From IMG/VR virus record IMGVR_UViG_3300036806_000429: a stretch of 64,000 bases of DNA, one strand, 5' to 3'. Source of the DNA: a virus. A program made the position numbers and the translations under genes. Shown piece by piece: positions 1 through 64,000 of the stretch; the stretch's first letter is position 1, and the number at the start of each line of letters is the position of its first letter. The notes beneath the pieces were generated by a model. It had not been told where the DNA came from. It saw only the letters and a list, made by a program, of their open reading frames with translations, and ran no database searches.

Positions 1-657
1 GCGGGGCAACTCGCCATCCGCAGCGTCCTGGTCGAGCGGTCCGGGCGGATGGCCGGCGCGCGCGGGCGAGCCGTCGGGCGCGAAGGCGCCGCCGGGCCCC
101 GAAGGGTCGAACGGGCCGACGCGGCGCTGCCAGATCACGCAAGGCTTCCCGCCCGGCGTTGCCGGGAGCGGCGCGGGCGTGTAGTGCGCGACCCACAACG
201 GGCGATCCAGCACGAAGTCCGGCTTGCCCAGGCGGCCGAAGTCGCGCTGCGTCACGTACACCATCGCCTCGCCGAACGACGACATCATGCCGCCCAGGAA
301 GGTGCGCAGCTGCTCCTGCCAGGCTGGTGCAATGGTCGCGACGTTGGGATCGTCTTCCACGTCCAGCGCAGGGCAAATGTCGCCCGCGCGCAGCCCCACG
401 TCCACGGCCGTCGACTCGAGCGCCTTGAGCTGGTCTGTGATCGGCTGGTTCGTTCTGAAGAAGGCATACAGGCCGATGCTCAAGCCTGCCGCGCGCGCCC
501 GCGCCACGTGAGCAACGGCGTTCGGGTCCTTCCAGACGCCGTACGTCGCGCGAACCATCGTGAAGCTGCAGCGCTTGGCGATCTGCTCGTACGTCACGCC
601 ACCAGGAGCGTTGGGGCTCTGGAAGTGGGAAACGTCGATGCCGTACGACCGCGCCAA
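1..657 (-). CDS. GH25-type lysozyme/muramidase (endolysin-like); 3' end runs off the window start
   Basis: Missing from the ORF track because it is truncated. My reverse translation from TTG at 657 gives LARSYGIDVSHFQSPNAPGGVTYEQIAKRCSFTMVRATYG...GLYAFF...PALDVEDD...LWVAHY...CVIWQ. This fits the GH25 GIDVSxxQG and D-x-E pattern. The frame is GC3-rich and GGAGAG lies upstream. Confidence 0.7.
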   Translation of the reverse strand, partial: MARSYGIDVSHFQSPNAPGGVTYEQIAKRCSFTMVRATYGVWKDPNAVAHVARARAAGLSIGLYAFFRTNQPITDQLKALESTAVDVGLRAGDICPALDVEDDPNVATIAPAWQEQLRTFLGGMMSSFGEAMVYVTQRDFGRLGKPDFVLDRPLWVAHYTPAPLPATPGGKPCVIWQRRVGPFDPSGPGGAFAPDGSPARAGHPPGPLDQDAADGELPR

Positions 658-663
658 GATGTG

Positions 664-1101
664 TTATCCTATCTCTCCTGGGTCGTTTTCACGATTCCTG
701 TCCGAGGGGTCGAAGCTCCGCCGGCCAATCTTCGACAGCGTGATTCGCACCGCCGGTTGCTCTGCGTGCGCCATGACTTGCAGCCTCACGTCGTCACAAT
801 ACAGCGTCGCGCGCTCGCCGCCCTTGATGGAGCCGGAGGCCTCCACGCGCTCTGCCACGAGTTGGACGCTCCTGAACTCCTGCGGACGCGAGATGGACAA
901 CTGCACGCCCAACGGGAATGAGCAGCGCTGCTGACACTCAGGGCAGGCGCCGCGCGCGGGGTGCTTCTCCACGAGCGTCACGCCACGAACGGTCGCCTGA
1001 AAGGCGGCGCCCTTCGCTCGAGTGAGCCAGGCGCGCGCCTGATCAGGGTCCGACAGATCGACGGCGTGCGTGCGGCCGTCTGCGGTGTGTATTCTCAGCA
1101 C
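664..1101 (-). CDS. hypothetical protein
   Basis: GTG start at 1101. The stop at 664 lies 6 nt upstream of the lysozyme TTG. GC3-rich. No motif recognised. Confidence 0.5.
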   Translation of the reverse strand: MLRIHTADGRTHAVDLSDPDQARAWLTRAKGAAFQATVRGVTLVEKHPARGACPECQQRCSFPLGVQLSISRPQEFRSVQLVAERVEASGSIKGGERATLYCDDVRLQVMAHAEQPAVRITLSKIGRRSFDPSDRNRENDPGEIG

Positions 1102-1131
1102 GACGGCCTTTCAAAGGCCGGCGGCCGGACT

Positions 1132-1503
1132 TCACTTCGGCTTGCCGCTCTTCTTGGGCGCGTCGCCGCCGTCCGCGGGTTGCTCGGCGGCCGGCGCGTC
1201 GCTCGCGGCGGCTTCCGGGGCGGCCGCTTGAGCGGACGCTTGGGCAGGCGCGGGCTGGGCCGGCGCCTCCGGCGGATCGTCGACCAAGACGCGGATGGAG
1301 CGCGCGATGTCCTTGCGCTCCTTGCGGATGAAGTCCAGCTCGTCGGCGGTGACTGGAAGCGTCGCCCCGGGCCGGAGATGCAGCGCGCCTTCACAGGACC
1401 GTCCGAAGCCGGGCCCTGGCTTGTCGCCTTCGCCCTTCTTCGTTGCTGGGAATCCTTCGACCTGGCAAAGCGGCGCGGTGGCGGCGTACTGAATCAACGG
1501 CAT
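1132..1503 (-). CDS. hypothetical protein with an Ala/Pro-rich acidic C-terminus
   Basis: AAGGAGA Shine-Dalgarno (SD) just upstream of ATG 1503. GC3-rich frame. Confidence 0.55.
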   Translation of the reverse strand: MPLIQYAATAPLCQVEGFPATKKGEGDKPGPGFGRSCEGALHLRPGATLPVTADELDFIRKERKDIARSIRVLVDDPPEAPAQPAPAQASAQAAAPEAAASDAPAAEQPADGGDAPKKSGKPK

Positions 1504-1538
1504 CGGGGCTGTCTCCTTGAAGCTGGGCGCGGTAGCGC

Positions 1539-2057
1539 TCAGCCCTCGTCGTCCGCCTCGTCGTCGTCGCCGTCGGCGTCTTGTGCCGCCAGCAACGCCG
1601 CCACGAGCGCGTCCTTGTTCGCGTTGGTGTCGACCTTCACGCCGCGCTCCTCCGCGAGCTCGCGGAGGGAGGCTTTGGTCTGCTTCGTCAGCTCGGCCTC
1701 GGTGAGCTTGCCATCGGCCGGCGTGGGCTCCTCGGGCTCCTCGTCGTCGTCGGCTTCTTCGTCGGCCTCGGGCGCCGGAGCGGGCTTCGAGGGCTTGCCC
1801 TTCTTCGCCTTGGCCGCCTTCGGGCCGCCGGCATCGCCGTGGTCGAAGTCCTCGTCACTCTCGTCGGGAGTGAGCGCGGCCGCCGCGCGCGGCTTCGTGC
1901 CTTCGAGCATCTCCACCGAAAAGCCGTGTTCCGCTTGGAACGTGAGGATCTCCGACTCATTGGTGGTGACGAAGCTCTGGCCGCGCGCGAGCACGCGACC
2001 GTGGCCGTTGTAGGTCAACGGCCCATTGTCCAGCAGAGTAATCTTGGCTTTTGCCAT
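1539..2057 (-). CDS. hypothetical protein downstream of the capsid gene, with a SAP/Rho-N-like helix-extended-helix motif
   Basis: ATG 2057 has a GGAGG SD (the track start at 2084 is an upstream alternative). The C-terminal LRELAEERGVKVDTNANKDALVAALL is flanked by poly-acidic runs. Confidence 0.6.
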   Translation of the reverse strand: MAKAKITLLDNGPLTYNGHGRVLARGQSFVTTNESEILTFQAEHGFSVEMLEGTKPRAAAALTPDESDEDFDHGDAGGPKAAKAKKGKPSKPAPAPEADEEADDDEEPEEPTPADGKLTEAELTKQTKASLRELAEERGVKVDTNANKDALVAALLAAQDADGDDDEADDEG

Positions 2058-2107
2058 CTCTTTGTGCCTCCTGAAATCAGCCAATCAAAGTGGCGGTTAC
2101 GTTACAA

Positions 2108-2128
2108 CCCTGGTGGTTGCCCACAGGG
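2108..2128 (-). terminator. hairpin just downstream of the capsid gene stop
   Basis: ccctggtgg / ccacaggg inverted repeat with a 4-nt loop. There is no clear U-tract. Confidence 0.3.
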
Positions 2129-2139
2129 CGGCGTCAGAA

Positions 2140-3342
2140 TCAGACGCCGGTGCCGACGTTGCGGACCTTGACCAGCGCGGTGAGCTCCTCGATTTGCACC
2201 GAGACCTTCGCCGTGATGGCGTACTGGTTCACGCCCTTGTAGATGTCGCGATCCTTCTCGATGCGCACGTCGCGACCGATGCCGATCACGAAGTTGTTCA
2301 TGTGCGTGAGCATGATCTGCGGGTTGCTCTGGTACGTCACCTTCACGGTGTTGCCCGAGCCGATGGCGCCAGCGCCGTTGCGGGTGATGGTGCCGTTGGT
2401 GTAGTCCACGACATAGTCCGTCGTTTCGATGAACGGCGTGGTCGGCGCCGAGCCCAGCGAGGTCGGCGTGATGACGACGTTCGCGATGGGGCCGCCCTTC
2501 AAGGCCGTCGGAGTCGTGCCGGTGAGCACGATGTGCTCGACCGTCAGCGGCTGGAACTGCCACAGGGGCACCGGAATCGCCGGGATGCCGAACGGGCCTG
2601 GCGTGCCGCCGCCTCCGCCCACGGCGGAGTCGCCGAGGAGGGTGGCGCGCGTCGACAGCTTCTCCAGGTACAGCTGCCAGAGGTCGGGCGAGATGAACCA
2701 GCGCAGCTGGCTCTTGTCGCGGCGGAACTTCGTGGGCAGCGCGCGAATCGCCTTGGAGAATACCGACAGGCCGATGTTCTGGCCCGCGGCGTTGACGATG
2801 TTCGCTTGGTCGCCCAAGAGGCTCCAGCCGTCCTGCAAGGCCAGGTAGGAGTCGGCCACGTACTGGGTGCTGCTGCCACCCTCCAGCAAGTCGCTCTGGA
2901 GCCGCGCGGGGCCGAGCTTGTTGCCGTTGATGTACAGGTCCTCCATGTCGTTGGCGAGCTGCGTGGCGAACAGCCGGATGATGGTGTCCTCCACGTTGTC
3001 GCCTTCGATGTTGATCTCACGGAAGGTGTCGCCGATCTCGATCGGCACCATGATCTCCACGGGAGTCAACGTGATCTTCGACGTGGTCACGCCACGGCGC
3101 ACGTTCGGGTCGCTGGCCTCCGCCTTCGGCACCGCGACGCGCTTGCCGACGCCGATCTTGTCGATCGTCAGCGACTCGTTGCGGAAACGGACGATGCGGG
3201 CGTTGTTCTTCAACACCGTTTCGTCGATCACGTAGTCGATGAACTTGTCCGACTGCGCGGGGTTGAGCTTGCCGCCTGTGGCCAAAGCATCGGCCGTGAT
3301 GACCGCCTTCTTGACCAGCTCCTCGTTGTTCACGTTCGCCAT
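2140..3342 (-). CDS. major capsid protein (HK97-fold type)
   Basis: 400 aa with a strong AGGAGG SD, directly after the scaffold gene. Length and overall sequence pattern are typical of phage major capsid proteins. The call comes from recall and synteny only. Confidence 0.85.
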   Translation of the reverse strand: MANVNNEELVKKAVITADALATGGKLNPAQSDKFIDYVIDETVLKNNARIVRFRNESLTIDKIGVGKRVAVPKAEASDPNVRRGVTTSKITLTPVEIMVPIEIGDTFREINIEGDNVEDTIIRLFATQLANDMEDLYINGNKLGPARLQSDLLEGGSSTQYVADSYLALQDGWSLLGDQANIVNAAGQNIGLSVFSKAIRALPTKFRRDKSQLRWFISPDLWQLYLEKLSTRATLLGDSAVGGGGGTPGPFGIPAIPVPLWQFQPLTVEHIVLTGTTPTALKGGPIANVVITPTSLGSAPTTPFIETTDYVVDYTNGTITRNGAGAIGSGNTVKVTYQSNPQIMLTHMNNFVIGIGRDVRIEKDRDIYKGVNQYAITAKVSVQIEELTALVKVRNVGTGV

Positions 3343-3405
3343 GTTAAACCTGTGCCTCCTGATGGTGTTTGAACTTGCCGGATCTGGTCAAAGATCCAGT
3401 GATTC

Positions 3406-4218
3406 TCAGAGAACGCCGCCCCACATCGAGCTCTTCTGCGTCTTGGTCTCCGTGCCGCCCTCGCCTTCGAGGGATTCGCTGCTTGGGCGCGCCTTCTTGA
3501 TGGAGGCCGTTTCGGCTTCGATCGTCGCCACCTTGTCGGTGAGCGCCTTCAGAACCGTGGTGATGTTGGTGAGAGCGGCCACCACCTCCGGGTCCGCGGA
3601 CTTGATCGTGGGCGTCTCGCTCGGCTTGGTCAGGTCCTTCACGCCGGAGGCGCCGAAGCTGGTGCCGCTCGGAGTGCTCACGCCCGGGTTGGTGCCCTGC
3701 TCGACGGAATCGATGAGCAGCTTCAGGATCTCCTGCGCCGCCTTCAGCTTCTCGATGCGGTCGGGGGTGAACTGCTTCGCCTTGGACACGGCGGAGGCCA
3801 CCACGTCCATGACGTTCTCCGACGTGAGCGCCGGAGTGGCCGCGCCTTCGTCGGCCTTGGTGACGGGCGGCTGCGCCGTCGGGAACTTTTGGTTGGGGTC
3901 GAAGCCAGCCTTTTTCGCCTTCTCGAGCGCCGCCGTCAGCGCTTCGCCCTCCAGGCCGGCCGCCTTCATCATGTCGGCCATCGTGGTGTACTTCTGGCCC
4001 TTCTTCGCCTTCTCGATCGCCTCGGCCTCGTCGGCTCCGGCGGCAGGCGCCGCGGCGGCAGGCATCGCAATGCCCGCCATCTTCGCGATGTCGGCCACGA
4101 TCGCACCCACGTGTTGGAGCGCGGCAGTCACATCGTTTTCGCCAGCCGTCTTCTCCACCGTGACGCGCTCGGCGCCTCCGGCCAACGCGGCGTTAGTGGC
4201 AACATTCGGCTCGGCCAT
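3406..4218 (-). CDS. scaffolding protein
   Basis: ATG 4218 has a GGAGGA SD. The protein is Ala/Glu/Lys-rich and helical-looking, and sits between the protease and capsid genes. The same frame stays open upstream to 4386 and there encodes DEVSLVDKPAN (see finding). Confidence 0.6.
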   Translation of the reverse strand: MAEPNVATNAALAGGAERVTVEKTAGENDVTAALQHVGAIVADIAKMAGIAMPAAAAPAAGADEAEAIEKAKKGQKYTTMADMMKAAGLEGEALTAALEKAKKAGFDPNQKFPTAQPPVTKADEGAATPALTSENVMDVVASAVSKAKQFTPDRIEKLKAAQEILKLLIDSVEQGTNPGVSTPSGTSFGASGVKDLTKPSETPTIKSADPEVVAALTNITTVLKALTDKVATIEAETASIKKARPSSESLEGEGGTETKTQKSSMWGGVL

Positions 4219-4348
4219 GTCACTGTCCTCCAGGTTCTTTGTCACTAAAAACTGAACTTCGTTCGCGGGCTTGTCGACGAGGGACACCTCATCGACTGTC
4301 AAGTCCAAGAATCGTCTTTTCGGCTCGCGGGGCAAAATTCTCTCCAGC

Positions 4349-4987
4349 TCAGCTCTTGAGGCTTTGGACCTTGGCTTTGCCGCCAATCGAGAAGCCGGTG
4401 ATGGACCCGGACTTGACCATGGTCCAGATCTTACTGTCCAGCACCTTCACGGTCATAATCCAAGAGCCGGCTTTGACGAGCGTTGAGCCCAACGCGAAGT
4501 CCATCGGCGCCAGGTAGCTTTCGACCAACGCGAAGCGCCCATCCCAGTTCTTGAAGTCCTTGTGCTGGTGGCCGAGCTTGGTGCTGTCGTTGTAGGACGC
4601 CAAGAAGTTGAAGGCGGCCTTCCGGATCACAGCCGCGTCGTAGATGTCACCTTGCGCGTCCGTCGTCTCCGGCGCGAGCACGACGCCGCACACGGTCTGT
4701 TCCTCGTCGTTCGCCTTGGCGATCTCCACGAACATCTTGGCCACGTCCTTGGCCTTTTTCATGGAGCAGTCGGCGCCCTTCTCGCACTTCGCGAGCTCCT
4801 TGGCGCTCTTGCCGCAGGCGCACTTCTCTTCCACCTTCGGCTTCAGCTTGCCGGGTGCGTGTGCCGGGCCGAGCTTGCCGCCATTGGCCAGGCTGTCAGC
4901 CGTGATCGTGTCCTTTTTCGCCCGCGCCGCCTTGGTCAGATCGGCGATGGCGATGAGGTGTTGCTGCACGGCTGCGTTTCCAGACAC
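4349..4987 (-). CDS. prohead protease, XkdF/S78-like (possibly continued in another frame)
   Basis: VCGVVLAPETTDAQGDIYDAAVIRKAAFNFL...GHQHKDF...SGSITGFSIGGKA resembles XkdF-type phage serine proteases. The position between the MuF-like and scaffold genes also fits. Confidence 0.6.
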   Translation of the reverse strand: MSGNAAVQQHLIAIADLTKAARAKKDTITADSLANGGKLGPAHAPGKLKPKVEEKCACGKSAKELAKCEKGADCSMKKAKDVAKMFVEIAKANDEEQTVCGVVLAPETTDAQGDIYDAAVIRKAAFNFLASYNDSTKLGHQHKDFKNWDGRFALVESYLAPMDFALGSTLVKAGSWIMTVKVLDSKIWTMVKSGSITGFSIGGKAKVQSLKS

Positions 4988-5021
4988 GAAGGAAACGATA
5001 AAAGCCCGTGGCGCGGCGGCG

Positions 5022-6137
5022 CTAATCCCCCGCCAGCGCGCCGTACGTCAACGACTCCTCGGCCACGTCCACCGTTGTGCGGCAGCGAAAGTGGAAAGGA
5101 GGGAACAGCTGCCCGGCTTCGCTCAGCGCCTTGGCGCCCTTGCCCAGGAGCTCTGAGAGCTTGCCCGAGCCCAGCCACGGCTTGATGGCCTTGTATTCGT
5201 CCGGGTCGCCCGCCGCGTTCAATGCGGCGATCTGGTCCATCGCGTCACCCACCAGGAAGCTCGTTCCGTTGAGCTCGGCGCACTGCTCCGTCGTCCGGTC
5301 GTCCATGGGATTGACGAGCTCGTACCGCTCGATGCCGATGTTGGCGAAGCTGGTGAGCGTGCCTTGAACTCGAGCGTTGGTGACGGCGTTGGCGGCGAGC
5401 CCCTCGAAGTACTGGATGGCCGAGCCTGTGTAGCCTTCGGGCAGCTCCAGCGTTGCGAGCTTCTCCGCCACCGTATCCTCCACGATGGCGCCGGCCGCCT
5501 CCTTGCTCAGGCCCTCCACCAGCTTCGTGGTCAGCGCTTCGCGGATCGTTGGCGCCACGTTCTTGTAGGCGTCGCCGATCCAGATCATCTCCTGGGATTG
5601 GAGTGCGTCGATGGCGTGTTCATCCTTCACGTCGAAGCTGAACTTCAGGTCCATCGTCTTGCCGCCGCTCTTGCCGGCCTTCTGCACCTGCTCGGCGAAG
5701 TTGGGAACGTTGTATTGCAATGACGCCTTGGTCTTGCCGGTCGCCTTCTTCCAACCGGCACGGCGCCCGAGCCGGTACACGTCCTCCACGTTGCGTTGGT
5801 AGCCGGCGGACACGTCGCCCTTCCACTGCTTCATCGCAGCGTCGACAGCTCCAGCTGCGCCCTTCACGCTGCCGCCTCCGCGAACGACGGCCGCCGCGCT
5901 CTTGGCGGCTTGGTTCGCGCGCACCGTCCACTTCTTGTACAGTAGCTCGCGCGCGCGTTGTTCGATCCGAGCCATCTGAACGACCTCGGGCAACGCCAGC
6001 GCTTTGGCCACAAGCCGGTCCGACTCGCGCAGAAAGATGTCCAGCTGTTCGATGTTGGCGCAGGCCACGCACGCCTTGCGCGCCAAGATGATCAGCGGCG
6101 CCGGCTTCACTCGAGCTCGCCGCCCTGATCCTGCCAC
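5022..6137 (-). CDS. head morphogenesis protein, Mu F / SPP1 gp7 family
   Basis: NPMDDRTTEQCAELNG...PPFHFRCRTT signature. Follows the portal gene. Confidence 0.8.
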   Translation of the reverse strand: MAGSGRRARVKPAPLIILARKACVACANIEQLDIFLRESDRLVAKALALPEVVQMARIEQRARELLYKKWTVRANQAAKSAAAVVRGGGSVKGAAGAVDAAMKQWKGDVSAGYQRNVEDVYRLGRRAGWKKATGKTKASLQYNVPNFAEQVQKAGKSGGKTMDLKFSFDVKDEHAIDALQSQEMIWIGDAYKNVAPTIREALTTKLVEGLSKEAAGAIVEDTVAEKLATLELPEGYTGSAIQYFEGLAANAVTNARVQGTLTSFANIGIERYELVNPMDDRTTEQCAELNGTSFLVGDAMDQIAALNAAGDPDEYKAIKPWLGSGKLSELLGKGAKALSEAGQLFPPFHFRCRTTVDVAEESLTYGALAGD

Positions 6138-7984
6138 ATCTTGGTGACCATGGCGTTCAACGCGGTGAGCTTCTTGGCCACCTCGTCGCGCGGCGTGTTT
6201 TCGTCGATGCCCAACTGAAATTCGTTGTCATCGCCCAGGAAGCCCATCGCCTTCAAGGTCTTGATCGCCGTGACCTGCTGGCCGGGCTCAGCCGGGTCTG
6301 CCATGTTCTTCACGGCCTCGGCCATGGTCAGGCTGAACGGCGTGTCCGCCGGGAAGCCTTGTGGGAATTCGGGCAGGTCTTGGTTCAACACCTCGGCCAG
6401 GACGTGGCGCGCGATACGCGGCGTCATGCCGCCCGTCTTCTCGGCGCCTGCCAGGATCTTCACGAGCTCCGCGTTGTCCGTGGTGTTCGGGCTGTTGGAC
6501 TTGAATTTGTGGTAGATCACGTCCATCTCCGGGAACACGACGCGATTCACCAGAGCATCCCACTCGTCGCGCTCGGGCGCGAACACCTGCTCATCGGCGA
6601 TCCGCCGCGAGGCCTCCGCCGTCGCGCGGCTGTAGTCATCGGCGCGCCCCACGAAGATGGGCGGTAACCGGAACGCGCGGCGCACCTTGTCTTGGTTGTT
6701 CTTGGAATATTCTTGGAACAGAGCGTCTTTGTGCTGGTTGGTCGTGAGTGGCTTGATGTCGATCTTGACCTGCCCGCCGTCCTCGCCCTCCTCGCCGAAC
6801 GGCTCGCCCTCGACGATCAAGAATTTGCTGTAATTGTCGCTGCCTTGGATCTGGCTCTCCACGAACGACTGGATGCGGTCGATGGTGCCCTGGGTGAGCT
6901 GGCCGTTGGAGACGCACACCACCATCGACGGGATGTTGTTGTTGCGAAAAGTGATGTAGTTGATCTCCTCGCTGGCGCGGTCGCCGAAGATGCTCAGGAG
7001 GTTGCCGATGAAACGGGGCAGGCCATAGGGCGAGCGGGAACAGTAGATGCGCAGGTGCATCACCTCGTTGGCCTCGTCGCCCGGCTTCACGTCCTCCTTG
7101 TACTCGCCGGTGTGCTTGTCCATCTTCCGCGGATCGCCAAACTGCTTGAACCAGCGGATCTTGGTGCCAAGAACGGCCTGGAGCGAGCGGCCATAGACGG
7201 CGCGTGACTGCGCGAAGCGCCGGAAGCGCTTCCACTCCTTCACTTTCTTCACCGCCACCGAGCCGTCCGGCTGCAGCTCGACGATCTTGCGGTCCACCAG
7301 CATCGCCTCGTCGTCCAATCGCCCGAGGCGCATCTGATACGAGGGCATGTGCGTGAAGGCTTGGATCTCGCCGGTCTGGTTCCTGATCACCTCGAAGTAG
7401 GCGTTGCCTGTGGCTTCAAGGTCGCGCCGGCACTTCCGCCGGAACTGGACGAACGACTCGTCAGTGCAGTACATGAAGAAGTTGCTGATGCGTGCGAATT
7501 CTGCTTGGCTCTCTGCCACCTCCTTGGGCGCCTGCGCCTCGCGCGCGGGCGGCGTGGGGTCGCCACCAGCGGCCTTGTTGGTGGACTCGGATTGGCCCTC
7601 GGCCACGAAGGTCGGATCCACCGCGTCCTTCTTCAGGCGCGGGATGAAGCGATAGCCGAAGCCCTCGATGTTGACTTCCATCGCCTCGATGCACTGGTTC
7701 AGCTCGCTGTTGTGCTCGCACAGCATCGACAGCGTCAGCATGTCAAACGGCGGCTCGATGATCTTGCCCTGCTGCGACAGCGCGCTCCAGGGCTCCTCCG
7801 GCAGCGCCTCCGACGGCTCCGGCGCCGCGGAGCTCGACGTGGCCCCGTTCGCCTTTCGCACCTCGATGATCTTGGCGCTCACCTCACGGAGCGCTCCGTG
7901 GTTGGCTCCGTTCCCCGATGCGTTGGCCTTCTTGATGTCGACGACGTTGGGCGCTGCTTTGGACTCGGCTGCGGGCTCGCTCAT
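6107..7984 (-). CDS. portal protein
   Basis: 625 aa immediately downstream of the large terminase and upstream of the MuF-like gene. Called from size and synteny. The family was not determined. Confidence 0.8.
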   Translation of the reverse strand: MSEPAAESKAAPNVVDIKKANASGNGANHGALREVSAKIIEVRKANGATSSSAAPEPSEALPEEPWSALSQQGKIIEPPFDMLTLSMLCEHNSELNQCIEAMEVNIEGFGYRFIPRLKKDAVDPTFVAEGQSESTNKAAGGDPTPPAREAQAPKEVAESQAEFARISNFFMYCTDESFVQFRRKCRRDLEATGNAYFEVIRNQTGEIQAFTHMPSYQMRLGRLDDEAMLVDRKIVELQPDGSVAVKKVKEWKRFRRFAQSRAVYGRSLQAVLGTKIRWFKQFGDPRKMDKHTGEYKEDVKPGDEANEVMHLRIYCSRSPYGLPRFIGNLLSIFGDRASEEINYITFRNNNIPSMVVCVSNGQLTQGTIDRIQSFVESQIQGSDNYSKFLIVEGEPFGEEGEDGGQVKIDIKPLTTNQHKDALFQEYSKNNQDKVRRAFRLPPIFVGRADDYSRATAEASRRIADEQVFAPERDEWDALVNRVVFPEMDVIYHKFKSNSPNTTDNAELVKILAGAEKTGGMTPRIARHVLAEVLNQDLPEFPQGFPADTPFSLTMAEAVKNMADPAEPGQQVTAIKTLKAMGFLGDDNEFQLGIDENTPRDEVAKKLTALNAMVTKMWQDQGGELE

Positions 7985-7989
7985 GCCCG

Positions 7990-9456
7990 CTAGATTACGC
8001 CTGGCTCAGTGTCGCGGCGGCGCCGACGGCTTCTTGACTTGGACGCGCTTACGGCCATGTCGAAGGCGTCGAACAGATCCTTGTACCTGTGATTGGGAAA
8101 AAGCACCATGTGTTCGATCAGAAGCTGTTGTGACTTCATGAAGAACACCTTCTTGTCCTCGAAGATGGCCGACAGCTTCCAAGCGCGCGTCGTCTTGTCC
8201 TTGTCCGTCTTCAACGGCTTGAGCCGCAGCTCGGGCTTCGTCTCGCGCAGCGTTTGGTATTGGGCTTCCTGATATGCGTTGGTCTCAATCGCAATTCGGA
8301 TTGGGTCCCAACGCTTGGCGAAGTCGATGATCTTGGCCGTTTGGGCCGAGAAGCGCAGTTGGTCCTCGAAGTAGTCCAACACGTAGTAGGCCGTGCGCTC
8401 CGGCGTGACGCCGATGACGACGATCGCAAACTTGTCCGCCGTTTCCTTCTCGCTGATGGCGAGATCGACCCCCATGTACACACGGAGCTCGGACTTGTCG
8501 GGGCAATCCTTGTCGGGGATCTGCTGGCAGTCGTCGTACTGGAACACCTCGCCCTTCATGGCCTCGGTGTCGCATTGGTACTGGGCGTTGAAGATGATGA
8601 CGCCGGCTTTCCGGCGCTTCTCCGCGAACCACTTGGGCGGGTACTTCTTGGGCCAAGGCGAACGCCCGCGATGGTCCAGCCCCGGAACGATGTTGTGGTG
8701 CTCCTTCAGCTCGTTCGCGATGAGATGGCCGTACAGGTCGTCATAGTGGTACCTGGTGCCCAGCCGATGGTGCTCGCCGCGATGAGGCACGCTCGGGTCG
8801 GGCGGCTCCAGGGTCGGGTCCAGGGTCTGGTAGTACCACGTCCGCGTCTTGTCGCGTTGGTTCTTGGTGCGGCTGTTCTCCTCGTCCACCAAGTCGTCGC
8901 TGATGATCACATCGTAGTGCTTCGACACGATCGTGGTGTCGACGCCGACGCAAGTGATGGAAGCCTCCTTGTTGGGCCTCTTGCGCGGGAGCACTTCGAT
9001 CTCGCGGTTGTCCCACTTCGTGACCTTCCGCGGGTCGTAGTATTCGCCAAATATCTCAGCCAGAAGCTGGTTCGACTCGAAGTGGTTCTTGATCTCCTTC
9101 AGGAACCCTTCGGCGTTCGCCGCCGTCTTCGACGCCAACAGAATCCGCAGATCTGGATTCTTCAGCAGAAGGTGGATGGCCTTCGTGACCGTGCAGCTCG
9201 TCGTCTTGCCGGCGCCGCGGAAGGCGAGCTGAAGATTGTCAGGGTGGATGAACTGGAACCGCAACAGCTCGCGGTGGAACGGCTGCAGCTCGTTGCCCAG
9301 CACCACGTTCGCCAGGATGTCGATCCTGTTGTTCTGGATGACCTGGCGCTTGATCCACTCGTTGCCCATGCCCCGAGCGTGCTTGTACTGATCGATCAGC
9401 TCCGAGCGCTCGCCGGTGGCGATGGCTCGCTTGACAGCGAGCGACGCGACGGACAT
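7990..9456 (-). CDS. terminase large subunit
   Basis: Walker A FRGAGKTT, Walker B-like VIISDDLVDEE, and a C-terminal RNaseH-like nuclease region (YMGVDLAISE). Confidence 0.9.
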   Translation of the reverse strand: MSVASLAVKRAIATGERSELIDQYKHARGMGNEWIKRQVIQNNRIDILANVVLGNELQPFHRELLRFQFIHPDNLQLAFRGAGKTTSCTVTKAIHLLLKNPDLRILLASKTAANAEGFLKEIKNHFESNQLLAEIFGEYYDPRKVTKWDNREIEVLPRKRPNKEASITCVGVDTTIVSKHYDVIISDDLVDEENSRTKNQRDKTRTWYYQTLDPTLEPPDPSVPHRGEHHRLGTRYHYDDLYGHLIANELKEHHNIVPGLDHRGRSPWPKKYPPKWFAEKRRKAGVIIFNAQYQCDTEAMKGEVFQYDDCQQIPDKDCPDKSELRVYMGVDLAISEKETADKFAIVVIGVTPERTAYYVLDYFEDQLRFSAQTAKIIDFAKRWDPIRIAIETNAYQEAQYQTLRETKPELRLKPLKTDKDKTTRAWKLSAIFEDKKVFFMKSQQLLIEHMVLFPNHRYKDLFDAFDMAVSASKSRSRRRRRDTEPGVI

Positions 9457-9911
9457 CAGCCCGAGGTTTCTTTGGGGTCGTGTCCAGAGGCGAAGATGGC
9501 CACGGCCTGCGCGGCGGTCACGCCGCCGGTGACCTCGATGAAGATGGTGCGGCCGAACACGTCCAGCTCGAATTCAAACGCCACGCCAGCACCTGCGGCC
9601 GCGATGGTCAGAGCCGGGTTGTGCACGACGAATTGCCCCGTGGCGTCGTTCCAGTAGCGAACGGACAACGCCGGGTTGGACGTGGCGCCTGCCAGCACGT
9701 CGGCGTGCGGCGACTGCCAGCCCGAGGTCGGATCCAGCGGCCCAGGCGACGCCGTGTTGATCGGCACGACCGTGAACAGGCCCTTCTGGTAGTTGCCGAA
9801 GTTCATGCCCGAGCCGCGCGACTTGTACGGCGCGGCGTCGTTCGCCGTCACCAACCTGTACAGGTTGTAGTCTGGGGAGCGCTGGGGCGAGCTTTGCGGG
9901 CTGGGCTGCAT
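9456..9911 (-). CDS. hypothetical protein (beta-rich), directly upstream of TerL
   Basis: ATG 9911. Its stop overlaps the TerL ATG (TGATG). It does not look like a small terminase. Confidence 0.5.
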   Translation of the reverse strand: MQPSPQSSPQRSPDYNLYRLVTANDAAPYKSRGSGMNFGNYQKGLFTVVPINTASPGPLDPTSGWQSPHADVLAGATSNPALSVRYWNDATGQFVVHNPALTIAAAGAGVAFEFELDVFGRTIFIEVTGGVTAAQAVAIFASGHDPKETSG

Positions 9912-9935
9912 GAATCACCTTCGGAGTGATGGGCG

Positions 9936-9977
9936 GCCGACCTCGGGCGGCTCGGCGGAGTCGTGGCCGAGGTCGGC
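9936..9977 (-). terminator. stem-loop between genes
   Basis: gccgacctcgg / ccgaggtcggc 11-bp inverted repeat, 23 nt after the stop at 10000. Confidence 0.35.
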
Positions 9978-9999
9978 GCCGTGCCTATCGTACCGCGGC

Positions 10000-10305
10000 T
10001 CACTCTTCGGCGGTGTAGTACACCAGCTGGCCGGCGATGTTCAGGTTGGCGTCCGCTCCGAGGCGGAAACCGGTGGCGAGCGGCGTGATGCCGTTGCCGC
10101 CAGTCACGAACGACGTGGTGCCGGCCGTGATCTCCTTCTGCATCGAACCGTCCGGCATCGCCTCCGTCCACATAGCGCCGGACAGGCCCGCGCCGCTGTT
10201 GAACAGACGCACTTCCTTGGGCTTGAAGCCCACCACCGTGACGTCCAGCTGGGCGCCGGTTCCGAGAAACGATCCGCGTTGGACTCTGCGTGCTCCTGAG
10301 CTCAT
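10000..10305 (-). CDS. hypothetical small beta-rich protein
   Basis: AAGGAGAAG SD before ATG 10305. Preceded by a TTGAGT-N17-CAAGAG promoter-like sequence. Confidence 0.5.
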   Translation of the reverse strand: MSSGARRVQRGSFLGTGAQLDVTVVGFKPKEVRLFNSGAGLSGAMWTEAMPDGSMQKEITAGTTSFVTGGNGITPLATGFRLGADANLNIAGQLVYYTAEE

Positions 10306-10437
10306 TTGGCTTCTCCTTGGTGAAGTTGACGTCTCTTGACAGCATCGCGAACCGAACTCAACCCGCGCGCCTGTTCCGTGGAACTGGAGACGTTCTCCTT
10401 TGGAAGCCGGAGGATAGCCGGCCGAGCTCCGGAGCCG

Positions 10438-10956
10438 TTACGCCTTCTGGTAGCCGGCGCGCGGCGCGCGGTAGCACAACCCCTTGTCAGGGTCGATGTT
10501 GAACAGGATGCCGCCCTGGGCGTGGAGAACCCTGATCAGCTTCTCGAGCTCCTCGCGCCCATAGCCCGCATCCATGAGGTGCTCGTTGTAGAACTTGGCC
10601 ATCAGCGTGGCGTTGGACGTTCCGTACATCGGCGTGGTGACGCCGTCCTTGGTCTCCGAGCCAATCTTGGCCCGGACGCCCGGCGTCAGGTTCGGGATGC
10701 CTTCGACGTAGAACTTGTGCGGCCAGCCGTACTTCCAGTCAGCTCCGTGAAGCGACGCGCCGCCCTCGATCAGCCTTAGCAGGTCCTCGGGGTGGACCGA
10801 TCCGCAATAGCTGCAGCGCCGAAACGGCTCGCTCTGGCCGTATTCCTCGTCAACACGCGGATCGCTCCACTTCGTCGGACCAAATTTGAAGACGCCTCCC
10901 TGGCTGGTGTCACCATGGCATGTCGGAACGGGCGGCCAAACGTGCGAAGCTTCCAT
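10438..10956 (-). CDS. hypothetical protein
   Basis: ATG 10956. GC3-rich. One CSYCG motif only. Confidence 0.5.
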   Translation of the reverse strand: MEASHVWPPVPTCHGDTSQGGVFKFGPTKWSDPRVDEEYGQSEPFRRCSYCGSVHPEDLLRLIEGGASLHGADWKYGWPHKFYVEGIPNLTPGVRAKIGSETKDGVTTPMYGTSNATLMAKFYNEHLMDAGYGREELEKLIRVLHAQGGILFNIDPDKGLCYRAPRAGYQKA

Positions 10957-10966
10957 GTTGACTATC

Positions 10967-11950
10967 CTACTTGAGCAACGGGAGCTGGCGATGCCGCTCG
11001 GTGATCTGCTTCTTCCGGTCGCCGTGGGCTCGGAAGCCGACGATGCTTTTGCGGTCCGCGACGGCGCAAAGCTTGCAACGCTCGCAGGTCACCGCCTCGC
11101 TGAGCTCCGCCGGGCAGACGACGATGGGGTGGCCTGCCGGCGTGCGGTTTCCCTTCCGCGGCGCGTCGTGCGGGAGCACAGTCGTGACCGGAAGGTGCAG
11201 CGCCATGGCTTCGTCGGCCGCCTTCAGGTTGTCCGTGGAGATGTTGACGGTGAAGCCTTCGAGCGTCGCGCGGCGGATCGCCTTGAAGTGGCGCTGGATT
11301 GGCTTGTGCGTGTAGGTGAAGCCGCGCTTCCCACGGTTGGCGTCCACGAGCTGTCCGAGGAGCTCCGTGTCCAACTCCAGGTCGCGCCCGGGAAGGTCGC
11401 CGGCCTCGTTGTGGCGCCAGACCTGGCCCTCCGGAAGCGCTCGGACGCGCTCGATGAACTCGCTCCATGGAATTCCCGTCTTGCCGCTGGACAATTTGCG
11501 CCAATGAATGGCCACTATGTGTTGCTCTGCGTAGCAGCCGCGGTTCATAAGTGGGCAAGTCGTTGGACAGGTGCTGGCCGAAGTCATGGAGACGGGGATG
11601 GGGCCTGTCTTGCGATTGCCAGATTCCTCCACGAAAAGAACACGAAGTGGGCCATCGCTCTTGATTCCCGAGCGTGGAGATGTGGCTTTTTCGCGCTCTT
11701 CTAGCGACTTTCCGTCCCAATTTGCGTACTTTTTGGTGCAAATCTTGCACCTTTTCACCAGTCTGCCTGTCTTTGATATGAAGGCGCCTGGCCTCCGCCA
11801 TGTCCAACACTGTGGGCAACGGATCTTCTGGCGACCCGTACCCTCGCAACGAGCACAGGCCGTGAGGAACGAAGCGCCCGGAACGTGGCCCGTGCTGCCA
11901 CAGGCTTCGCACGACTGCTCCATTGCACGCTTGTTCGTGGTTCGGGCCAT
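10967..11950 (-). CDS. Cys-rich protein with N-terminal CxxCxGxG knuckles, Gp88-like (recall only)
   Basis: CEACGSTGH...CARCEGTG...CPQC at the N-terminus. The central TCPTTCPLMNRGCYAE recalls mycobacteriophage Gp88-type proteins. Confidence 0.55.
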   Translation of the reverse strand: MARTTNKRAMEQSCEACGSTGHVPGASFLTACARCEGTGRQKIRCPQCWTWRRPGAFISKTGRLVKRCKICTKKYANWDGKSLEEREKATSPRSGIKSDGPLRVLFVEESGNRKTGPIPVSMTSASTCPTTCPLMNRGCYAEQHIVAIHWRKLSSGKTGIPWSEFIERVRALPEGQVWRHNEAGDLPGRDLELDTELLGQLVDANRGKRGFTYTHKPIQRHFKAIRRATLEGFTVNISTDNLKAADEAMALHLPVTTVLPHDAPRKGNRTPAGHPIVVCPAELSEAVTCERCKLCAVADRKSIVGFRAHGDRKKQITERHRQLPLLK

Positions 11951-12609
11951 CAGCGGTCCTTGACGACCTTCCTGCCAGCAGAGCGCTTCGCCGTTCTTGC
12001 ACGCGCCGTGCCCACGGCCTTCGCCGGCCGTCGCGTCACCAGCGCCTCGTCATCGTCCTCGTCGCCGGCCGCCTCGCTGAAGGCTTCGCCATAGTGGATC
12101 TCGCCCGGCGGCAGCGCCATGAAGTCCTTGTCGCCGAATTCCTCCAGCAGTCGACGGTTCAGGCGCGCCTGCTTCACGATCTCGCCCTTCAGCTCGGGCA
12201 TCCCGAGCTCTGCGATGACGATGCCGCCCACGAGCTCGCGGCGTTCGGCCTGCTTCTTCAGCAGACCAAACTCCTGCCCCTTCGCGACGATACGATCCAC
12301 CAAGTCTGCGCGCAGACGGATGGCGCCGATTAGCGCGTTGTACTGCGAATTGGCATCGAGATTGGTGATTAGCGTGTCCAAGTCGTGGATTGCCTTGCGC
12401 GTTTCCAGCTCATATTCCACATAAACGTGCTCTCTAGGGCGCGTTCTGTGTGTCTCCGCTCTGGATTCTAGCAAGAAGGATTGCACTTCTGCGTAGTCGT
12501 CGGCGTCCAACCCAAGGAATTCTTGGCACGCCGCGTCTTTCTTGCCCTCCACCCGGAGCTGGTAGAGGGTCGCCGCGGCTTCGAGCAGCACAGTTTTCTT
12601 CAATGCCAT
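11950..12609 (-). CDS. hypothetical protein (helical, basic C-terminus); small terminase not excluded
   Basis: ATG 12609. TGATG overlap with the next gene. The basic tail is RRPAKAVGTARARTAKRSAGRK. Confidence 0.5.
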   Translation of the reverse strand: MALKKTVLLEAAATLYQLRVEGKKDAACQEFLGLDADDYAEVQSFLLESRAETHRTRPREHVYVEYELETRKAIHDLDTLITNLDANSQYNALIGAIRLRADLVDRIVAKGQEFGLLKKQAERRELVGGIVIAELGMPELKGEIVKQARLNRRLLEEFGDKDFMALPPGEIHYGEAFSEAAGDEDDDEALVTRRPAKAVGTARARTAKRSAGRKVVKDR

Positions 12610-12628
12610 GGACGTATCGTAGCTGTTT

Positions 12629-13054
12629 TTAGGCCTTCGGGCCCAAGAAAGCCCTGGCCAAAGCCACTGGATCTGCGCTCGGATTCTTCCGGACGTGCTC
12701 CGTGACCTCCTCCAACCTGCCGTGCTCTTGGGCTTCCCCCACCATCGCGTGCGTTTCCATCATCGATGACAGCTGGTACGCCGTCGCGGTGAGCTCGTGC
12801 AGCATGGCGTCGTCCTGCTTGCCCTTCGCGAAGCGCATCTGAATCAGCACCTTCGCAAATTCCGTCGCGCGGTAGTCGCGGCGATTCGTCCTAATCACCG
12901 AGGCGAGCGCCACCTGCGCCGTCGCGATGGCTTCGACGCGCGCCAACAGCGGGTTGATGACGGCGCCCACGAGCTCGCGCACCGTCTCGTCGTTCGCCAG
13001 CTTGATGTTCGTCGCCAGCGCTTCGACGAAGGCCTTGATCTGTTCTTCATCCAT
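12629..13054 (-). CDS. hypothetical protein
   Basis: ATG 13054 overlaps the upstream stop. GC3-rich. Confidence 0.5.
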   Translation of the reverse strand: MDEEQIKAFVEALATNIKLANDETVRELVGAVINPLLARVEAIATAQVALASVIRTNRRDYRATEFAKVLIQMRFAKGKQDDAMLHELTATAYQLSSMMETHAMVGEAQEHGRLEEVTEHVRKNPSADPVALARAFLGPKA

Positions 13055-13517
13055 GATCCCTGAGACCTTTCGCGCCTTCGAGGCAGATCGCCAGATCAGA
13101 CGCTGTGAATTTCAACATGACATGGCCGATCATGCAGCCCATCTCGTCGCCCTGGAACGCGCAATTGCCGATCGAATGGCGCATGCGCTCTTGCCACTCC
13201 TCCAGCGTCGGGAATTCGCCGGTGAACACATCCATCAGCGCTGTGTTCTCGCGCGTGTCGACGTAGGCGTTGAAGAACGTCTCGAAGTGCGGGTGCTTTG
13301 GGTCGCACCCGAACCGCTCCCAAGCCGAGATGATCGCGTTGGCCTCGCGCAGGCACGCGGCGCGCGCGTAGCTCGCGCGCTGACCCGGCGACTGCGGAGC
13401 GGTCACCGTCTTGATCTGTGGAGGCAACGAGTAGGCCGGATGCTGGCCCGGAGCCGTGAAGACGACCTCCGCCACCCAATCGCCGGTCTGGAGCGTGTAC
13501 AACAGGATCTCTTTCAT
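13047..13517 (-). CDS. hypothetical protein
   Basis: GC3-rich ORF coupled to both neighbours. Confidence 0.5.
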   Translation of the reverse strand: MKEILLYTLQTGDWVAEVVFTAPGQHPAYSLPPQIKTVTAPQSPGQRASYARAACLREANAIISAWERFGCDPKHPHFETFFNAYVDTRENTALMDVFTGEFPTLEEWQERMRHSIGNCAFQGDEMGCMIGHVMLKFTASDLAICLEGAKGLRDHG

Positions 13518-14119
13518 TCGTCGTCCACCTGGCCTTGAAGGCGCCGCGGCAACGGCGTGCTGGCGGCCAACGCCATCAGCTCGGCCGCCTCCTCGGGCGT
13601 GATCTTGAAGCGACGTATTGCCGCCTTGTGGCTACCGGAGCTGAGTTGGAGGGCACAGACGTTGTGGGCCATCACCAGCCGCGCATCGGCGAGGATGCGC
13701 GCCACGGTCGTCTCGGTGACTTGGAGCTTCCGAGCGATGAAGGCCTTGCGCTTCTTCTTCACCCTGTACATGCGCTCAGCCCATTCGCGCTGTTCAGGGC
13801 CAATCTTTCCCTCGCGCTCTGGGATCAGACGTTCGCCCGAGGTCAACTCTTTCCACGTCTTGCCGATGGCGATCTTGTACACGGCCATGTAGCCGACGTG
13901 CAGCTGGCTCGAGATGCGTGCTGGCGTGTCGCCCGCGCGCAGCCTAGCGACGACCTCCGTGGCCAATCGCTGGTCGAGCGCCTTTCCCGTCGGCTCACGT
14001 GAAAGTAAGTGCGAGTTGCCGTTGGACTTCTTCGGAGGTTTCAACAGACACCTTGGACAATTGGAGCAAGAGCAACCGGAATTCGGCAGCCCGATCAGCA
14101 TCAAAATATCGGGATTCAA
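13514..14119 (-). CDS. DNA-binding protein with two helix-turn-helix-like segments
   Basis: DTPARISSQLHVGYMAVYKI and AFIARKLQVTETTVARIL. The start is uncertain. The track start overlaps the upstream gene by 125 nt, and TTG at 13966 is an alternative. Confidence 0.5.
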   Translation of the reverse strand: MNPDILMLIGLPNSGCSCSNCPRCLLKPPKKSNGNSHLLSREPTGKALDQRLATEVVARLRAGDTPARISSQLHVGYMAVYKIAIGKTWKELTSGERLIPEREGKIGPEQREWAERMYRVKKKRKAFIARKLQVTETTVARILADARLVMAHNVCALQLSSGSHKAAIRRFKITPEEAAELMALAASTPLPRRLQGQVDDE

Positions 14120-14453
14120 CGGCCGTGTGCAGCCGCCGTGTGGACCAAGCCTCGATGAGGCCCCAGCCGAGCTCCTCGGCTTCCGAGCGCCGGATCACCC
14201 CGGGGCGCGCGATGTAGTAGCGGTTTGTGCCCATCCCGCCGACGCGCCGGTGCTGCTTTCGGTCCTGTCTGGACCTCTCGGCCAGGAAGTCCTTGCGCGT
14301 GCGCTTCGCCTCAACGACGATGGACAGCGAACCGTCGAGCCAGCCGATCGCGTCCGGCTTCTCCTCGTGCCCCGACTCGGTCACGACGACGATGCAGCGG
14401 CGCTGACGCAGCCACCGGCGCGCGAGCGCCACGAGGTCGGCGTGTGTGATCAA
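13995..14453 (-). CDS. PD-(D/E)xK nuclease-fold protein (MmcB-like)
   Basis: TESGHEEKPDAIGWLDGSLSIVVEAKRTRKDF gives the E...D...(I/V)EAK core. TTG start in a TTGA overlap. Confidence 0.55.
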   Translation of the reverse strand: MITHADLVALARRWLRQRRCIVVVTESGHEEKPDAIGWLDGSLSIVVEAKRTRKDFLAERSRQDRKQHRRVGGMGTNRYYIARPGVIRRSEAEELGWGLIEAWSTRRLHTAVESRYFDADRAAEFRLLLLQLSKVSVETSEEVQRQLALTFT

Positions 14454-14773
14454 TTCAAGCCCTTGTTAGAGCTCGAGTCGGTTTGCTGCTCCGCTGCTTG
14501 CTGCTGCGCTTCTTCCAAACGCTGTTTCACGAGGGCGACGCGCTCCATGGGCATCACGCCGAACAGCATCGCGAGGCCGGCGCCGCCGTCGCCGCAAGCG
14601 TGCACGGCAAGGCGCTTCACGCCGTACGCCTCCGCGAGGCCTAGATCTGTCGTGAAGACAGAGAGCTGCTCGCCGGTGATCGGCGCGTCGTTCAGGTTGA
14701 AGCATTCGCCGCCGCAGCGCGTGCAACGATGAAGCGGAATCCCACACACGTCCTTCAGATTGCACTCGAACAT
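14450..14773 (-). CDS. hypothetical protein
   Basis: ATG 14773 (the track ORF is over-extended to 15043). It is preceded directly by GGGTAAGAGAGTTTGCG. Confidence 0.5.
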   Translation of the reverse strand: MFECNLKDVCGIPLHRCTRCGGECFNLNDAPITGEQLSVFTTDLGLAEAYGVKRLAVHACGDGGAGLAMLFGVMPMERVALVKQRLEEAQQQAAEQQTDSSSNKGLN

Positions 14774-14790
14774 CGCAAACTCTCTTACCC
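14774..14790 (-). promoter_or_regulatory. GGGTAAGAGAG box abutting a start codon
   Basis: The minus strand reads GGGTAAGAGAGTTTGCG-ATG. The same box recurs at 16895-16909, 18067-18082, 21454-21469 and 21526-21541. Confidence 0.4.
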
Positions 14791-14791
14791 T

Positions 14792-14807
14792 CGCCCGAGC
14801 TCGGGCG
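14792..14807 (-). terminator. palindromic hairpin after the collagen-like gene
   Basis: cgcccgagctcgggcg is a perfect 16-nt palindrome 8 nt after the stop. There is no U-tract. Confidence 0.35.
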
Positions 14808-14814
14808 GCTGAAT

Positions 14815-15576
14815 TCACGTCCCGTAGCGGTACGTGATGTAGGCCGTGGTGTACTTGTCGGTGTTCATGGGCACGCCGTTCACTTCGTCCTCCTGTCCGC
14901 AGCTCACCCAGATGCGGCCCGCGTCGATCCGGACCGGCGTCTGGACACATGTGGAATCCTGGTTGACGTTGCCCGTGCAGGTCACGCCGGTCTGGCCACA
15001 AACGTTCGCCGGAGCTGGCGCCACCGTGTGGTAGCAAGTCCAAGCAGACACGTACGCCAGGTTGCCATAGCCAATGTTGCCGTCAACGATCTCTGCCGTG
15101 TAGGTGGTGACCACGCGCCCGGCGGAGGTCGTGATCTGGCCGGCCTGCTTGCAAGCCACTTGGATGCCGGCGATGCCTGGCGTGCCCGCCGGGCCTTGGG
15201 CGCCCTTCGCGCCTTGGGGGCCAACGGCGCCCTGCGGACCGGTTGCGCCCGTTTGGCCCGGCGCGCCCGTCAAGCCTTGTGCGCCTTGGGGACCAACAGG
15301 GCCAACGGCGCCTTGGATGCCGCGGTCGCCTTGGTCTCCCTTCGGACCTTGGAGGCCGGTCGGGCCCTGCGGACCAACGTCGCCCTTGTCGCCCTTCGGA
15401 CCTTGCGGGCCGGCGACGCCAGCGGGGCCTTCGGGGCCCTGGGGGCCAACGGGTCCGGACGAGCCGACGAGGCCGGGCGTGCCGGAAGGACCGTTGCCGC
15501 CGGATGCGCCGGGGTCGCCGTTGCAAGCCGCCAGCGCCAAGAGCGTTGAGAGGATGAGAATGAGGTGCTTGTACAT
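14815..15576 (-). CDS. collagen-like repeat lipoprotein
   Basis: ATG 15576 with a GGAG SD. MYKHLILILSTLLALAAC is a signal peptide with a lipobox Cys. It is followed by 37 uninterrupted G-X-Y triplets and a Cys-containing globular C-terminus. Confidence 0.75.
   Translation of the reverse strand: MYKHLILILSTLLALAACNGDPGASGGNGPSGTPGLVGSSGPVGPQGPEGPAGVAGPQGPKGDKGDVGPQGPTGLQGPKGDQGDRGIQGAVGPVGPQGAQGLTGAPGQTGATGPQGAVGPQGAKGAQGPAGTPGIAGIQVACKQAGQITTSAGRVVTTYTAEIVDGNIGYGNLAYVSAWTCYHTVAPAPANVCGQTGVTCTGNVNQDSTCVQTPVRIDAGRIWVSCGQEDEVNGVPMNTDKYTTAYITYRYGT
15160..15492 (-). repeat. G-X-Y collagen triplet repeat coding region
   Basis: I counted 37 consecutive GXY triplets in the translated protein. Confidence 0.85.
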
Positions 15577-15602
15577 GTTGGATCTCCGTGTGTGGATGCC
15601 TA

Positions 15603-15632
15603 ATAGTACGGCCGACGCTTCCACGGCGCTAA
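15603..15632 (-). promoter_or_regulatory. copy 1 of the six-copy promoter element (TTAGCG-N18-TACTAT), inside the 3' end of the upstream gene
   Basis: It shares the AAAAAAAGTT...CGTGGAAGC...GGCCGTA core with the other copies. A 26-nt leader with an SD precedes the collagen-like gene. Confidence 0.45.
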
Positions 15633-15958
15633 CTTTTTTTTGTTCTGCGCTGAACTTTCTTCAGAAGTGGTTGAGGTTGCGAGCGTTTTCGGACTGCCTG
15701 GGTTGCCAACTTCGCGGCGTGAGCTGCGCAGTCCTCCAAAATGCCAACGGTCTCACGGAACGTTCTGCCCGCGTGGAAGGCGACGATGCACGGAAGCTGC
15801 GTGTTTGCTGCGTTGAAATACAGCTTGCCGGCCGGGCAGCCGTGCGCGAACCAGACGCGCGCCTGGAAGGGCCCGGAGCGCGCCGTCCAACTCTTGTCGT
15901 GCTGGAGACGGAACTTCGCCCCCAAGAAGGCGTAACGCACGTGGGAGTAGTTGGACAT
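15629..15958 (-). CDS. hypothetical protein
   Basis: ATG 15958 (GTG 15961 is an alternative). It ends in RRTKKS, encoded by the A-tract of the promoter element. Confidence 0.45.
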   Translation of the reverse strand: MSNYSHVRYAFLGAKFRLQHDKSWTARSGPFQARVWFAHGCPAGKLYFNAANTQLPCIVAFHAGRTFRETVGILEDCAAHAAKLATQAVRKRSQPQPLLKKVQRRTKKS

Positions 15959-16197
15959 CACAGCCGCCTTGTGGACAGAACGATGAAGAGCGCCGGCACG
16001 ATGGCGCTCCCGGCGATGAGCAGGAGGTCGCGCCCGTCCGCCGGGCGCGCTGACGCCAAGACGGCGAGCAGCCCGAAGGCGGCGCCGATGAGCGCCGCCC
16101 AGAAGATGGCCTTGCGTCGTTCCACGGGTCGCTTCTTTCTGGCCGCGAGAAACACCTGCGAGATGCGGTCCGCGTCGGGGTTGGGATCGTCGTTCAT
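15958..16197 (-). CDS. small membrane protein (2 TM)
   Basis: ATGA overlap. Hydrophobic segments are IFWAALIGAAFGLLAVLA and LLLIAGSAIVPALFIVL. Confidence 0.5.
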   Translation of the reverse strand: MNDDPNPDADRISQVFLAARKKRPVERRKAIFWAALIGAAFGLLAVLASARPADGRDLLLIAGSAIVPALFIVLSTRRL

Positions 16198-16565
16198 GCC
16201 TTTGGCGCCATCGGGATCAGGATCGAGCTGGCCTCTTCAGTCATGAAGTCGATGATGATAACGCGGAGTTGCGTGGGGTCGTCTGCTGCTTCCAGGCCCT
16301 CCCAGACCAACCGCCGGATGTCGCGATTCTGGATGCTCTGGTACGGGAAGCCCTTGCGCGCCATGAGGCGAATCTGCGTCGCGCCTTCATTGTCGTCGGG
16401 CGCCGTCCGGTCGTGCGCGATGATTCCGAGCAGACCTGGAAGCGCCAGAGCCTGCATCGTGCAGGTCAGCATGGCCTGGCGCCGAAAGTCCTCCACGATG
16501 TCCTTGGTGAGGAAGCGCCCGATGAACGCCTGGGCTTCCGTCTTCTGTCGCTCCTCCTCGCTCAC
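16194..16565 (-). CDS. hypothetical protein
   Basis: GTG 16565 in a GTGA overlap with the upstream stop. The track start at 16661 is over-extended. Confidence 0.5.
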   Translation of the reverse strand: MSEEERQKTEAQAFIGRFLTKDIVEDFRRQAMLTCTMQALALPGLLGIIAHDRTAPDDNEGATQIRLMARKGFPYQSIQNRDIRRLVWEGLEAADDPTQLRVIIIDFMTEEASSILIPMAPKA

Positions 16566-16861
16566 GTCGTACCCGGCCTTTCCAGGATCAGGAGGAGCTC
16601 GTGGACCAGCTTTATCTGCTCGTGCGCGTGGCGCGTTCCGGCCGGATGCTTCTTCGCCCAACGCGACACCAAAACGTACATCTCGAAGCCGCGCGCGGCG
16701 GCGAGCACCAACGGCGCGCGGATCGCATCGATCGCCTGAAGCACCTTCCGGGCGCCCTCCACGGCCGATTCGGCGAGCTCGGCGAGCGCTTCACGGGTTT
16801 CCGGGTCGTCCAGATTGACTTCCGGCGAGGAGCGCACCTCATCTTTTGTTGGGTTGGACAT
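16562..16861 (-). CDS. hypothetical protein
   Basis: ATG 16861. It is the first gene after the 170-bp repeat-bearing intergenic region. Confidence 0.5.
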   Translation of the reverse strand: MSNPTKDEVRSSPEVNLDDPETREALAELAESAVEGARKVLQAIDAIRAPLVLAAARGFEMYVLVSRWAKKHPAGTRHAHEQIKLVHELLLILERPGTT

Positions 16862-16894
16862 GTTTTCTTGGCCTTCCTGGTGTGTCTTTTGCGT

Positions 16895-17024
16895 GCAAAC
16901 TCTCTTACCTTGCGTCTTTTCTTGTGTCGTTCTGAACAGCGCTTCTGATTCTGTGCCAGTTCCGTGCGAGGGTAAGAAGGTTTTTTGGCAGGGTAACTGC
17001 GTTAAAACGGAGGGTAATTGCGTT
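16895..17024 (-). promoter_or_regulatory. operator-like box cluster
   Basis: The minus strand reads AACGCAATTACCCT, AACGCAGTTACCCT (24-nt register) and CTTCTTACCCT, then an inverted GGTAAGAGAGTTTGC ending 33 nt before ATG 16861. Confidence 0.45.
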
Positions 17025-17031
17025 GTGTGTT

Positions 17032-17298
17032 CTATTTGGCTGAATTCGGCGACACGTCGGGAGGTATCACCGTGCCCACGCGCTGGTACGAGCCGATGCG
17101 GTAGGACGGCGGCGACACGCGCGGTGCACAGGCCATGAGGTTCGTTCGCTTGGTGTCTGCCTCGTCCCAGTCCGTGTAGAACGAGGCGCCCTTCACGCCG
17201 AACGATCTGTATGGGCGCCAGGAGATGCCGCCGTCCGTCGAAACCTCGATGACGAACAACACTGACGACTCGGCCACGGTCGACTCTTGCTCAGCCAT
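17032..17298 (-). CDS. hypothetical protein
   Basis: ATG 17298. 8-nt overlap with the upstream gene. Confidence 0.5.
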   Translation of the reverse strand: MAEQESTVAESSVLFVIEVSTDGGISWRPYRSFGVKGASFYTDWDEADTKRTNLMACAPRVSPPSYRIGSYQRVGTVIPPDVSPNSAK

Positions 17299-17647
17299 CG
17301 GTCGGCTCCGCGCTCGGCGGAGACTCCGCCGGCTCGCGCTCGAGTTGAAGGCGTGCGAGCTCTGCCGGAACGTCCACCGCCAACGTGGTGAACAGCCGCT
17401 GCAGATCTGCCTTGGCCACCACTTCGCCCGGCGCGTCCACGTACATCTTGTAGAGCTGCAGTGCGGCGCGGATGGCCGGCGCGCGCTCGTTCGCTAGCGC
17501 CTGGGCGATCCGCTGCATCCGGGCGAGCTCCGCGCGCAACACGTCCATGGTCTGAGAGCTCTTGCCCGTCTCGGTCCATTCGTCGAACACGGGCGCTTGC
17601 CGGCCGTAATTGATGATCACGGCAGCCTGGCGGTACTTTTTGTCCAT
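17291..17647 (-). CDS. hypothetical protein
   Basis: ATG 17647 in a TAATG overlap. The track ORF is over-extended to 17947. Confidence 0.5.
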   Translation of the reverse strand: MDKKYRQAAVIINYGRQAPVFDEWTETGKSSQTMDVLRAELARMQRIAQALANERAPAIRAALQLYKMYVDAPGEVVAKADLQRLFTTLAVDVPAELARLQLEREPAESPPSAEPTDG

Positions 17648-18066
17648 TACTTTCCCTCTTTCTTTGGTTTGGGGCGTGGCGCGGGGTATTGGTCGGCGCG
17701 AACGTACTCCACGGGCACTGAGTTGAAGCCGTCGAAGGTGCCCTGTGGCGTGAGCGTTTCGGTAGGGTCCGTGAGCAGCACGCCGCCGAGCGCGCCCTGG
17801 TACGTGCCGATAAGGACCCAGACGCGCTCGGGCGGCGCCGTCTTCGGATCCAACTGGAACGCCTCGCGCGGGACCTTGGCCACGATGTTGCCGTGCCCGT
17901 CGCTGAGCTTGAACTTGCCCTGGTGGGTTCCGATGACGACGGCCCACTGCCGTTCACGCAGCGTCGCCTGTGTGATACCCTTGTGGCCGGCCTGGTGGAC
18001 GTCACGCAGGAGGCGCACGAGGCGCCCGACGTAGCCGTTGTTGGTCTGGGGTTCGGACTTTGCCAT
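17647..18066 (-). CDS. hypothetical protein
   Basis: ATG 18066 is preceded directly by GGGGTAAGAGGGTTGC. Confidence 0.5.
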   Translation of the reverse strand: MAKSEPQTNNGYVGRLVRLLRDVHQAGHKGITQATLRERQWAVVIGTHQGKFKLSDGHGNIVAKVPREAFQLDPKTAPPERVWVLIGTYQGALGGVLLTDPTETLTPQGTFDGFNSVPVEYVRADQYPAPRPKPKKEGK

Positions 18067-18082
18067 GCAACCCTCTTACCCC
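18067..18082 (-). promoter_or_regulatory. GGGTAAGAG box abutting a start codon
   Basis: The minus strand reads GGGGTAAGAGGGTTGC-ATG. TCAGCC lies 18 nt upstream of TAAGAG. The 14790 copy has TCAGCC 19 nt upstream. Confidence 0.4.
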
Positions 18083-18098
18083 TTAAACCCTTTAAGGG
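18080..18098 (-). terminator. hairpin after the HTH gene
   Basis: cccttaaa-ccc-tttaaggg lies 8 nt after the stop at 18106. Confidence 0.35.
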
Positions 18099-18105
18099 CT
18101 GACGT

Positions 18106-19221
18106 CTAGCGGCCGGGCGCAGGGAACAGGGCTAGCGCCGCCTCGTACCAAGCAGCGCGCTTCTCCGGATCCGCCGGGATGGGCGTTAGCGCTTCGAGCT
18201 TCGGCAGGTAGGCGTGCAGAGCCTCCAGCTGTTTCGCGCCGAGCGCCGGCCTGGAAGCGGCGGCGCGCTCGGATGCCAGCGCTGTCTTCGTGAGGTCGAG
18301 CTCTTGCCTCACGGCCTCCAGGCGCTCCTGCGTCTTGGACAGTATCTCTGCGTTGTTGGCCGACACGATGTCGCTGGCCTTTGCTTCGCCCTCCAACAGA
18401 TTGACCTTTCGCCCGAGCGCCTCCGCAGCCTCGCGCGTTGCGCGGAGCTCGCGCTGCAGCTCGTGCTCGCGCGCGATGTCTTTCAACGGGTCGGCGCCGG
18501 TATCGTCGGCGCCGTCGCGCGCCTCCAGCAACACGTCCAACGAGACGCCGGTCACCTCGCTGAGCTTCAACAGCGCGTCGTCGTCCGGCTTCACGTCGCC
18601 CAGCTCGATCTCGCTGAGCTTCCCGTACGTGACGCCGACATGCGGCGCGAACGTCCTTTGGTCGTGGCGCCGTTTCAAGCGCTCCGCGCGGAAGATGTTG
18701 CCGATGGCTGTCAACTCGTGCGTCTGGCGCGTACGCTTCGCACGGAGCCGTTTGGCTGTCGGCGCCGCGAGCGCCTGCGTGTCGTCCGGCGGGCTGGAAG
18801 ATGGCGCGCCGTCCTTGGGCGGCTCGTCGCCGAACGCGGCCCAAGCCGGTTGGCTGTCCACCTCCGGATCAAGCTCTGGCTCCGCCTCTGCCTTCTTTTC
18901 GGGGAGGTCGAAGCTGACCAGGCCGGAGCCGAGCAACGTCTTGGCTCGGATGGGCGTGGGCTCGTCCACGGGCGCGGGCTTCTTGATGTCGTCCAAGCCG
19001 GTCCCTGGCGGGTAAAGGTCCGTCCAGAAGGCGAAGCTGATGTGCCCGCCCGCGGTGGCCTTCAGCTCAACGCCGCGGCGTTGTGACGAACGGATCTTGC
19101 CATGGATGAGCTTCAGCGTGTTGTTGATGGTCTTGGCGTGGACGACCTCATCGCCGCGGCGGAGCTTCTCTCGCCAGATCTTCAGACCGTTCAAGTCCAT
19201 CTTTTTCTGTTGCGCCATCAT
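18106..19221 (-). CDS. XRE-type helix-turn-helix protein with a long coiled-coil C-terminus
   Basis: The central TFAPHVGVTYGKLSEIELGDVKPDDDALLKLSEVTGVSLDVLL matches the HTH_XRE pattern. 371 aa. Confidence 0.6.
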   Translation of the reverse strand: MMAQQKKMDLNGLKIWREKLRRGDEVVHAKTINNTLKLIHGKIRSSQRRGVELKATAGGHISFAFWTDLYPPGTGLDDIKKPAPVDEPTPIRAKTLLGSGLVSFDLPEKKAEAEPELDPEVDSQPAWAAFGDEPPKDGAPSSSPPDDTQALAAPTAKRLRAKRTRQTHELTAIGNIFRAERLKRRHDQRTFAPHVGVTYGKLSEIELGDVKPDDDALLKLSEVTGVSLDVLLEARDGADDTGADPLKDIAREHELQRELRATREAAEALGRKVNLLEGEAKASDIVSANNAEILSKTQERLEAVRQELDLTKTALASERAAASRPALGAKQLEALHAYLPKLEALTPIPADPEKRAAWYEAALALFPAPGR

Positions 19222-19466
19222 CGCTTCTCCTCCAACGCCTTCAGTTGCGCATCGACCTCTGCTTTGAGCTGGGCCAACTCCTCCAGCTTCGCGCGCCCGA
19301 GCTCCTCGAACATTCCCGCGCTGAGCTGGAGGAGGCTGTGCTGGGCGATGGCGGATGCTCCGGGCTCGCGCGCGCTGCTTAGCGCCGCCAGCAAAAACTC
19401 CGCCCCCTTGATCATCTCGTTCTGGAGCGCGTCGACGTGCTCCGCCGGTACGATCTCGCGGCTCAC
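19218..19466 (-). CDS. hypothetical small helical protein
   Basis: GTG 19466 in a GTGA overlap. ATG at about 19412 is an alternative. Confidence 0.4.
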   Translation of the reverse strand: MSREIVPAEHVDALQNEMIKGAEFLLAALSSAREPGASAIAQHSLLQLSAGMFEELGRAKLEELAQLKAEVDAQLKALEEKR

Positions 19467-19954
19467 GGCTTCACCCCAAGCACGGCTCGGACTTCGCGCG
19501 CCTTGTCGTTCACGCCGCGACGGTACGCGACTGTCAGCGCGTCCTTCAGGCGGATCGCGTCCAGCTCGTCCGTCGCGTGCAGGTCGTCGACTCCGGGCCC
19601 GACGACAGCCCAATATTCCGCGCCGCCCGGCTCCTGCCGCGTGCCGTGGATGAACGTCGCGTGCGCGCCCATCGGCGCGCGTTCGGTCGGCGGCAGCGCG
19701 AGCTCCGCTGAGATGCCGTCGCCGGGCTGGGCCGCCGTCATGCTCTGCTCGCACCCAACCAGCGTCAACAGCCGTGTCGCCTCCTTGTGCGACATGACGG
19801 TCGCGTACGCCGCGTCAGCCACGAAGCTAAGCGTGGGCTGCTGAGCGTCCCGGACGCGCACGAACATCCGCGAGCCTGTCCTGATCACGTAGCGCTCGGC
19901 CCGCGCCTTCGCCAGACTGTCCATCGTGTACTTGGGGTCCAATTCGTTCGGCAT
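19463..19954 (-). CDS. hypothetical protein
   Basis: ATG 19954 with a GGAGAC SD. Confidence 0.5.
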   Translation of the reverse strand: MPNELDPKYTMDSLAKARAERYVIRTGSRMFVRVRDAQQPTLSFVADAAYATVMSHKEATRLLTLVGCEQSMTAAQPGDGISAELALPPTERAPMGAHATFIHGTRQEPGGAEYWAVVGPGVDDLHATDELDAIRLKDALTVAYRRGVNDKAREVRAVLGVKP

Positions 19955-20041
19955 CCTGTGGTCTCCGGTCTACAAATGGTCGTGGGTCGGGTAACTGGGT
20001 TAGGTGGTTCTAGTTGGCGGGTCGTCGGCTGGCTGAACGCC

Positions 20042-20605
20042 CTACTCGCCGACGAGGCAGTACAGGATTTGGGCGAGAGCTGCCGCGAACGTCGGGCGCA
20101 TCTCCTCGTGGAGCAGGCGCTCCTCAATCTGGGCCGCGCTCCCGAGCCGGTCACCCACGAGCCAGTCCTGTGCCCGTTCCACGAGCGTGTTCGTGGTCGT
20201 CGGGGCGAAGCCAGGATTGAAGAGCGCCGGCACGCCGCCGTGGGCCGCGGGGTAGCGCGTGCCCGCCACGAAGCTTTCCATGATGCGTTGAACATCCAGC
20301 AGCCGTGCGCGTTTCGTCGCCCGGTCGTCTGCCCCGCTCCGGTCGTTCAGCTCGTAGGGCTCGCCGAGCTCCGCAGCCGTGGCTTCAACGCCGCGCGAAC
20401 GGAGCTCGAGATTGTAGGCCGTCTCGGTGGCGGCGTCTGCCGCCATCTTCACGGCTGCGGCCTCGTCCACCGAGCGCTCCTCGTGGTGTCGAGAGTAGCG
20501 CAGCTCGCCGGCTCGGGCGCCGTAGGCGCGGCGGAGCTCGGCGCTGAAGCGCAGGTCGAAGTCCAGTGCCACGCGGCGGATTTGGTGCAGGGTTGCTCGG
20601 TCCAT
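20042..20605 (-). CDS. hypothetical protein
   Basis: ATG 20605. GC3-rich. Confidence 0.5.
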   Translation of the reverse strand: MDRATLHQIRRVALDFDLRFSAELRRAYGARAGELRYSRHHEERSVDEAAAVKMAADAATETAYNLELRSRGVEATAAELGEPYELNDRSGADDRATKRARLLDVQRIMESFVAGTRYPAAHGGVPALFNPGFAPTTTNTLVERAQDWLVGDRLGSAAQIEERLLHEEMRPTFAAALAQILYCLVGE

Positions 20606-20618
20606 GGTCTGCTGCCTT

Positions 20619-21140
20619 TCACTTCACTTTGCGACTGGGCCACTGGTTGAACAGCTTGCCCAAGACGGAGACGTTCACGATTTGCTGCGTCCGCCACTTC
20701 TCCTTCGAGCCGTCCGCCTTCGTGACCGTCAGCTCCGAGAAGCCCCAGACGTGGCTGCCTTCGAGGGTGGCCGAGACGTGGGCGCCGACCTTGCTCTCCA
20801 ACTTCCGGATGAACAGCGTGTACTGCTCCGAGGCCATGGTGCCTGCTTCCTTCACGAAGCGTTGGACGGCCTCCTCGCTGCGCTCGTACTTCGGAGTCAT
20901 CGTGGTGCCCGTGTTCGTCACGAGGTGGAGGAGCCGGGCGCGGCGGCTGCTCTGCTCCTGGCGCTCGCGGCGGCCGAGCAGCACGCTCGGGTATTCGTAG
21001 CGCTGCGGGAAGGCCGCGAAGTCCGTCAGTGTGGCTTCCGCGAGCAGGCGCGCTTCCTTCTCGGCGCGCTCGACAGTGGCGGCGCGGAGCGGTTCGACGG
21101 CTGCTGCGATGGCGGTGGGCGTCGTGGTGCTGTTGTGCAT
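20619..21140 (-). CDS. hypothetical protein, first gene of a predicted leaderless operon
   Basis: ATG 21140 lies 6 nt downstream of the TATACC -10 of promoter copy 2. The N-terminus is MHNSTTT. Confidence 0.55.
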   Translation of the reverse strand: MHNSTTTPTAIAAAVEPLRAATVERAEKEARLLAEATLTDFAAFPQRYEYPSVLLGRRERQEQSSRRARLLHLVTNTGTTMTPKYERSEEAVQRFVKEAGTMASEQYTLFIRKLESKVGAHVSATLEGSHVWGFSELTVTKADGSKEKWRTQQIVNVSVLGKLFNQWPSRKVK

Positions 21141-21146
21141 GTCCTA

Positions 21147-21176
21147 GGTATACGGCCTGTGGATGCAGGAGTCGAG
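21147..21176 (-). promoter_or_regulatory. copy 2 of the six-copy promoter element (CTCGAC-N18-TATACC)
   Basis: AAAAAAGTTCTCGAC, then an 18-nt spacer, then TATACC, then 6 nt to the ATG. Confidence 0.5.
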
Positions 21177-22313
21177 AACTTTTTTGGAGATGGCTGATCT
21201 TTTTGCCTATGTGTGGAAGAACATTGGGGGCGGTTCGGTTGTTCTGCTGTGCGTGCGGGCCAGGCAAGGCCACGGCACGGCAAAGTTCCACGAAAACCAC
21301 ACAAGTGGGGGTGGGGAGGCTCCCTTTGCCCATGAATACCCAAGCATCGTACGTACCCACCATCCACAATACCAAAGCGTGGAAGCGCCAGCACAGCAGG
21401 GCGGGGCGGCTCGTGGAAGCACGCTGCTCGGCGATCCGTACGCGCGAGCCCGAGGGTAAGAGAGTAACATTGGATACAAGGGTAAGTAGGTAACAATACG
21501 TCTAGCGTAGGGGCGGACTACAGACTGTTACTCTCTTACCCTATCGTATGTAACCCAGTCACCCTAATAGAGAGTCTTGTAAGCCTCTGTCGGCGCCCTC
21601 TCTTGCTATGGCCTAACCTACTTACCCTGTATGCCAATTGCCTCCCAGGCACACCCACATTGGCGATTACGGATTGTCCACGATTGATAGGGGATTCTCT
21701 ATATGTAACCCTATTACCCTATAGCGTATACGTACGCGCCCCCATACGCTGTAACCCAATTACCCTATTGGCTACCACGATCGCCCATAATATACACAGG
21801 ATTATGGCTGTTGGGTCTGTGTTGTGGAAGCACCGAGCATGGTGGCTGTTGTGTGGTGGAAGTGTGCATCGCACAGCCAGCAGGGTTTCTACAGCGTCAC
21901 GGAGAACATCCCGGAGCCTTCCGCGTTCGCGTTTCCGGGGCGAGCTCGGCCGCTCCGTCACCACCGTTCTAGCCGCGAATTCCTGGGCCTTCCGCTTTCC
22001 TGGGGCAGGGCGGCAGAGTAGTCCTCCGCGCGCGTCTCCGTCCGTCTTCGTTCTACTTCCTAGGTGCTTTCGTAGTTGTGGTGGTATTTCACAGGGTGGG
22101 TGGCTGTGGCAGATCGTGGGCGAAGCGTCTGCTATGGTGGGCTGAAATGGTGGGTTTCGAGGCACAAGCCGTTGGCGAAAAACCCATGTCTCTGAAAATG
22201 GCCATTCCGCGATGGTGGCAAAACAGTCCGTAGCAAGCTCCGCCCGCTAGTGCCAAAGTCTGATGCCTAACTCAGTTACCCAACCTAGTTACCCGCGAAG
22301 GCGGGAAACAGCG
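21177..22313. repeat. non-coding, lower-GC gene desert packed with short repeat families
   Basis: No GC3-biased ORF is present. It holds a perfect 16-bp inverted repeat GGGTAAGAGAGTAACA (21454-21469 / 21526-21541), at least 8 further TTACCC/GGGTAA boxes, 5 plus-strand GTGGAAG boxes and 4 ATGGTGG boxes. Confidence 0.7.
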
Positions 22314-24260
22314 TTAGGTCCAGCGCGGCGTTGCGTCGTAGCCAGCAGGTTTGCTGTGAACTCCGAGGCCGCGTGCTAGCCGGCTCGCTTCGATGGACCG
22401 AACGTCGAGAGCGCGCGCTAGGCTTCCGACTCCGTGACAATTCGGACACAGCGGCGCATCGAGGTGCGTGATCGCGGCATGGTCGCCAAGCGGGCATGGC
22501 ACTAGCTCCACTTTGTACAGGTCCGCCTGCAGGACGCACGCCCGGCTCCGATCGCGATGCGTCTGCCCAGGAACGTCCACCCAAGCGCCCGCTCCGTCCA
22601 GGCTCCGGAACGACACCAGCACGCTCCGCGTCGCGTCGAACAGCAGCTCAGCGATGCCGGGGTGCGCGAGGCCTCCGTGCGTCTCGAGCGCCCTTAGCAG
22701 CGATGGTACCTCGTAGCGTTCGAGTTTTGCGATGCTTCCAGCACGGGCGGGTGGTGGCTCGGGCATGTCGAGCGTGTCCAATGTTGGTCCGCCGGGCCCG
22801 AGCGCGAACACCACCGGCTCACCATCGCGCCCGAACAAGATCGCGCTGTCGACGTGCCCGGACACCGGTGCTATCTCGATATCATCGATGGACGGCGTGT
22901 CGTCCAATGGCTTGCCGATGTCTTCCGGCTTCCGGCCCTTGAAGTACAGCGCGCCGCGCCCGGAGCGTGTCCGGTCGTCCTCGCCGACCGTGATCACGTA
23001 GTGACTCGGCTTCCCGTCGCGCGTGATCACTTTGATCTCGTCGCCGGCTCCGATGGTTATGGTTTTTGGCAACCCTTCCACAAGGCCCAGCTCGCTCATC
23101 AGCCGCGTGTCGGCAACTTCGCGCTCGGCATCTGTGAGGCGCGAGCGAGCCAACAACGGTGGCATTACCTTGCCAGGGTCCATCTCGAGCGCCGCGATCG
23201 TGACGGCGCGCCCGGCCAGCTTCGTCGCCTCCGTCGCCACCATCTCCAGCAGCCTGCTCTTGCCCGCGCGCAGTCCGGGCATCCAGAGGCTGCGCCGCGG
23301 CTTCGCGGGCGGATCGTCGATGAAGCGCGCCTCGTGAATGCTCACCGTTCCGTCCGGCGCCTTCGACATCGTCACGACAGCGCTGCGGTCGCCCTCGCCG
23401 CCCGGGTCGACTCCGAACAACACCGGATGGCCCGCGGCCAAGGCTTCCCGCACGGAGTCCATGCTGGGCGGCTCGCTCGTTTCCACGGGCAGCCCGGTTA
23501 GCATCGCGCCACCGACTGCTGCGCTGCCTTCGATCTTGATCGGGCGCAGCTTCTGGAACGTGATCAGCACGAGCTCGCGCGTGGGGCGGCTCGGGTCGGC
23601 GCCACGGCTGAGCTCCCGGAAGGCGTACGAGTCGCCGGAGGGCGCTACCAGGATCGACTCGCGGCGAAGGCGATGGAGCGTCTCATCCACAGGTAGCGCC
23701 CAGGAGCGCACGATGCGCTGCAAGGCTTCCACGTCCTCCACCGCTAGGCCTTCGCCTTCCACCACGATCAGCGGCTCGCCTGTCAACTTGGGCACTTCGT
23801 CCCAGATCGTGGTGATTCTTGGGAATTCAAACGTGAATGACGGCATCTCTGGGAACGCGCAAGCCGATGGCGCGCCAGGATACACCAGCTTTTCTTCCGT
23901 CGTGGCCTCGTCCCATTTCATCCGGTCCAGCGGCGTAGCCGGCTTCACTTCCACGGTGCTGCGCTTCCCGAGCGCCTTCCACCAGCGTTCGATCTCGTCC
24001 GTCTTCTGAAAGCTCCAATCCTCGCTGGTAGCGCGCAGATTGAGCACCAGCGCGTCTGCCAACGCTGCGGGCGCTAGCGTGACGCCCGCATCCACCAGGT
24101 AGCCGGCCAAGGCCTCCGGCAAGATGCCCAGAACCCCAGAAAGCTTGCGCAGTTGCTCGGTCGCGATGACCTTGTCCAGCGGCTTGTCGGGCCACTCGAG
24201 CTCTGGCGGCGCCTCCTCGTCGGCTTCGCGCGCCGCCTCCCTGAAGGCGTCGAGCTTCAT
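22314..24260 (-). CDS. MKL-leader family protein (648 aa)
   Basis: ATG 24260 gives MKLDAFREAA (the track is over-extended to 24383). C-terminal CPNCHGVG knuckle. Confidence 0.6.
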   Translation of the reverse strand: MKLDAFREAAREADEEAPPELEWPDKPLDKVIATEQLRKLSGVLGILPEALAGYLVDAGVTLAPAALADALVLNLRATSEDWSFQKTDEIERWWKALGKRSTVEVKPATPLDRMKWDEATTEEKLVYPGAPSACAFPEMPSFTFEFPRITTIWDEVPKLTGEPLIVVEGEGLAVEDVEALQRIVRSWALPVDETLHRLRRESILVAPSGDSYAFRELSRGADPSRPTRELVLITFQKLRPIKIEGSAAVGGAMLTGLPVETSEPPSMDSVREALAAGHPVLFGVDPGGEGDRSAVVTMSKAPDGTVSIHEARFIDDPPAKPRRSLWMPGLRAGKSRLLEMVATEATKLAGRAVTIAALEMDPGKVMPPLLARSRLTDAEREVADTRLMSELGLVEGLPKTITIGAGDEIKVITRDGKPSHYVITVGEDDRTRSGRGALYFKGRKPEDIGKPLDDTPSIDDIEIAPVSGHVDSAILFGRDGEPVVFALGPGGPTLDTLDMPEPPPARAGSIAKLERYEVPSLLRALETHGGLAHPGIAELLFDATRSVLVSFRSLDGAGAWVDVPGQTHRDRSRACVLQADLYKVELVPCPLGDHAAITHLDAPLCPNCHGVGSLARALDVRSIEASRLARGLGVHSKPAGYDATPRWT

Positions 24261-24478
24261 CGCTGGTTCCTGGCTTCCAGTCGTCGCAGCGCGGCGCGGC
24301 GCCGGAGCTCGTACGGAACAGCGCGCGCGAAGTTGAAGGCGAAGGCCGCGACGCACGTCCAGAACGTGAAGATGCCGGCCCACCCGGCCAACCAGGTCAG
24401 CAGGCGCGCCGCGTACCAGAGCGCGACGAGCAAGAAGCTACCGGCCAACACGAGCGCGGAGGCGAATGCCGTGAACAT
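24257..24478 (-). CDS. small membrane protein (2 TM)
   Basis: ATG 24478 gives MFTAFASALVLAGSFLLVALWYAARLLTWLAGWAGIFTFWTCVAAFAF. ATGA overlap downstream. Confidence 0.5.
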   Translation of the reverse strand: MFTAFASALVLAGSFLLVALWYAARLLTWLAGWAGIFTFWTCVAAFAFNFARAVPYELRRRAALRRLEARNQR

Positions 24479-24480
24479 GC

Positions 24481-25047
24481 TCACATCCCTTCTTTCAATC
24501 GAACGAGCGCGGGCGGTTGGACGCGGCGGCCGAATCCATTGCACATTACGCACAGATTGGTCTTGCCGCGCACATATTCGTGTTCTTCCTTGCCGGTGCA
24601 GGCCGGACAGTCTTCCAACTCCAGATGGCGATACAACACCTTGGCGTCCGAGCCGACGGGAATGTGCGTCAAGCCACTCTTTACTGCGATGCGCGGCTCC
24701 GGCGGTGGTGGCTCGTCCGGCCTAGGTCGCGTGTGCAAGTCCTCCGTCGCCAAGACCAAGCAATTGCGCTGTTTTGACCAAAGCAGCTGGCCTTCCACCA
24801 TGATCGACGCCAGACCGTCTTTGTTGCCGGCAGCGAGCTGGCGGAGCTCGTCGGCGAGAGATTGGCTCTTGGCCACCACCTTGTGGCTCGGGCTGTGGAT
24901 CGGCAGCGCGGGGTGGCCGAGTTGGACCGGCTGGCCACGGTCGTTGAACACCGTGATCTCCACGTTGTCGATCCGTCGCGGCCGGCCCGTGTTGGGGTTG
25001 ATGTGGTCCGTGCCCCGGAGCCGGGCACGGAACTTGTCCAGCTTCAT
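24481..25047 (-). CDS. MKL-leader family protein with a CxxC / CxxCxGxG pair
   Basis: MKLDKFRARL start. CPACTGK...CVMCNGFG near the C-terminus. Confidence 0.6.
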   Translation of the reverse strand: MKLDKFRARLRGTDHINPNTGRPRRIDNVEITVFNDRGQPVQLGHPALPIHSPSHKVVAKSQSLADELRQLAAGNKDGLASIMVEGQLLWSKQRNCLVLATEDLHTRPRPDEPPPPEPRIAVKSGLTHIPVGSDAKVLYRHLELEDCPACTGKEEHEYVRGKTNLCVMCNGFGRRVQPPALVRLKEGM

Positions 25048-25562
25048 GGCGGCAACCCCTTTTTGAATGGAGCGACGCTCTTGGCTGACAACACCCAGCC
25101 AACGCCATCGCAGCTGTGGCAGATGCCCATGTCCAGGCTGGTTTCAGGACCCGTCAGTCGTCCGTCGCCGCCACAAGTCCGACAGCGGATGTCGTGCTTC
25201 ACGCGATACAGCTCCTCCAAGAGCACTTCACGGCGGATGCGGCGATGCCGGCCGCCGTTTTTCGTCCGCTCCCACCACTCCACCTTCACGGGCCCGAAGG
25301 TCATGCCAGGATCGAACACGTCGATCACCTTCACCAGCTCATTCTCGCTGCGATAGTACAGGTGGCCTTGGACCAGCGACATGCGCCCCTTCAGTTCCAC
25401 TTCCGTGCGCGCGTTCGGCGGCCAATTTGGATCTGGCTCCTCCCAACGGCCCATCAGCTCGTCGGCGAGGCGCCCAGCCGGCACCGTCTCCACCGCCTTG
25501 GGCACAGGCGGCGCGGCCAGAGCCGTCGTCCGGAGCGCGTTGCGGAGCGCGCCGAGCTTCAT
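25044..25562 (-). CDS. MKL-leader family protein with paired CxxCxGxG
   Basis: ATG 25562 gives MKLGALRNAL, in an ATGA overlap. CRTCGGDG...CHSCDGVG. Confidence 0.6.
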   Translation of the reverse strand: MKLGALRNALRTTALAAPPVPKAVETVPAGRLADELMGRWEEPDPNWPPNARTEVELKGRMSLVQGHLYYRSENELVKVIDVFDPGMTFGPVKVEWWERTKNGGRHRRIRREVLLEELYRVKHDIRCRTCGGDGRLTGPETSLDMGICHSCDGVGWVLSAKSVAPFKKGLPP

Positions 25563-26512
25563 CGGGCCGTCCTCGCGGCGAGCTTTCGCCGGAGCCGCTC
25601 GGCAAACGCGGCCTCGCCGTCCTCGTCGCCGTCGATGAAGTCCGCGAAGCGCGGCTGCTTCGCGAGAAGCGCGCGGATCCGTGCGAGCTCGCCCGGCAGC
25701 GGCCACTTGCCCACGCCGTCGCAGAAGGGGCAAGGGTGATCGCCGTCCTTGCCCACGGTTGACACGGGGTGCGCGGCCTTGCCGCTTCCGTCGCACCAGC
25801 CACAGTCGTACCTGTCGACGTGGAACAGCGCGTCGGAGGCCACGTTGGCCGTGTAGGCGACGGCCGGCGAGCGCGCGCTGCTCGACGGGTTGACGCGCAC
25901 CACAATCCTGGGCTTGCTGTTGATAACGTCCAAGAAGAAGCCGCCGATGCCGAGCACCATGGCATCGTGCTCCGCCGAGAACAGCGGCACGTTCGCTAAC
26001 GCTTCTATGTGTTCCTCGTTGGTGCCCTCCTGCTCAGCTACGCTGATGGGCATCGCCACGAGCGTCGGGCCCGGCGGCAGCAACAGGCCATCCATGTCGA
26101 CCTTCCGCCGTTGCCCATCGACATCGCCCCCTATCTGGACCAGCAGGCCGCCGCAACTGATACAGCGTGGCGAGAATTTGTGGCGCGGCTCGCCGTCGCA
26201 CATCGCACACTGCTCCAGCGGCACGCGATACAGGTGAAACTCCAGAACCCAGCTCTTGTAGCGACGCCCTTCCAGGTAGGCGTGAACGCGGCGCACCTTG
26301 CCGTCGTCGCTGCCGTTGCCCACGTACACGAGCCGATCGTGCGGCCGCGAATACAGAACGGCTCCGGGCTCGCACTCGCCGCCGGTCAGCTGCTGCCACT
26401 CGTCCGTCGCCGAGCCCATCGATGCCACTCGAGCCCAGGCCGGGAGCTCGGCCGCTTTCGGCACCACGACCTCGCCGCCGCGCAGGTGGTCTTTGAGCTG
26501 CCCGAGCTTCAC
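25559..26512 (-). CDS. MKL-leader family protein with two zinc-knuckle pairs
   Basis: GTG 26512 gives VKLGQLKDHL, in a GTGA overlap. CAMCDG...CISCGG and CGWCDGSG...CPFCDGVG. Confidence 0.6.
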   Translation of the reverse strand: MKLGQLKDHLRGGEVVVPKAAELPAWARVASMGSATDEWQQLTGGECEPGAVLYSRPHDRLVYVGNGSDDGKVRRVHAYLEGRRYKSWVLEFHLYRVPLEQCAMCDGEPRHKFSPRCISCGGLLVQIGGDVDGQRRKVDMDGLLLPPGPTLVAMPISVAEQEGTNEEHIEALANVPLFSAEHDAMVLGIGGFFLDVINSKPRIVVRVNPSSSARSPAVAYTANVASDALFHVDRYDCGWCDGSGKAAHPVSTVGKDGDHPCPFCDGVGKWPLPGELARIRALLAKQPRFADFIDGDEDGEAAFAERLRRKLAARTAR

Positions 26513-26940
26513 GGCTCCAGCCTCGATCCGGCGAGCCAGCCTTGGCCGCGGCAGTTGTGGCAAACCTGCTCGCCTGGTAGGAAGCCCTGGCCGTCACAGA
26601 TCGGACAACACTTCATGGGCGCTAGGAACAGGCTGTCTTGCGCAACCCAAGCGTCCTCCCAATTCTCCTTCGTCGGGCTCCAGTAGGCCGTCTTGGCCAC
26701 GGCCGTGATCAGCCCGCTGTCCAGCGCCGTCTTGTTCTGGAGCGCCTTCACCGTCACGACGCGACTGTGCGCCATGTCCCAGAAGCGAACGCCCAGCGGA
26801 ATGGTGGGGTGCTTCACCAAGATGGCGCTGAGCCGCTCGCCAATGCACTCCTCGCCCGACCAAGTGATCCAGGGCGGAGGCCGCAAGGCGCGCTCCGGGA
26901 GCGGCCCGCGCTGACGCGCGCGGAATTCTTCCAGCTTCAC
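26509..26940 (-). CDS. MKL-leader family protein with paired CxxCxGxG
   Basis: GTG 26940 gives VKLEEFRARQ, in a GTGA overlap. CPICDGQG...CHNCRGQG. Confidence 0.6.
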   Translation of the reverse strand: MKLEEFRARQRGPLPERALRPPPWITWSGEECIGERLSAILVKHPTIPLGVRFWDMAHSRVVTVKALQNKTALDSGLITAVAKTAYWSPTKENWEDAWVAQDSLFLAPMKCCPICDGQGFLPGEQVCHNCRGQGWLAGSRLEP

Positions 26941-27467
26941 GCCGTCCTCCGAAGGTGGGTGCCCAAGCCCATGCAACTCCCGCAAAGCGCGTCTGTGTCC
27001 GTGCCGGTGGTCACGCCATTCCAGCTGACGATCGGGACTTCGCAGCGACCCGTTCCCTGGCACATCTCGCACGGGACCATTCGAGCTTCAATGAGGTTCG
27101 CCGCCTTCACCGTGAAGCTGATCCAGCCGCGTCCGAGATCGTACCGCCCCACGAGCACATCGGGGTTGGTGATGCGAGAACCGGTGGGATCCCAGACCGG
27201 TCCAACCTCCTCCACGACGACAAGGCGCCGCGATGACTCGGGCGAATTCTCCGGAGACAGGTACAGCTCGCCCACGCGCTTGGCACGAGGCGCCTGTTCC
27301 AAGCCCCAGGCCAACGTCGAGCCGCCCGGAGGTACGACGCCAGGCCTGAAGCGCACGTTGTTGAGGCTGGCCGGATGGGGCTGCCGCCCCGTCCAGGGCA
27401 CCGGCGCTTTCGGCTTCAGAATGGCCGCCCCTCGCCGGGCGAGCGCGCGGAAGGCGGACAGCTTCAC
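26937..27467 (-). CDS. MKL-leader family protein with paired CxxCxGxG
   Basis: GTG 27467 gives VKLSAFRALA, in a GTGA overlap. CEMCQGTG...CGSCMGLG. Confidence 0.6.
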   Translation of the reverse strand: MKLSAFRALARRGAAILKPKAPVPWTGRQPHPASLNNVRFRPGVVPPGGSTLAWGLEQAPRAKRVGELYLSPENSPESSRRLVVVEEVGPVWDPTGSRITNPDVLVGRYDLGRGWISFTVKAANLIEARMVPCEMCQGTGRCEVPIVSWNGVTTGTDTDALCGSCMGLGTHLRRTA

Positions 27468-27739
27468 GTGACGGGCCCTTTGTTCTTCCTGTAGCGAACG
27501 GCGAGAGCCACCCAAAGCGTGTTGGCCGTGACCACCAGCATGCCAGCGATCCAACTCGAATACTGCTTCAGCTGGAAGTAATACACCAAGTTCCAGAAGC
27601 CCCACAGAGCGAACCAGGCGACCTGGATGACGCGGATCCCCGACACGAATTTGTCGCGATAGAGCTTGTGGCAACTCCAGAAGATGAAGCCGGCGGCGCC
27701 GAATTCAAACGCGGCGTTGATGTGGTCCAATGGCTTCAC
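27464..27739 (-). CDS. small 3-TM membrane protein (weak SemiSWEET/PQ-loop-like pattern)
   Basis: GTG 27739 in a GTGA overlap. FGAAGFIFWSCHKLYRDKFVSGIRVIQVAWFALWGFWNLVYY...IAGMLVVTANTLWVALAV. Confidence 0.5.
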   Translation of the reverse strand: MKPLDHINAAFEFGAAGFIFWSCHKLYRDKFVSGIRVIQVAWFALWGFWNLVYYFQLKQYSSWIAGMLVVTANTLWVALAVRYRKNKGPVT

Positions 27740-27969
27740 GATGACCTCCGCGCGCGAGCTCGGCGCAACAACTTCCAAAGCATCCAAAACGAGCGTAGCG
27801 ACCACAGCGTGATCAGCGGCACCGACACGAACCAGGTGGCCGACACCAGCGCGATCTCCCGCTCGCGGCGCGTCCACTTCCGGCCGTGCTCAGCGCGCCA
27901 GGAGCGGATCAGCGGACGCCACGTCACGTAAACGCCCAAGAAGTACAGATAAAGGACCAGGATTGTCAT
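27736..27969 (-). CDS. small 2-TM membrane protein
   Basis: ATG 27969 in an ATGA overlap. MTILVLYLYFLGVYVTW...ALVSATWFVSVPLITLW. Confidence 0.5.
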   Translation of the reverse strand: MTILVLYLYFLGVYVTWRPLIRSWRAEHGRKWTRREREIALVSATWFVSVPLITLWSLRSFWMLWKLLRRARARRSS

Positions 27970-28187
27970 GGCGTCAAGTCGATGTCCACGATGTTGGGCT
28001 TTGGGTCGCCGTTGAGCTTTAGGCAGAGCTTCGAGGCGTCCCACTTGTTCAAGCCGGTCGCCTCGTCCTTGTCCGTGCCGGCGTGGAAGACGGCCCATTC
28101 CAGCGCGTGATCCTGGTGCGTCGGGCCGCGGCACTCGAAGTGGTACGGGAATTCGGCGCCGTACGAGTATCCACGTTTATTCAACAT
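27966..28187 (-). CDS. hypothetical small protein
   Basis: ATG 28187 (the track start is 28262). GC3-rich. Confidence 0.45.
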   Translation of the reverse strand: MLNKRGYSYGAEFPYHFECRGPTHQDHALEWAVFHAGTDKDEATGLNKWDASKLCLKLNGDPKPNIVDIDLTP

Positions 28188-28503
28188 TGCAGTCGTCCCA
28201 ATGCTCGGCGCGGTACAGCGCCGCGCGGAGCGACGTGTGACCGCCCGCGAGCTCTTGTTCATCGTCGGAGTCGAGCCAATAGATGCCCTCGCGGGTGATC
28301 AGCGCCGGATACACGCCGCATCCGAGCTCCTCGCCGTCGGCGACCTCCTTGTTGAAGGCCATCGAGAAGCGGCCGGCGTCCGAGTGTTTCGCGAAGAAGC
28401 CCATGAACTCCTCGGAATTGGACACCACCCAGCCCTCGGTCTGCACCTCAACATCGCTGAGTCGGCACTCCTCCTGGGCCGTACGGCTACGGATCGCCAT
28501 CAC
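28177..28503 (-). CDS. hypothetical acidic protein
   Basis: GTG 28503 or ATG 28500, at the upstream stop. Confidence 0.5.
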   Translation of the reverse strand: MMAIRSRTAQEECRLSDVEVQTEGWVVSNSEEFMGFFAKHSDAGRFSMAFNKEVADGEELGCGVYPALITREGIYWLDSDDEQELAGGHTSLRAALYRAEHWDDCNVE

Positions 28504-28790
28504 TCGCCTCCTTCCACTTCGCGCAACACGCGGAGCGCGCGGCGGAAGGCCGGAGTGCCCTGTTGGAAGCCGTCGAAGCAGGACAGAACGGCGCGCGCCT
28601 CGTCCCGCGTGAGCTCCACCAGGGCGCCGCCGCGCCGAAGGCGCCGGAACTTCTCCGCCGCGCTGATCACCGCGGCGCCCCAGGCGTTGGATTCGTCGGA
28701 CAGATCGCCGGCCTCGTACAGGTTGACGCTTTCCTGGACGGCGGCGAGCTCCAGGCCACGAAGGACGACGGGCTTGGCCTTGGCCATCAC
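28500..28790 (-). CDS. hypothetical protein
   Basis: GTG 28790 or ATG 28787, at the upstream stop. Confidence 0.5.
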   Translation of the reverse strand: MMAKAKPVVLRGLELAAVQESVNLYEAGDLSDESNAWGAAVISAAEKFRRLRRGGALVELTRDEARAVLSCFDGFQQGTPAFRRALRVLREVEGGE

Positions 28791-29254
28791 AGCGCCTGTA
28801 GCGCGCGGGCCGCGAGCTCGCGCGTGTCGAACACGAAGCCGAGCGAATCGTGATCAGCGCCGAGCTCGATCAGCGTCCGCTCGGCGGCCATGAAGTGGCG
28901 GTTGGTCGAGCCGCCCGCGCCGAGCGGGCGCCCTTCTTCGTCCTCGATGCGGAAGGCGTCGAAGACCTTCTGGATCTTCAGGGTCAACGTGATTCGGCCC
29001 GGGTCGCCGAGATGCTTGGCCGTCATGAGTGCTTTCTTCTCCGGAGCGCGCGCGGCGCCTGAACTCCTGCCTGGACACTGGCCTGGCTTCCCGGTCAGCG
29101 CAACGCCGTCGCGATAGTAGTCAAAACTGTACAGCGTTCCGCCTTTCGGACCCTTTCGCCTGGGGAATTTGCGCTGCAAGCCGCACTTCAGGCAAACGTC
29201 GAATTTGGCGCCGGTGTAGTCTGCGCCGGCCCATTTGTGTGGTTTGTATGCCAT
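28787..29254 (-). CDS. hypothetical protein
   Basis: ATG 29254 in a TGATG overlap. CLKCG motif. Confidence 0.5.
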   Translation of the reverse strand: MAYKPHKWAGADYTGAKFDVCLKCGLQRKFPRRKGPKGGTLYSFDYYRDGVALTGKPGQCPGRSSGAARAPEKKALMTAKHLGDPGRITLTLKIQKVFDAFRIEDEEGRPLGAGGSTNRHFMAAERTLIELGADHDSLGFVFDTRELAARALQAL

Positions 29255-29442
29255 CACTTCTCCGTGCTGGCGCGCCAAGCCTTCTCGGCTTCCGCCTTGG
29301 ATTCTTCAGCCCAGTCCAGGTCCTGGCGAGCCTTCTTCAGAGCGGCTTCGAGCTGGGCAACCTGGCGTTTCCTGTTGGCGACGATGCGATTGGCCAGAGA
29401 GAGCTCGACGGCCAGAACCTCGGTGGTTTTGGGCTTGGCCAC
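29254..29442 (-). CDS. hypothetical coiled-coil peptide
   Basis: 62 aa, heptad-like, Lys/Glu/Ala-rich. Confidence 0.45.
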   Translation of the reverse strand: MAKPKTTEVLAVELSLANRIVANRKRQVAQLEAALKKARQDLDWAEESKAEAEKAWRASTEK

Positions 29443-29733
29443 TCAGCCCACCACAACGACGGACGGCGAGGCCGCGAGCTCTGCCTTGGACATCTCGGGG
29501 TTCAGCAGCGCGACGGCGCGCGCGGCGGCGAGGCCATCCCAATGGAACGAGCAGAGCTCGTCGCCCTCCTCGTTTTGGATCGAGACGCACAGGCCTTCGC
29601 CGTCCAGGACGATCGTGGCGGCATCGCCGTCCACCTTCGCCTCGCCCAGGAGCGGCTCGGAGCCGTCGGCGAAGGGCGATGCGCCCGCGAGGCCTTGCCA
29701 GTCGGAATTCGTGAACGGTTTGAGGTTGATCAT
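29443..29733 (-). CDS. hypothetical protein
   Basis: ATG 29733 with a GGAGAA SD. The track ORF is over-extended. Confidence 0.5.
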   Translation of the reverse strand: MINLKPFTNSDWQGLAGASPFADGSEPLLGEAKVDGDAATIVLDGEGLCVSIQNEEGDELCSFHWDGLAAARAVALLNPEMSKAELAASPSVVVVG

Positions 29734-29749
29734 TTTGGCCGATTCTCCT

Positions 29750-29956
29750 TCAGTTGGATGCGAGGCGGGACAGAAGCGCTTCAGCGTGGTCGAACGTCGC
29801 GCGGCGCGGCAGGACGTGTTCGCCGGTCGCCGTTTGGAGCGTCCAGCGCCCGTCGGCGCCACGTACGAGACGGCTGCGGCCGTCGCTGTGTGCGTACGCC
29901 GTCGCCGTGCCGTGTGCGCCGTCGGTGTTCTCGGGGGTCCAAGTCGCCTTTTTCAT
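29750..29956 (-). CDS. hypothetical protein
   Basis: ATG 29956 in an ATGA overlap. MKKATWTPENTDG. Confidence 0.45.
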   Translation of the reverse strand: MKKATWTPENTDGAHGTATAYAHSDGRSRLVRGADGRWTLQTATGEHVLPRRATFDHAEALLSRLASN

Positions 29957-30156
29957 GCTTGGCCTTCGAGCTCGACGACCGTGTTGCCGTCGGAGTCCTC
30001 GATGATGACGTCGCGGTTGGTGCGCTTCACCAAGTAGTCGGCGAATTCGCGAGCCGCCGCGAGGGTGAGGCCCTCGGCGCGCGGGGCGCGGGCGCCCGGC
30101 ATGATCTCCGCGAATTCCGAACCGCTCTTGCGTACGCTGTAGGTCGTGTTGTTCAT
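29953..30156 (-). CDS. hypothetical protein, first gene of a predicted leaderless operon
   Basis: ATG 30156 lies 7 nt downstream of the TATGTT -10. The N-terminus is MNNTTYS. Confidence 0.5.
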   Translation of the reverse strand: MNNTTYSVRKSGSEFAEIMPGARAPRAEGLTLAAAREFADYLVKRTNRDVIIEDSDGNTVVELEGQA

Positions 30157-30163
30157 GAAGAGA

Positions 30164-30193
30164 AACATAGCTCCTATGCTTCCACAAGTCGAG
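30164..30193 (-). promoter_or_regulatory. copy 3 of the six-copy promoter element (CTCGAC-N18-TATGTT)
   Basis: AAAAAAGTTCTCGACTTGTGGAAGCATAGGAGCTATGTT, then 7 nt to the ATG. Confidence 0.5.
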
Positions 30194-30237
30194 AACTTTT
30201 TTGTAGTTGGTTGAACTTTTCTTCGTATGTTGGCAAA

Positions 30238-30573
30238 TCACACAGGAATCGACGCGAACAACGCCCGGACTGCCGCAGCGGCCTCCGCGTCCGTGTAGAG
30301 GCGCTTCCCTGCCAGCACCGTCATCGCAGGAAGCGGCCTCCAACCCTTGGCTGTCAGCGCCGCCGCGAAGCACGCGGCGCGGCGCTCGTTGTCACCCTCG
30401 CTGGACTCCACCCAAGGCCGGTAGGCCACCACGACCTTGTTGCTGGCGATCGATACGACGGCGTGATGGCCGCCGACGGCCGCCGGAGCACCGAGCCCGC
30501 CCGGCTTCTGTGTCTTGGGCAGGTTGTCGGCGATGACGCGGATCACCGCGGAGCCTTCCAGATTCGCGCTCAC
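30238..30573 (-). CDS. hypothetical protein
   Basis: GC3-rich ORF, last gene before promoter copy 3. Confidence 0.5.
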   Translation of the reverse strand: MSANLEGSAVIRVIADNLPKTQKPGGLGAPAAVGGHHAVVSIASNKVVVAYRPWVESSEGDNERRAACFAAALTAKGWRPLPAMTVLAGKRLYTDAEAAAAVRALFASIPV

Positions 30574-30980
30574 TTCTCGCCCCGCTCTGCCTTCTGCGCG
30601 GCCAACACCATGTCTTCGGCCGTCTTCTGCGCGAGGAGCGCCGCGGCGAGCTTCTCTTGGAGCGCCGTGACGGCGTCGCGGCAGACCTGAAGGTTGGTCT
30701 CGGCCGCCTTCGTCGCCGCCGCGAGCTCGTCCCGGCGCACGTTGTACTCGGGGCCGACAATCTGACGGACGTGACGGCTGTGGTGCTCCTTGCGCTCGCG
30801 CCCGTTCTTGTCGAAGTTTTGCGTGTAGGAGTTGCCGTGGATTCCCCAGCCGGTCTGGACGCCTCCGCCGGGGTTGCGGCGCAACACGACGTGAACGGAG
30901 GCGTGGCCGGCTTCGCCGTGGGTGTATTGGACCACGCGCACGCGGTCGCCCTTCTTCAGATCCTTCAGAAAGTCTTCCAT
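30570..30980 (-). CDS. hypothetical protein with a coiled-coil C-terminus
   Basis: ATG 30980 with a GAGGAG SD (the track start at 31013 overlaps the upstream gene). Confidence 0.5.
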   Translation of the reverse strand: MEDFLKDLKKGDRVRVVQYTHGEAGHASVHVVLRRNPGGGVQTGWGIHGNSYTQNFDKNGRERKEHHSRHVRQIVGPEYNVRRDELAAATKAAETNLQVCRDAVTALQEKLAAALLAQKTAEDMVLAAQKAERGEK

Positions 30981-30993
30981 TGGCCGATTCTCC

Positions 30994-31215
30994 TCAGACG
31001 TGGTAGGCGACATCTTGCGAGCCGCCGACGATGTGGCTGTTGATCTGCTTCGCGGCCCGGAGCTCGCCGAGCGCGGCGCGAACGACGCGAAGGTTGGGGC
31101 GGTTCACGATCAAGCCGAGGCGGAAGCAAACCACTTCTGCCGTCGCCGCGCGGCCGTTGAGCGCGCCACGAACCGCCGTCTTGATCGTCGCCATGTTCTT
31201 CGTCGTCGTGTTCAT
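30994..31215 (-). CDS. hypothetical protein, first gene of a predicted leaderless operon
   Basis: ATG 31215 lies 7 nt downstream of the TATGTT -10. The N-terminus is MNTTTKN. Confidence 0.5.
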   Translation of the reverse strand: MNTTTKNMATIKTAVRGALNGRAATAEVVCFRLGLIVNRPNLRVVRAALGELRAAKQINSHIVGGSQDVAYHV

Positions 31216-31222
31216 GAGAGGA

Positions 31223-31252
31223 AACATAGCCCCTCTGCTTCCACACGTCGAG
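31223..31252 (-). promoter_or_regulatory. copy 4 of the six-copy promoter element (CTCGAC-N18-TATGTT)
   Basis: TTGACTTTTTTCTCGACGTGTGGAAGCAGAGGGGCTATGTT, then 7 nt to the ATG. Confidence 0.5.
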
Positions 31253-31280
31253 AAAAAAGTCAACGCCTGCTAACTTTTCT

Positions 31281-31574
31281 TCACTCCACCAGCTTTAGGT
31301 GGCGTTGCGGCGCAGGCAAGGTCGGAGGCGGCGCCGGCTCCGTGCGCCCCTCGCGGAGATCCGCGAAGGTGTCCTCATCGTCCGTTGCCGACAACGCCAG
31401 GTAGGGCTCGCCGTCGCAGCCCTCGGTGACTTCTGCCATGGCCAAGCCGCCGATGAACGTGTCTGATTCCAGCTCGTCCTCGCCAGCTCGATGGAAGCTG
31501 ACCTGGACTTCCAGGCCGTCCGGAACGCTCGCTAGCAGCGCCTTCAGGTCGCCCGCGGTTAGGGTTTTGGGCAT
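31281..31574 (-). CDS. hypothetical acidic protein
   Basis: ATG 31574 (MPKTLTAGDLKALL). The track ORF is over-extended. Confidence 0.45.
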   Translation of the reverse strand: MPKTLTAGDLKALLASVPDGLEVQVSFHRAGEDELESDTFIGGLAMAEVTEGCDGEPYLALSATDDEDTFADLREGRTEPAPPPTLPAPQRHLKLVE

Positions 31575-31798
31575 TGCTGGAGGCAGGCCGAAAGCAGGTC
31601 CGCGGAGTCGCGCTTGATGCACTGGTTCTGAGTGGTGAACACCACCAGCTCGCCGACGCAATCGCCCAGCACCTTCGTCTCGCACTGCTGGCGACAGGTC
31701 GGCGCCGCGGGCGGAGGCCGCGTTACGATCTCGGGCACGGAGCCACAACACAGCGTGGCCAAAGCGAGGAGGGCGAGGGCGTATTTGTTGGTTTTCAT
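31559..31798 (-). CDS. small secreted or lipoprotein, Cys-rich
   Basis: ATG 31798 with an AAGGAGAA SD. MKTNKYALALLALATLCCG is a signal peptide. The mature part contains six further Cys. Confidence 0.5.
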   Translation of the reverse strand: MKTNKYALALLALATLCCGSVPEIVTRPPPAAPTCRQQCETKVLGDCVGELVVFTTQNQCIKRDSADLLSACLQQCPKP

Positions 31799-31818
31799 CG
31801 TGTTCTCCTTGGTCTGAT

Positions 31819-32037
31819 TCATGGTAGATATTCCATAGTTTCCACGGCGCCTACTCGCTTGGCGGCCTGGGCGCAGCTCCAGCACATCGGCACGTCGTCG
31901 GCGACAACGACGGCCGCATTGTCACAATCCAACTCGAGCTCGATCAGCGCCTCGCACCGGAGCTCGATGCGCGGAACGCTAGGAGATGGAGAAGATGCCA
32001 CTTCGCTCCCAATTGATCTGGAAAGAATCGCCCTCAT
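31819..32037 (-). CDS. possible small protein (weak)
   Basis: The start is uncertain (ATG 32037 or GTG 32001). It overlaps the upstream gene end. Confidence 0.3.
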   Translation of the reverse strand: MRAILSRSIGSEVASSPSPSVPRIELRCEALIELELDCDNAAVVVADDVPMCWSCAQAAKRVGAVETMEYLP

Positions 32038-32668
32038 TGATGCGGTATGGGCTTTCAGTCTCGATGTCGGTGCCGTACTGCGCCGTTGGCTTCCACCCCT
32101 TCTTCGTGGCAGAGCCCTTGACCACCAGGACGAGTCGGAACGCCTTCACAGTGCCCGGCACCATCGTCGCCGGGCCGAACGTGACGTTGTCCGCCTTCAA
32201 TGACGTCCCGAGGCAGATCACGCCCGTCAGCGCAATTGCCTCCGACATTATGGCGCCGGTCGTGTCGACAAGCGCCACCTTCAAGTCGCGCATCGCCTTC
32301 GGCACGTGCGTGGCGAATTCCTCAACCACCAACGCGAAGAATTCAAACGGCTCCATCATCTTGACAGCCGCTGGAGCAAGGAGCTTCTTTCGCTTGCCTT
32401 CCAGGCGGAGGCCTGAGCCGTTGCAGTCGGGACAGCGATCGGCAGAAGCGCCGCGGCCGAAGGCGCTTGTGAGCTCGGTGTCGAACAGAGCTGCCAACTT
32501 GTCGGCGTCCTCGTCCGGGCGCGCCTCGGGATTGACGCCCGTGCCGTTGCAGGTTGGGCAGTTGCTCGGGTGTGGCTTGGGAGGCGGAGGCGGCTTGGGC
32601 GGCACGTACTTCGTCGGCTTGGCCTGTTCCGCCTTCTGGAGCGCGCGGCGGAGCTCGTTGAGCTTCAT
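31979..32668 (-). CDS. MKL-leader family protein with paired CxxCxGxG
   Basis: MKLNELRRAL start in an ATGA overlap. CPTCNGTG...CPDCNGSG follows a Pro-rich linker. Confidence 0.6.
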   Translation of the reverse strand: MKLNELRRALQKAEQAKPTKYVPPKPPPPPKPHPSNCPTCNGTGVNPEARPDEDADKLAALFDTELTSAFGRGASADRCPDCNGSGLRLEGKRKKLLAPAAVKMMEPFEFFALVVEEFATHVPKAMRDLKVALVDTTGAIMSEAIALTGVICLGTSLKADNVTFGPATMVPGTVKAFRLVLVVKGSATKKGWKPTAQYGTDIETESPYRINEGDSFQINWERSGIFSIS

Positions 32669-33333
32669 CGTCCGAACCTCCGTGCGTTGAAGCGCGCCTG
32701 GCGCAGTTGCTCTCGCCGCTGCTCGCGGGCGGTCAACTTCGCCGGCCGACCGCGGCGCGGATCGTGACCCATCGGCGCCGGCTCTGCCTTGGGTTGCTCC
32801 TCGGCCGCTGCCAAGAGCTCGTCCGCCAACTCCTTCATGCTGGGGTGGGCGCCGAAGTCCGAGATGCTGTCCAAGGTCATCTTCACGCCCTCGGCCAGGC
32901 CCTTCACGCCTTCGCCCAGACCAGCCATCGCCGACACCACGTCCGACATCGACATGCCTGTCATGCGCGCGGCGAGCTCGGCCAGCGACGGCTCCCTGAT
33001 CGGGTCGTCGATGATCAGGAGGTCGGCGCTGCGGCCGTGCGTCTTCTTGTCACGCACATGGCGAAGTCCGCCGCTGATGAGTTGAAACAGCGCGGTGGCA
33101 TCCTCTGCGCCCTTCGTGCCCTCCATGCCCGTGAGGTTGCGATAGGCCAGGCTCAGCGCGTCGAGCACCTGTGTGTGCGTACGGTGGCAGCTTGCTGCCA
33201 GAAAGTCGATCAGCCTCCAAGTGGCGATCACTTCCGGCGATGCGTTGTCCGGCGGAGCTCCGCGCGCCTCCTCCGGCGGAGTCTCATCCAGCTCGCCGGA
33301 GCGCGCCGCGCCGCGGATGGACTCGAGCTTCAC
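32665..33333 (-). CDS. MKL-leader family protein (no zinc knuckle)
   Basis: GTG 33333 gives VKLESIRGAA, in a GTGA overlap. Confidence 0.55.
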   Translation of the reverse strand: MKLESIRGAARSGELDETPPEEARGAPPDNASPEVIATWRLIDFLAASCHRTHTQVLDALSLAYRNLTGMEGTKGAEDATALFQLISGGLRHVRDKKTHGRSADLLIIDDPIREPSLAELAARMTGMSMSDVVSAMAGLGEGVKGLAEGVKMTLDSISDFGAHPSMKELADELLAAAEEQPKAEPAPMGHDPRRGRPAKLTAREQRREQLRQARFNARRFGR

Positions 33334-34007
33334 AGCAACTCCAGGTCGGAGACGTTGAGCGACAGCGAAGCGCCCGGATAGGGCGGGATGGCTACGCTCC
33401 AAGAATCGCCACCATTCGTCATGTCCGTCGAAAAGTCGCCACCGTATTGGTCCGTGCGCAAACGCCCCCACATTCGACCGTCCTTGTGCTGGATGTCTTC
33501 GATCCAGGACGACTCCGGCCACGCGCGGAACTGGATGGCATCGTGGAAGACGGCCGTGGGAAGCTTATCGCGCAGCAGCTCCAGATCGACAGGGAGACCA
33601 ACCAGGGCAGTACATTGCGAGCCTACCGGGCGCCTCGCGACGATGCGCACGGTCCATTGGCTTTTCTCGATGCCGCGAGCGCCGAAGTTGACGCGCAACG
33701 GTTGAAGGTGTTGGCTCATGCCACTTTCATACAAGATCAACTTGAACTCTAGCGTTCCACGGAAGTGATCTCGATCCATGGTCACGCGCAGGTCGTGGCC
33801 GTGCTCCTCCTGGTCCAGCCCGAGCTCCTCGCACAGATCGTACAACGGCTTGGGGGTGTAATTCTTCCGAAAGCCATCGACCAACGCACCCAGCGCGATG
33901 TCCTTCTCAAGCTTCTGGCCGACGTAACGCGATTGGAAGACGGGGCCATGGACGCCCGTCGCAAGGTTCAACCCTTCCAGCGCTTGCTTCCATTCAGCCA
34001 ATTTCAT
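33330..34007 (-). CDS. MKL-leader family protein (no zinc knuckle)
   Basis: ATG 34007 gives MKLAEWKQAL. Confidence 0.55.
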   Translation of the reverse strand: MKLAEWKQALEGLNLATGVHGPVFQSRYVGQKLEKDIALGALVDGFRKNYTPKPLYDLCEELGLDQEEHGHDLRVTMDRDHFRGTLEFKLILYESGMSQHLQPLRVNFGARGIEKSQWTVRIVARRPVGSQCTALVGLPVDLELLRDKLPTAVFHDAIQFRAWPESSWIEDIQHKDGRMWGRLRTDQYGGDFSTDMTNGGDSWSVAIPPYPGASLSLNVSDLELL

Positions 34008-34097
34008 CGCTAATAACCGCTACTTTACAACCGGCCCTAAAGTCGGGCTGAAGGCGGCCGTTAGGCGCGAAGCGGCCACCCGGCTAAGATCGCCGGA

Positions 34098-34451
34098 ATG
34101 GAGACGCAGCTCAGCCCCGAAGCCGTTGAAGCCCTGGCACGCTCCCTCGCCAACAAGATGGAGGGGCAGATGTCGGCCAACAGAGACCTGGCGGACCAAA
34201 TGCTGATATTCCATCAAAATGACGCCGAATTCAAGCGCGAAGACGCCGTGTTCAAGGACGAAGTACGCGCGGCGCTCCGGAACCTTCGCCGCGAAAGAAC
34301 TTACCTGCCCCACCTCGCGATGATCGCCGCTGTTTTCGCACTGCTGATCTCCGCCTTCACGATGAGCCGGACGGCCTCCGCGACGCAGTCTCTGTCCACC
34401 GACATTCAGGGCCTGAAGGACGCTGTGGCGGCCCAGCATGTCGGACGATAA
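34098..34451 (+). CDS. plus-strand tail-anchored membrane protein
   Basis: The plus frame is GC3-rich. C-terminal TM LPHLAMIAAVFALLISAFTM. The antisense 400-aa ORF was rejected. Confidence 0.55.
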   Translation: METQLSPEAVEALARSLANKMEGQMSANRDLADQMLIFHQNDAEFKREDAVFKDEVRAALRNLRRERTYLPHLAMIAAVFALLISAFTMSRTASATQSLSTDIQGLKDAVAAQHVGR

Positions 34452-35037
34452 ACGCCAGATCGGACGGATGCGGCCGCCTCCTGTGCCGCGCATCGATGCG
34501 AGCGAGCCGCCGATCGTGCCCAAGCGTCCTGGGAGCTCGGACAGCTTCCCCGCGCTGACGGACTCCGATCGCGACCTGCTGAACAACGTGCTCCGCTTGT
34601 CCAAGGACGCGCTGGAAGAGAGCCGCCTCAACGGCGAGCGCGAAGCCCGCGAGCGCATCGCCCTGGAAGGGCAGATGAAGGCGCGCTTCAGCGACGTGGA
34701 GACGGAGCTCGCCGAGTTGAAGAGCGCCGTGTCAGAGCTCCGTGGGCTCGGCGGCGACATCCGCGGCCTGCGCGGCGACATCTCCACCTTGAACACGAAC
34801 GTGATGAACAACCTGGCTGCCGACGCGATCCGCGAGCGCGCGCTAGGCGAGCTCCGCGTGGAGATGGCCGGCCTGAGCCACAAGGAAGGCCACGACGCTG
34901 GCAAGAAGGCCGGCGCGCTTTGGGGTGCCCTTTCCGGGCTCGCGCCGCTCATTCTTGCCCTGGGCCTGTGGGTGGTGGCCGCGCTGCTGTCGCTGGCGAC
35001 GGGGAAGCCGCTGCCCCACCTTCCTGGCGAGCACTGA
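34438..35037 (+). CDS. plus-strand coiled-coil protein with a C-terminal TM anchor
   Basis: 14-nt overlap with the previous plus-strand gene. Pro-rich N-terminus, ELRGLGGDIRGLRGDISTL repeats, and TM WGALSGLAPLILALGLWVVAALLSLA. Confidence 0.6.
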   Translation: MSDDKRQIGRMRPPPVPRIDASEPPIVPKRPGSSDSFPALTDSDRDLLNNVLRLSKDALEESRLNGEREARERIALEGQMKARFSDVETELAELKSAVSELRGLGGDIRGLRGDISTLNTNVMNNLAADAIRERALGELRVEMAGLSHKEGHDAGKKAGALWGALSGLAPLILALGLWVVAALLSLATGKPLPHLPGEH

Positions 35038-35242
35038 CGGCCCTGATCTGTTGGACCTGCGCCATGATGGCCACGGCCGACGAGATGGGGTTGTTCCGCC
35101 AAAGCCAGAAGAAGTTCCAGGCGAGCACCGCGTTGTAGCAAGCGAGGTCGCGGAACAACGCCGGCTTCAGCGCTTCGACCTCCGCCGCGTCGCTTTGGGC
35201 TGCGGCGATCGACACGAGGCACACGACGATCTGTTCAATCAT
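34949..35242 (-). CDS. possible small protein (weak), convergent with the plus-strand pair
   Basis: ATG 35242 (MIEQIVVCLVSIAAAQ). Its 3' 89 nt is antisense to the plus-strand gene end, so the true extent is unclear. Confidence 0.3.
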   Translation of the reverse strand: MIEQIVVCLVSIAAAQSDAAEVEALKPALFRDLACYNAVLAWNFFWLWRNNPISSAVAIMAQVQQIRAVSARQEGGAAASPSPATAARPPPTGPGQE

Positions 35243-35612
35243 GCGAACCGCCTGAGCAGTAGCGCTCGAACATCGCCGTGAGCACGGCGTCCATGGCGTT
35301 GCCGACGCGAACGCCGCGCGCTCGATGCAGCGGCCCCCGCTCCAGCACGTCGTCCGACGAAGCCTTAGCGACGAGGCGATGGCGGACGCGGCGCGCGGAG
35401 TTGGGCCAAGGCTTATCGGCCGTGTACTGCCAATCCAACTTTGCGTACGGATCCTCAACCAGCGCGGCCTCCGCCGCGGCGAAGACGGAGCCGGCGGCCG
35501 CCCCGAGCTCCTCCGGCGAGAGCTCACCGGCCTTGTTCGGGTAGACCTCCACCGACACGCACGGGACGGCGCTGGACTCGCCGAGCCGCCCGCGGCTGAT
35601 TCCGAAGCTCAC
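35235..35612 (-). CDS. hypothetical protein
   Basis: GTG 35612 in a GTGA overlap. Confidence 0.5.
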   Translation of the reverse strand: MSFGISRGRLGESSAVPCVSVEVYPNKAGELSPEELGAAAGSVFAAAEAALVEDPYAKLDWQYTADKPWPNSARRVRHRLVAKASSDDVLERGPLHRARGVRVGNAMDAVLTAMFERYCSGGSHD

Positions 35613-36151
35613 TTGCCCGCTTCCTTCAACAACGCACGAACCCGCTCCAGCTCTTTCGCCGTGTGGACCACGCCGCCGCTGTTCATCTCCAGGTACCAAC
35701 GGAGAACGGCGGCGCGCGTCTCCAGGTGATTGACGTGCCAGTTGAAGAAACAGGTGGTCAAACGCGGCGTGTCCTCGAAGTCACGCCGCAGCAAGGTGCC
35801 GCTGCCGAGCTCCGGGAAGTGGACGGCGAGGCGATTGTTCATGAAGCGGCGGACGGCCTCCAAGCGCTGCTTCCCATCCACGATCACGTACGGCCCGCGC
35901 CAGTCGCGCATCCAACCGACGCAGTTGAAGTACAGGTCCTTGCCGGACCCTCCGCCGCGCAGGATGAATTCCACATAGCGCGCGCGCTTCTCGTCGTTCC
36001 AGACGTGCGCCCGTTGGAAGTCCGGCTCCAGGTCGAGCGGCGCCGAATCCTCCTGCGTCTGTTTTTCGATGTGCCGTTCCAGGTAATCCCAGCCGACCGT
36101 GACGCAGTACGCGCCCGGCTGGGTGAGCTTCTTGATCTGTTCGAATTTCAC
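35609..36151 (-). CDS. DUF262-like (ParB/Srx-fold nuclease-type) domain protein
   Basis: GTG 36151 with an AAGGAGAG SD. PDFQRAHVWNDEKRARYVEFILRG...YVIVDGKQRLEAVRRF matches the DUF262 xxFQRxxVW...DGQQR pattern. Confidence 0.6.
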   Translation of the reverse strand: MKFEQIKKLTQPGAYCVTVGWDYLERHIEKQTQEDSAPLDLEPDFQRAHVWNDEKRARYVEFILRGGGSGKDLYFNCVGWMRDWRGPYVIVDGKQRLEAVRRFMNNRLAVHFPELGSGTLLRRDFEDTPRLTTCFFNWHVNHLETRAAVLRWYLEMNSGGVVHTAKELERVRALLKEAGK

Positions 36152-36600
36152 GATGCTCTCCTTGCCATCAGGTTGGCACAGTCTGGGCCCAAGCCGCTCT
36201 CGATGGACTCGGGCACGGTCAGCTTGCGTCCGCAGCGCCCGCAGATGCCCTCGTGCCAAACCTCCACCTTGTCGGCGAGCTGCTGGCTGAGCTGCGACGG
36301 AAAGAGCGCCTGCCGGCAGAACCAGCCGAAGGCGACGACGGACGGCGCCTCTGCCTTCGCGAAGCTCTTGCGGCCACCGTGGTGGAAACGCCGCTCGCGG
36401 ATGAATCCGATGTAGCGGTAATCACCGGTGTTGTCGGCGCCCGCCAGGAGCCTCACGAACCAGACGCCGGGCGAGGTGGCCGCCTGGATCTTGAACGTGA
36501 AGCGCGTTCCGGTCGCGATGGACCGGACCGTGAGCGTGGCGTTGCCGGCAAGGGCGAATTTGGCGATGGCCTCGCCGTTGAGGCGCGCGGCGGCGATCAC
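36148..36600 (-). CDS. hypothetical protein with a DUF6011-like C-terminal zinc ribbon
   Basis: CGRCGRKLTVPESIESGLGPDC at the C-terminus (recall of the CGRCGRxLTxPxSxxxGxGPxC motif). Confidence 0.55.
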   Translation of the reverse strand: MIAAARLNGEAIAKFALAGNATLTVRSIATGTRFTFKIQAATSPGVWFVRLLAGADNTGDYRYIGFIRERRFHHGGRKSFAKAEAPSVVAFGWFCRQALFPSQLSQQLADKVEVWHEGICGRCGRKLTVPESIESGLGPDCANLMARRAS

Positions 36601-36896
36601 AGCTGCTGCTCCGCCTGGTGAAGGAGGTTACGGCCCAGGTAGGTGATGTTCCAGCGGCCGTTTGCCGCGCCCGGCTTCGAGCGAGCGAAGCCGATCGGAA
36701 GCCACTCCACCAGACGGAGCTCCTGGTGGATGCGGAGCGAGCACGACTTCACCTTGTCGCCCGCACGGAGCGCGAGAAGCGCCGCGCGCTCCTCCGGGTC
36801 GAGCTGCTCCAAGATGGAACGGGCGAGGAGCACCAGCTGGCGGTCCGGAGCGGCGAGCCTCTCGAGTGATTCTTTGAGCGATCCTGGTTTGTCCAT
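36597..36896 (-). CDS. hypothetical protein
   Basis: ATG 36896. GC3-rich. Confidence 0.5.
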   Translation of the reverse strand: MDKPGSLKESLERLAAPDRQLVLLARSILEQLDPEERAALLALRAGDKVKSCSLRIHQELRLVEWLPIGFARSKPGAANGRWNITYLGRNLLHQAEQQL

Positions 36897-36900
36897 GTTT

Positions 36901-37086
36901 TCAACCTGTGAAGCCGATGACGGCCATTGTTTCGTTGTTGATTCGGCCTTCGATCCATGCCTTGTAGGCGTCGAAGCCGATGGTGGTGGTGAAGCGGCCC
37001 GGGGCGAGCGCGCCGATGACGATCAGCGCGCCCACCGAGGGCTTGAACTTCTCGGCCGCCGCGGGGCTGTCCGTCGTGGGGTTCAC
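36901..37086 (-). CDS. hypothetical small protein
   Basis: GTG 37086 in a GTGA overlap. Confidence 0.4.
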   Translation of the reverse strand: MNPTTDSPAAAEKFKPSVGALIVIGALAPGRFTTTIGFDAYKAWIEGRINNETMAVIGFTG

Positions 37087-37292
37087 GACGCACCGCAGAA
37101 GGATGAGAAGTTGACGGAGGCCGGCGCGCCGAGCTTGGTCTGCGCGAAGCGGCAGGCGCCGATGAGGGCGCGCGCCTCGGACACGGACCAGGAGGTGCGC
37201 GAGCCGGCGAGCGCCCGAGCCTCGCCGACGAGGCCACGGACGACGAGACGGGCGACCTGAACGCCCAGTTGCATTTTCTTCGTGTTGCTCAT
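37083..37292 (-). CDS. hypothetical protein, first gene of a predicted leaderless operon
   Basis: ATG 37292 lies 6 nt downstream of the TATAAC -10. The N-terminus is MSNTKKM. Confidence 0.45.
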   Translation of the reverse strand: MSNTKKMQLGVQVARLVVRGLVGEARALAGSRTSWSVSEARALIGACRFAQTKLGAPASVNFSSFCGAS

Positions 37293-37298
37293 GCTTCT

Positions 37299-37328
37299 GT
37301 TATACGGCCGCTGCTTCCACAAGTCGAG
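37299..37328 (-). promoter_or_regulatory. copy 5 of the six-copy promoter element (CTCGAC-N18-TATAAC)
   Basis: TTGACTTTTTTCTCGACTTGTGGAAGCAGCGGCCGTATAAC, then 6 nt to the ATG. Confidence 0.5.
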
Positions 37329-37346
37329 AAAAAAGTCAACGGTTGA

Positions 37347-37589
37347 TTAACTTTTTTTCTTGCACTTGGGGCAACCCAATCGTTTCATGGCTTTATACAA
37401 GCGCTCCACCTGCTCCCGATCGGGCGACCACCCCCAAGACTGGCCGCACTGCTCGCAGTACGTGCCGAACGTCTCGAAGCTCCGGCCCTTCTTGCCGTAC
37501 ACGAGCAGCCAGCCGAGCGTCAGATTGCCGCGGTACCCATCCCAAACCTGGATCCGGTCGGGAACAGGCCGGAGCTTCGGGAATTCCAC
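37347..37589 (-). CDS. hypothetical zinc-ribbon protein
   Basis: GTG 37589. CEQCG...CPKCKKKS. Its last codons are the A-tract of promoter copy 5. Confidence 0.45.
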   Translation of the reverse strand: MEFPKLRPVPDRIQVWDGYRGNLTLGWLLVYGKKGRSFETFGTYCEQCGQSWGWSPDREQVERLYKAMKRLGCPKCKKKS

Positions 37590-37590
37590 G

Positions 37591-38085
37591 CTACTCCGCG
37601 AGGATGCGCAGGAAGTTCTTGCACTGGGCTACGGCTTGCCGGAGCGCGTTGGCGCGTACGACTGCCACGACGTTGGCCATGATCGATGTTGAGTTGGGGT
37701 GCCACGGACCCTTTCCCACGCCGGTATCGCCGCCCGCGAGCACGGCCGTGAACTTCGCCAGCCGCTCCTCGGTGGCGACGTGGAATGCTTCCATGCCCTG
37801 GGCGTCCGCGGCCGCAATCAACTCGAGCTCGACGCCGACGAAGGGCGCCAGCATCAGCTCGCCCAGCAAGGCCTCCTCGCCTGCCCACTCGATGGCTTCC
37901 GTGATGCCCATTTGCTCGAGCTTCTCCGTGAAAGCGGCCGTGTAGCGCTTGGCCCGATCCGAGTAGCCGGCGAAGGAGGCCTGGAGCGTCTCCTGCTTCG
38001 TGAAGATGCGCGGCGGCTCTGGCTGCGGCTTAGGGTCGGCGGCTTCTGCCACCTTACGGAATGATGGGGACTTGGGATTGGACAT
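37591..38085 (-). CDS. hypothetical protein
   Basis: ATG 38085 (MSNPKSPSF). The track ORF is over-extended to 38343. Confidence 0.5.
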   Translation of the reverse strand: MSNPKSPSFRKVAEAADPKPQPEPPRIFTKQETLQASFAGYSDRAKRYTAAFTEKLEQMGITEAIEWAGEEALLGELMLAPFVGVELELIAAADAQGMEAFHVATEERLAKFTAVLAGGDTGVGKGPWHPNSTSIMANVVAVVRANALRQAVAQCKNFLRILAE

Positions 38086-38548
38086 CTTGGCCTTTCTGTA
38101 TGTCTGCTGTGGCTTGGGAGGCGTTCGGGTTTCGGCCGCGCGTGTCGACCGGCGCACTGCTGACGGGGTCGTTGATGGCCGGCGCCGCCGCGTCCAACGT
38201 CGCCAGGTCCGCCGTCGGGTTGGTGGCGAGGAGGTGGAGCGCAGCGACAGGATCGCGCTGGACGACGTTCCAAGCCCCGCAGCGCGCGATGCGGCGCGGG
38301 TACTTCTGGCCCAATGGTACGAAAGCGATGTACTGGGCCACATCTGCCGCCGTGGGCCGCGTAGGATTGCCGATGGACGGCTGGGCTGGGTCGTCCGGGC
38401 CGCTGACCGTTAGCGTCACCGTAATCGGCATCAGGACCGTGATCGTCACGCTCGGGTGTGGCACTCCGAGGCGCACTTGCTGGAGGGGCTGCGCGTCGGC
38501 GACGGCGGCCAGATCGGTTTCAGCCAGGTTGTCTTGGTTGAGTTCCAT
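38054..38548 (-). CDS. hypothetical protein
   Basis: ATG 38548. It diverges from the plus-strand gene at 38615. Confidence 0.45.
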   Translation of the reverse strand: MELNQDNLAETDLAAVADAQPLQQVRLGVPHPSVTITVLMPITVTLTVSGPDDPAQPSIGNPTRPTAADVAQYIAFVPLGQKYPRRIARCGAWNVVQRDPVAALHLLATNPTADLATLDAAAPAINDPVSSAPVDTRGRNPNASQATADIQKGQDVQSQVPIIP

Positions 38549-38614
38549 GGTATTGCCTCTCTTTTTTCGCCATCCCCGCTCAGCCGACGATGGACCATCG
38601 GCTAAACTAGCGGC

Positions 38615-39568
38615 ATGCTAAAAGAGATTCTGCTGGCTCTCCTGCTGAAACACGCTCCTCCTGGCCACACCAAGTATTCCGTCGAGATGGCGCCCGAGTG
38701 CGCTTGGGCGCAGGATCAGACGTGCGAGGGCGCCGTCTGGTCGACCTTCTATGGCGGCTGGGTGCGGCATGAGTCCGCCGATAGCGGCGCGGAGCGGCTC
38801 CGGCTGATCGCCTCTGCCGTGGTCGACTCTGCCACGGAGCTGCTGTGCCTGCGTGACGACGGAACGAAGGTGGACGGTTGCAAGCCGGAGCCCGGCGCGA
38901 TGCTCGCTGGTGGCAAGAAGCCGCGCTGGCGACTGACGGAGCTGACGATGGTGGAAGCGGCCGTGCTGATCATGGAGTCGGGCCTGCGCGAGGATGTCGA
39001 AGTTGGCCGCGGCCGAGCTCGGAAGCACCCCAAAGATCCGCCGACAGACGATGCAGGCGGCGAAGGGCGAGGGCCGGCGAACGAAGCTTGCCTGGCCCAG
39101 ATCCACCCTGTAATCGCGTTCCGCTACGCTGACGCCGTGCCCGAGGAGCTCCGCAAGCGTGCGGCGCGGGACGAGCGCGGCGCCCGGGAGGAGCTCGCCC
39201 AGCTGCTGCTCGGAACGTCGCCGGAGGCGCTCCGCCGCTGCGTGCGAACGTCGATGCGGATGCTCATCGCGGCGCGTGCGTACTGCGATTGGCGCTATGA
39301 GCAGAACCTGAAGGAGCTCAAGAACTACAACAAAGCGCTGAAAGCCGCGGACCAGTCCTGGGCATTCGCCACATTCAGTCTGTACGGCACCGGGGAATCC
39401 TGCGGCGCCTACAACCGCGGCAAGACGCCGTTGCGAGCGGAGCTCTACAAGAAGCTGGCCGAGGAGGCGAAAGAGGCCTGGCGCGCTACTCGAGCGCGTC
39501 ACGCACCAGCTCCGCCTGCTCGGCCGCCTTCGCTACCGTCGCCAAGTCGATCTTCTTCAACCCCCTGA
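38615..39568 (+). CDS. plus-strand hypothetical protein with a weak lytic-transglycosylase-like motif
   Basis: The plus frame is GC3-rich. IMESGLRED...GEGRGPANEACLAQIH loosely resembles the SLT E-S...GLMQ motif. Its last 83 nt overlap the convergent gene. Confidence 0.45.
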   Translation: MLKEILLALLLKHAPPGHTKYSVEMAPECAWAQDQTCEGAVWSTFYGGWVRHESADSGAERLRLIASAVVDSATELLCLRDDGTKVDGCKPEPGAMLAGGKKPRWRLTELTMVEAAVLIMESGLREDVEVGRGRARKHPKDPPTDDAGGEGRGPANEACLAQIHPVIAFRYADAVPEELRKRAARDERGAREELAQLLLGTSPEALRRCVRTSMRMLIAARAYCDWRYEQNLKELKNYNKALKAADQSWAFATFSLYGTGESCGAYNRGKTPLRAELYKKLAEEAKEAWRATRARHAPAPPARPPSLPSPSRSSSTP

Positions 39569-40649
39569 ACCTTTTCTCGGCGATCGGCATCTGGCGGTGG
39601 AAGCGGATGAAGGCGCCGTGGACCTCGGACGAGCGGGGCTTCACCATGCCGCTCGTCACGAGGTCGTCCATGATCTTCAGCGCGCGCGGCGACGCCTCGG
39701 CCGAGACCTTCGTGACGGCGTACACGCCGCCCGGCTTGCGGTGGCCGCACTTACGCTCGGGCTCGCCCTTCGTCGTCTTCACGATGGCCAAACCCTTCAC
39801 CGCCTTCAGCTCCTCCGGCGTCTCGTCGCCGCGCAGGATGTATTCGATGCGGTCCGGGGCGAACAGGCCGAAGATGCGCCCGCAAGGCAGGTCGCCCGTG
39901 CCGCCGCATGATTCGCACATCTCGCGAGAGACCACCTGGGTGTCGGGGTGGAACTTCTTGGGCTGGTGCAGCCAGTAGTTGAAGGTGCGGTAATCCCACT
40001 TGCGCCCGTCCACGAGCGTGACGTGGCCGCCGGTGCCGGCCTTGTAGAAGCCCTTGCCCTTGCAGTCCTCGCACTCCTCCGTCTCGCGCTCCAGCGCTTC
40101 GATCCGCGCCTCCCGGACGCGCACGAAACGCTTGTTGCCGTCGCTCGCCTCCGCGTCGAAGTCCTCGCCCTTGAACGCGGCCTTCATCTTGTCGATCGCC
40201 GAGCGCAAGCCCGCCATCTCGCTGATGGCCTTGCGGCAACGCGGACACTCCACCTTGCCCATGCAGTCGGGGCAATCCTTCATCTCGCCCTCGTCGTGGG
40301 CGACGAACACGACGCAGCCCGGATCCATGAGCTTGCGGCCGAGCGCGACGCCGGGAAGCCGCTTGGAGACGCCCAGGGCAATCGCCTCGTCGCTCCAGTC
40401 TGCGATTCCCTTGTAGGATTCGCTGCCAACCCAGATCAGGTAGGCGGCCGTGATGGAGGTTTTCGGCGCGGCTTTCTTGGCCTTCTTCTTGGCCTTGGCG
40501 GCGTCGTGTGCCGCCGCGTGGGCCTCGATGGCCTTCCGCTCAAAGTCTGGATCGCCGTGCACGCTGCAATCCTGCGTGTGCTCTTTGGGCGTTTCGTCGG
40601 TGCCGCCGCAGCAGCCGAAGTCGGGAGCCTTGGTCTTCTTGCTAGCCAT
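39486..40649 (-). CDS. hypothetical Cys-rich protein, first gene of a predicted leaderless operon
   Basis: ATG 40649 lies 7 nt downstream of the TATGCT -10. CPDCMGKVECPRC, CEDCKGKG and CESCGGTG motifs. Confidence 0.6.
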   Translation of the reverse strand: MASKKTKAPDFGCCGGTDETPKEHTQDCSVHGDPDFERKAIEAHAAAHDAAKAKKKAKKAAPKTSITAAYLIWVGSESYKGIADWSDEAIALGVSKRLPGVALGRKLMDPGCVVFVAHDEGEMKDCPDCMGKVECPRCRKAISEMAGLRSAIDKMKAAFKGEDFDAEASDGNKRFVRVREARIEALERETEECEDCKGKGFYKAGTGGHVTLVDGRKWDYRTFNYWLHQPKKFHPDTQVVSREMCESCGGTGDLPCGRIFGLFAPDRIEYILRGDETPEELKAVKGLAIVKTTKGEPERKCGHRKPGGVYAVTKVSAEASPRALKIMDDLVTSGMVKPRSSEVHGAFIRFHRQMPIAEKRFRGLKKIDLATVAKAAEQAELVRDALE

Positions 40650-40656
40650 GGAGGGA

Positions 40657-40686
40657 AGCATAACCGCTTCACTTCCACGCGTCGAG
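40657..40686 (-). promoter_or_regulatory. copy 6 of the six-copy promoter element (CTCGAC-N18-TATGCT)
   Basis: AAAAAAGTTCTCGACGCGTGGAAGTGAAGCGGTTATGCT, then 7 nt to the ATG. Confidence 0.5.
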
Positions 40687-40714
40687 AACTTTTTTGGAGT
40701 TGGATGAAGAAAGT

Positions 40715-41344
40715 TCAGCCTGGTGGAGGTTTACCATCAAACTTCATGATGCCGAACGTCTTGGTGAGCTCCAGCTCATCGATCAGGGCGTTGGCCGCCG
40801 CGTGGTTCCCCGTCTCCTGATTCAGGATGGCCAACACCAAGCCCACCGCGCTCGGCGGCCGACCCTCCGTGAGCGTCGCGACGATGGACCGCAACCGCTT
40901 CCGAGCCACCTGGATCGGCTCAGGCTCCTGGGGTCGCCGCGGCGCCTCCGACGCCGGCAGCGCGCGGCGCTTCGGGCCCGTTTTTTTGGCAACTTCGGGC
41001 CCGGTGGGTTGCGTAACTGCCGGAGCCTGCTCAGCTTTCTTTGGCTTCGTTTTCGGGCCCGAGGCTTTGGCCGGTCCGGAGGCCGGCTTGGCTCGCAGCG
41101 GTTTCGTCTCGATGACGCGGTCCAGCCGATCGTCCGTCTGCCAGGCCGGGATGACTCGAGCTTGCGCGACGGGAATGCCCTTCACCGCGTTCACCGCCGG
41201 GTTGCGATACACGCCGCTGAAGCTCTTGCAATCGGGGTTGGAGCAGTACTTGTAGGGCTGGTCCTTGTGGACCTTTCCCGAGTCAGGCCGCTTGAACAGC
41301 GCCTTCTGGCAATCGGGACAGGCCGGGTGGCGAGGGTGCGACAT
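40715..41344 (-). CDS. hypothetical protein with an N-terminal zinc ribbon
   Basis: CPDCQ...CSNPDC. Lys/Pro-rich linker. Confidence 0.5.
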   Translation of the reverse strand: MSHPRHPACPDCQKALFKRPDSGKVHKDQPYKYCSNPDCKSFSGVYRNPAVNAVKGIPVAQARVIPAWQTDDRLDRVIETKPLRAKPASGPAKASGPKTKPKKAEQAPAVTQPTGPEVAKKTGPKRRALPASEAPRRPQEPEPIQVARKRLRSIVATLTEGRPPSAVGLVLAILNQETGNHAAANALIDELELTKTFGIMKFDGKPPPG

Positions 41345-41884
41345 CTACGCCTTCTTGCCGTGCTTGAACGGCCGCGTTTCGTTGTAAGCCATCTTCCTGA
41401 CGATCTCGTGGCCGAGGTCGATCTTGACGAGCGCGGCGAGATGGAAACAACGGATCACGACATCGGCGAGCTCGGAGCCCAAGCCCTGCGGCTTCTCCGC
41501 GCCTTCGTCCGGCTGGATGGCCGCTGCTATGGAGTCGACGGCCTCCGTGGCCTCGGTGTGAACGAGTGCCAGCTTGGCCAGAACCTTCACGACGTTGATG
41601 CCTGCCATCTTCAGAACGCCCGGGTTGGCGACACGGCCACGCTCCGGGTTTCCGAGCGGCTCGCCCGCGCGGACGCGCTCGGCGAGCTTGCTCAGGTTGA
41701 CGTGCAGCAACGCGATGAGGGCCAGGTCACGCTCGGCTTTCGTGGGCTCCGCCGTCTCGTCCGTCAGGTCCTCGTTCCAACCCTTGCGCTCGCCCCAGGC
41801 TTCAATCCAGCGCTGAAGGTCGCACATGCCCATCGCAGCACCAATCTGGCGTTGCATCTCCACGAATGTTTCGATCTTTTCCAT
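41345..41884 (-). CDS. MazG-like nucleoside triphosphate pyrophosphohydrolase
   Basis: All-alpha protein, about 180 aa. LVHTEATEAVDS...ELADVVIRCFHLA matches the MazG E-x-x-E...ELADV pattern. Confidence 0.65.
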   Translation of the reverse strand: MEKIETFVEMQRQIGAAMGMCDLQRWIEAWGERKGWNEDLTDETAEPTKAERDLALIALLHVNLSKLAERVRAGEPLGNPERGRVANPGVLKMAGINVVKVLAKLALVHTEATEAVDSIAAAIQPDEGAEKPQGLGSELADVVIRCFHLAALVKIDLGHEIVRKMAYNETRPFKHGKKA

Positions 41885-41911
41885 GCTTCACCAACTATAG
41901 CTGAAAGCCCG

Positions 41912-42160
41912 TCAATCGTCGATGGATACTTTGTCGAGCACAGCAAGCGGCACGCAGTCGCTGGGGTCGCCGTTCAACTCGAGCTCGATGATGACGTGCT
42001 GCTCCTCGCCGTTGAACTTCACGACCTTCGTCCGGAAGCCCGACAACTTGCCAGAGCGCTGCACGCCGTCCGTCGTCTCCAGGCGGACGAATTTGCCCGT
42101 GCCGTTCCACACGGTGTCGATCCACGCGCCCATGGAGGGCTTCTTTTTCCCATTTGCCAT
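41912..42160 (-). CDS. hypothetical protein
   Basis: ATG 42160 abuts the upstream stop. Confidence 0.45.
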   Translation of the reverse strand: MANGKKKPSMGAWIDTVWNGTGKFVRLETTDGVQRSGKLSGFRTKVVKFNGEEQHVIIELELNGDPSDCVPLAVLDKVSIDD

Positions 42161-42364
42161 TCACTTTTCCCTTGCGTTGTAGCAGGCTTGGCTGCAGTAA
42201 GCCTTGGATTTGTAGGTTTCCCCGCCGCACTTCTTGCAGCGGACGATCCTGAAGATGGTCAGCGAGCCGTCGGCGACGAGGCGCTTGAATAGCGTCGCCT
42301 CTGCGACCGTCATGTAGGGCTTGTCCGGCTTGAACCGCAACAGGAAGGTGTCAACCAGTCCCAC
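42161..42364 (-). CDS. hypothetical small zinc-ribbon protein
   Basis: CKKCGG...CSQAC. ATG 42313 is an alternative start. Confidence 0.4.
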   Translation of the reverse strand: MGLVDTFLLRFKPDKPYMTVAEATLFKRLVADGSLTIFRIVRCKKCGGETYKSKAYCSQACYNAREK

Positions 42365-42908
42365 GGCCCGCCCATCGACTGCCTTGGACGCCCAGCTGTC
42401 CTTGGTATTTGCTGCGCCGGTTTGGATGGCCGTAGGGCAGAGTACAGCGAGTCTGGAGCCGCTCGATGGCGAGTTGGCAGATGCCGAGCCCGGCCACGAG
42501 CCGGATGTGGTGCGGGCTGATATTCGTCAGCTCGAGTGTGATTTGGCCCCTGAAGCCAGGATCGATGAAACCGGCGGTGGCGTGGACCACGAGCCCGAGC
42601 CGCCCCAATGAGCTCCGCCCTTCGACGCGCGCCACGAGGTCGGGGCCGATCTGCACCGTCTCGTAAGTGGTCGCCAGAACGAATTGGCCCGGCGACAGGA
42701 TGAACTCGTGCGCGTTGAGCTCCTTCATCGGCGGGATGGCATCCGGACCCTTGTCCAGATCTACGAGGGCCGGACCCTCCGGCCACCACGCGAAGTCGCT
42801 GCCCAGCCGCAGGTCGATGGATGCCGGTTGGATTGAGCCTTCGGCCAACGGGTGCACCAGCAAGCCCGAGCCGAGCTCTTTGACCAGGTCTGTGTCGGAA
42901 AGGATCAT
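42351..42908 (-). CDS. dcd: dCTP deaminase (Dcd/dUTPase superfamily)
   Basis: IQPASIDLRLG...VEGRSSLGRLGLVVHATAGFIDPGFRGQITLELTN is the classical Dcd pattern. Confidence 0.85.
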   Translation of the reverse strand: MILSDTDLVKELGSGLLVHPLAEGSIQPASIDLRLGSDFAWWPEGPALVDLDKGPDAIPPMKELNAHEFILSPGQFVLATTYETVQIGPDLVARVEGRSSLGRLGLVVHATAGFIDPGFRGQITLELTNISPHHIRLVAGLGICQLAIERLQTRCTLPYGHPNRRSKYQGQLGVQGSRWAGRGTG

Positions 42909-42947
42909 TTGGCCTCGCGGAAGGTACGCTGCTTTGGGCCTTGGCGT

Positions 42948-43550
42948 CTAGGCCAAAGCAAGCTTCAGCGCTGAACGCACGTCGCCCAAGGCCAACGTGA
43001 ACGCCTCCGAGGCCAAGCCGCCCGCTCGCAAGATGTAGGACGGATGGAACGTGGCGATGGCCGGCCAACTCCGGATCTCGCCATCGTACATCAGCAGCTC
43101 CACGTTGGTCTCCTCGCCGCGGAATGCCGTGATGGACGTGATGCCGGCGAGGCGCCCCGCCGTGCTTCCCAACAGCAAGAGCGCCTTGGGCCTGACGACC
43201 TTCAGCAGCATGTGGAGCCGGCCGGAGCACGCGCGGAGCTCGTCGTGCGTTGGCTTCCGATTGGCCGGCGGCCGACATGCCACCATGTTGGTGATGAACA
43301 CGTGCTCGGAGCGAACGTTCGCACGATGAAACAGCGTGTCGAGGAGGCGCCCGGCCGGGCCGACGAAGGGCCGCCCTTTCCTGTCCTCGTCCGCGCCCGG
43401 CGCTTCGCCGATGACGAACAGCGGCGCCGTCGGGTCGCCGCGCCAGTGCACGACGCTGTTGCGTTCCTCGCTCAGCGCGCAGTCCTCGCAGGCGTTCCAC
43501 TTCCGCTCGATGCCATCGAGCACTTCCAGTCGTCGGCGGATCAGGGGCAT
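42948..43550 (-). CDS. uracil-DNA glycosylase, family 4
   Basis: ATG 43550. CEDC, GEAPGADEDRKGRPFVGPAGRLL and C-terminal HPSYILR motifs. Confidence 0.8.
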   Translation of the reverse strand: MPLIRRRLEVLDGIERKWNACEDCALSEERNSVVHWRGDPTAPLFVIGEAPGADEDRKGRPFVGPAGRLLDTLFHRANVRSEHVFITNMVACRPPANRKPTHDELRACSGRLHMLLKVVRPKALLLLGSTAGRLAGITSITAFRGEETNVELLMYDGEIRSWPAIATFHPSYILRAGGLASEAFTLALGDVRSALKLALA

Positions 43551-44455
43551 TTCGCCATGTCCCACAGAGCCTTCTTCTCGCTCGGATGGACTAGCGACGC
43601 AAATTTGTAACGCAGCAGCGCTTCGGTGAGGTCGCCGGGCGAGCCTGGCTGGGCCGGGATGAGCTCCCAATCCAGATTGGTTCGGATCCGCGTGAGCTTG
43701 TAGTACAGCAGCACGTCCGCCCAGGAGTCGCTGATCAGCTTGCGGCGCCGCGGCGTCTCCGGCCAAGTGCCCTCCGGCCGGAACGACGCCAGCAACACCC
43801 TGCGCAGCGAACCGTAGTGGTTCAACAGCTTGGCCGCCGTGACCGCGCCGATGCCCGGCGCGCCCGGTATCTTGTCGCTGTGGTCGCCCGCGAGCGCCTT
43901 GAGCTGGGCGATCAGACGCGGCGGCACGCCGTGCTTCTTCTCCACCGCCTGCGCGTCGTACAATGTGTCTGACCGGAAGCCTGGCGCGACGACGAAAACG
44001 CTAGGGCGCACCAGCTGCCGCAAGTCGCTGTCGCCCGAATAGACGATCACCGTTTCGCCGCGCGCGGCGCCTTCGCGGGCGAGCCGCCCGATCACGTCGT
44101 CGGCCTCGCAAGCCACGCCGCGGTATTGCTCCACGCCGATGAGGCTGAGCATCTTGATGAGGTGCTGTTCCTGGGCGTCCATCTCGGCGATGATGTTCAG
44201 CCGATCCTGGTCCGGCTCCCCGCCGCGGCCCTTGTAGCCCGGGAACAGATCGAACCTGAAGTTGTTCTTCCCTTCCCAGGCCACGACGGCACGGCCGCCG
44301 AATTTGCTGTGGATTCGGATGGCGCAAGTCAGAAAGCCGTACATGCCGCCCGTGGACATCTCCTCGCCATCCACCGTTGCGGACAGGTCCTTGAAGGCGT
44401 CCGACGTTCGCCACAAGAGGTGGCGGCCGTCGAGCACGAGCAGATCGCCCCTCAT
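43541..44455 (-). CDS. 5'-3' exonuclease / flap endonuclease (Pol I N-terminal type)
   Basis: ATG 44455 in an ATGA overlap. GGMYGFL, CEADDVIG, YSGDSDLRQL and LAGDHSDKIPGAPGIG motifs. Confidence 0.8.
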   Translation of the reverse strand: MRGDLLVLDGRHLLWRTSDAFKDLSATVDGEEMSTGGMYGFLTCAIRIHSKFGGRAVVAWEGKNNFRFDLFPGYKGRGGEPDQDRLNIIAEMDAQEQHLIKMLSLIGVEQYRGVACEADDVIGRLAREGAARGETVIVYSGDSDLRQLVRPSVFVVAPGFRSDTLYDAQAVEKKHGVPPRLIAQLKALAGDHSDKIPGAPGIGAVTAAKLLNHYGSLRRVLLASFRPEGTWPETPRRRKLISDSWADVLLYYKLTRIRTNLDWELIPAQPGSPGDLTEALLRYKFASLVHPSEKKALWDMAKCP

Positions 44456-44811
44456 TTGCCGCAGTCGGCCGGGCAGCCGTCGTGGTGGAAGTGGAGCGGC
44501 TCGCCCAACGGGCAGGCGATGATGGAGCAGATCAGGCATTCCGCGTCGGAGCAGGCCTTGTAGTCACCGATCTCCACGCCGTGGATCAAAGCCAAGAGCT
44601 CCTTCCCGCCCGTCTGCTCCTCGATCTCCATGGCCTCCTTGATCGTCAGACCGGCCGGAGCGCCGCCGGTTCCACGGCAACGCGGACACGGCGCCGGCTT
44701 CCCGCCGTGCGCCGACGACCAAGCGGCCGCCGTGTGATCGTTCCAGTCGTCCTCGCCGTCGGACTTGTACTGGCCGGAGCCGTCGCAGAGCTCGCACTTG
44801 GGTTCGGTCAC
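44452..44811 (-). CDS. hypothetical protein with paired CxxCxGxG knuckles
   Basis: GTG 44811 in a GTGA overlap. CELCDGSG...CPRCRGTG. Confidence 0.5.
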   Translation of the reverse strand: MTEPKCELCDGSGQYKSDGEDDWNDHTAAAWSSAHGGKPAPCPRCRGTGGAPAGLTIKEAMEIEEQTGGKELLALIHGVEIGDYKACSDAECLICSIIACPLGEPLHFHHDGCPADCGK

Positions 44812-45404
44812 GGCCCGGTCGCTCCCGACGCGGCGATGGCGTTGGCTGGCACGCCCAGGATGCGCCCGAGCTCCTCGGTGGAGACGCCGGTGGTGTGGAC
44901 AGCGGCCGGACGCCAGAGCGTCTTGCATTCGGCGCACCTGTGCGTCCTGTGCGGAGGATTGGTCCAGTCCGTTGCCGGGTCCGGCGCGTCGATGTGCTGG
45001 GCGTGGCACACGGGGCAAGCCAGGAACATGGGGATGGGCACGGGCTGATAGGCGCGCAGCGCCAGCTTGCCTTCGTCCGTGGTGTGCCAAAAGTCGTTGT
45101 CCGGCAGCTTGCTTTGCGCGATCAGCCGACGCTTGGCCAGAGAGTCGAAGGCCTCGCGCTCCTCGGCCGAGCCGTTTCCGATGGTGTCCTTGTCATCGTC
45201 GCACATCTTCAAGACACGGAGCTCCTCGCCCGACAAGATGACCGCGAGCGGCGCGAGCGCGATGCCGCTCATGTCGATCACAGGCTTGCCGTCGTGTTGG
45301 TCGAAGGCGTGATCATAGCCGGCGGCCGCCAGCTTGTCGTACACGAATGCGTACAGCTCGTTGGGAACTTCCAGCGTGGCGTATGTGTGAGTTTGGCGGA
45401 TCAA
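44808..45404 (-). CDS. hypothetical protein with a C-terminal zinc ribbon
   Basis: TTG 45404 in a TTGA overlap. CPVCH...CAECK. Confidence 0.5.
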   Translation of the reverse strand: MIRQTHTYATLEVPNELYAFVYDKLAAAGYDHAFDQHDGKPVIDMSGIALAPLAVILSGEELRVLKMCDDDKDTIGNGSAEEREAFDSLAKRRLIAQSKLPDNDFWHTTDEGKLALRAYQPVPIPMFLACPVCHAQHIDAPDPATDWTNPPHRTHRCAECKTLWRPAAVHTTGVSTEELGRILGVPANAIAASGATGP

Positions 45405-45694
45405 AATGGCACTCCTTCCACTGCTACGTTGTGCGCGCCGATCGGCTCGGCCGCGTCGCTTTCCTCGCGGAGCTCCGGGCAGCCCTCGCGCACGTGATGT
45501 TCAAACAGGTCCTTCTTGTGCGCGTGCCAAGCGCCCAACACGGTACGGCGGCGCTTGTAGCGCCAAGTGCCCGAGTCGTCGTCCACGGACCAGAACCACT
45601 GGAAAACCTCGTTGTAGGTGAGCCCCGTCTTGAATTGACGGTAGGTCGTCTTGCAGTGAGGGCATCGCTTGTGGTTTCCGTGGTAGCTTGACAC
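45401..45694 (-). CDS. hypothetical protein
   Basis: GTG 45694. CPHC motif. Confidence 0.45.
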   Translation of the reverse strand: MSSYHGNHKRCPHCKTTYRQFKTGLTYNEVFQWFWSVDDDSGTWRYKRRRTVLGAWHAHKKDLFEHHVREGCPELREESDAAEPIGAHNVAVEGVPF

Positions 45695-45703
45695 ACGGTG
45701 TGC

Positions 45704-45919
45704 CTATTCCAGGCCGCGCTCGGCGGCGAACCAACCCTGGACCACCAGCTTTCCTGCCTTGTTCTCGTCGTCGTCGAACACCTCGGAGTCGTCGTGCACG
45801 ACGGACTTGGGCACCCACATCTTCCTGTTGTCTGGGAATTTGATGTGCAGCGCCTTCGGCGTCTGGCCGATGCAAACGGCCTCGCAGCTGAACGGCTCCT
45901 CTTCATCCTCGCGCGCCAT
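45704..45919 (-). CDS. hypothetical acidic protein
   Basis: 71 aa. GC3-rich. Confidence 0.45.
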   Translation of the reverse strand: MAREDEEEPFSCEAVCIGQTPKALHIKFPDNRKMWVPKSVVHDDSEVFDDDENKAGKLVVQGWFAAERGLE

Positions 45920-46721
45920 TGGAACCTTTCATGATCTTCTCCAGGAAACCCACGAGCTCTAGCTTGTCCTTGGATTGGGCGCGCGCGATAGCGCGCGACA
46001 GCCGAGCTTCTATGCTGCTCACGCCGTCGAAGCTGCCCGACGGGTTGTGGATCCACTCTCGAGCCAACAGCGATGTTGGATAGGTCTTGGTCACGCGATT
46101 GAACACCTGGCGCTCTTTGTCATGGCCGAGCTTGTCCAACGTCAGCTTTCCACTGCGGATCTGCTGCTCGACATCCACCAGCTTCGCGACGGCGAAGGCG
46201 TCCGCCAAGTCCTCGGACGATGTGCGGCTCTGCTTCTTCCCGGGCAGCGCCTTCGCGTTGACCTCGGAGAAGTCCTCGCCCCAGCGCTGGATCACGCTGC
46301 GCTCGATCAGGTCCTTTTGGGCCGTTCCGTCGTGCGTGACGAACATCTTCACGCTGATGGGGTCGTGCTTCCTGAAGGGCACGCCCATTCGCCACAGCAA
46401 CATCCGCGCGGCGCCGCCGACCTCGCCGAGTTGGTGGGCGCCCTGCTCGGCGCGCAGCGCGTAGTCTTCGATGCCGGCGAAGTCCGGCCGCCGTGACTGA
46501 ATCACCAGAGACAGCCAGGCCTCCACCCAAGCCAGCCGTTCCATCTGATACTGCTGCTTGTCGCCGTCCTTCGACGGCGGCGCGGGAAGGCGCGCGCCCG
46601 TCGGCCAACGCGAAGCCACGCCAGCGACATTGGTGTAGTAGCCGGCCCACGAGCGCTTTCCATTCGTGAGCTCAACCACGGCGCCGTGGTTCAGGCTGAT
46701 GTCCAGGCCCAGAACCCTCAC
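45903..46721 (-). CDS. RuvC-like Holliday junction resolvase
   Basis: GTG 46721 in a GTGA overlap. VLGLDISL, AGIEDYAL and SEDLADAFAVAKL place the acidic residues in RuvC-like order. Confidence 0.65.
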   Translation of the reverse strand: MRVLGLDISLNHGAVVELTNGKRSWAGYYTNVAGVASRWPTGARLPAPPSKDGDKQQYQMERLAWVEAWLSLVIQSRRPDFAGIEDYALRAEQGAHQLGEVGGAARMLLWRMGVPFRKHDPISVKMFVTHDGTAQKDLIERSVIQRWGEDFSEVNAKALPGKKQSRTSSEDLADAFAVAKLVDVEQQIRSGKLTLDKLGHDKERQVFNRVTKTYPTSLLAREWIHNPSGSFDGVSSIEARLSRAIARAQSKDKLELVGFLEKIMKGSNGARG

Positions 46722-47089
46722 AGGAACGGCTTGGCGTCTTCGAGTTGGGCGCGGAGTGCTCTGATCTGCTCGGACAACGCCGGGTGTGACGAGCGCGCGG
46801 CGCGGGCATGACGCTCCATCCGCAGAACGCCGCGGATCTTCACGTCGTCCGTTCGATTCAAGAGCTCGCAGAACGCCAAGACGCGCGACCAAGACGCCTC
46901 CACGGACCAAGTCCGCGAGCTCCGGCGATGCGCCCAAGCGCCCTTGAAGTGGACGTTGAGCAGGTGCTCGAATTGCTCCACGATCGGCTTCCAAGCCCGA
47001 ACGTCCTTCCAATCGGGCTGGTTGAAGTAGAATTCGCCCTTGCGATAAGTCAGGTCAAGAGCCAGGATCTGCTTCGTCTTCGTCGCCAT
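46718..47089 (-). CDS. hypothetical protein
   Basis: ATG 47089 (MATKTKQILALD). Confidence 0.45.
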   Translation of the reverse strand: MATKTKQILALDLTYRKGEFYFNQPDWKDVRAWKPIVEQFEHLLNVHFKGAWAHRRSSRTWSVEASWSRVLAFCELLNRTDDVKIRGVLRMERHARAARSSHPALSEQIRALRAQLEDAKPFL

Positions 47090-47279
47090 CGTCGTCCTCG
47101 TCGGGTGGGATGTCGTGTTGCGTCTCGTAGCCACAGTTGTCGCAGACGTACAGGACCACGTCCGGCGCGCTGTCGTCGGCTTCCAGCTCGTCGTCGCCCT
47201 CGTTGCCCGACAATGTGACGGAGATGGTGCGCTCACGCTCCATTTCCTCCAGGTTGCCGTCGCAGTTGGGGCACTTCAT
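47055..47279 (-). CDS. hypothetical zinc-ribbon protein with an acidic tail
   Basis: CPNC...CDNC. Confidence 0.45.
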   Translation of the reverse strand: MKCPNCDGNLEEMERERTISVTLSGNEGDDELEADDSAPDVVLYVCDNCGYETQHDIPPDEDDDGDEDEADPGS

Positions 47280-47280
47280 G

Positions 47281-47799
47281 TCAGCGCTTCCGGCGCCGAG
47301 CTCGACGCGGGGCGCTCGGCTCCTGCATGCGCTTCAGCAACGCCTCGCAACGCTCCAGCTCCCGGCGAGCTCGGGCGTGGTCCTTCTCGGCGCTCTTCAG
47401 CTGCTCGGATGCCCGGGCAGCCATGGACTTCGCTGCGAGCTCGGGCGTGGCGAACGCTCGGTGGTAGGAAAGAACCTGGCCCGCTGGACCGATGACGTGG
47501 AGATGCCCCAGGCTGTCGCGAGCCACCAGGCACGACTCGATCTTGCCAGCGTGCACGTAACATCCACGATCCAACGCGCAGGCCGTGAGTGCCGCAGCGC
47601 GCGTACGGAACACGCTGGAAGCCGGAACGGCGTGGAACGTCTTGCTCTGGTAGTTACGCGGCGTGTACGGCGCTCTGATGAAGGCCTGGTCGCCCACGAT
47701 GGTGCCGACGACCTCCCGGACGGAGCGCACGCCGTGTTCGACCTTGACGGTGTACAACGTGCCTTGGACGCCTTTGACTGCTTTCAATTCGTTTCTCAT
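47281..47799 (-). CDS. hypothetical protein
   Basis: Strong GGAGG SD before ATG 47799. Confidence 0.5.
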   Translation of the reverse strand: MRNELKAVKGVQGTLYTVKVEHGVRSVREVVGTIVGDQAFIRAPYTPRNYQSKTFHAVPASSVFRTRAAALTACALDRGCYVHAGKIESCLVARDSLGHLHVIGPAGQVLSYHRAFATPELAAKSMAARASEQLKSAEKDHARARRELERCEALLKRMQEPSAPRRARRRKR

Positions 47800-47844
47800 T
47801 TGGACCTCCGCCCGAGGTAGGGGCCAATCCCAACGCGCGCTGAC

Positions 47845-49731
47845 CTAAGCCGCCTCCAGCGTGGAGATGCCGTCGGACTTGCGCACGATGATCGCGCGCT
47901 CGAACCACTCCTGCATGGAAGCCGAGTGGCTGATCACCATGATCGTCCCGCGCTCGGCGCGAAGCTTTTGGAGCAGATGGCCGACGCGATCGATGCCTTC
48001 GGCGTCCAAGCCGTCGAACACCTCGTCCAGCAGCAACAGGTCGTTGGCGGCGCCTTCGCGCGTGGCCACCAGGTCCATCAGCGCGAAGTTGGTGGCAATC
48101 TCCATCTTCTTCCACTGGCCTCCGGACGGCGGGTAGCCGGTCTGGCCTTCGACCTCCCAAGTCAGGCTGATCTCGTCGCGGAATTCACCCTTGGCGCTCT
48201 TCAGCTCCTTCAGCGTGGAGAAGTTGACTGTGATGTCGCCGTCGGCGAGCACGTCCAAGTAGTGGTTGGCGCGCTCCGTCAGGAACGGCATCAGCGCATC
48301 CAAAGCGAACGACGGCAACCCGGACGGGCTGAAGCCCTTGTTCCAGAATTCCAGGTGCGCCATGTCCGTCCGGAGCTTGCCCAACTTGGCCTCCGATTCG
48401 TCCACGATGGCTTGGCACTCTGCAATGCGCGCCTTGGCCTTCTCGATCTGGGCGTGGAAGGGGTTGACCTCCGCCTTGATCTCCTTGAAGCGCCCCAGAG
48501 CCGCCGTGCCTGCGTCATAGGCCACCTTGGCCCTGTCCTTCGCGCCGCGCGCCTCCGCGAGCTCGTCCCGCAATTCGTCGATGCCCTCGGCTTCCAGACG
48601 CAGCTTGGAGCGCCGCTCCTTCGCCGCCTTCAGCTGCTTTCTGGCTTCTTCCCAGGCCTTGTCCGCCTTGACCTTCTTCGCCGCGGCTTTCTTCGCCGCG
48701 GCCTTCGCGTCCTCCAAGGCCTGGGCCAGATGGCCACGATGTTCCGCCGCGGCGCCGGAGGCGAGCGAGCCGTGGCACAGCGGACATTCATCGCCGTCGA
48801 GCTCGCCCAGTGCGTCCTGCGCCCGCTCCACCGCCCGATCGGCGCCGTCGGCGCTCGAGTCGGCTGCGTTTGCGGCGTCGCCCGCCGTGCGCTCGGCGGT
48901 GGCGAGCTCCTCGATGGTGTCGTCCATCGCCGCTGCGTCCGTCTGTGCCTTCTTCAGCTTGGCCAGCCGAGCCTCCAGGCCTGCGGTGTCTGGTGTGCTC
49001 TTGCGCAAGTCCTTGGCAAGCTTGATTTGCGCCTTCGCGCCGGCCGACACCTTCTTCAGACGCTCGGCACGCTCCGTGTCCCAGTCGTGCTCCTCCTCCG
49101 TCAGCGCTTCCACGTCGTACTCCTCCAGACGCGCCTTGTTTTGGTCGCGCGCTGTCTCGGCGCTGACGACCTCCTTGCGCACCTTGGAGAGCTCTGCCTT
49201 GATCCAGTCGTGAGCGAGGCTCCACAGCGCGGTCCGGACGATGCGTTGCAACACGTCCTTCCGCTCCTTGTCCGGCGTCTTGGGATCGATGAACCGCTTG
49301 TTGTCGCGTTGTCCGTACATGACTGAGCGGTGGAAGGCGGCCCAGTCTGCCCCCATCAGCTCGTCCAACTTGAGCTGCAGCTCCTCCTTGGAGCCGGGGA
49401 AGGGCTCGCCGGACGGATCGATGAGCTGCAGCTTTGGCTGCGCGCGGCGCCGGTCCCGGAGCGCGACCCAGCCGTTGTCGAACGTGAGCTTGGTCTTGGC
49501 GACCTTCGCCCCGCTGCGGATCACTTGATCGCCGTCGGCCTCGTCGGTGCTCTGGCCGTAGCCGGCCCAGCCAATGGCCTTAAAGATGGTGGACTTGCCC
49601 GAGCCGTTGGAGTCCGCGGCCGACGTGTCGCGGTTGTCGCCGCCAATCCAGACCAGACCGCGCTTGCGCAGCTTGATGGCCAGATGCTCAAAGCAACAAA
49701 AGTCCCAAGCCTCCAGGCTTTTCAGAGCCAT
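47845..49731 (-). CDS. sbcC: SbcC/Rad50-type ATPase
   Basis: ATG 49731. Walker A GSGKST, a long coiled coil with a CPLC zinc hook, signature SGGQ, and Walker B LLLLDEVFDGLD. Confidence 0.8.
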   Translation of the reverse strand: MALKSLEAWDFCCFEHLAIKLRKRGLVWIGGDNRDTSAADSNGSGKSTIFKAIGWAGYGQSTDEADGDQVIRSGAKVAKTKLTFDNGWVALRDRRRAQPKLQLIDPSGEPFPGSKEELQLKLDELMGADWAAFHRSVMYGQRDNKRFIDPKTPDKERKDVLQRIVRTALWSLAHDWIKAELSKVRKEVVSAETARDQNKARLEEYDVEALTEEEHDWDTERAERLKKVSAGAKAQIKLAKDLRKSTPDTAGLEARLAKLKKAQTDAAAMDDTIEELATAERTAGDAANAADSSADGADRAVERAQDALGELDGDECPLCHGSLASGAAAEHRGHLAQALEDAKAAAKKAAAKKVKADKAWEEARKQLKAAKERRSKLRLEAEGIDELRDELAEARGAKDRAKVAYDAGTAALGRFKEIKAEVNPFHAQIEKAKARIAECQAIVDESEAKLGKLRTDMAHLEFWNKGFSPSGLPSFALDALMPFLTERANHYLDVLADGDITVNFSTLKELKSAKGEFRDEISLTWEVEGQTGYPPSGGQWKKMEIATNFALMDLVATREGAANDLLLLDEVFDGLDAEGIDRVGHLLQKLRAERGTIMVISHSASMQEWFERAIIVRKSDGISTLEAA

Positions 49732-50864
49732 CAGAGCCGCCCTCTCATCGATGTGATCGCCTCGCGGCCGAGCCGCCGGAGCCGTTCCACGTCCAGGCCT
49801 GTCTTGTCGACCTCCGGCGCGTCCAGGTAGGCGTCCATGGTGTCCTCGAACAGCGGTCCGCCCTTCTTGGCCAACTTGGAAGGCTTGATGCGCGTGGCAT
49901 GGTGGTACAGCGGCTTGTGAACGTAGGACGCTCGGAAGCCGTCGGCGTTGAGCTTGTCCACCATGGCGCGTACGGCCGCGCGCGTCAGCTCCCACTCCGC
50001 CGATGTCATCGTGGCCGTGATCCGGATGTAGTCGCCGCGTTTGGCGTCCACGAGCGTGGCCGTAGGCCATTCAAAGTTGTGGAATCGCGGGCAACCGCCG
50101 TCCACGAAGTCCCGGACGCACTCCCCACCTTCGTGGAATTCCACGGTCCAATAGCCGGCCGGGCGCCCCTCGTCGTCAAAGCGGTGGTGCATCGGCGCGC
50201 CCAGGTACATGCCGCGATCCTTCGGCCCGAAGGTCTGCGTGGTGTGGAAGTGGCCGCTGAACACCCAGTCCATGCTCTGACACACCTCCTCCGGCGTCAG
50301 CCCGTCGTCGCACTTCCAACCCACGTGCTCGCAGCCCAGGATGCTCTGGTGGAGCAACAGCACCTCCGTGGACTTCTTGCGGTCGCGCGCGGCGAGTTGG
50401 CGATGGATATTGGCGAGCCACTCTCGAGCTCGGTCCTGTGCGCAGTACTCCACAGGCCAGAAGCCCAACCAAGGCTTCAGCTTCAGGCGCCGCCCGGTCT
50501 GGAGGTAGCGCACGTGCGGGTTGTTCATCGCCCCGAACGCCTCCACGGTGAAGCGGCCGCCGCGCGTGTTGACGGCGTCGTGATTCCCTGCCATGATCAG
50601 CGCGGGGCAAGGAGCCTCTGTGATCGCGCTGATGGTGTGCGTTAGCGTGATCGCATCCACCAGACTCTTGTCGAAAAGGTCGCCCAACACGAAGATATGC
50701 TCTGCGTTGAACTCCTCCGCCGAGCGGTGGACGCGCCTCCAGAGCGCCGCTTGGTCGGCGAGCCGGTCCGTCACGCCGTCTTCGGCCGTCGCCGCGCGGG
50801 CGTGCGGCAGCCGATTGGACATGTGGATGTCCGATATCAGCAGCGCTCTGTAGCTGTCCCTCAC
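49731..50864 (-). CDS. sbcD: SbcD/Mre11-type nuclease
   Basis: GTG 50864 in a GTGA overlap. LLISDIHMS, VLGDLFD, AGNHD and GHFH phosphoesterase motifs. Confidence 0.8.
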   Translation of the reverse strand: MRDSYRALLISDIHMSNRLPHARAATAEDGVTDRLADQAALWRRVHRSAEEFNAEHIFVLGDLFDKSLVDAITLTHTISAITEAPCPALIMAGNHDAVNTRGGRFTVEAFGAMNNPHVRYLQTGRRLKLKPWLGFWPVEYCAQDRAREWLANIHRQLAARDRKKSTEVLLLHQSILGCEHVGWKCDDGLTPEEVCQSMDWVFSGHFHTTQTFGPKDRGMYLGAPMHHRFDDEGRPAGYWTVEFHEGGECVRDFVDGGCPRFHNFEWPTATLVDAKRGDYIRITATMTSAEWELTRAAVRAMVDKLNADGFRASYVHKPLYHHATRIKPSKLAKKGGPLFEDTMDAYLDAPEVDKTGLDVERLRRLGREAITSMRGRL

Positions 50865-51952
50865 GCAGCCTCCCAGTTCATGGCTTCGCGGAACTTCTTG
50901 TTCAGCTCGGCGCGGATCTCCGGGTGCTTGCGTAGGAACTTCGTGGCGGCAATCTCGCCCATGCCGATGCGCTCGCCGTCCATCGAATACCAAGTGCCAG
51001 CCTTGGTGACCAAGCCCAGCCGCTCGCACTCCTTCAACAGCGAGCGCGCCGCGTCGGCGCCCTTCCCGTACTTGATGATGAAGGCGGCCTTCTTGAACGG
51101 CGGAGCGATCTGATTCTTGCGACAGTCCACCTCGATCTTGTTGGCTATCTTGACGCCTTCTTCCTTCTCGTTACCGACGCGAATGACCTTCATGATCAGC
51201 GAGGCGTAGAAGCGCGGCGCTTGGCCTCCGCCGATGTCGTCCGGGTCGCCGAACATCACGCCAATCTTCTTGCGCACTTGGCTGATGAGTACCAATGCGA
51301 TGTCCTCGTGCGACAGAACCTTCACCAGCTTGGGCAACTGACGAGACCAGATGCGCGCTTCGGGCGCGATGTGGTGGTCGCCGGCCTCCGCGTCCAACAC
51401 CGCCTTGGCGATGGCCGCGTTGATGGAGTCGAGCACGATGAGCACCGGCTTGCGCTTCCCGGTGGCCTCGCGACGCTCCTTGATCTTCTCCACCAGCTTG
51501 AATGTCCCGTCGAAGAATTGCTCCAACGTCGATGGCTGGCTGATGAGCAGCCGGTTCTTGTCCACGCCGAGCGCTTCGGCATAGTCCGGATCCAACTTGT
51601 GCTCGTTGTCGAAGTAGATGGCCCAGCCGCCGCGCGATTGGACCTCTGCCACGAGTTGCAGACACAGAGTGGTCTTTCCGGAGCCCTCGCCGCCGTGAAG
51701 GATGGTGACGCGGCCGAGCGGCACACCGCCGCGCCCGATGGCGACATCCAACGCCGGGATGCGCGTTGAGATCACGCCGCGGATCTTCAGCGCCACTTCG
51801 TCGCTGCCCAACAGCATGGCGTTCTCTTCTCCGATTGCCTCCTGCATGCCCTCCAGCAGGAACTTCATGTCATCGCCGCTCGAAGACGAAACCGGCGCCC
51901 CTTTCGAGGCGCCGGCTTTCTTCGCGGCTTTTTTGGCCGCTGCCATGCTCAC
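50861..51952 (-). CDS. recA: RecA-family recombinase
   Basis: GRVTILHGGEGSGKTTLCLQLVAEVQSRGGWAIYFDNEHKLDPDYAEALGVD...LLISQPSTLEQ follows bacterial RecA closely. Confidence 0.85.
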   Translation of the reverse strand: MSMAAAKKAAKKAGASKGAPVSSSSGDDMKFLLEGMQEAIGEENAMLLGSDEVALKIRGVISTRIPALDVAIGRGGVPLGRVTILHGGEGSGKTTLCLQLVAEVQSRGGWAIYFDNEHKLDPDYAEALGVDKNRLLISQPSTLEQFFDGTFKLVEKIKERREATGKRKPVLIVLDSINAAIAKAVLDAEAGDHHIAPEARIWSRQLPKLVKVLSHEDIALVLISQVRKKIGVMFGDPDDIGGGQAPRFYASLIMKVIRVGNEKEEGVKIANKIEVDCRKNQIAPPFKKAAFIIKYGKGADAARSLLKECERLGLVTKAGTWYSMDGERIGMGEIAATKFLRKHPEIRAELNKKFREAMNWEAA

Positions 51953-53289
51953 TTCTTCTTCTTGGGCTTCTTGGGCGTCTCGTCCTCGTCGGGCTCGAGA
52001 TCCGCCAGAGCGGCCTCCATGTCTTCCAGGTCCTCCTCCTCGTCGTCAGCCGCGGGCTTCGCCGGCTTGGAGGGCTTCTCGGACTTCACCGGCTTGGCCG
52101 GCTTCTTGGGTGGCGGCGGCTCGTCATCTTCGTCGTCCGCCTCCTCGTCGTCGTCCTCGTCGTCTGCTTCGTCCTCGTCCTCCTCGGGCTCGGGCGCGGG
52201 CTTCTTCTTCGCCGGCTTAGCGGGTTTAGCGGGCGGCTCGTCGTCGTCCTCGTGCTCCGGCTTCTTGGGCTTTTTGGCCGGCTTAGCGGGAGGCTCGTCG
52301 TCATCGTCCTCGTCTGCTTCCGGCTCGTCGTCCTCGTCGTCGTCCTCCTCGGGCTCCGGCTTCTTCGCCGGCTTGGCGCTCTTGGCGGGCTTCTTTGGCG
52401 GCGGCTCGTCGTCGTCGTCCTCGTCTGCTTCCGGCTCGTCGTCCGCCTCCTCCTCGTCGTCGTCCTCGGGCTCCGGCTTCTTGGCTTTCTTCTTCTTGGG
52501 CGTCTCGTCCTCGTCGTTTTCGTCCGGGTCGGTTTCGACGGCCACGCCGTCGACCATGGCCTGAACTTCCGCCGTGGGCTTGATCAAGTTGGACGTGATG
52601 CGGAACAGGTCGCAGTCGCCGCCTTCCGCGATGGCCTTGGCCAACGCGCTCTTCATGGACTTCGGCAGCACGAACGCCGTTTTCAGCGTCGAGCTCTCCA
52701 CCGTCACCTTGTACTTGGTGTTCCGGCTGTCGCCGGTGCGCTCAATGCGCACGAGGATTGCCGCCGAAGGGTCGGTGATGTCGTCGTGCTCCATGAACAG
52801 ATCCATGATGCCCGAGTGGATCTGCTTGCCGATGAATGCCACGCTCGGCTTCCCGCTCAGATCGCTCCACGGCGCCGAGCTCTTGGTGCGGTGCTTCAGC
52901 GGGGTCATGCCCCACAGGTACCGCGACTGCCGCCGCGACTCGTCCGCCGCGTCCTCCTCGATGGTGCCATCCCGGAGCGCCGTCGCGACGGGGCAACCGC
53001 CGGTGAGGCGCTTCTTGGCCTTCTTCAGGAAGGCCTTCACGTAGGGGTGATCGATGATGGGGTTGGCTTCGGAATCCAACGACACCGCCATCTGCTTTGC
53101 GGACGATCCGAGGCCGTAATGGACAGCGACGGGCACGAACGGCAGGTTGGCCGTCGGCTCCCACTCGTCGTCGGGGCGACACTGCGGGTGGATGTAGACC
53201 AGCGTCTGGCCCTTCTCGAAGCTCAAGAAGTCCCCAGATTTCTGGTCCTCCTCGTAGCGCTTCCGCATCTTGTCCATATCAATTGCCAT
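51949..53289 (-). CDS. replication-module protein with a long acidic/basic repeat tail (possible ssDNA-binding protein)
   Basis: AAGGAGAA SD. The roughly 250-aa globular N-terminus precedes an approximately 195-aa tail. It lies between the RecA gene and the possible mediator gene. The function is inferred from position and the acidic tail only. Confidence 0.55.
   Translation of the reverse strand: MAIDMDKMRKRYEEDQKSGDFLSFEKGQTLVYIHPQCRPDDEWEPTANLPFVPVAVHYGLGSSAKQMAVSLDSEANPIIDHPYVKAFLKKAKKRLTGGCPVATALRDGTIEEDAADESRRQSRYLWGMTPLKHRTKSSAPWSDLSGKPSVAFIGKQIHSGIMDLFMEHDDITDPSAAILVRIERTGDSRNTKYKVTVESSTLKTAFVLPKSMKSALAKAIAEGGDCDLFRITSNLIKPTAEVQAMVDGVAVETDPDENDEDETPKKKKAKKPEPEDDDEEEADDEPEADEDDDDEPPPKKPAKSAKPAKKPEPEEDDDEDDEPEADEDDDDEPPAKPAKKPKKPEHEDDDEPPAKPAKPAKKKPAPEPEEDEDEADDEDDDEEADDEDDEPPPPKKPAKPVKSEKPSKPAKPAADDEEEDLEDMEAALADLEPDEDETPKKPKKKK
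51952..52536 (-). repeat. low-complexity coding repeats (alternating poly-Asp/Glu and Pro/Lys/Ala blocks)
   Basis: Repeated DDDDEPP(A/P)K(K)PAK(P/K) units are visible in the protein. ggcttcttgg and cgtcgtcctcgtc recur in the DNA. Confidence 0.8.
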
Positions 53290-53848
53290 CGGATTCTCCT
53301 TCAGCGGGCTTGGCGCCCTTCTTCTTCTTGTTGATTTGGCGCAGCTTGTCCACGCGCGGGTCCTGGGTGTCGTCGTCGTCCGTCGTTACCGTCGGGCGCG
53401 TCTTGGGCGTGACCGGAGTGGTCATGCCTGTCTTGGCGAGCTCGCCGCGCGCGATGGCGCCGCGCGACTGGAGCATGTTGCCCTTCTTGTCGAAGGACTG
53501 GAAGATGGCGCGGGCGATCGTGACGTTCTCCGCGGCCTTCGCGATTGCCTGCTTGAACTTCAGGAATTCCTCGCAGGCCTCCACCTTGCGCTCGATCTTG
53601 TCCACGCCCATCTTGGGGTCGGACTCCAAGAATTCGTTGAACTTCCTGGCGCGCCAGGAACGGTAGAAGGCGTCAGCCTCCACGGCCTCGCGCTCGGCGG
53701 CAGCCCAAACGGAGCCCCACCAAGCCATCTCCGACGCCACGCGGTCCATGTCGGCGGAGATGTCCGAGATGGGCAAACCGTCCTTGGTGTTGAGCTCCAC
53801 GACGGTCCCGGCGACCGTGATGGAGCGTTTGGAAAAGTCCGTTGCCAT
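53279..53848 (-). CDS. hypothetical protein (possible UvsY-like recombination mediator; weak)
   Basis: Position next to the SSB-like and RecA genes. Helical. AWWGSVWAAAEREAVEADAFYRSWRA and LQSRGAIARG loosely recall UvsY. Confidence 0.45.
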   Translation of the reverse strand: MATDFSKRSITVAGTVVELNTKDGLPISDISADMDRVASEMAWWGSVWAAAEREAVEADAFYRSWRARKFNEFLESDPKMGVDKIERKVEACEEFLKFKQAIAKAAENVTIARAIFQSFDKKGNMLQSRGAIARGELAKTGMTTPVTPKTRPTVTTDDDDTQDPRVDKLRQINKKKKGAKPAEGESDGN

Positions 53849-53850
53849 CG

Positions 53851-54234
53851 CTATTCGTCGGCCGCGGGCTTCTTCGCGGCTTTCTTCTTGGCAGGGGCAG
53901 CCTCGGGCGCCGCGGGCTTCTTGGACTTCTTCTTAGGCGCCTCCTGCGACGCGGCCTTGGCAGCCTTCTTGGCCACCACGTTGATCCGACGCTTCGCGAT
54001 CTGCGACTGTCGGAACTTCAACACGAAGCTGTCCGGGTATTCCACCGGCTTTCCCGCGTTGACGGCCGGCGTCACGAGCGTGCGCCCCTTGTACTTCCGG
54101 CGCTCGAAGGTGCCGAAGTTCTTGATGCGGACGGCCTCGCCGCGCGTGATCGCGGCCAGTATGGCCTCGAACACGTTGGACAGGATGTCCGTTCTCACCC
54201 CGGCTTCCCGGGCCACGTCGTGAATACCTGGCAT
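53851..54234 (-). CDS. HU/IHF-family DNA-binding protein with a Lys/Ala-rich C-terminal tail
   Basis: VRIKNFGTFERRKYKGRTLVTPAVNAGKPVEYPDSFVLKFRQS is the HU beta-arm pattern. The tail is AKKAAKAASQEAPKKKSKKPAAPEAAPAKKKAAKKPAADE. Confidence 0.8.
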   Translation of the reverse strand: MPGIHDVAREAGVRTDILSNVFEAILAAITRGEAVRIKNFGTFERRKYKGRTLVTPAVNAGKPVEYPDSFVLKFRQSQIAKRRINVVAKKAAKAASQEAPKKKSKKPAAPEAAPAKKKAAKKPAADE

Positions 54235-54267
54235 GTTTTCTCCTTAATCTTTGGAGTGGTGGTGTCT

Positions 54268-57200
54268 TTACTCTGCTGCGACGGGTTTGGCTGAAGGCAA
54301 CTCCGCTTTCTTCAGCACCTTCAGCGTTCCGCCATTGAATATGTTGGCCAGACCGCCACGCAACCGGTCCGGCGACCGCTCGATGTTCACGGTGAGCAGC
54401 CTGCCCACCTTCACCACCGACAACACGTCCTCCCAGACGGACGCGAAGCACATCACCTCAATCCAACGCTGGTCGCCGCCGAGCAGCCCGAAGTAGGCCA
54501 TCAAGCCACCCTTCCTGTCGTACTTGGGCCGAACGTCGGTGACGATGCCCGTGAACAGTCCGCCGCGCGTCGATTCCCAGAACTTCTTGTTGGTGTAGCG
54601 CGCCTTGAGGTGCGCCTTGTCCTTCCACGGGTAGTACCGCGACGGATGCCGCCCCATCACGATCCGCTCCCACAGTCCGAGCTCCTCGCCCTTGCGCACC
54701 TTCTGCCGGAAGGCGGCGATGTCGACGGCGTACTGCGCGCGGAGCGTCTGCGTAAAGTTGGAAGCGGTGACGTGCACGATCACCGGAGTGCCCAAGCCCT
54801 TGTCGATGATCTCGCGGAAGTCATCGAACAGGTGGAAGTCAAACTTCACCCGGTTCTGCTTCCCGGAGCGCTCCTCGATATTGACGTTGGCGTAGCGCGC
54901 TCCCCAGAATTGCTGCTCGCGCTCCTCCTGGCTTGGCAGAGTGCCAGTGTGGAAGTCGCCGATCTGGTTGTACTTCACCTCCACGATGACGCCCGCGATG
55001 TAGTGGCCCTTGCCGTCGAAGTCCTTGAAATAGTCATCGGATCCCATCTCGGTGATTGGCACCTTCACCGACTCGGCCATGAATGAGGCGTAGGCGTCAA
55101 TGGGGTGCCGACCGAACGCGAGCGGGCTGACCTGGCTGGACACCAACAGCTTGTCCTCCTCGTTGTAGTCGGGCTCGGCGCGGCTCGCCTCCAGCATCGC
55201 CGTCGTCTTCTCGAGCGTGTCGGACTTCCGCTTGGACGTGAGCGCGCCCCAAGCAGCGTCGGCATTCTCGATGAACCAGCGTACGTTCGGCACCAACCCG
55301 TCCAGCGCGCCGGCCTTCGCCAAAGCGACGACCGCACCACGGTTGCACTTCCGCCGCTCCACCCGGGCCGCGAAGTCCTGGATTGAAGCATAGGGCTGCG
55401 CGGCCATGATGGCGCCGGCTGCGCCCTCGCCCACGCCCTTGATGTCCACCAGCGAGCCGCGGATGGCCAGAGCTCCGTCGATGACGAAGTGCGTCTTGGA
55501 GGTCGAGACGTGCGGCGGCTTCAACTCGATGCCGTGTCGCTTCGCGTCCTTCGCGATCTGTTGGATGCGGATGCGCTCTGGCTCGTTCTTGAGCAGAGCC
55601 CAGTAGAACTCCACAGGGTAATACACCTTGATCCACATGCACCAGAACGCGATCATGCCGTACGCGGTGGCGTGGCTCTTGTTGAAGCCGTACGAGCCGA
55701 AGAAGGTGATGGCGTCCATGATCTTGTTGGCCACCGCCTCCGTCATCCCGGGCGTGTGCTTCATCGCCCCCTCCACAAACTTCTCGCGCTCCTTGCCCAG
55801 TGTCTCGTCGCCGATCTTCTTGGCAATCGTCTTGCGCAGCGAATCGGCGGTGCCCGGCGCGAAGCCCGCGATCTCGGTGAAGATGCGCAGCACGTGCTCC
55901 TGGTACACGATGATGCCCAGTGTGTCCGCCGTGACCTTGGAAACGGCCGGATGGAAGTCGATCTTTTTCACCAGGTGCGGCTTCTTCTTGCGCTCCACGT
56001 ACTTCGTCGCGAGGCCGGAGCGGCTCGTGCCCGGACGGTTGAGCGCCGTCATCGCTGCCACGTCCTCGAAGCTGTTGAAGTTCACGCCTTGGCAGACCTT
56101 GTCGGCGCTAGGCGTGTCGTACTGGAACACGCCGCCATATTCGTGGTCGGTGAAGCCCTGGAGCACCTTCGGGTCGTTCAGGTCGACATCCGACGGATTC
56201 TCCATGTCGATGTGCCGACCGTGGCGCGTCTCGATGGCCTCCAACGCCTCCTTGATCACGGTGAGCGTCCGCAGCCCGAGCACGTCCATCTTCACGAGGC
56301 CGGCCGCCGCGACGCCGTACATGTCGAAGGCGCTGACGATCACCTTCTCGTCGTTGTGCGTTCGGACCTCAAGCGGGATCACGTCCGTCAGCGGGACCGG
56401 CGAGGCCACGACCCCAGCGGCGTGGATCCCCAAGTTCTTGGCCATGCCTTCCAGCTTGCGCGCGTGGTGGAGCACCTTCGGATAGCGCTTGTTGAACTCG
56501 CGGCACACCTCGAAGTCCTTGAAGCTGTCTTCGATCGTCTGGCTGGCGCGCTCGTCGCCCGAGCTCCGCTCGATGATGCTGTTGGTGACTTGGTTCACCT
56601 CGTTCAGCGGTATCTCCAGGACGCGCGACACCGAACGGATGCACTCTTTGCCCGACAGCTTCCCGATGGTGGCTATTTGGCACACCTTGTCTTCGCCGTA
56701 CTTCTGGCGAATGTACTGGATGATCTCGCCGCGGCGCCGGTCCTCGAAGTCCATGTCCACGTCCGGCATGTCGATGCGGAACGGGCTGATGAAGCGTTCG
56801 AAGATCAACCCGTGCTCGATCGGGTCTGTCGCTGCGATGCCCAGCAGGAACGCGATGAGCGATCCGCCGACGGAGCCGCGGCCGGGCCCGACCATGATCT
56901 TGGCCTCGCGAGCGAAGGCGTACAGGTCGCGAATGATCAGGAAGTATGGCACAAACTTCTGTTTTTTGAGCGCCTTCAGCTCCATCAGCAGCCGCTGCCT
57001 GTAGATGTCCAGCGCCGCCGTCGGCGCGATCTTCTCGCGCCGCGCGTACACGTTGGCGCGACGCGGTATCTCGCGCCAAGCCCAGCCGCCCAAACACAGG
57101 TCCTTCAGATAGGCGAAGTGATCGCCCGCGTACTTCTCCGGCACGCCCGGGTCCGGAAGCAGCGCGGCGTGGTAGTCGGCCTCAATCTTGGCGGTGCACC

Positions 57201-58131
57201 CGTCGGCGAGCTCGAGTGCGCTGTTGAGTGCCTCGCGCACGAGCTCCTTGGGGATGTGGCTGTGGTGCTTCCTGAAGGCCTGGAACATCTCCTTGCGCGT
57301 TCTGAAGTGGAATTCGTCGCCGTCGAATTTGAAACGCTCGGGGTCACGCAGGTTGGTCGCCGTACCGATGCACAGCAAAACCTCGTGGTGTTCGGCGTCC
57401 GCCTGCTCCACATAGTGGGCGTCCTGCGTGGCGAGGAGCTTGTTGCGTCCGCCGTAGCGATCGCGCAGCTTCAGCATCAGCTCGTTGGCAATGTACTGGT
57501 CCTTGATGGCGTGCGGCTGCACCTCCAACCAGAACCGGTCGCCGAAGGCCTCCTGGAGTTGATCGGCAAAGTCGAACGCCTGGCGCTTCTTCCCGGCCAG
57601 CCACGAGTCGTTGATGGGGCTGGACAGACAGCCGGAGGCAACGTGGATGCCCGCGCCGTGCTCGATGAGGGCCGCCAAGTCGACGCGCGGCTTGTAGTAG
57701 AATCCATCGATGAACGACGCGCTGGACAGCTTGTACAGGTTCCGGAGCCCCTCATTGGTCTGGGCCCAACACGTGATGTGCCAACGGTCCCGGATGCCCT
57801 CGCGCTCCTCGTACTGCTTGACCAGCAGCTTGTGGTCGGCCTTCTTGGCGCCGGCTGTGATTGTCGCCTTCTCCTCGTCCGTCAGGCCGCGGCGCCTCAT
57901 GTCGCGCGACACGTAAAACTCCGTGCCGAAGATGGGCTTGATGTCGGCCGCCTTGCACTGCTCGTAGTGCGTCATCACCCCGCGCATCGTGCCGTGATCT
58001 GTGAAGGCGAGGGCCTTGTGGCCGCGAGCCTTCGCCGTCTTCACGTACTCGCTGATCTTCCCGCAGCCATCGAGCTGGCTCATGTCGCTGTGGGTGTGAA
58101 GGTGAACGAAGTCGTCAACCAATTCAGGCAT
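54268..58131 (-). CDS. dnaE: DNA polymerase III alpha subunit (DnaE-type replicative polymerase)
   Basis: 1287 aa. N-terminal PHP motif HLHTHSDMSQLDG, followed by polymerase core and OB-fold region in the usual order. Confidence 0.95.
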   Translation of the reverse strand: MPELVDDFVHLHTHSDMSQLDGCGKISEYVKTAKARGHKALAFTDHGTMRGVMTHYEQCKAADIKPIFGTEFYVSRDMRRRGLTDEEKATITAGAKKADHKLLVKQYEEREGIRDRWHITCWAQTNEGLRNLYKLSSASFIDGFYYKPRVDLAALIEHGAGIHVASGCLSSPINDSWLAGKKRQAFDFADQLQEAFGDRFWLEVQPHAIKDQYIANELMLKLRDRYGGRNKLLATQDAHYVEQADAEHHEVLLCIGTATNLRDPERFKFDGDEFHFRTRKEMFQAFRKHHSHIPKELVREALNSALELADGCTAKIEADYHAALLPDPGVPEKYAGDHFAYLKDLCLGGWAWREIPRRANVYARREKIAPTAALDIYRQRLLMELKALKKQKFVPYFLIIRDLYAFAREAKIMVGPGRGSVGGSLIAFLLGIAATDPIEHGLIFERFISPFRIDMPDVDMDFEDRRRGEIIQYIRQKYGEDKVCQIATIGKLSGKECIRSVSRVLEIPLNEVNQVTNSIIERSSGDERASQTIEDSFKDFEVCREFNKRYPKVLHHARKLEGMAKNLGIHAAGVVASPVPLTDVIPLEVRTHNDEKVIVSAFDMYGVAAAGLVKMDVLGLRTLTVIKEALEAIETRHGRHIDMENPSDVDLNDPKVLQGFTDHEYGGVFQYDTPSADKVCQGVNFNSFEDVAAMTALNRPGTSRSGLATKYVERKKKPHLVKKIDFHPAVSKVTADTLGIIVYQEHVLRIFTEIAGFAPGTADSLRKTIAKKIGDETLGKEREKFVEGAMKHTPGMTEAVANKIMDAITFFGSYGFNKSHATAYGMIAFWCMWIKVYYPVEFYWALLKNEPERIRIQQIAKDAKRHGIELKPPHVSTSKTHFVIDGALAIRGSLVDIKGVGEGAAGAIMAAQPYASIQDFAARVERRKCNRGAVVALAKAGALDGLVPNVRWFIENADAAWGALTSKRKSDTLEKTTAMLEASRAEPDYNEEDKLLVSSQVSPLAFGRHPIDAYASFMAESVKVPITEMGSDDYFKDFDGKGHYIAGVIVEVKYNQIGDFHTGTLPSQEEREQQFWGARYANVNIEERSGKQNRVKFDFHLFDDFREIIDKGLGTPVIVHVTASNFTQTLRAQYAVDIAAFRQKVRKGEELGLWERIVMGRHPSRYYPWKDKAHLKARYTNKKFWESTRGGLFTGIVTDVRPKYDRKGGLMAYFGLLGGDQRWIEVMCFASVWEDVLSVVKVGRLLTVNIERSPDRLRGGLANIFNGGTLKVLKKAELPSAKPVAAE

Positions 58132-58381
58132 CTTCCCTCAAAGTTAGCAGGTAGCGCGCGACCTCGCGCAGGTCGTCGGGCGCGTTGGACATGGACAGCT
58201 GCCGTACGTACTGCGGATCCTTGGCGGCCACCTGACTGAGCGTGCTGCCCGAGTGCTGCCCGCTGAGCAGCAGCGCGTCGCCGCCGTCTGTGCTGACCTT
58301 CGCGCGGAGCGGCCGCGCCGCGTTCAACTGTTGCGGGTCGCGTGCGCCCTTCAGGCTCTGGCGCAGCTCACCGAGCTTCAT
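58124..58381 (-). CDS. MKL-leader family small protein
   Basis: ATG 58381 gives MKLGELRQSL. It overlaps the dnaE start by 8 nt. Confidence 0.5.
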   Translation of the reverse strand: MKLGELRQSLKGARDPQQLNAARPLRAKVSTDGGDALLLSGQHSGSTLSQVAAKDPQYVRQLSMSNAPDDLREVARYLLTLREDA

Positions 58382-58934
58382 ACATGCTGGCCAGGAGCTC
58401 GATGCGCGACACGCCGTCTTCAGGCCGCGTCACGTCGGTGTCGATGGCGTCCTTGAAGAAGGGCACGAGCTCATACACGAGCTCGAAGGAGCCGTGCAGA
58501 GCTTTCAGGATGGACAGCGAGGGCGAGGCGTCGCCCCTTGCCACTACGCGCTTCAGGGACGTGTTGGGGTCGGCCGTCAGCCAGACGTACAGGACCGGGG
58601 TGCGCCCGAACAACCCTGCCCAAAGGCGCACCAGCTCGCCTGCATCTGAGATGGGCCTGGATCCGTAGGCGACGGCTGAAGCCATCGAGCGGTCCAGCAC
58701 GACGTTCGACGGCTTCAGCTTGCCCAAGATGTCGGCGACGTACAGATCATCCACGTGCGTGTTGTATGGCACGTTGAAGGCCTGAAGGTCGCGCTCCACC
58801 TTGTACTTGCCGTTGAAGTGACAGTCGGAGCTCGGCCGGAAGGCCCGGAGCGGCGTGTAGCCGAGCCGCTCCTGTAGCAGCCTTGCGTAGGTCGACTTGC
58901 CCACGCCGTTCACGCCTTCCAACACGATGATCAA
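58368..58934 (-). CDS. thymidylate kinase-like P-loop dNMP kinase
   Basis: TTG 58934. P-loop LEGVNGVGKST, DRSMASAVAYG (Tmk DR(Y/H)xxSxxAY), and LID-like KRVVARGD. Confidence 0.7.
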   Translation of the reverse strand: MIIVLEGVNGVGKSTYARLLQERLGYTPLRAFRPSSDCHFNGKYKVERDLQAFNVPYNTHVDDLYVADILGKLKPSNVVLDRSMASAVAYGSRPISDAGELVRLWAGLFGRTPVLYVWLTADPNTSLKRVVARGDASPSLSILKALHGSFELVYELVPFFKDAIDTDVTRPEDGVSRIELLASMYEAR

Positions 58935-59077
58935 TGGAGGTTCTCCGGAGGTGCCGCCTTGGGCTTGTTCGGAACCAAACGAAGCAGCGCGGATCCGACG
59001 AGGCCAAAGACGAGCAGAACGACGGCGAGGCCTCCGCCGACGGCCACGATGTACTGGAAGACGAGAAGCGGGTTCAC
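58931..59077 (-). CDS. possible 48-aa single-TM peptide
   Basis: Not in the track. GTG 59077 is in a GTGA overlap with the thyX stop. VNPLLVFQYIVAVGGGLAVVLLVFGLVGSALLRLVPNKPKAAPPENLH. Its stop overlaps the kinase TTG. Confidence 0.35.
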   Translation of the reverse strand: MNPLLVFQYIVAVGGGLAVVLLVFGLVGSALLRLVPNKPKAAPPENLH

Positions 59078-60084
59078 GCGATGACTTTCAGCCGTCGTCC
59101 GGAGAACACGTCCCGGCCCCAGAACTTCTTGTAAGCGCCGCCGCGCTTCAGGAGCTCCTCGGCCATGGGAACGCCGGATGCCTCCAGAGCCTCGATGCGC
59201 GTCACGTCGGTGGTCGCCGACGTGAGGCGCTGCTTTCCCTCGTCCGTGAGGTGGTGATTCACGACGTGCAGCGGGCAGGGCGCGTGACGGTCATCCTGCG
59301 TGTAGCGGCGCCGGTTCTCCTCCATGTACACGCAGCCGGTGAAGTCGTCGCCCTTCAGGCACGGTGGCGTGACGAGCTCGCCGAAGATGGGATCCACCTT
59401 GGTCGTCAGCTCGCTGATCATCCCTTCGATCACCGGCCCCCAGATGCCCAGCTGCAGAATCCAGCAGCCGCGCTTGGAGACGATGTGTTGGAGCGCGCCG
59501 ATGTTGAGGCGCCAGCTGATCCGGTGCGTCGCGCCGAGCGGGATGAGCTCACGCGCGTCCTCCATGGGAACGCCGGCCTTGACCAGCTCGTTGTACACAT
59601 CCTGGATCATATCCATGGTGTCGTGGTACTTCATCCGCAGCGTTTGGTCGGCGTGGTCACGGACCGTCTCGGGCAGGCGGTACTGTTTCCGCTCGGCGAA
59701 GCGCCCCATGTCCTGGATGCGCATCGACTGGCTCCACCAGCTCGAGTCGGCGAGGTCGGGGATGGCCTTCACGTCCACCATGCCCATGTCCACTCCGAGG
59801 CGCTCCGGGCTCGGGCTGACGCCGATGCGATGTCGCACGGCCTGCTCGCGCCAACTCACGCTCACGCCCTCGATCATGAACACGAAGTCCACGTGCTCGC
59901 CGATCGGGATGCGCTGTGCGACGACGGCGCGGAACAGCTCGCGGACCTTCTCGGGGTCCACGTCGCGTTTCACTTCTTCGACGCTGAGCAGCTTGTTCTC
60001 GTTCTTGGACGCCTCCCAGACCACGTACACGGTTTCCAGCGGGTCTTTGGTGTGCGTCACCAGCGTTACTTTGGGTTTAGCCAT
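59074..60084 (-). CDS. thyX: ThyX-like flavin-dependent thymidylate synthase, divergent and extended
   Basis: EHVDFVFMIEGVSVSWREQAVRHR...WWSQSMRI...ARELIPLG...ALQHIVSKR follows ThyX motif order. An insertion of about 27 aa follows RHR, and there is a C-terminal extension of about 90 aa. Confidence 0.7.
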   Translation of the reverse strand: MAKPKVTLVTHTKDPLETVYVVWEASKNENKLLSVEEVKRDVDPEKVRELFRAVVAQRIPIGEHVDFVFMIEGVSVSWREQAVRHRIGVSPSPERLGVDMGMVDVKAIPDLADSSWWSQSMRIQDMGRFAERKQYRLPETVRDHADQTLRMKYHDTMDMIQDVYNELVKAGVPMEDARELIPLGATHRISWRLNIGALQHIVSKRGCWILQLGIWGPVIEGMISELTTKVDPIFGELVTPPCLKGDDFTGCVYMEENRRRYTQDDRHAPCPLHVVNHHLTDEGKQRLTSATTDVTRIEALEASGVPMAEELLKRGGAYKKFWGRDVFSGRRLKVIA

Positions 60085-61267
60085 GGCCGTTCTCCTTTTT
60101 CGTTGACGTTTGCACCGCGATGTGGGCGCGCTCGAGTCGTTCGATGCCCGTCTTGAGCATCGAGTGCGTGATGTTCAGCGGCGGCGTGAGCTTCACAGGG
60201 CCCGGCCCGTCGTGGAACACGCCAATCAGCAAGTGCTGATTCAGCGCCGCCTCCGCGAGAGCCATCGGCCGGTCGTAATCGAACGCGATCAGAGCTCCTG
60301 GGCCGCGCACGTTCCTGAAACCGGGGATGGCGCGCAGGCTACCGCGTAGGATCTTGCCGATGTCTTCGGCCGCCTCGCGGTTTTTCTTCCACCAAGACAG
60401 CATCCCTTCGACCATGCTACAGCTGAACGGGTTGCCGCCGAACGTGGAGAAGTGCGAGCCGACCGTGAATGCGTTTGCGTAGTCGCCGCGCGCGAGCATC
60501 GCCCCGACCGGCGCCCCCATGGCCACACCCTTCGCCAGCGTGACGATGTCCGGGCGGACGCCCACCCGCTGTGCGTAGGTGAACGCATCGCCGCCGCAGC
60601 GGCCCGAACCTGTCTGGACCTCATCGAAGATGAGGGCGATGTCATTCCGGTCACAGAAGTCACGGAGCTGGTACAGGTACGATCCGCCGAGCTCGTTGAC
60701 GTCGCCGTTGGCGAACACCGGCGACAGGATCACAGCGGCTGCCTTCGCGCTGAGCTCGCTGATGTCGGTGAAGTGTCGGAAGCCTTGAAGGTGCGGACCG
60801 AACCCGGTGTAATGGTACACGGGCCCGTCGCCGGCCGCCAACGCGCCGTACGTTCGCCCGTGGAAGCCCTTGCGATAGGCCCAAACCTCGTAGCGCAGGT
60901 TGTCATCGCCGGCCGAGCCGCTACGCTGGAATTGGCGGAGGCGAGCGCACTTTATGGCAGCTTCAACGGCCTCCGTGCCGGAGTTGCAGAAGAAAACCTT
61001 GTCCATTCCCACCACCTTGCACAGCTCAGCGGCGACATCGGTGCGCGTCTTGAAGGCGTAGCGGTTCGGAGCGTGGACTGGAATCCTGTTGTCCACGAGC
61101 CGCCCCAGCGCCGCCCAAGGCTCCGAGTAGCCCAGAGACGCTGTGCCGACGTCACAGAAAAAGTCCAAGTATCGTTCGCCAGTGCCGGTGAAGAGCTCGG
61201 GCCCGTCGCCGCCGCAGAACGTCGGAGCGTTCGGCGGCAACTTGATCGTGTCCATCAAACTTGACAT
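60077..61267 (-). CDS. class-III PLP-dependent aminotransferase (ArgD/GabT/omega-transaminase type)
   Basis: ATG 61267 in a TGATG overlap. FCNSGTEAVEAAIKCAR, IFDEVQTGSGRCG and TLAKGVAMGAPVGA (PLP Lys). Confidence 0.85.
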   Translation of the reverse strand: MSSLMDTIKLPPNAPTFCGGDGPELFTGTGERYLDFFCDVGTASLGYSEPWAALGRLVDNRIPVHAPNRYAFKTRTDVAAELCKVVGMDKVFFCNSGTEAVEAAIKCARLRQFQRSGSAGDDNLRYEVWAYRKGFHGRTYGALAAGDGPVYHYTGFGPHLQGFRHFTDISELSAKAAAVILSPVFANGDVNELGGSYLYQLRDFCDRNDIALIFDEVQTGSGRCGGDAFTYAQRVGVRPDIVTLAKGVAMGAPVGAMLARGDYANAFTVGSHFSTFGGNPFSCSMVEGMLSWWKKNREAAEDIGKILRGSLRAIPGFRNVRGPGALIAFDYDRPMALAEAALNQHLLIGVFHDGPGPVKLTPPLNITHSMLKTGIERLERAHIAVQTSTKKENGHG

Positions 61268-62208
61268 CAAGCTCCTGCTACTTGTTGCTGCGTTGGCTGG
61301 CTGAATCCGACGATGGAAGCGACTTGCTCCCAGTCCACCACGCGCGTCGTGCCGGGGATGGTGAGGCCTCTGTTGTGCGGCTGATCGAACAACAGCACGT
61401 TTACGCCGACGCGCGCCAGAGCTCCGGCGTTGTCGGGGTGGTCCTCCACGAACGCCACCGGCCAAGCCGGAGCGACGTGCTTGTAGAGCGCTTCGACCTT
61501 GTTCCTGTCGAAGATCAGCAGGTCGCAAGGGATCTTGTGCTTGTCCAGCCAGAAAACCGTGTCGGCGTGCAGGCGCTTGTATTGCCACTGCGGGCGCGCC
61601 GTGATGATCACGATCTTCAGGCCGGCGGCCTTCGCCGCGCGGAGCGCGTCGGCGGCGCCTGGAATGGCGTCCATCTCCCGGAAGCGGCCGCCCGCATAGA
61701 ACTGGTTCTTCATGTTCTCGGACGCTTCGAGGCGCAAGACGGCCGTCACGTCGCGGTCATCCACGATGCCCAACTCATCACGCCACGGCTGCAGGTCGCA
61801 CAGCACGTCGTCCAAGTCGCTGACCAGGACCCTCGTGTTGTTCTCGAGCTTCAGCCGCTCCTCCATCGCGCGGCGTTGCACCAGAACCGTCTTCGACGTG
61901 AAGGCGTGCACGAGCTCGACCAATGACACGCCATGAAGCTGCGCGAGCGCCAACAGCGTCTTCAGGACGTCAGCGCATTCCTCTGCCACCGCCGTGGTGT
62001 TGGGGCGCGGGGCGCGCAGGATGTGCCGCTTGTAGCCGGCGCTAAGCCGCCCGAGCTCCGTGGCCTCCTCGTGGAGGTGAAGCACCAGATCGTCGGCGAG
62101 GTCGCGCCGCTCGACGTCAGACAGGTCGTCCGGGTCGAGCCCGAGAAACTGCTGCTGCTGCGCCTGAAGACGCCAAAGGCTTTCCAGATCGTTCACGCCA
62201 GATTCCAT
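61267..62208 (-). CDS. fusion of a MazG/dimeric-dUTPase-like NTP pyrophosphatase domain with a HAD 5'(3')-deoxyribonucleotidase-like domain
   Basis: ATG 62208. N-terminal HLHEEATELGRL...AEECADVLKTLLALA. C-terminal VLVSDLDDVLCDL (DxDxV), IVIITARP and AFVEDHPDN. Confidence 0.65.
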   Translation of the reverse strand: MESGVNDLESLWRLQAQQQQFLGLDPDDLSDVERRDLADDLVLHLHEEATELGRLSAGYKRHILRAPRPNTTAVAEECADVLKTLLALAQLHGVSLVELVHAFTSKTVLVQRRAMEERLKLENNTRVLVSDLDDVLCDLQPWRDELGIVDDRDVTAVLRLEASENMKNQFYAGGRFREMDAIPGAADALRAAKAAGLKIVIITARPQWQYKRLHADTVFWLDKHKIPCDLLIFDRNKVEALYKHVAPAWPVAFVEDHPDNAGALARVGVNVLLFDQPHNRGLTIPGTTRVVDWEQVASIVGFSQPTQQQVAGA

Positions 62209-63173
62209 TCTTTCACGAGCTTTTTCGACGTGTTGAGCACCACGTCCGAGGTGGCCCGCGGATCCCACTGGGCGAAGCGCCCCAGCGGGCGGATGTTGAA
62301 CGGCCAAGCGGGCTTCGTGGCCAGCGGCAATAGGTGCCCGTTCAGGTCCTTCAGAACGCGATTCAGCGCCCAGCCCTCTGGGAAAAGAAAGTTCATCTCT
62401 GATGTGATTCGGTCGCTGGTCTTCTCCTCGTCCCAAGCGCCGTTGAACTCGCACGTGTAGCCACCATCGCGCGGCGAGAGCCTGTGGACGAGGTTCTCCG
62501 GCGTGTAGGGAGTGTACACGTAATCCCAGCGCGCGTAGTGATCCATGCGCGGGTTGGGGTCGACCATCACGAGGTTCAGCTTGGAGGCCATCGCATCGGG
62601 GAGGTCGAACCAGGACAGCTGCTTCATCACCCACAGCGGCACCGTGGTGATCATCAGGTCGTACCTGTGCACGACGCCGGACGAGCCGGTGACCTTGTGC
62701 GGTTCGATCTTGTCGGCACGATCAGGAACGATGTTGGCGCGCGCGACGAGGCGGCGAAGCGCCTGCTGCATGTCGCAGCGCAGAGCCGTTCGCGGGCCGG
62801 TCGCCTCTGGATCGTTCATCGAGCGCGCAGCGAAGGCGTCCGGCTCGATGCCACGGGTTTTCCTGTAGTGATCGTGCTGGATTCGCATCGCACGATCCTT
62901 GTCAATGCCGCGCATGCAAGCCGGGTACGGCTCCACGACGCCCTTCAGGAGGATGCCGCCCTGGACGGAATAGTCGGTGTGCGTCACCCCCAGGTCGTCG
63001 AGCATCCCCATCATCTCGTCCGTCTTGTGGAGGTACTTCAGGCCGCCCGCCATGAAGTCACCGCCGGGCCTGCCGATCTCGAGCACTTTGACATCCAGCC
63101 CTGGCACCTTCTGGAAAACCCAGGAGGCGATCAAGCCTGAGATGCCTCCGCCAATTATCAACAGCTTTTTCAT
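62193..63173 (-). CDS. FAD/NAD(P)-binding Rossmann oxidoreductase (Glf / amine-oxidase superfamily-like)
   Basis: ATG 63173 with a GGAGGA SD. MKKLLIIGGGISGLIAS is a GxGxxG dinucleotide fold. The C-terminal PLGRFAQWD recalls the Glf GRxxxYxY motif. Confidence 0.65.
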   Translation of the reverse strand: MKKLLIIGGGISGLIASWVFQKVPGLDVKVLEIGRPGGDFMAGGLKYLHKTDEMMGMLDDLGVTHTDYSVQGGILLKGVVEPYPACMRGIDKDRAMRIQHDHYRKTRGIEPDAFAARSMNDPEATGPRTALRCDMQQALRRLVARANIVPDRADKIEPHKVTGSSGVVHRYDLMITTVPLWVMKQLSWFDLPDAMASKLNLVMVDPNPRMDHYARWDYVYTPYTPENLVHRLSPRDGGYTCEFNGAWDEEKTSDRITSEMNFLFPEGWALNRVLKDLNGHLLPLATKPAWPFNIRPLGRFAQWDPRATSDVVLNTSKKLVKEWNLA

Positions 63174-63190
63174 GAAGTCCTCCATCGGAA

Positions 63191-63246
63191 TGCCCCGGGC
63201 GGGGAGGCGTAGAAATCGGCCAAGACCGCTTCCCCCGCCCGGGGCA
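63191..63246 (-). terminator. long GC-rich stem-loop between operons
   Basis: tgccccgggcgggga / tcccccgcccggggca form a stem of about 14 bp, 13 nt after the stop at 63259. There is no clear U-tract. Confidence 0.4.
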
Positions 63247-63258
63247 CCACGAATCTTG

Positions 63259-64000
63259 TTAGGGCAAGGCCAGAACCTTCCGGCGAATCGCCTTGGCGAT
63301 GGACTCTGCCACGATTGATGCGCGCTCCTTGTCGACGCCTCGGATGCGCACCTTGAAAGCTCCGTCTTTTCCTGTGTAATCCGTTGGTGCCAACTTGGCC
63401 GCGTCGGCCGCTGCCAACAGCTCCTCGTATACAGGAAAGCTGCAAGCCACCCTGATCTCGAGCGATCCGAGCGCGGCGCGGCGATACGCCGACGCGATGG
63501 CCTGTTGCTTTCGCTGTGGTAAGCGACAATACACCGCAATGTAATTGGACTTTTCCAATCTGTCAACTATGAACAGCTGGCCGGGGCGGGCCGCCGCGTC
63601 CACGTCGGCCACTTTGCGGCCCGTCTCCTCGGACAAGCGCTTCATGAACCACTGGATCAACTCGGTGGTCTTGGATTGGTCGGAGCTCGCCTGGACCGTA
63701 CGGCCGCGGTGCGCTGCACGCTTCTGCTGCTTCGTGAGCTTGCGCTGCCGCGCCGTCTCGAGCGCGGCCGGTGGGATGCGGCGCGGGTACTTCTTGGCAA
63801 CGGCGCGCGGCGGAGGCGCCTTGCGCGTCACCCGGCCGTTGCGGATGCCCCAACGGTGGATCTGCTCGCTGAGCTGGTCTTGGAAACCTTCGCTGTTGGC
63901 CAGCTTGTACTGCCGCAGCTTGGCCTTCGGTGACGGACGGAGCTCGACCAACCTGACGAAGAATTCCTGGGGGCGGCCGCTGTCGGCGAGGAGCTTTTGG
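63259..64000 (-). CDS. hypothetical basic protein; 5' end runs off the window
   Basis: The frame is open from 64000 (QKLLADSGRPQEFFVRLVELRPSPK...). The track start at 63951 is an internal TTG. Confidence 0.5.
   Translation of the reverse strand, partial: QKLLADSGRPQEFFVRLVELRPSPKAKLRQYKLANSEGFQDQLSEQIHRWGIRNGRVTRKAPPPRAVAKKYPRRIPPAALETARQRKLTKQQKRAAHRGRTVQASSDQSKTTELIQWFMKRLSEETGRKVADVDAAARPGQLFIVDRLEKSNYIAVYCRLPQRKQQAIASAYRRAALGSLEIRVACSFPVYEELLAAADAAKLAPTDYTGKDGAFKVRIRGVDKERASIVAESIAKAIRRKVLALP

Follow-up and report, generated by a model that had tools for sequence, protein, structure and literature searches.

A conserved five-gene phage block running into dnaE as a candidate route to an amine-bearing pyrimidine deoxynucleotide

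An uncultured group of phages with genomes of roughly 105 kb carries a minus-strand block of five overlapping enzyme genes, found here in a 64-kb stretch of viral DNA (the window) and undescribed in the literature searched. The encoded flavoprotein, MazG-like/NT5C fusion, class III aminotransferase, ThyX-like enzyme and Tmk-like kinase have intact catalytic residues, and as a set they look suited to converting dUMP/dTMP into a pyrimidine nucleotide that carries an amino group. The reading tentatively preferred here is that the block may be a dedicated pre-replicative module that draws on the dUMP/dTMP pool to make a non-canonical, amine-bearing pyrimidine deoxynucleotide, which the neighbouring DnaE would use.

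Table 1. Features of the block and related genes in the window
Feature	Position	Strand	Support or remark
Second MazG-like pyrophosphatase	41345-41884	-	PHROG 8e-24
dCTP deaminase (dcd)	42351-42908	-	DCD 5e-43
Family-4 UDG	42948-43766		
ExoX-C-like 85-aa protein and DnaE-type DNA polymerase III alpha	54268-58381	-	frames overlap block and each other
Tmk-like P-loop (deoxy)nucleotide kinase, 188 aa	58368-58934	-	Thymidylate_kin 36.5 bits; PHROG 761 4e-15
Possible transmembrane micro-protein, 48 aa	58931-59077	-	GC1/2/3 = 0.76/0.37/0.76 (coding-like)
ThyX-like flavin-dependent C5 one-carbon transferase, 336 aa	59074-60084	-	Thy1/PF02511 81.5 bits
Class III PLP aminotransferase, 396 aa	60077-61267	-	Pfam Aminotran_3 212.8 bits
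MazG-like/NT5C fusion, 313 aa	61267-62208	-	Pfam NT5C 46.1 bits (C-terminal half)
FAD-binding flavoprotein, 326 aa	62193-63173	-	only Rossmann N-terminus matches Pfam
GC-rich hairpin, stem ~15 bp	63190-63247	-	in 85-nt gap upstream of flavoprotein gene

Layout and conservation of the block

Inspection of the open reading frames bore out the five enzyme genes of the preliminary description, and in L028, an independent Logan assembly of this phage, the called proteins have the same lengths (326, 313, 396, 336 and 188 aa), with an 85-aa protein and a 1287-aa DnaE following. The start/stop overlaps that go with the proposed translational coupling are likewise real, at 16, 1, 8, 4, 4, 14 and 8 nt along the minus-strand run into DnaE, and neither a promoter-like site nor a terminator-like excess was found inside the block. 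The ExoX-C-like gene and DnaE overlap one another and the block in their reading frames and are therefore probably co-transcribed with it; this adjacency recurs in related loci. The 48-aa micro-ORF proposed between the kinase and ThyX genes fared less well: its base composition is coding-like, but it was not called in the L028 assembly, and with a similar hydrophobic transmembrane micro-ORF seen only in the closest relatives (L007, perhaps L005) it is lineage-specific and lies outside the conserved core. At the 5' edge, the gap upstream of the flavoprotein gene is the sole non-coding one and holds a hairpin that is unique in the window (MFE -48.7 kcal/mol, z = -3.7; none of 200 shuffled sequences folds as well).

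Co-occurrence of these five genes in some 29 IMG/VR contigs is far beyond chance, and JGI and NCBI contigs have the block too. A tblastn search found them contiguous in 26 IMG/VR contigs, and three further divergent low-GC contigs also carry the block; the two low-GC contigs inspected (L058, L078) have a Rossmann-FAD ORF and a P-loop kinase ORF at the expected places. Dozens of diverged phages keep the five enzyme genes together, at protein identities of 30-70% and GC3 values from 0.33 to 0.9, and shuffling of gene order is confined to the inside of the block.

Both this contiguity across diverged contigs and the overlapping run into DnaE, uninterrupted by promoter or terminator signals, argue for a dedicated module. 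The contiguity also bears on a plainer account, which appears doubtful: ordinary nucleotide supply (ThyX making dTMP and Tmk making dTDP) with two unrelated, co-transcribed auxiliary metabolic genes. The fusion would then sanitise or balance the pool (dUTP, dUMP, damaged dNTPs), and the aminotransferase and flavoprotein would serve, for example, polyamine metabolism, amino-acid metabolism or one-carbon supply. For such hitch-hiking genes, five-gene linkage maintained through 30-70% divergence, GC shifts and internal shuffling would be unusual.

The five enzymes

The ThyX-like enzyme, previously described as divergent, is indeed atypical, scoring 58.8 bits against TIGR02170 (cut-off 87.9). Alignments show that it retains R84-H85-R86, S120, R122, R178 and R205, and that it has acquired an insertion of ~26 aa in the substrate loop (87-115), four invariant cysteines (207, 242, 251, 270) and a helical C-terminal extension of ~100 aa. 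Its AF2 model (pLDDT 80.9, residues 87-115 disordered) gives Foldseek TM-scores of 0.67-0.75 to T. maritima ThyX on the target's length. Because all the dUMP-contacting ThyX arginines are present, the substrate is probably a dUMP-like nucleotide, and the retention of every dUMP-binding residue suits ordinary supply as well. Among 376 homologs one contains an intein, which may mark an important gene; a pattern scan of 185,579 species genomes returned no relative, and the clade is found only on viral and metagenome contigs. The four-cysteine clade is also present in PolA-type phages that have neither aminotransferase nor flavoprotein, and ~18 contigs carry it without these two genes, so that it may be an ordinary phage-type dTMP synthase. 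This weakens the case for a dedicated module and favours ordinary supply, as does the single Thy1-family gene seen in the window: neither a second one nor a second thymidylate synthase was seen in these 64 kb of a genome ~40 kb longer. Conversely, in another phage group with this ThyX clade the gene adjoins an HD 5'-deoxynucleotidase and a Nuc_deoxyrib_tr-like protein, both dNMP-destroying, and a radical SAM/SPASM enzyme, just upstream of a polymerase gene. This second placing of dNMP-destroying and cofactor-dependent enzymes nearby supports the module, as do the insertion, cysteines and extension, and the closest cultured-phage relative, a divergent member of the Thy1 family from phage LIS04, which belongs to the SP-15 species.

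The fusion of a pyrophosphatase to a nucleotidase was likewise upheld. Its N-terminal half appears to be a MazG-like all-alpha NTP pyrophosphohydrolase, with an EExxE...ExxD motif (E47, E48, E51 ... E77, D80) and family-profile matches to the MazG-type structures 5ie9, 2q73 and 2gta (E = 2e-4 to 1.5e-3), and its C-terminal half a predicted NT5C-type HAD 5'(3')-deoxyribonucleotidase with D131 and D133 as its catalytic residues (profile match to NT5C structures, 1e-6). These motifs are invariant across 18 homologs. A fusion leading from dNTP to nucleoside would oppose a ThyX/Tmk supply route, unless their nucleotide substrates differ.

The aminotransferase appears to be ArgD-derived but divergent. 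At 250 bits against the NCBIfam ArgD models it falls under every equivalog cut-off (372-410), and close orthology to ArgD was rejected. Residue-level alignment to 2eh6, 2e54 and 4adb shows K246, D215 and R138 (FHGRT) retained, K359 at the position where the ArgD structures have their C-terminal Arg (V/I-R-F), and the QGEGG motif replaced by GNN (F-A-N-G-D, residues 185-189, in the window protein); the family alignment contains two subtypes. The Glu of the QGE motif is part of the glutamate/2-oxoglutarate switch in OAT and GabT. Absence of this motif of the aligned ArgD structures speaks against a supply role with auxiliary metabolism, whereas the best matches, acetylornithine, ornithine and putrescine aminotransferases, speak for it.

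The flavoprotein, whose true start may be the second ATG (63161), preceded by a GGAGGA motif, has no PHROG family and no INPHARED match; its 194 homologs are all uncharacterised, and a pattern scan of 185,579 GTDB species genomes found no relative. It belongs to a new family whose known members all lie on viral or metagenome contigs, and many Arg, Tyr and Lys residues are invariant in its alignment. Its AF2 model (pLDDT 92.7) places it in the amine-oxidase/PPO/UDP-galactopyranose-mutase superfamily, with a best Foldseek TM-score of 0.77 to the UGM 4dsh_B and 0.55-0.65 to amine oxidases and PPO. With no sequence family matched and no relative from the GTDB scan, close orthology to Glf was rejected, and the scan's failure to return a cellular relative counts against the auxiliary-gene account, although the putrescine and monoamine oxidases among its structural neighbours are in keeping with that account. 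Neither the aminotransferase nor the flavoprotein is a close ortholog of a housekeeping enzyme (ArgD, Glf), which supports a dedicated module. Two other observations weaken it. The predicted fold normally catalyses C-N or C-C oxidation or no net redox, and not oxidation of primary alcohols, so that the flavin oxidation of 5-hydroxymethyl to 5-formyl suggested earlier is less credible, and a 33%-identical homolog stands alone beside DnaE in two contigs (L020, L026).

The kinase proved Tmk-like, as expected, with motifs G7-x4-G12-K13 and D81-R82-S83 ... S86 ... A-Y, and its family profile matches YorR (2axp, 1e-11), Tmk (2pbr, 6e-11) and dNK (1e-7). SPbeta is a prophage with canonical DNA, in which YorR lies next to the NT5C-type YorS, so that a kinase and a nucleotidase need not mean base replacement; the resemblance to YorR, the best structural match, thus tells against the module and for ordinary supply. 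The dcd gene and second MazG reported at 41.3-42.9 kb were both confirmed.

A candidate pathway and its alternatives

In the pathway proposed, Dcd would convert dCTP to dUTP, from which the MazG-like half of the fusion would yield dUMP, and the four-cysteine ThyX-like flavoenzyme would add a one-carbon unit at C5. The UGM/amine-oxidase-fold flavoprotein would form a carbonyl on the C5-modified nucleotide or its nucleoside (most simply 5-hydroxymethyl to 5-formyl), the ArgD-derived aminotransferase would turn it into a primary amine, e.g., 5-aminomethyl-dU(MP), and the Tmk-like kinase would phosphorylate the aminated product en route to the dNTP. The NT5C half might either drain competing dTMP or supply a dephosphorylated substrate for oxidation and amination. 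We infer all substrates, the step order, the aminated position and incorporation into DNA; the steps would most likely take place on free nucleotides or nucleosides rather than on replicated DNA. The order itself, flavoprotein oxidase before class-III-type aminotransferase on a pyrimidine nucleoside, has an experimental precedent in SapB/SapH, with LipO carrying out the matching transamination, which supports the proposal.

The preliminary reading of the block as a base-replacement or hypermodification pathway is plausible in view of the block's linkage, its non-housekeeping enzymes and its atypical ThyX, but is tempered by the ThyX clade's occurrence without these partners, by hallmark enzymes missing from the window and by site avoidance. 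The Pfam scan of ~70 window ORFs confirmed the reported absence of the ThyA and aGPT-Pplase families. GACGTC, CACGTG, ACGCGT and TTCGAA occur much less often than expected (z = -3.9 to -5.5), and this avoidance of T-containing palindromes suggests that T-containing sites remain exposed to restriction, which weakens the proposed pathway and favours ordinary supply. Assembly from ordinary metagenome libraries argues weakly against a very bulky modification.

By analogy with SapB/SapH, oxidation and transamination might instead occur at the nucleoside 5' carbon, which would fit the nucleotidase equally well. ThyX would then make dTMP, the fusion would strip dTTP/dTMP to thymidine, and following SapB/SapH and LipL/LipO logic the flavoprotein would oxidise the 5'-CH2OH of thymidine (or deoxyuridine) to the 5'-aldehyde, which the aminotransferase would convert to 5'-amino-5'-deoxythymidine. 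The product could be a small-molecule antimetabolite or inhibitor or, N-phosphorylated by the kinase, a precursor of phosphoramidate-linked DNA. Such a scheme gives the otherwise puzzling fusion a direct biosynthetic role, lets each enzyme perform a class-typical reaction and ThyX be an ordinary thymidylate synthase, and follows the SapB/SapH conversion of uridine/pseudouridine to 5'-amino nucleosides, for which only unphosphorylated substrates serve (PMC10127198). It is nonetheless improbable: SapB belongs to the GMC oxidases and SapH resembles BioA, whereas the block has an amine-oxidase/UGM fold and an ArgD-like aminotransferase, so that any resemblance would be convergent. The Tmk-type DRx...S..AY motif of the kinase suggests that its substrate bears a 5'-phosphate, the phage would gain no evident benefit, and co-transcription with DnaE favours a replication substrate over a secreted metabolite.

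A decidedly improbable scheme resembles MnmEG aminomethylation, with the ThyX-like exocyclic-methylene intermediate trapped by an amine or amino acid instead of being reduced. The aminotransferase, whose nearest families yield ornithine- and diamine-type products, would make the nucleophile, and the flavoprotein, sharing the fold of C-N oxidases, would trim the adduct by C-N oxidation like MnmC and the PaMx11 flavin-dependent enzyme. To our knowledge no ThyX enzyme releases a product other than dTMP, the block holds no decarboxylase or ligase, and the idea is purely inferential. In its favour, Lee et al. class ThyX with MnmEG among flavin-dependent uracil methylases, and propose glycine attack on a transient exocyclic methylene, suggesting the same for MnmEG (PMC8989533).

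Comparison with known systems

Canonical ThyX (T. maritima TM0449, TIGR02170) shares its core fold, RHR motif and dUMP-binding Arg with the ThyX-like enzyme at about 19% identity, but the 26-aa insertion splits the ThyX motif, and the four invariant cysteines, the extension and the sub-equivalog score set the phage enzyme apart. In an alignment to the T. maritima sequence, equivalents of H53 and Y91 appear not to be kept. The LIS04 Thy1-family paralog is 27% identical over about 300 aa and shares WxQxxR and WIxQ...W.P; LIS04_124 presumably corresponds to SP-15 gp130. Unlike the ThyX-like enzyme, the SP-15-type protein, of hypothesised function only, has neither the RHR motif nor the four cysteines; its gene neighbourhood includes a nucleoside-deoxyribosyltransferase-like gene and an HD-domain gene. 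SP-15 has hypermodified thymine and makes its hypermodified dUTP ahead of replication, a likeness to the proposed module; its divergent paralog gp130 would be an hmdUMP synthase under a hypothesis of Kropinski et al. (PMC5977210).

The phages with thymidine hypermodification used for comparison (SPO1/SP8 with hmdU; PhiW-14, SP10, ViI, M6, PaMx11 and SH-Ab 15599; Lee et al. 2018, 2021; PMC5889632, PMC8989533, PMC13458397) have in common with the block a C5 one-carbon transferase acting on pool dUMP, phage-encoded kinase, pyrophosphatase and nucleotidase activities, PLP- or flavin-dependent tailoring enzymes and linkage to replication genes. They differ in that their one-carbon enzyme is ThyA-type and not ThyX-type, the aGPT-Pplase family was not found in the block's window, and the block has a class III aminotransferase instead of a decarboxylase as its PLP enzyme, and a flavoprotein of a new family. 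Z-genome phages (2-aminoadenine; PurZ, MazZ, DatZ) similarly use a MazG-type pyrophosphatase to supply the dNMP substrate and a second hydrolase to remove the competing canonical nucleotide, both encoded next to the replicase, although base, enzymes and chemistry are all unlike the block's, and no PurZ homolog was found among the ~70 ORFs scanned.

The closest chemical precedent is found in the flavoprotein-plus-aminotransferase pairs SapB/SapH (PumI/PumG) and LipO of nucleoside antibiotic biosynthesis, which mediate 5'-amination of uridine/pseudouridine; the oxidase-then-aminotransferase reaction of SapB/SapH was shown experimentally, and LipO performs the same transamination (PMC10127198). 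An adenylate-kinase homolog is among the proteins encoded by the PUM cluster, and cryptic phosphorylation/dephosphorylation is discussed for related pathways (PMC10127198). Those are cellular antibiotic pathways acting on ribonucleosides, whereas here ThyX and Tmk homologs are encoded in the replication operon of a phage; the likeness is that of an FAD oxidase generating a pyrimidine-nucleoside aldehyde, followed by a BioA-like, class-III-type, fold-type-I PLP aminotransferase generating the amine.

A conserved gene block upstream of DnaE

All five open reading frames described for the minus strand at 58368-63173 are present, their lengths agreeing with independent gene calls for the Logan contig, and searches of Pfam, NCBIfam, PHROGs and the PDB upheld four of the families assigned to them (Thy1-family, class III aminotransferase, NT5C-type HAD, Tmk-like kinase); dcd and a second MazG-like gene likewise lie where the preliminary description had placed them. 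Neighbouring genes of the block overlap by 1-16 nt, the overlaps running on into an ExoX-C-like gene and DnaE, and neither a promoter-like site nor a terminator-like excess was found within the block. Its only gap, 85 nt separating the flavoprotein gene from an upstream 291-aa gene (63259-64134, continuing past the window's end), holds a GC-rich hairpin with no U-tract after it, which may act in processing, attenuation or mRNA stability; the related loci L005 and L007 have no such gap at that position. The hydrophobic micro-ORF at the ThyX/Tmk junction has a similar transmembrane counterpart at L007 14228-14449 (common xPxLLxxYIVAxxxGLA) and perhaps another in L005, and is absent from more distant relatives.

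The association of these genes is more than chance. Searches of IMG/VR returned 4 loci when seeded with the aminotransferase, 20 with the flavoprotein family and 51 with the ThyX family, and tblastn with all window proteins found the five genes side by side and immediately upstream of DnaE in 26 of these 51 ThyX-bearing contigs. In three further low-GC contigs (L058, L059, L078) tblastn detects the genes for the fusion, ThyX and aminotransferase; the expected sites of the flavoprotein and kinase, which are too diverged for this search in L058 and L078, are occupied there by a Rossmann-FAD ORF and by an ORF for a P-loop kinase. The block also occurs in JGI and NCBI data, on contigs of 112 and 109 kb (precomputed Pfam: NT5C, Aminotran_3, Thy1), and homologs number in the hundreds in metagenomes from soil and elsewhere, on 100-120-kb contigs. 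Its proteins share ~25% to 70% identity with those of the window, GC3 ranges from 0.33 to 0.9 across loci, and the aminotransferase, ThyX-like and Tmk-like genes are permuted in order among loci, only inside the block. Occasional inserts interrupt the block in single lineages, and comprise DNA methyltransferases, a methyltransferase-like ORF with a GGSG motif but without NCBIfam or PDB match, a second aminotransferase, and a UDP-sulfoquinovose-synthase-like SDR; lineages other than those with the GGSG ORF have an N6/N4 DNA methyltransferase inserted, or one of MT-A70 type. In several related loci DnaE (L001 13035-17657) matches as two pieces separated by ~0.6 kb, suggesting an intein or other insertion, and in L005 (4739-8120) and L006 (4638-7964) a CbbQ/MoxR-type AAA+ ATPase and a CobT_C/VWA protein lie between the primase/helicase genes and the block. 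The block is a real, conserved module of an uncultured phage clade, probably for nucleotide tailoring, and no paper describing it was found in searches of the literature on ThyX, aminotransferases and phage hypermodification.

The source is a tailed phage, since the window (64% GC, nearly all genes on the minus strand) encodes a portal, terminase, XkdF-type protease and Mu-F-like protein together with a replication/recombination module of DnaE, HU-like protein, RecA, SbcCD, 5'-3' exonuclease, family-4 UDG and Dcd. Proteins 100% identical to the ThyX-like one are encoded on a Logan contig of SRR11835809 and on a JGI contig of 106,028 bp. There is no close GenBank phage, DnaE, the portal and the ThyX-like protein being at most 27-35% identical to proteins of cultured phages, and no cultured relative with the block was found by blastn (in 'distant' mode) and tblastn against 50,697 GenBank phage records, in which the aminotransferase matches are bacterial-type ArgD/AstC (~33% identity) in contaminant-like or transduced records. 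The nearest cultured relatives of the portal, Rhizobium phages of L338C type, replicate with a Pol I module and do not have the block. The UDG ORF overlaps that of the exonuclease, and its true start is therefore probably internal. Enzymes of the GmrSD family restrict modified DNA, and it is curious to find a GmrSD-type (DUF262) protein encoded by the phage. One structural-region protein, a minus-strand ORF within 2140-21140, matches DUF7227 very strongly (E = 2e-82), and another protein in the 22-45 kb part of the window matches DUF6011.

Coordinates of features in the window and in related loci (L-numbers)
Feature	Coordinates	Strand	Remarks
Flavoprotein gene	62193-63173	minus	
MazG-like/NT5C fusion gene	61267-62208	minus	
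Class III aminotransferase gene	60077-61267	minus	
ThyX-like gene	59074-60084	minus	
Tmk-like kinase gene	58368-58934	minus	
GC-rich hairpin	63190-63247	minus	~15-bp stem; MFE -48.7 kcal/mol, z = -3.7; unique in window
Hydrophobic micro-ORF, 48 aa	58931-59077		overlaps ThyX stop and Tmk start
Family-4 uracil-DNA glycosylase	42948-43766	minus	TIGR00758 140.8 bits, above cut-off; adjoins dcd and 5'-3' exonuclease
Protein with GmrSD N-terminal (DUF262) domain, 216 aa	35609-36259	minus	E = 1.4e-8
Methyltransferase-like inserts, 250-270 aa	L010 11829-12632, L014 11830-12642, L015 6430-7200, L009 13030-13782		class-I SAM-methyltransferase-like GGSG motif
Further methyltransferase-type inserts	L006 10888-11790; L024 14727-15311		
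UDP-sulfoquinovose-synthase-like SDR	L011 12618-14033		between ThyX and aminotransferase genes; NF041015 487 bits vs cut-off 575; one lineage
PolA-type group with 4-Cys ThyX	L052 4777-15055; also L053-L057, L060, L061, L064, L067-L071, L073, L076, L077, L079		

Enzymes of the block

The ThyX-like enzyme scores 81.5 bits with Pfam Thy1 (PF02511, cut-off 24.8) and 58.8 bits with TIGR02170, under the equivalog cut-off of 87.9, and its predicted structure matches T. maritima ThyX in Foldseek with a TM-score of 0.67-0.75 on the target's length. The five dUMP-binding arginines of the T. maritima enzyme (R78, R80, R90, R147, R174) correspond to invariant R84, R86, R122, R178 and R205, and the RHRx7S motif is split, R84-H85-R86 and S120/R122 being invariant on either side of a ~26-aa substrate-loop insertion that is modelled as disordered. 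Four invariant cysteines (207, 242, 251, 270) define a 4-Cys ThyX clade, and a helical extension of ~100 aa is predicted with confidence to be folded. The clade has more than 370 homologs, one of which (P0164, 573 aa) carries an intein domain (PF14890). The clade is broader than the block, as ~18 IMG/VR contigs of a different, PolA-using phage type encode a ThyX of 37-50% identity with the four cysteines, near which no aminotransferase, flavoprotein, fusion or Tmk-like gene is found. Upstream of ThyX in L052, a contig of this group, lie genes for a PD-(D/E)XK nuclease, AAA_24, DUF669, a nucleoside-2-deoxyribosyltransferase-like protein, a YfbR-like HD 5'-deoxynucleotidase, DUF6378 and a radical SAM/SPASM enzyme, which may constitute a different tailoring module using the same ThyX. 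In both phage types ThyX sits just upstream of the polymerase and beside dNMP-destroying enzymes, and its neighbour is a cofactor-dependent enzyme of the kind used in tailoring.

The fusion had been described as a MazG/dUTPase-like pyrophosphatase joined to a 5'-deoxyribonucleotidase, and this call is right, since the family profile of the 313-aa protein matches MazG-type as well as cdN/mdN structures. The N-terminal half has the EExxE...ExxD motif (E47, E48, E51 ... E77, D80, with E47, E48 and D80 invariant in an 18-sequence alignment) and weak similarity to MazG-type 5ie9, 2q73 and 2gta (E = 2e-4 to 1.5e-3), and the C-terminal half has an invariant DxDxV nucleophile motif (D131-L-D133-D-V), 46.1 bits with PF06941 (cut-off 24.8) and matches to PDB cdN and mdN structures at 1e-6. 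The kinase (PF02223 36.5 bits, cut-off 27; invariant G7, G12, K13, D81, R82 and S86) has the Tmk-type DRx...S..AY motif, yet scores 35.7 bits with TIGR00041, under the equivalog cut-off of 83.25, and the profile of its family fits SPbeta YorR, Tmk and the deoxynucleoside kinases about equally, without clear separation from the last.

The aminotransferase has a class III fold (PF00202 212.8 bits) with its PLP lysine and aspartate, K246, D215 and Q218 being invariant. Its best NCBIfam matches are ArgD models (250 bits, far under cut-offs of 372-410), with which it scores far higher than with BioA models, and the FHGRT arginine R138 is retained. The (E)PxQGEGG motif of the ArgD/AstC/OAT group has become (A/S)PV(F/L)GNN in all 19 of 19 phage sequences, and the position of the conserved C-terminal arginine is K359 in the window enzyme and Arg in a second, longer subtype (B). 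The glutamate of this motif and the C-terminal arginine are the equivalents of OAT E235 and R413, a Glu/Arg switch that permits OAT and GabT to use glutamate and 2-oxoglutarate. The enzymes of the block are specialised.

The flavoprotein matches known Pfam families by its Rossmann N-terminus only and has no PHROG family. Its AF2 model (pLDDT 92.7) places it in the amine-oxidase/PPO/UGM superfamily, with a best Foldseek TM-score of 0.77 to UGM 4dsh_B (12-14% identity), amine oxidases and PPO at 0.55-0.65, and UGM, amine oxidases, PPO and flavin-dependent halogenases, not GMC oxidoreductases, as the top structural matches; among viral structures Foldseek returned generic flavoproteins only. A role as UDP-galactopyranose mutase (Glf) in sugar metabolism was rejected: there is no UGM/Glf family match in Pfam or NCBIfam, the protein has 326 aa versus >360 aa for Glf, and the block holds no glycosyltransferase or sugar-activating gene, the SDR of L011 being a single-lineage insert. 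In all, 194 members of the family were detected, none of them characterised and many lying on 100-120-kb contigs. Pattern scans of GTDB species genomes found no relative of the flavoprotein (185,579 genomes) and no cellular relative of the ThyX clade, both families being seen only on viral and metagenome contigs, and hence offer no clue to a host or prophage. In the related loci L020 and L026 a homolog with 33% identity to the flavoprotein (9983-11068 of L026) is found immediately upstream of DnaE, and the 10 kb to each side contain no gene for a ThyX-like protein, aminotransferase, fusion or kinase.

Candidate functions and their significance

The most likely job of the block, proposed tentatively, is to make an amine-bearing pyrimidine deoxynucleotide before replication, for which we infer every substrate assignment. 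The carbon to be oxidised could be, as first suggested, that of a C5 substituent put on by the ThyX-like enzyme, or alternatively the 5' carbon of a nucleoside freed by the fusion. C5 is favoured because the kinase is Tmk-like, because the module is probably co-transcribed with the replicase, and because a pyrophosphatase/nucleotidase set against ThyX/Tmk supply is sensible only if they act on different nucleotides. A pre-replicative route from a ThyX-type enzyme to an amino-bearing C5-substituted dUTP, without the ThyA/5-HMUDK/aGPT-Pplase machinery, is plausible, though somewhat less likely than not. Since an amine-oxidase/UGM fold is not that of a typical alcohol oxidase, an MnmEG/MnmC-like variant may also apply, in which an amine would trap the exocyclic methylene and the adduct would then be trimmed by C-N oxidation (cf. 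PMC8989533).

Ordinary supply of the nucleotide pool is a somewhat less likely reading, and several observations speak against modification. The ThyX clade occurs without aminotransferase or flavoprotein and thus cannot be tied to amination, and the 4-Cys ThyX may be a phage-type dTMP synthase. The 64-kb window has no second thymidylate synthase (~40 kb of the genome lies outside it), which was counted against modification, as were the flavoprotein homolog standing alone beside DnaE in two contigs and the assembly of these phages from standard metagenome libraries. Four palindromes are depleted over the whole window (observed/expected: GACGTC 10/29.7; CACGTG 15/34.2; ACGCGT 1/17.3; TTCGAA 2/13.6; z = -3.9 to -5.5), as expected of DNA still open to restriction at T-containing sites, which the depletion suggests; palindromes as a class are not avoided in the window, and such avoidance is ambiguous as a proxy for modification.

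Should the amination reading be right, the block would constitute a second way of making modified pyrimidines, independent of the known one, in which a ThyX-type enzyme is combined with a class III aminotransferase and a flavoprotein of a new family and which probably acts on the free nucleotide pool. It would represent new chemistry in the anti-restriction repertoire of phages, offer new enzymes for making amino-functionalised dNTPs, and serve as a genomic marker by which modified DNA could be recognised in an uncultured phage clade that is widespread. Even if ordinary, the block defines three families, namely the 4-Cys ThyX, the GNN-motif aminotransferase, and the flavoprotein without Pfam or PHROG family.

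Comparison with known modification systems

To our knowledge, every thymidine hypermodification characterised so far starts from a ThyA-family hydroxymethylase, and most are finished on DNA by 5-HMUDK and aGPT-Pplase enzymes. Consistent with what had been noticed from the sequence, a scan of ~70 ORFs of the 64-kb window found neither a ThyA-family dUMP hydroxymethylase (PF00303) nor the aGPT-Pplase Pfam family, and the sole kinase found is Tmk-like. The pathway of base replacement or thymidine hypermodification first proposed is partly supported, in that the module is real and conserved, but the ThyA-family and aGPT-Pplase markers of the known hypermodification systems are absent from the window. 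Readings as a Z-genome, 7-deazaguanine or hmC system were set aside, since no PurZ/DatZ, Que/DpdA or cytosine hydroxymethylase/TET match appeared among the scanned ORFs. The nearest cultured-phage relative of the ThyX-like enzyme is LIS04_124 of the SP-15-species phage LIS04 (27% identity), which, unlike the window enzyme, lacks RHR and the four cysteines, and which resembles the L052 group in lying near deoxyribosyltransferase-like and HD-domain genes. The hypermodified dUTP of SP-15 is made before replication, and Kropinski et al. hypothesised that gp130, its divergent Thy1 paralog, is an hmdUMP synthase (PMC5977210). LIS04_124 may be the ortholog of gp130.

What appears to be the strongest chemical precedent is SapB/SapH, in which an FAD oxidase makes the 5'-aldehyde from uridine or pseudouridine and the 5'-amine is then formed by a BioA-like aminotransferase of class III type, LipO performing the same transamination as SapH (PMC10127198); amination of a pyrimidine nucleoside by a flavoprotein and then a class III aminotransferase is therefore proven. 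That the block itself carries out such 5'-amination is improbable, as SapB is a GMC-family oxidase whereas the block flavoprotein has an amine-oxidase/UGM-type fold, and SapH is BioA-like whereas the block aminotransferase, also of class III, leans towards ArgD as judged by family models rather than by SapH/LipO sequences. Highly improbable is its extension to 5'-amino-5'-deoxythymidine, which the nucleotidase, flavoprotein oxidation at C5' and transamination would produce in turn and the Tmk-like kinase and DnaE would carry into the genome, so that N5'-P3' phosphoramidate linkages would occur at T in a natural DNA, a modification of the backbone and not of the base. The route to a C5-substituted dUTP is more likely than this phosphoramidate version, and in its logic the block has much the same plan as the thymidine replacement and hypermodification systems.
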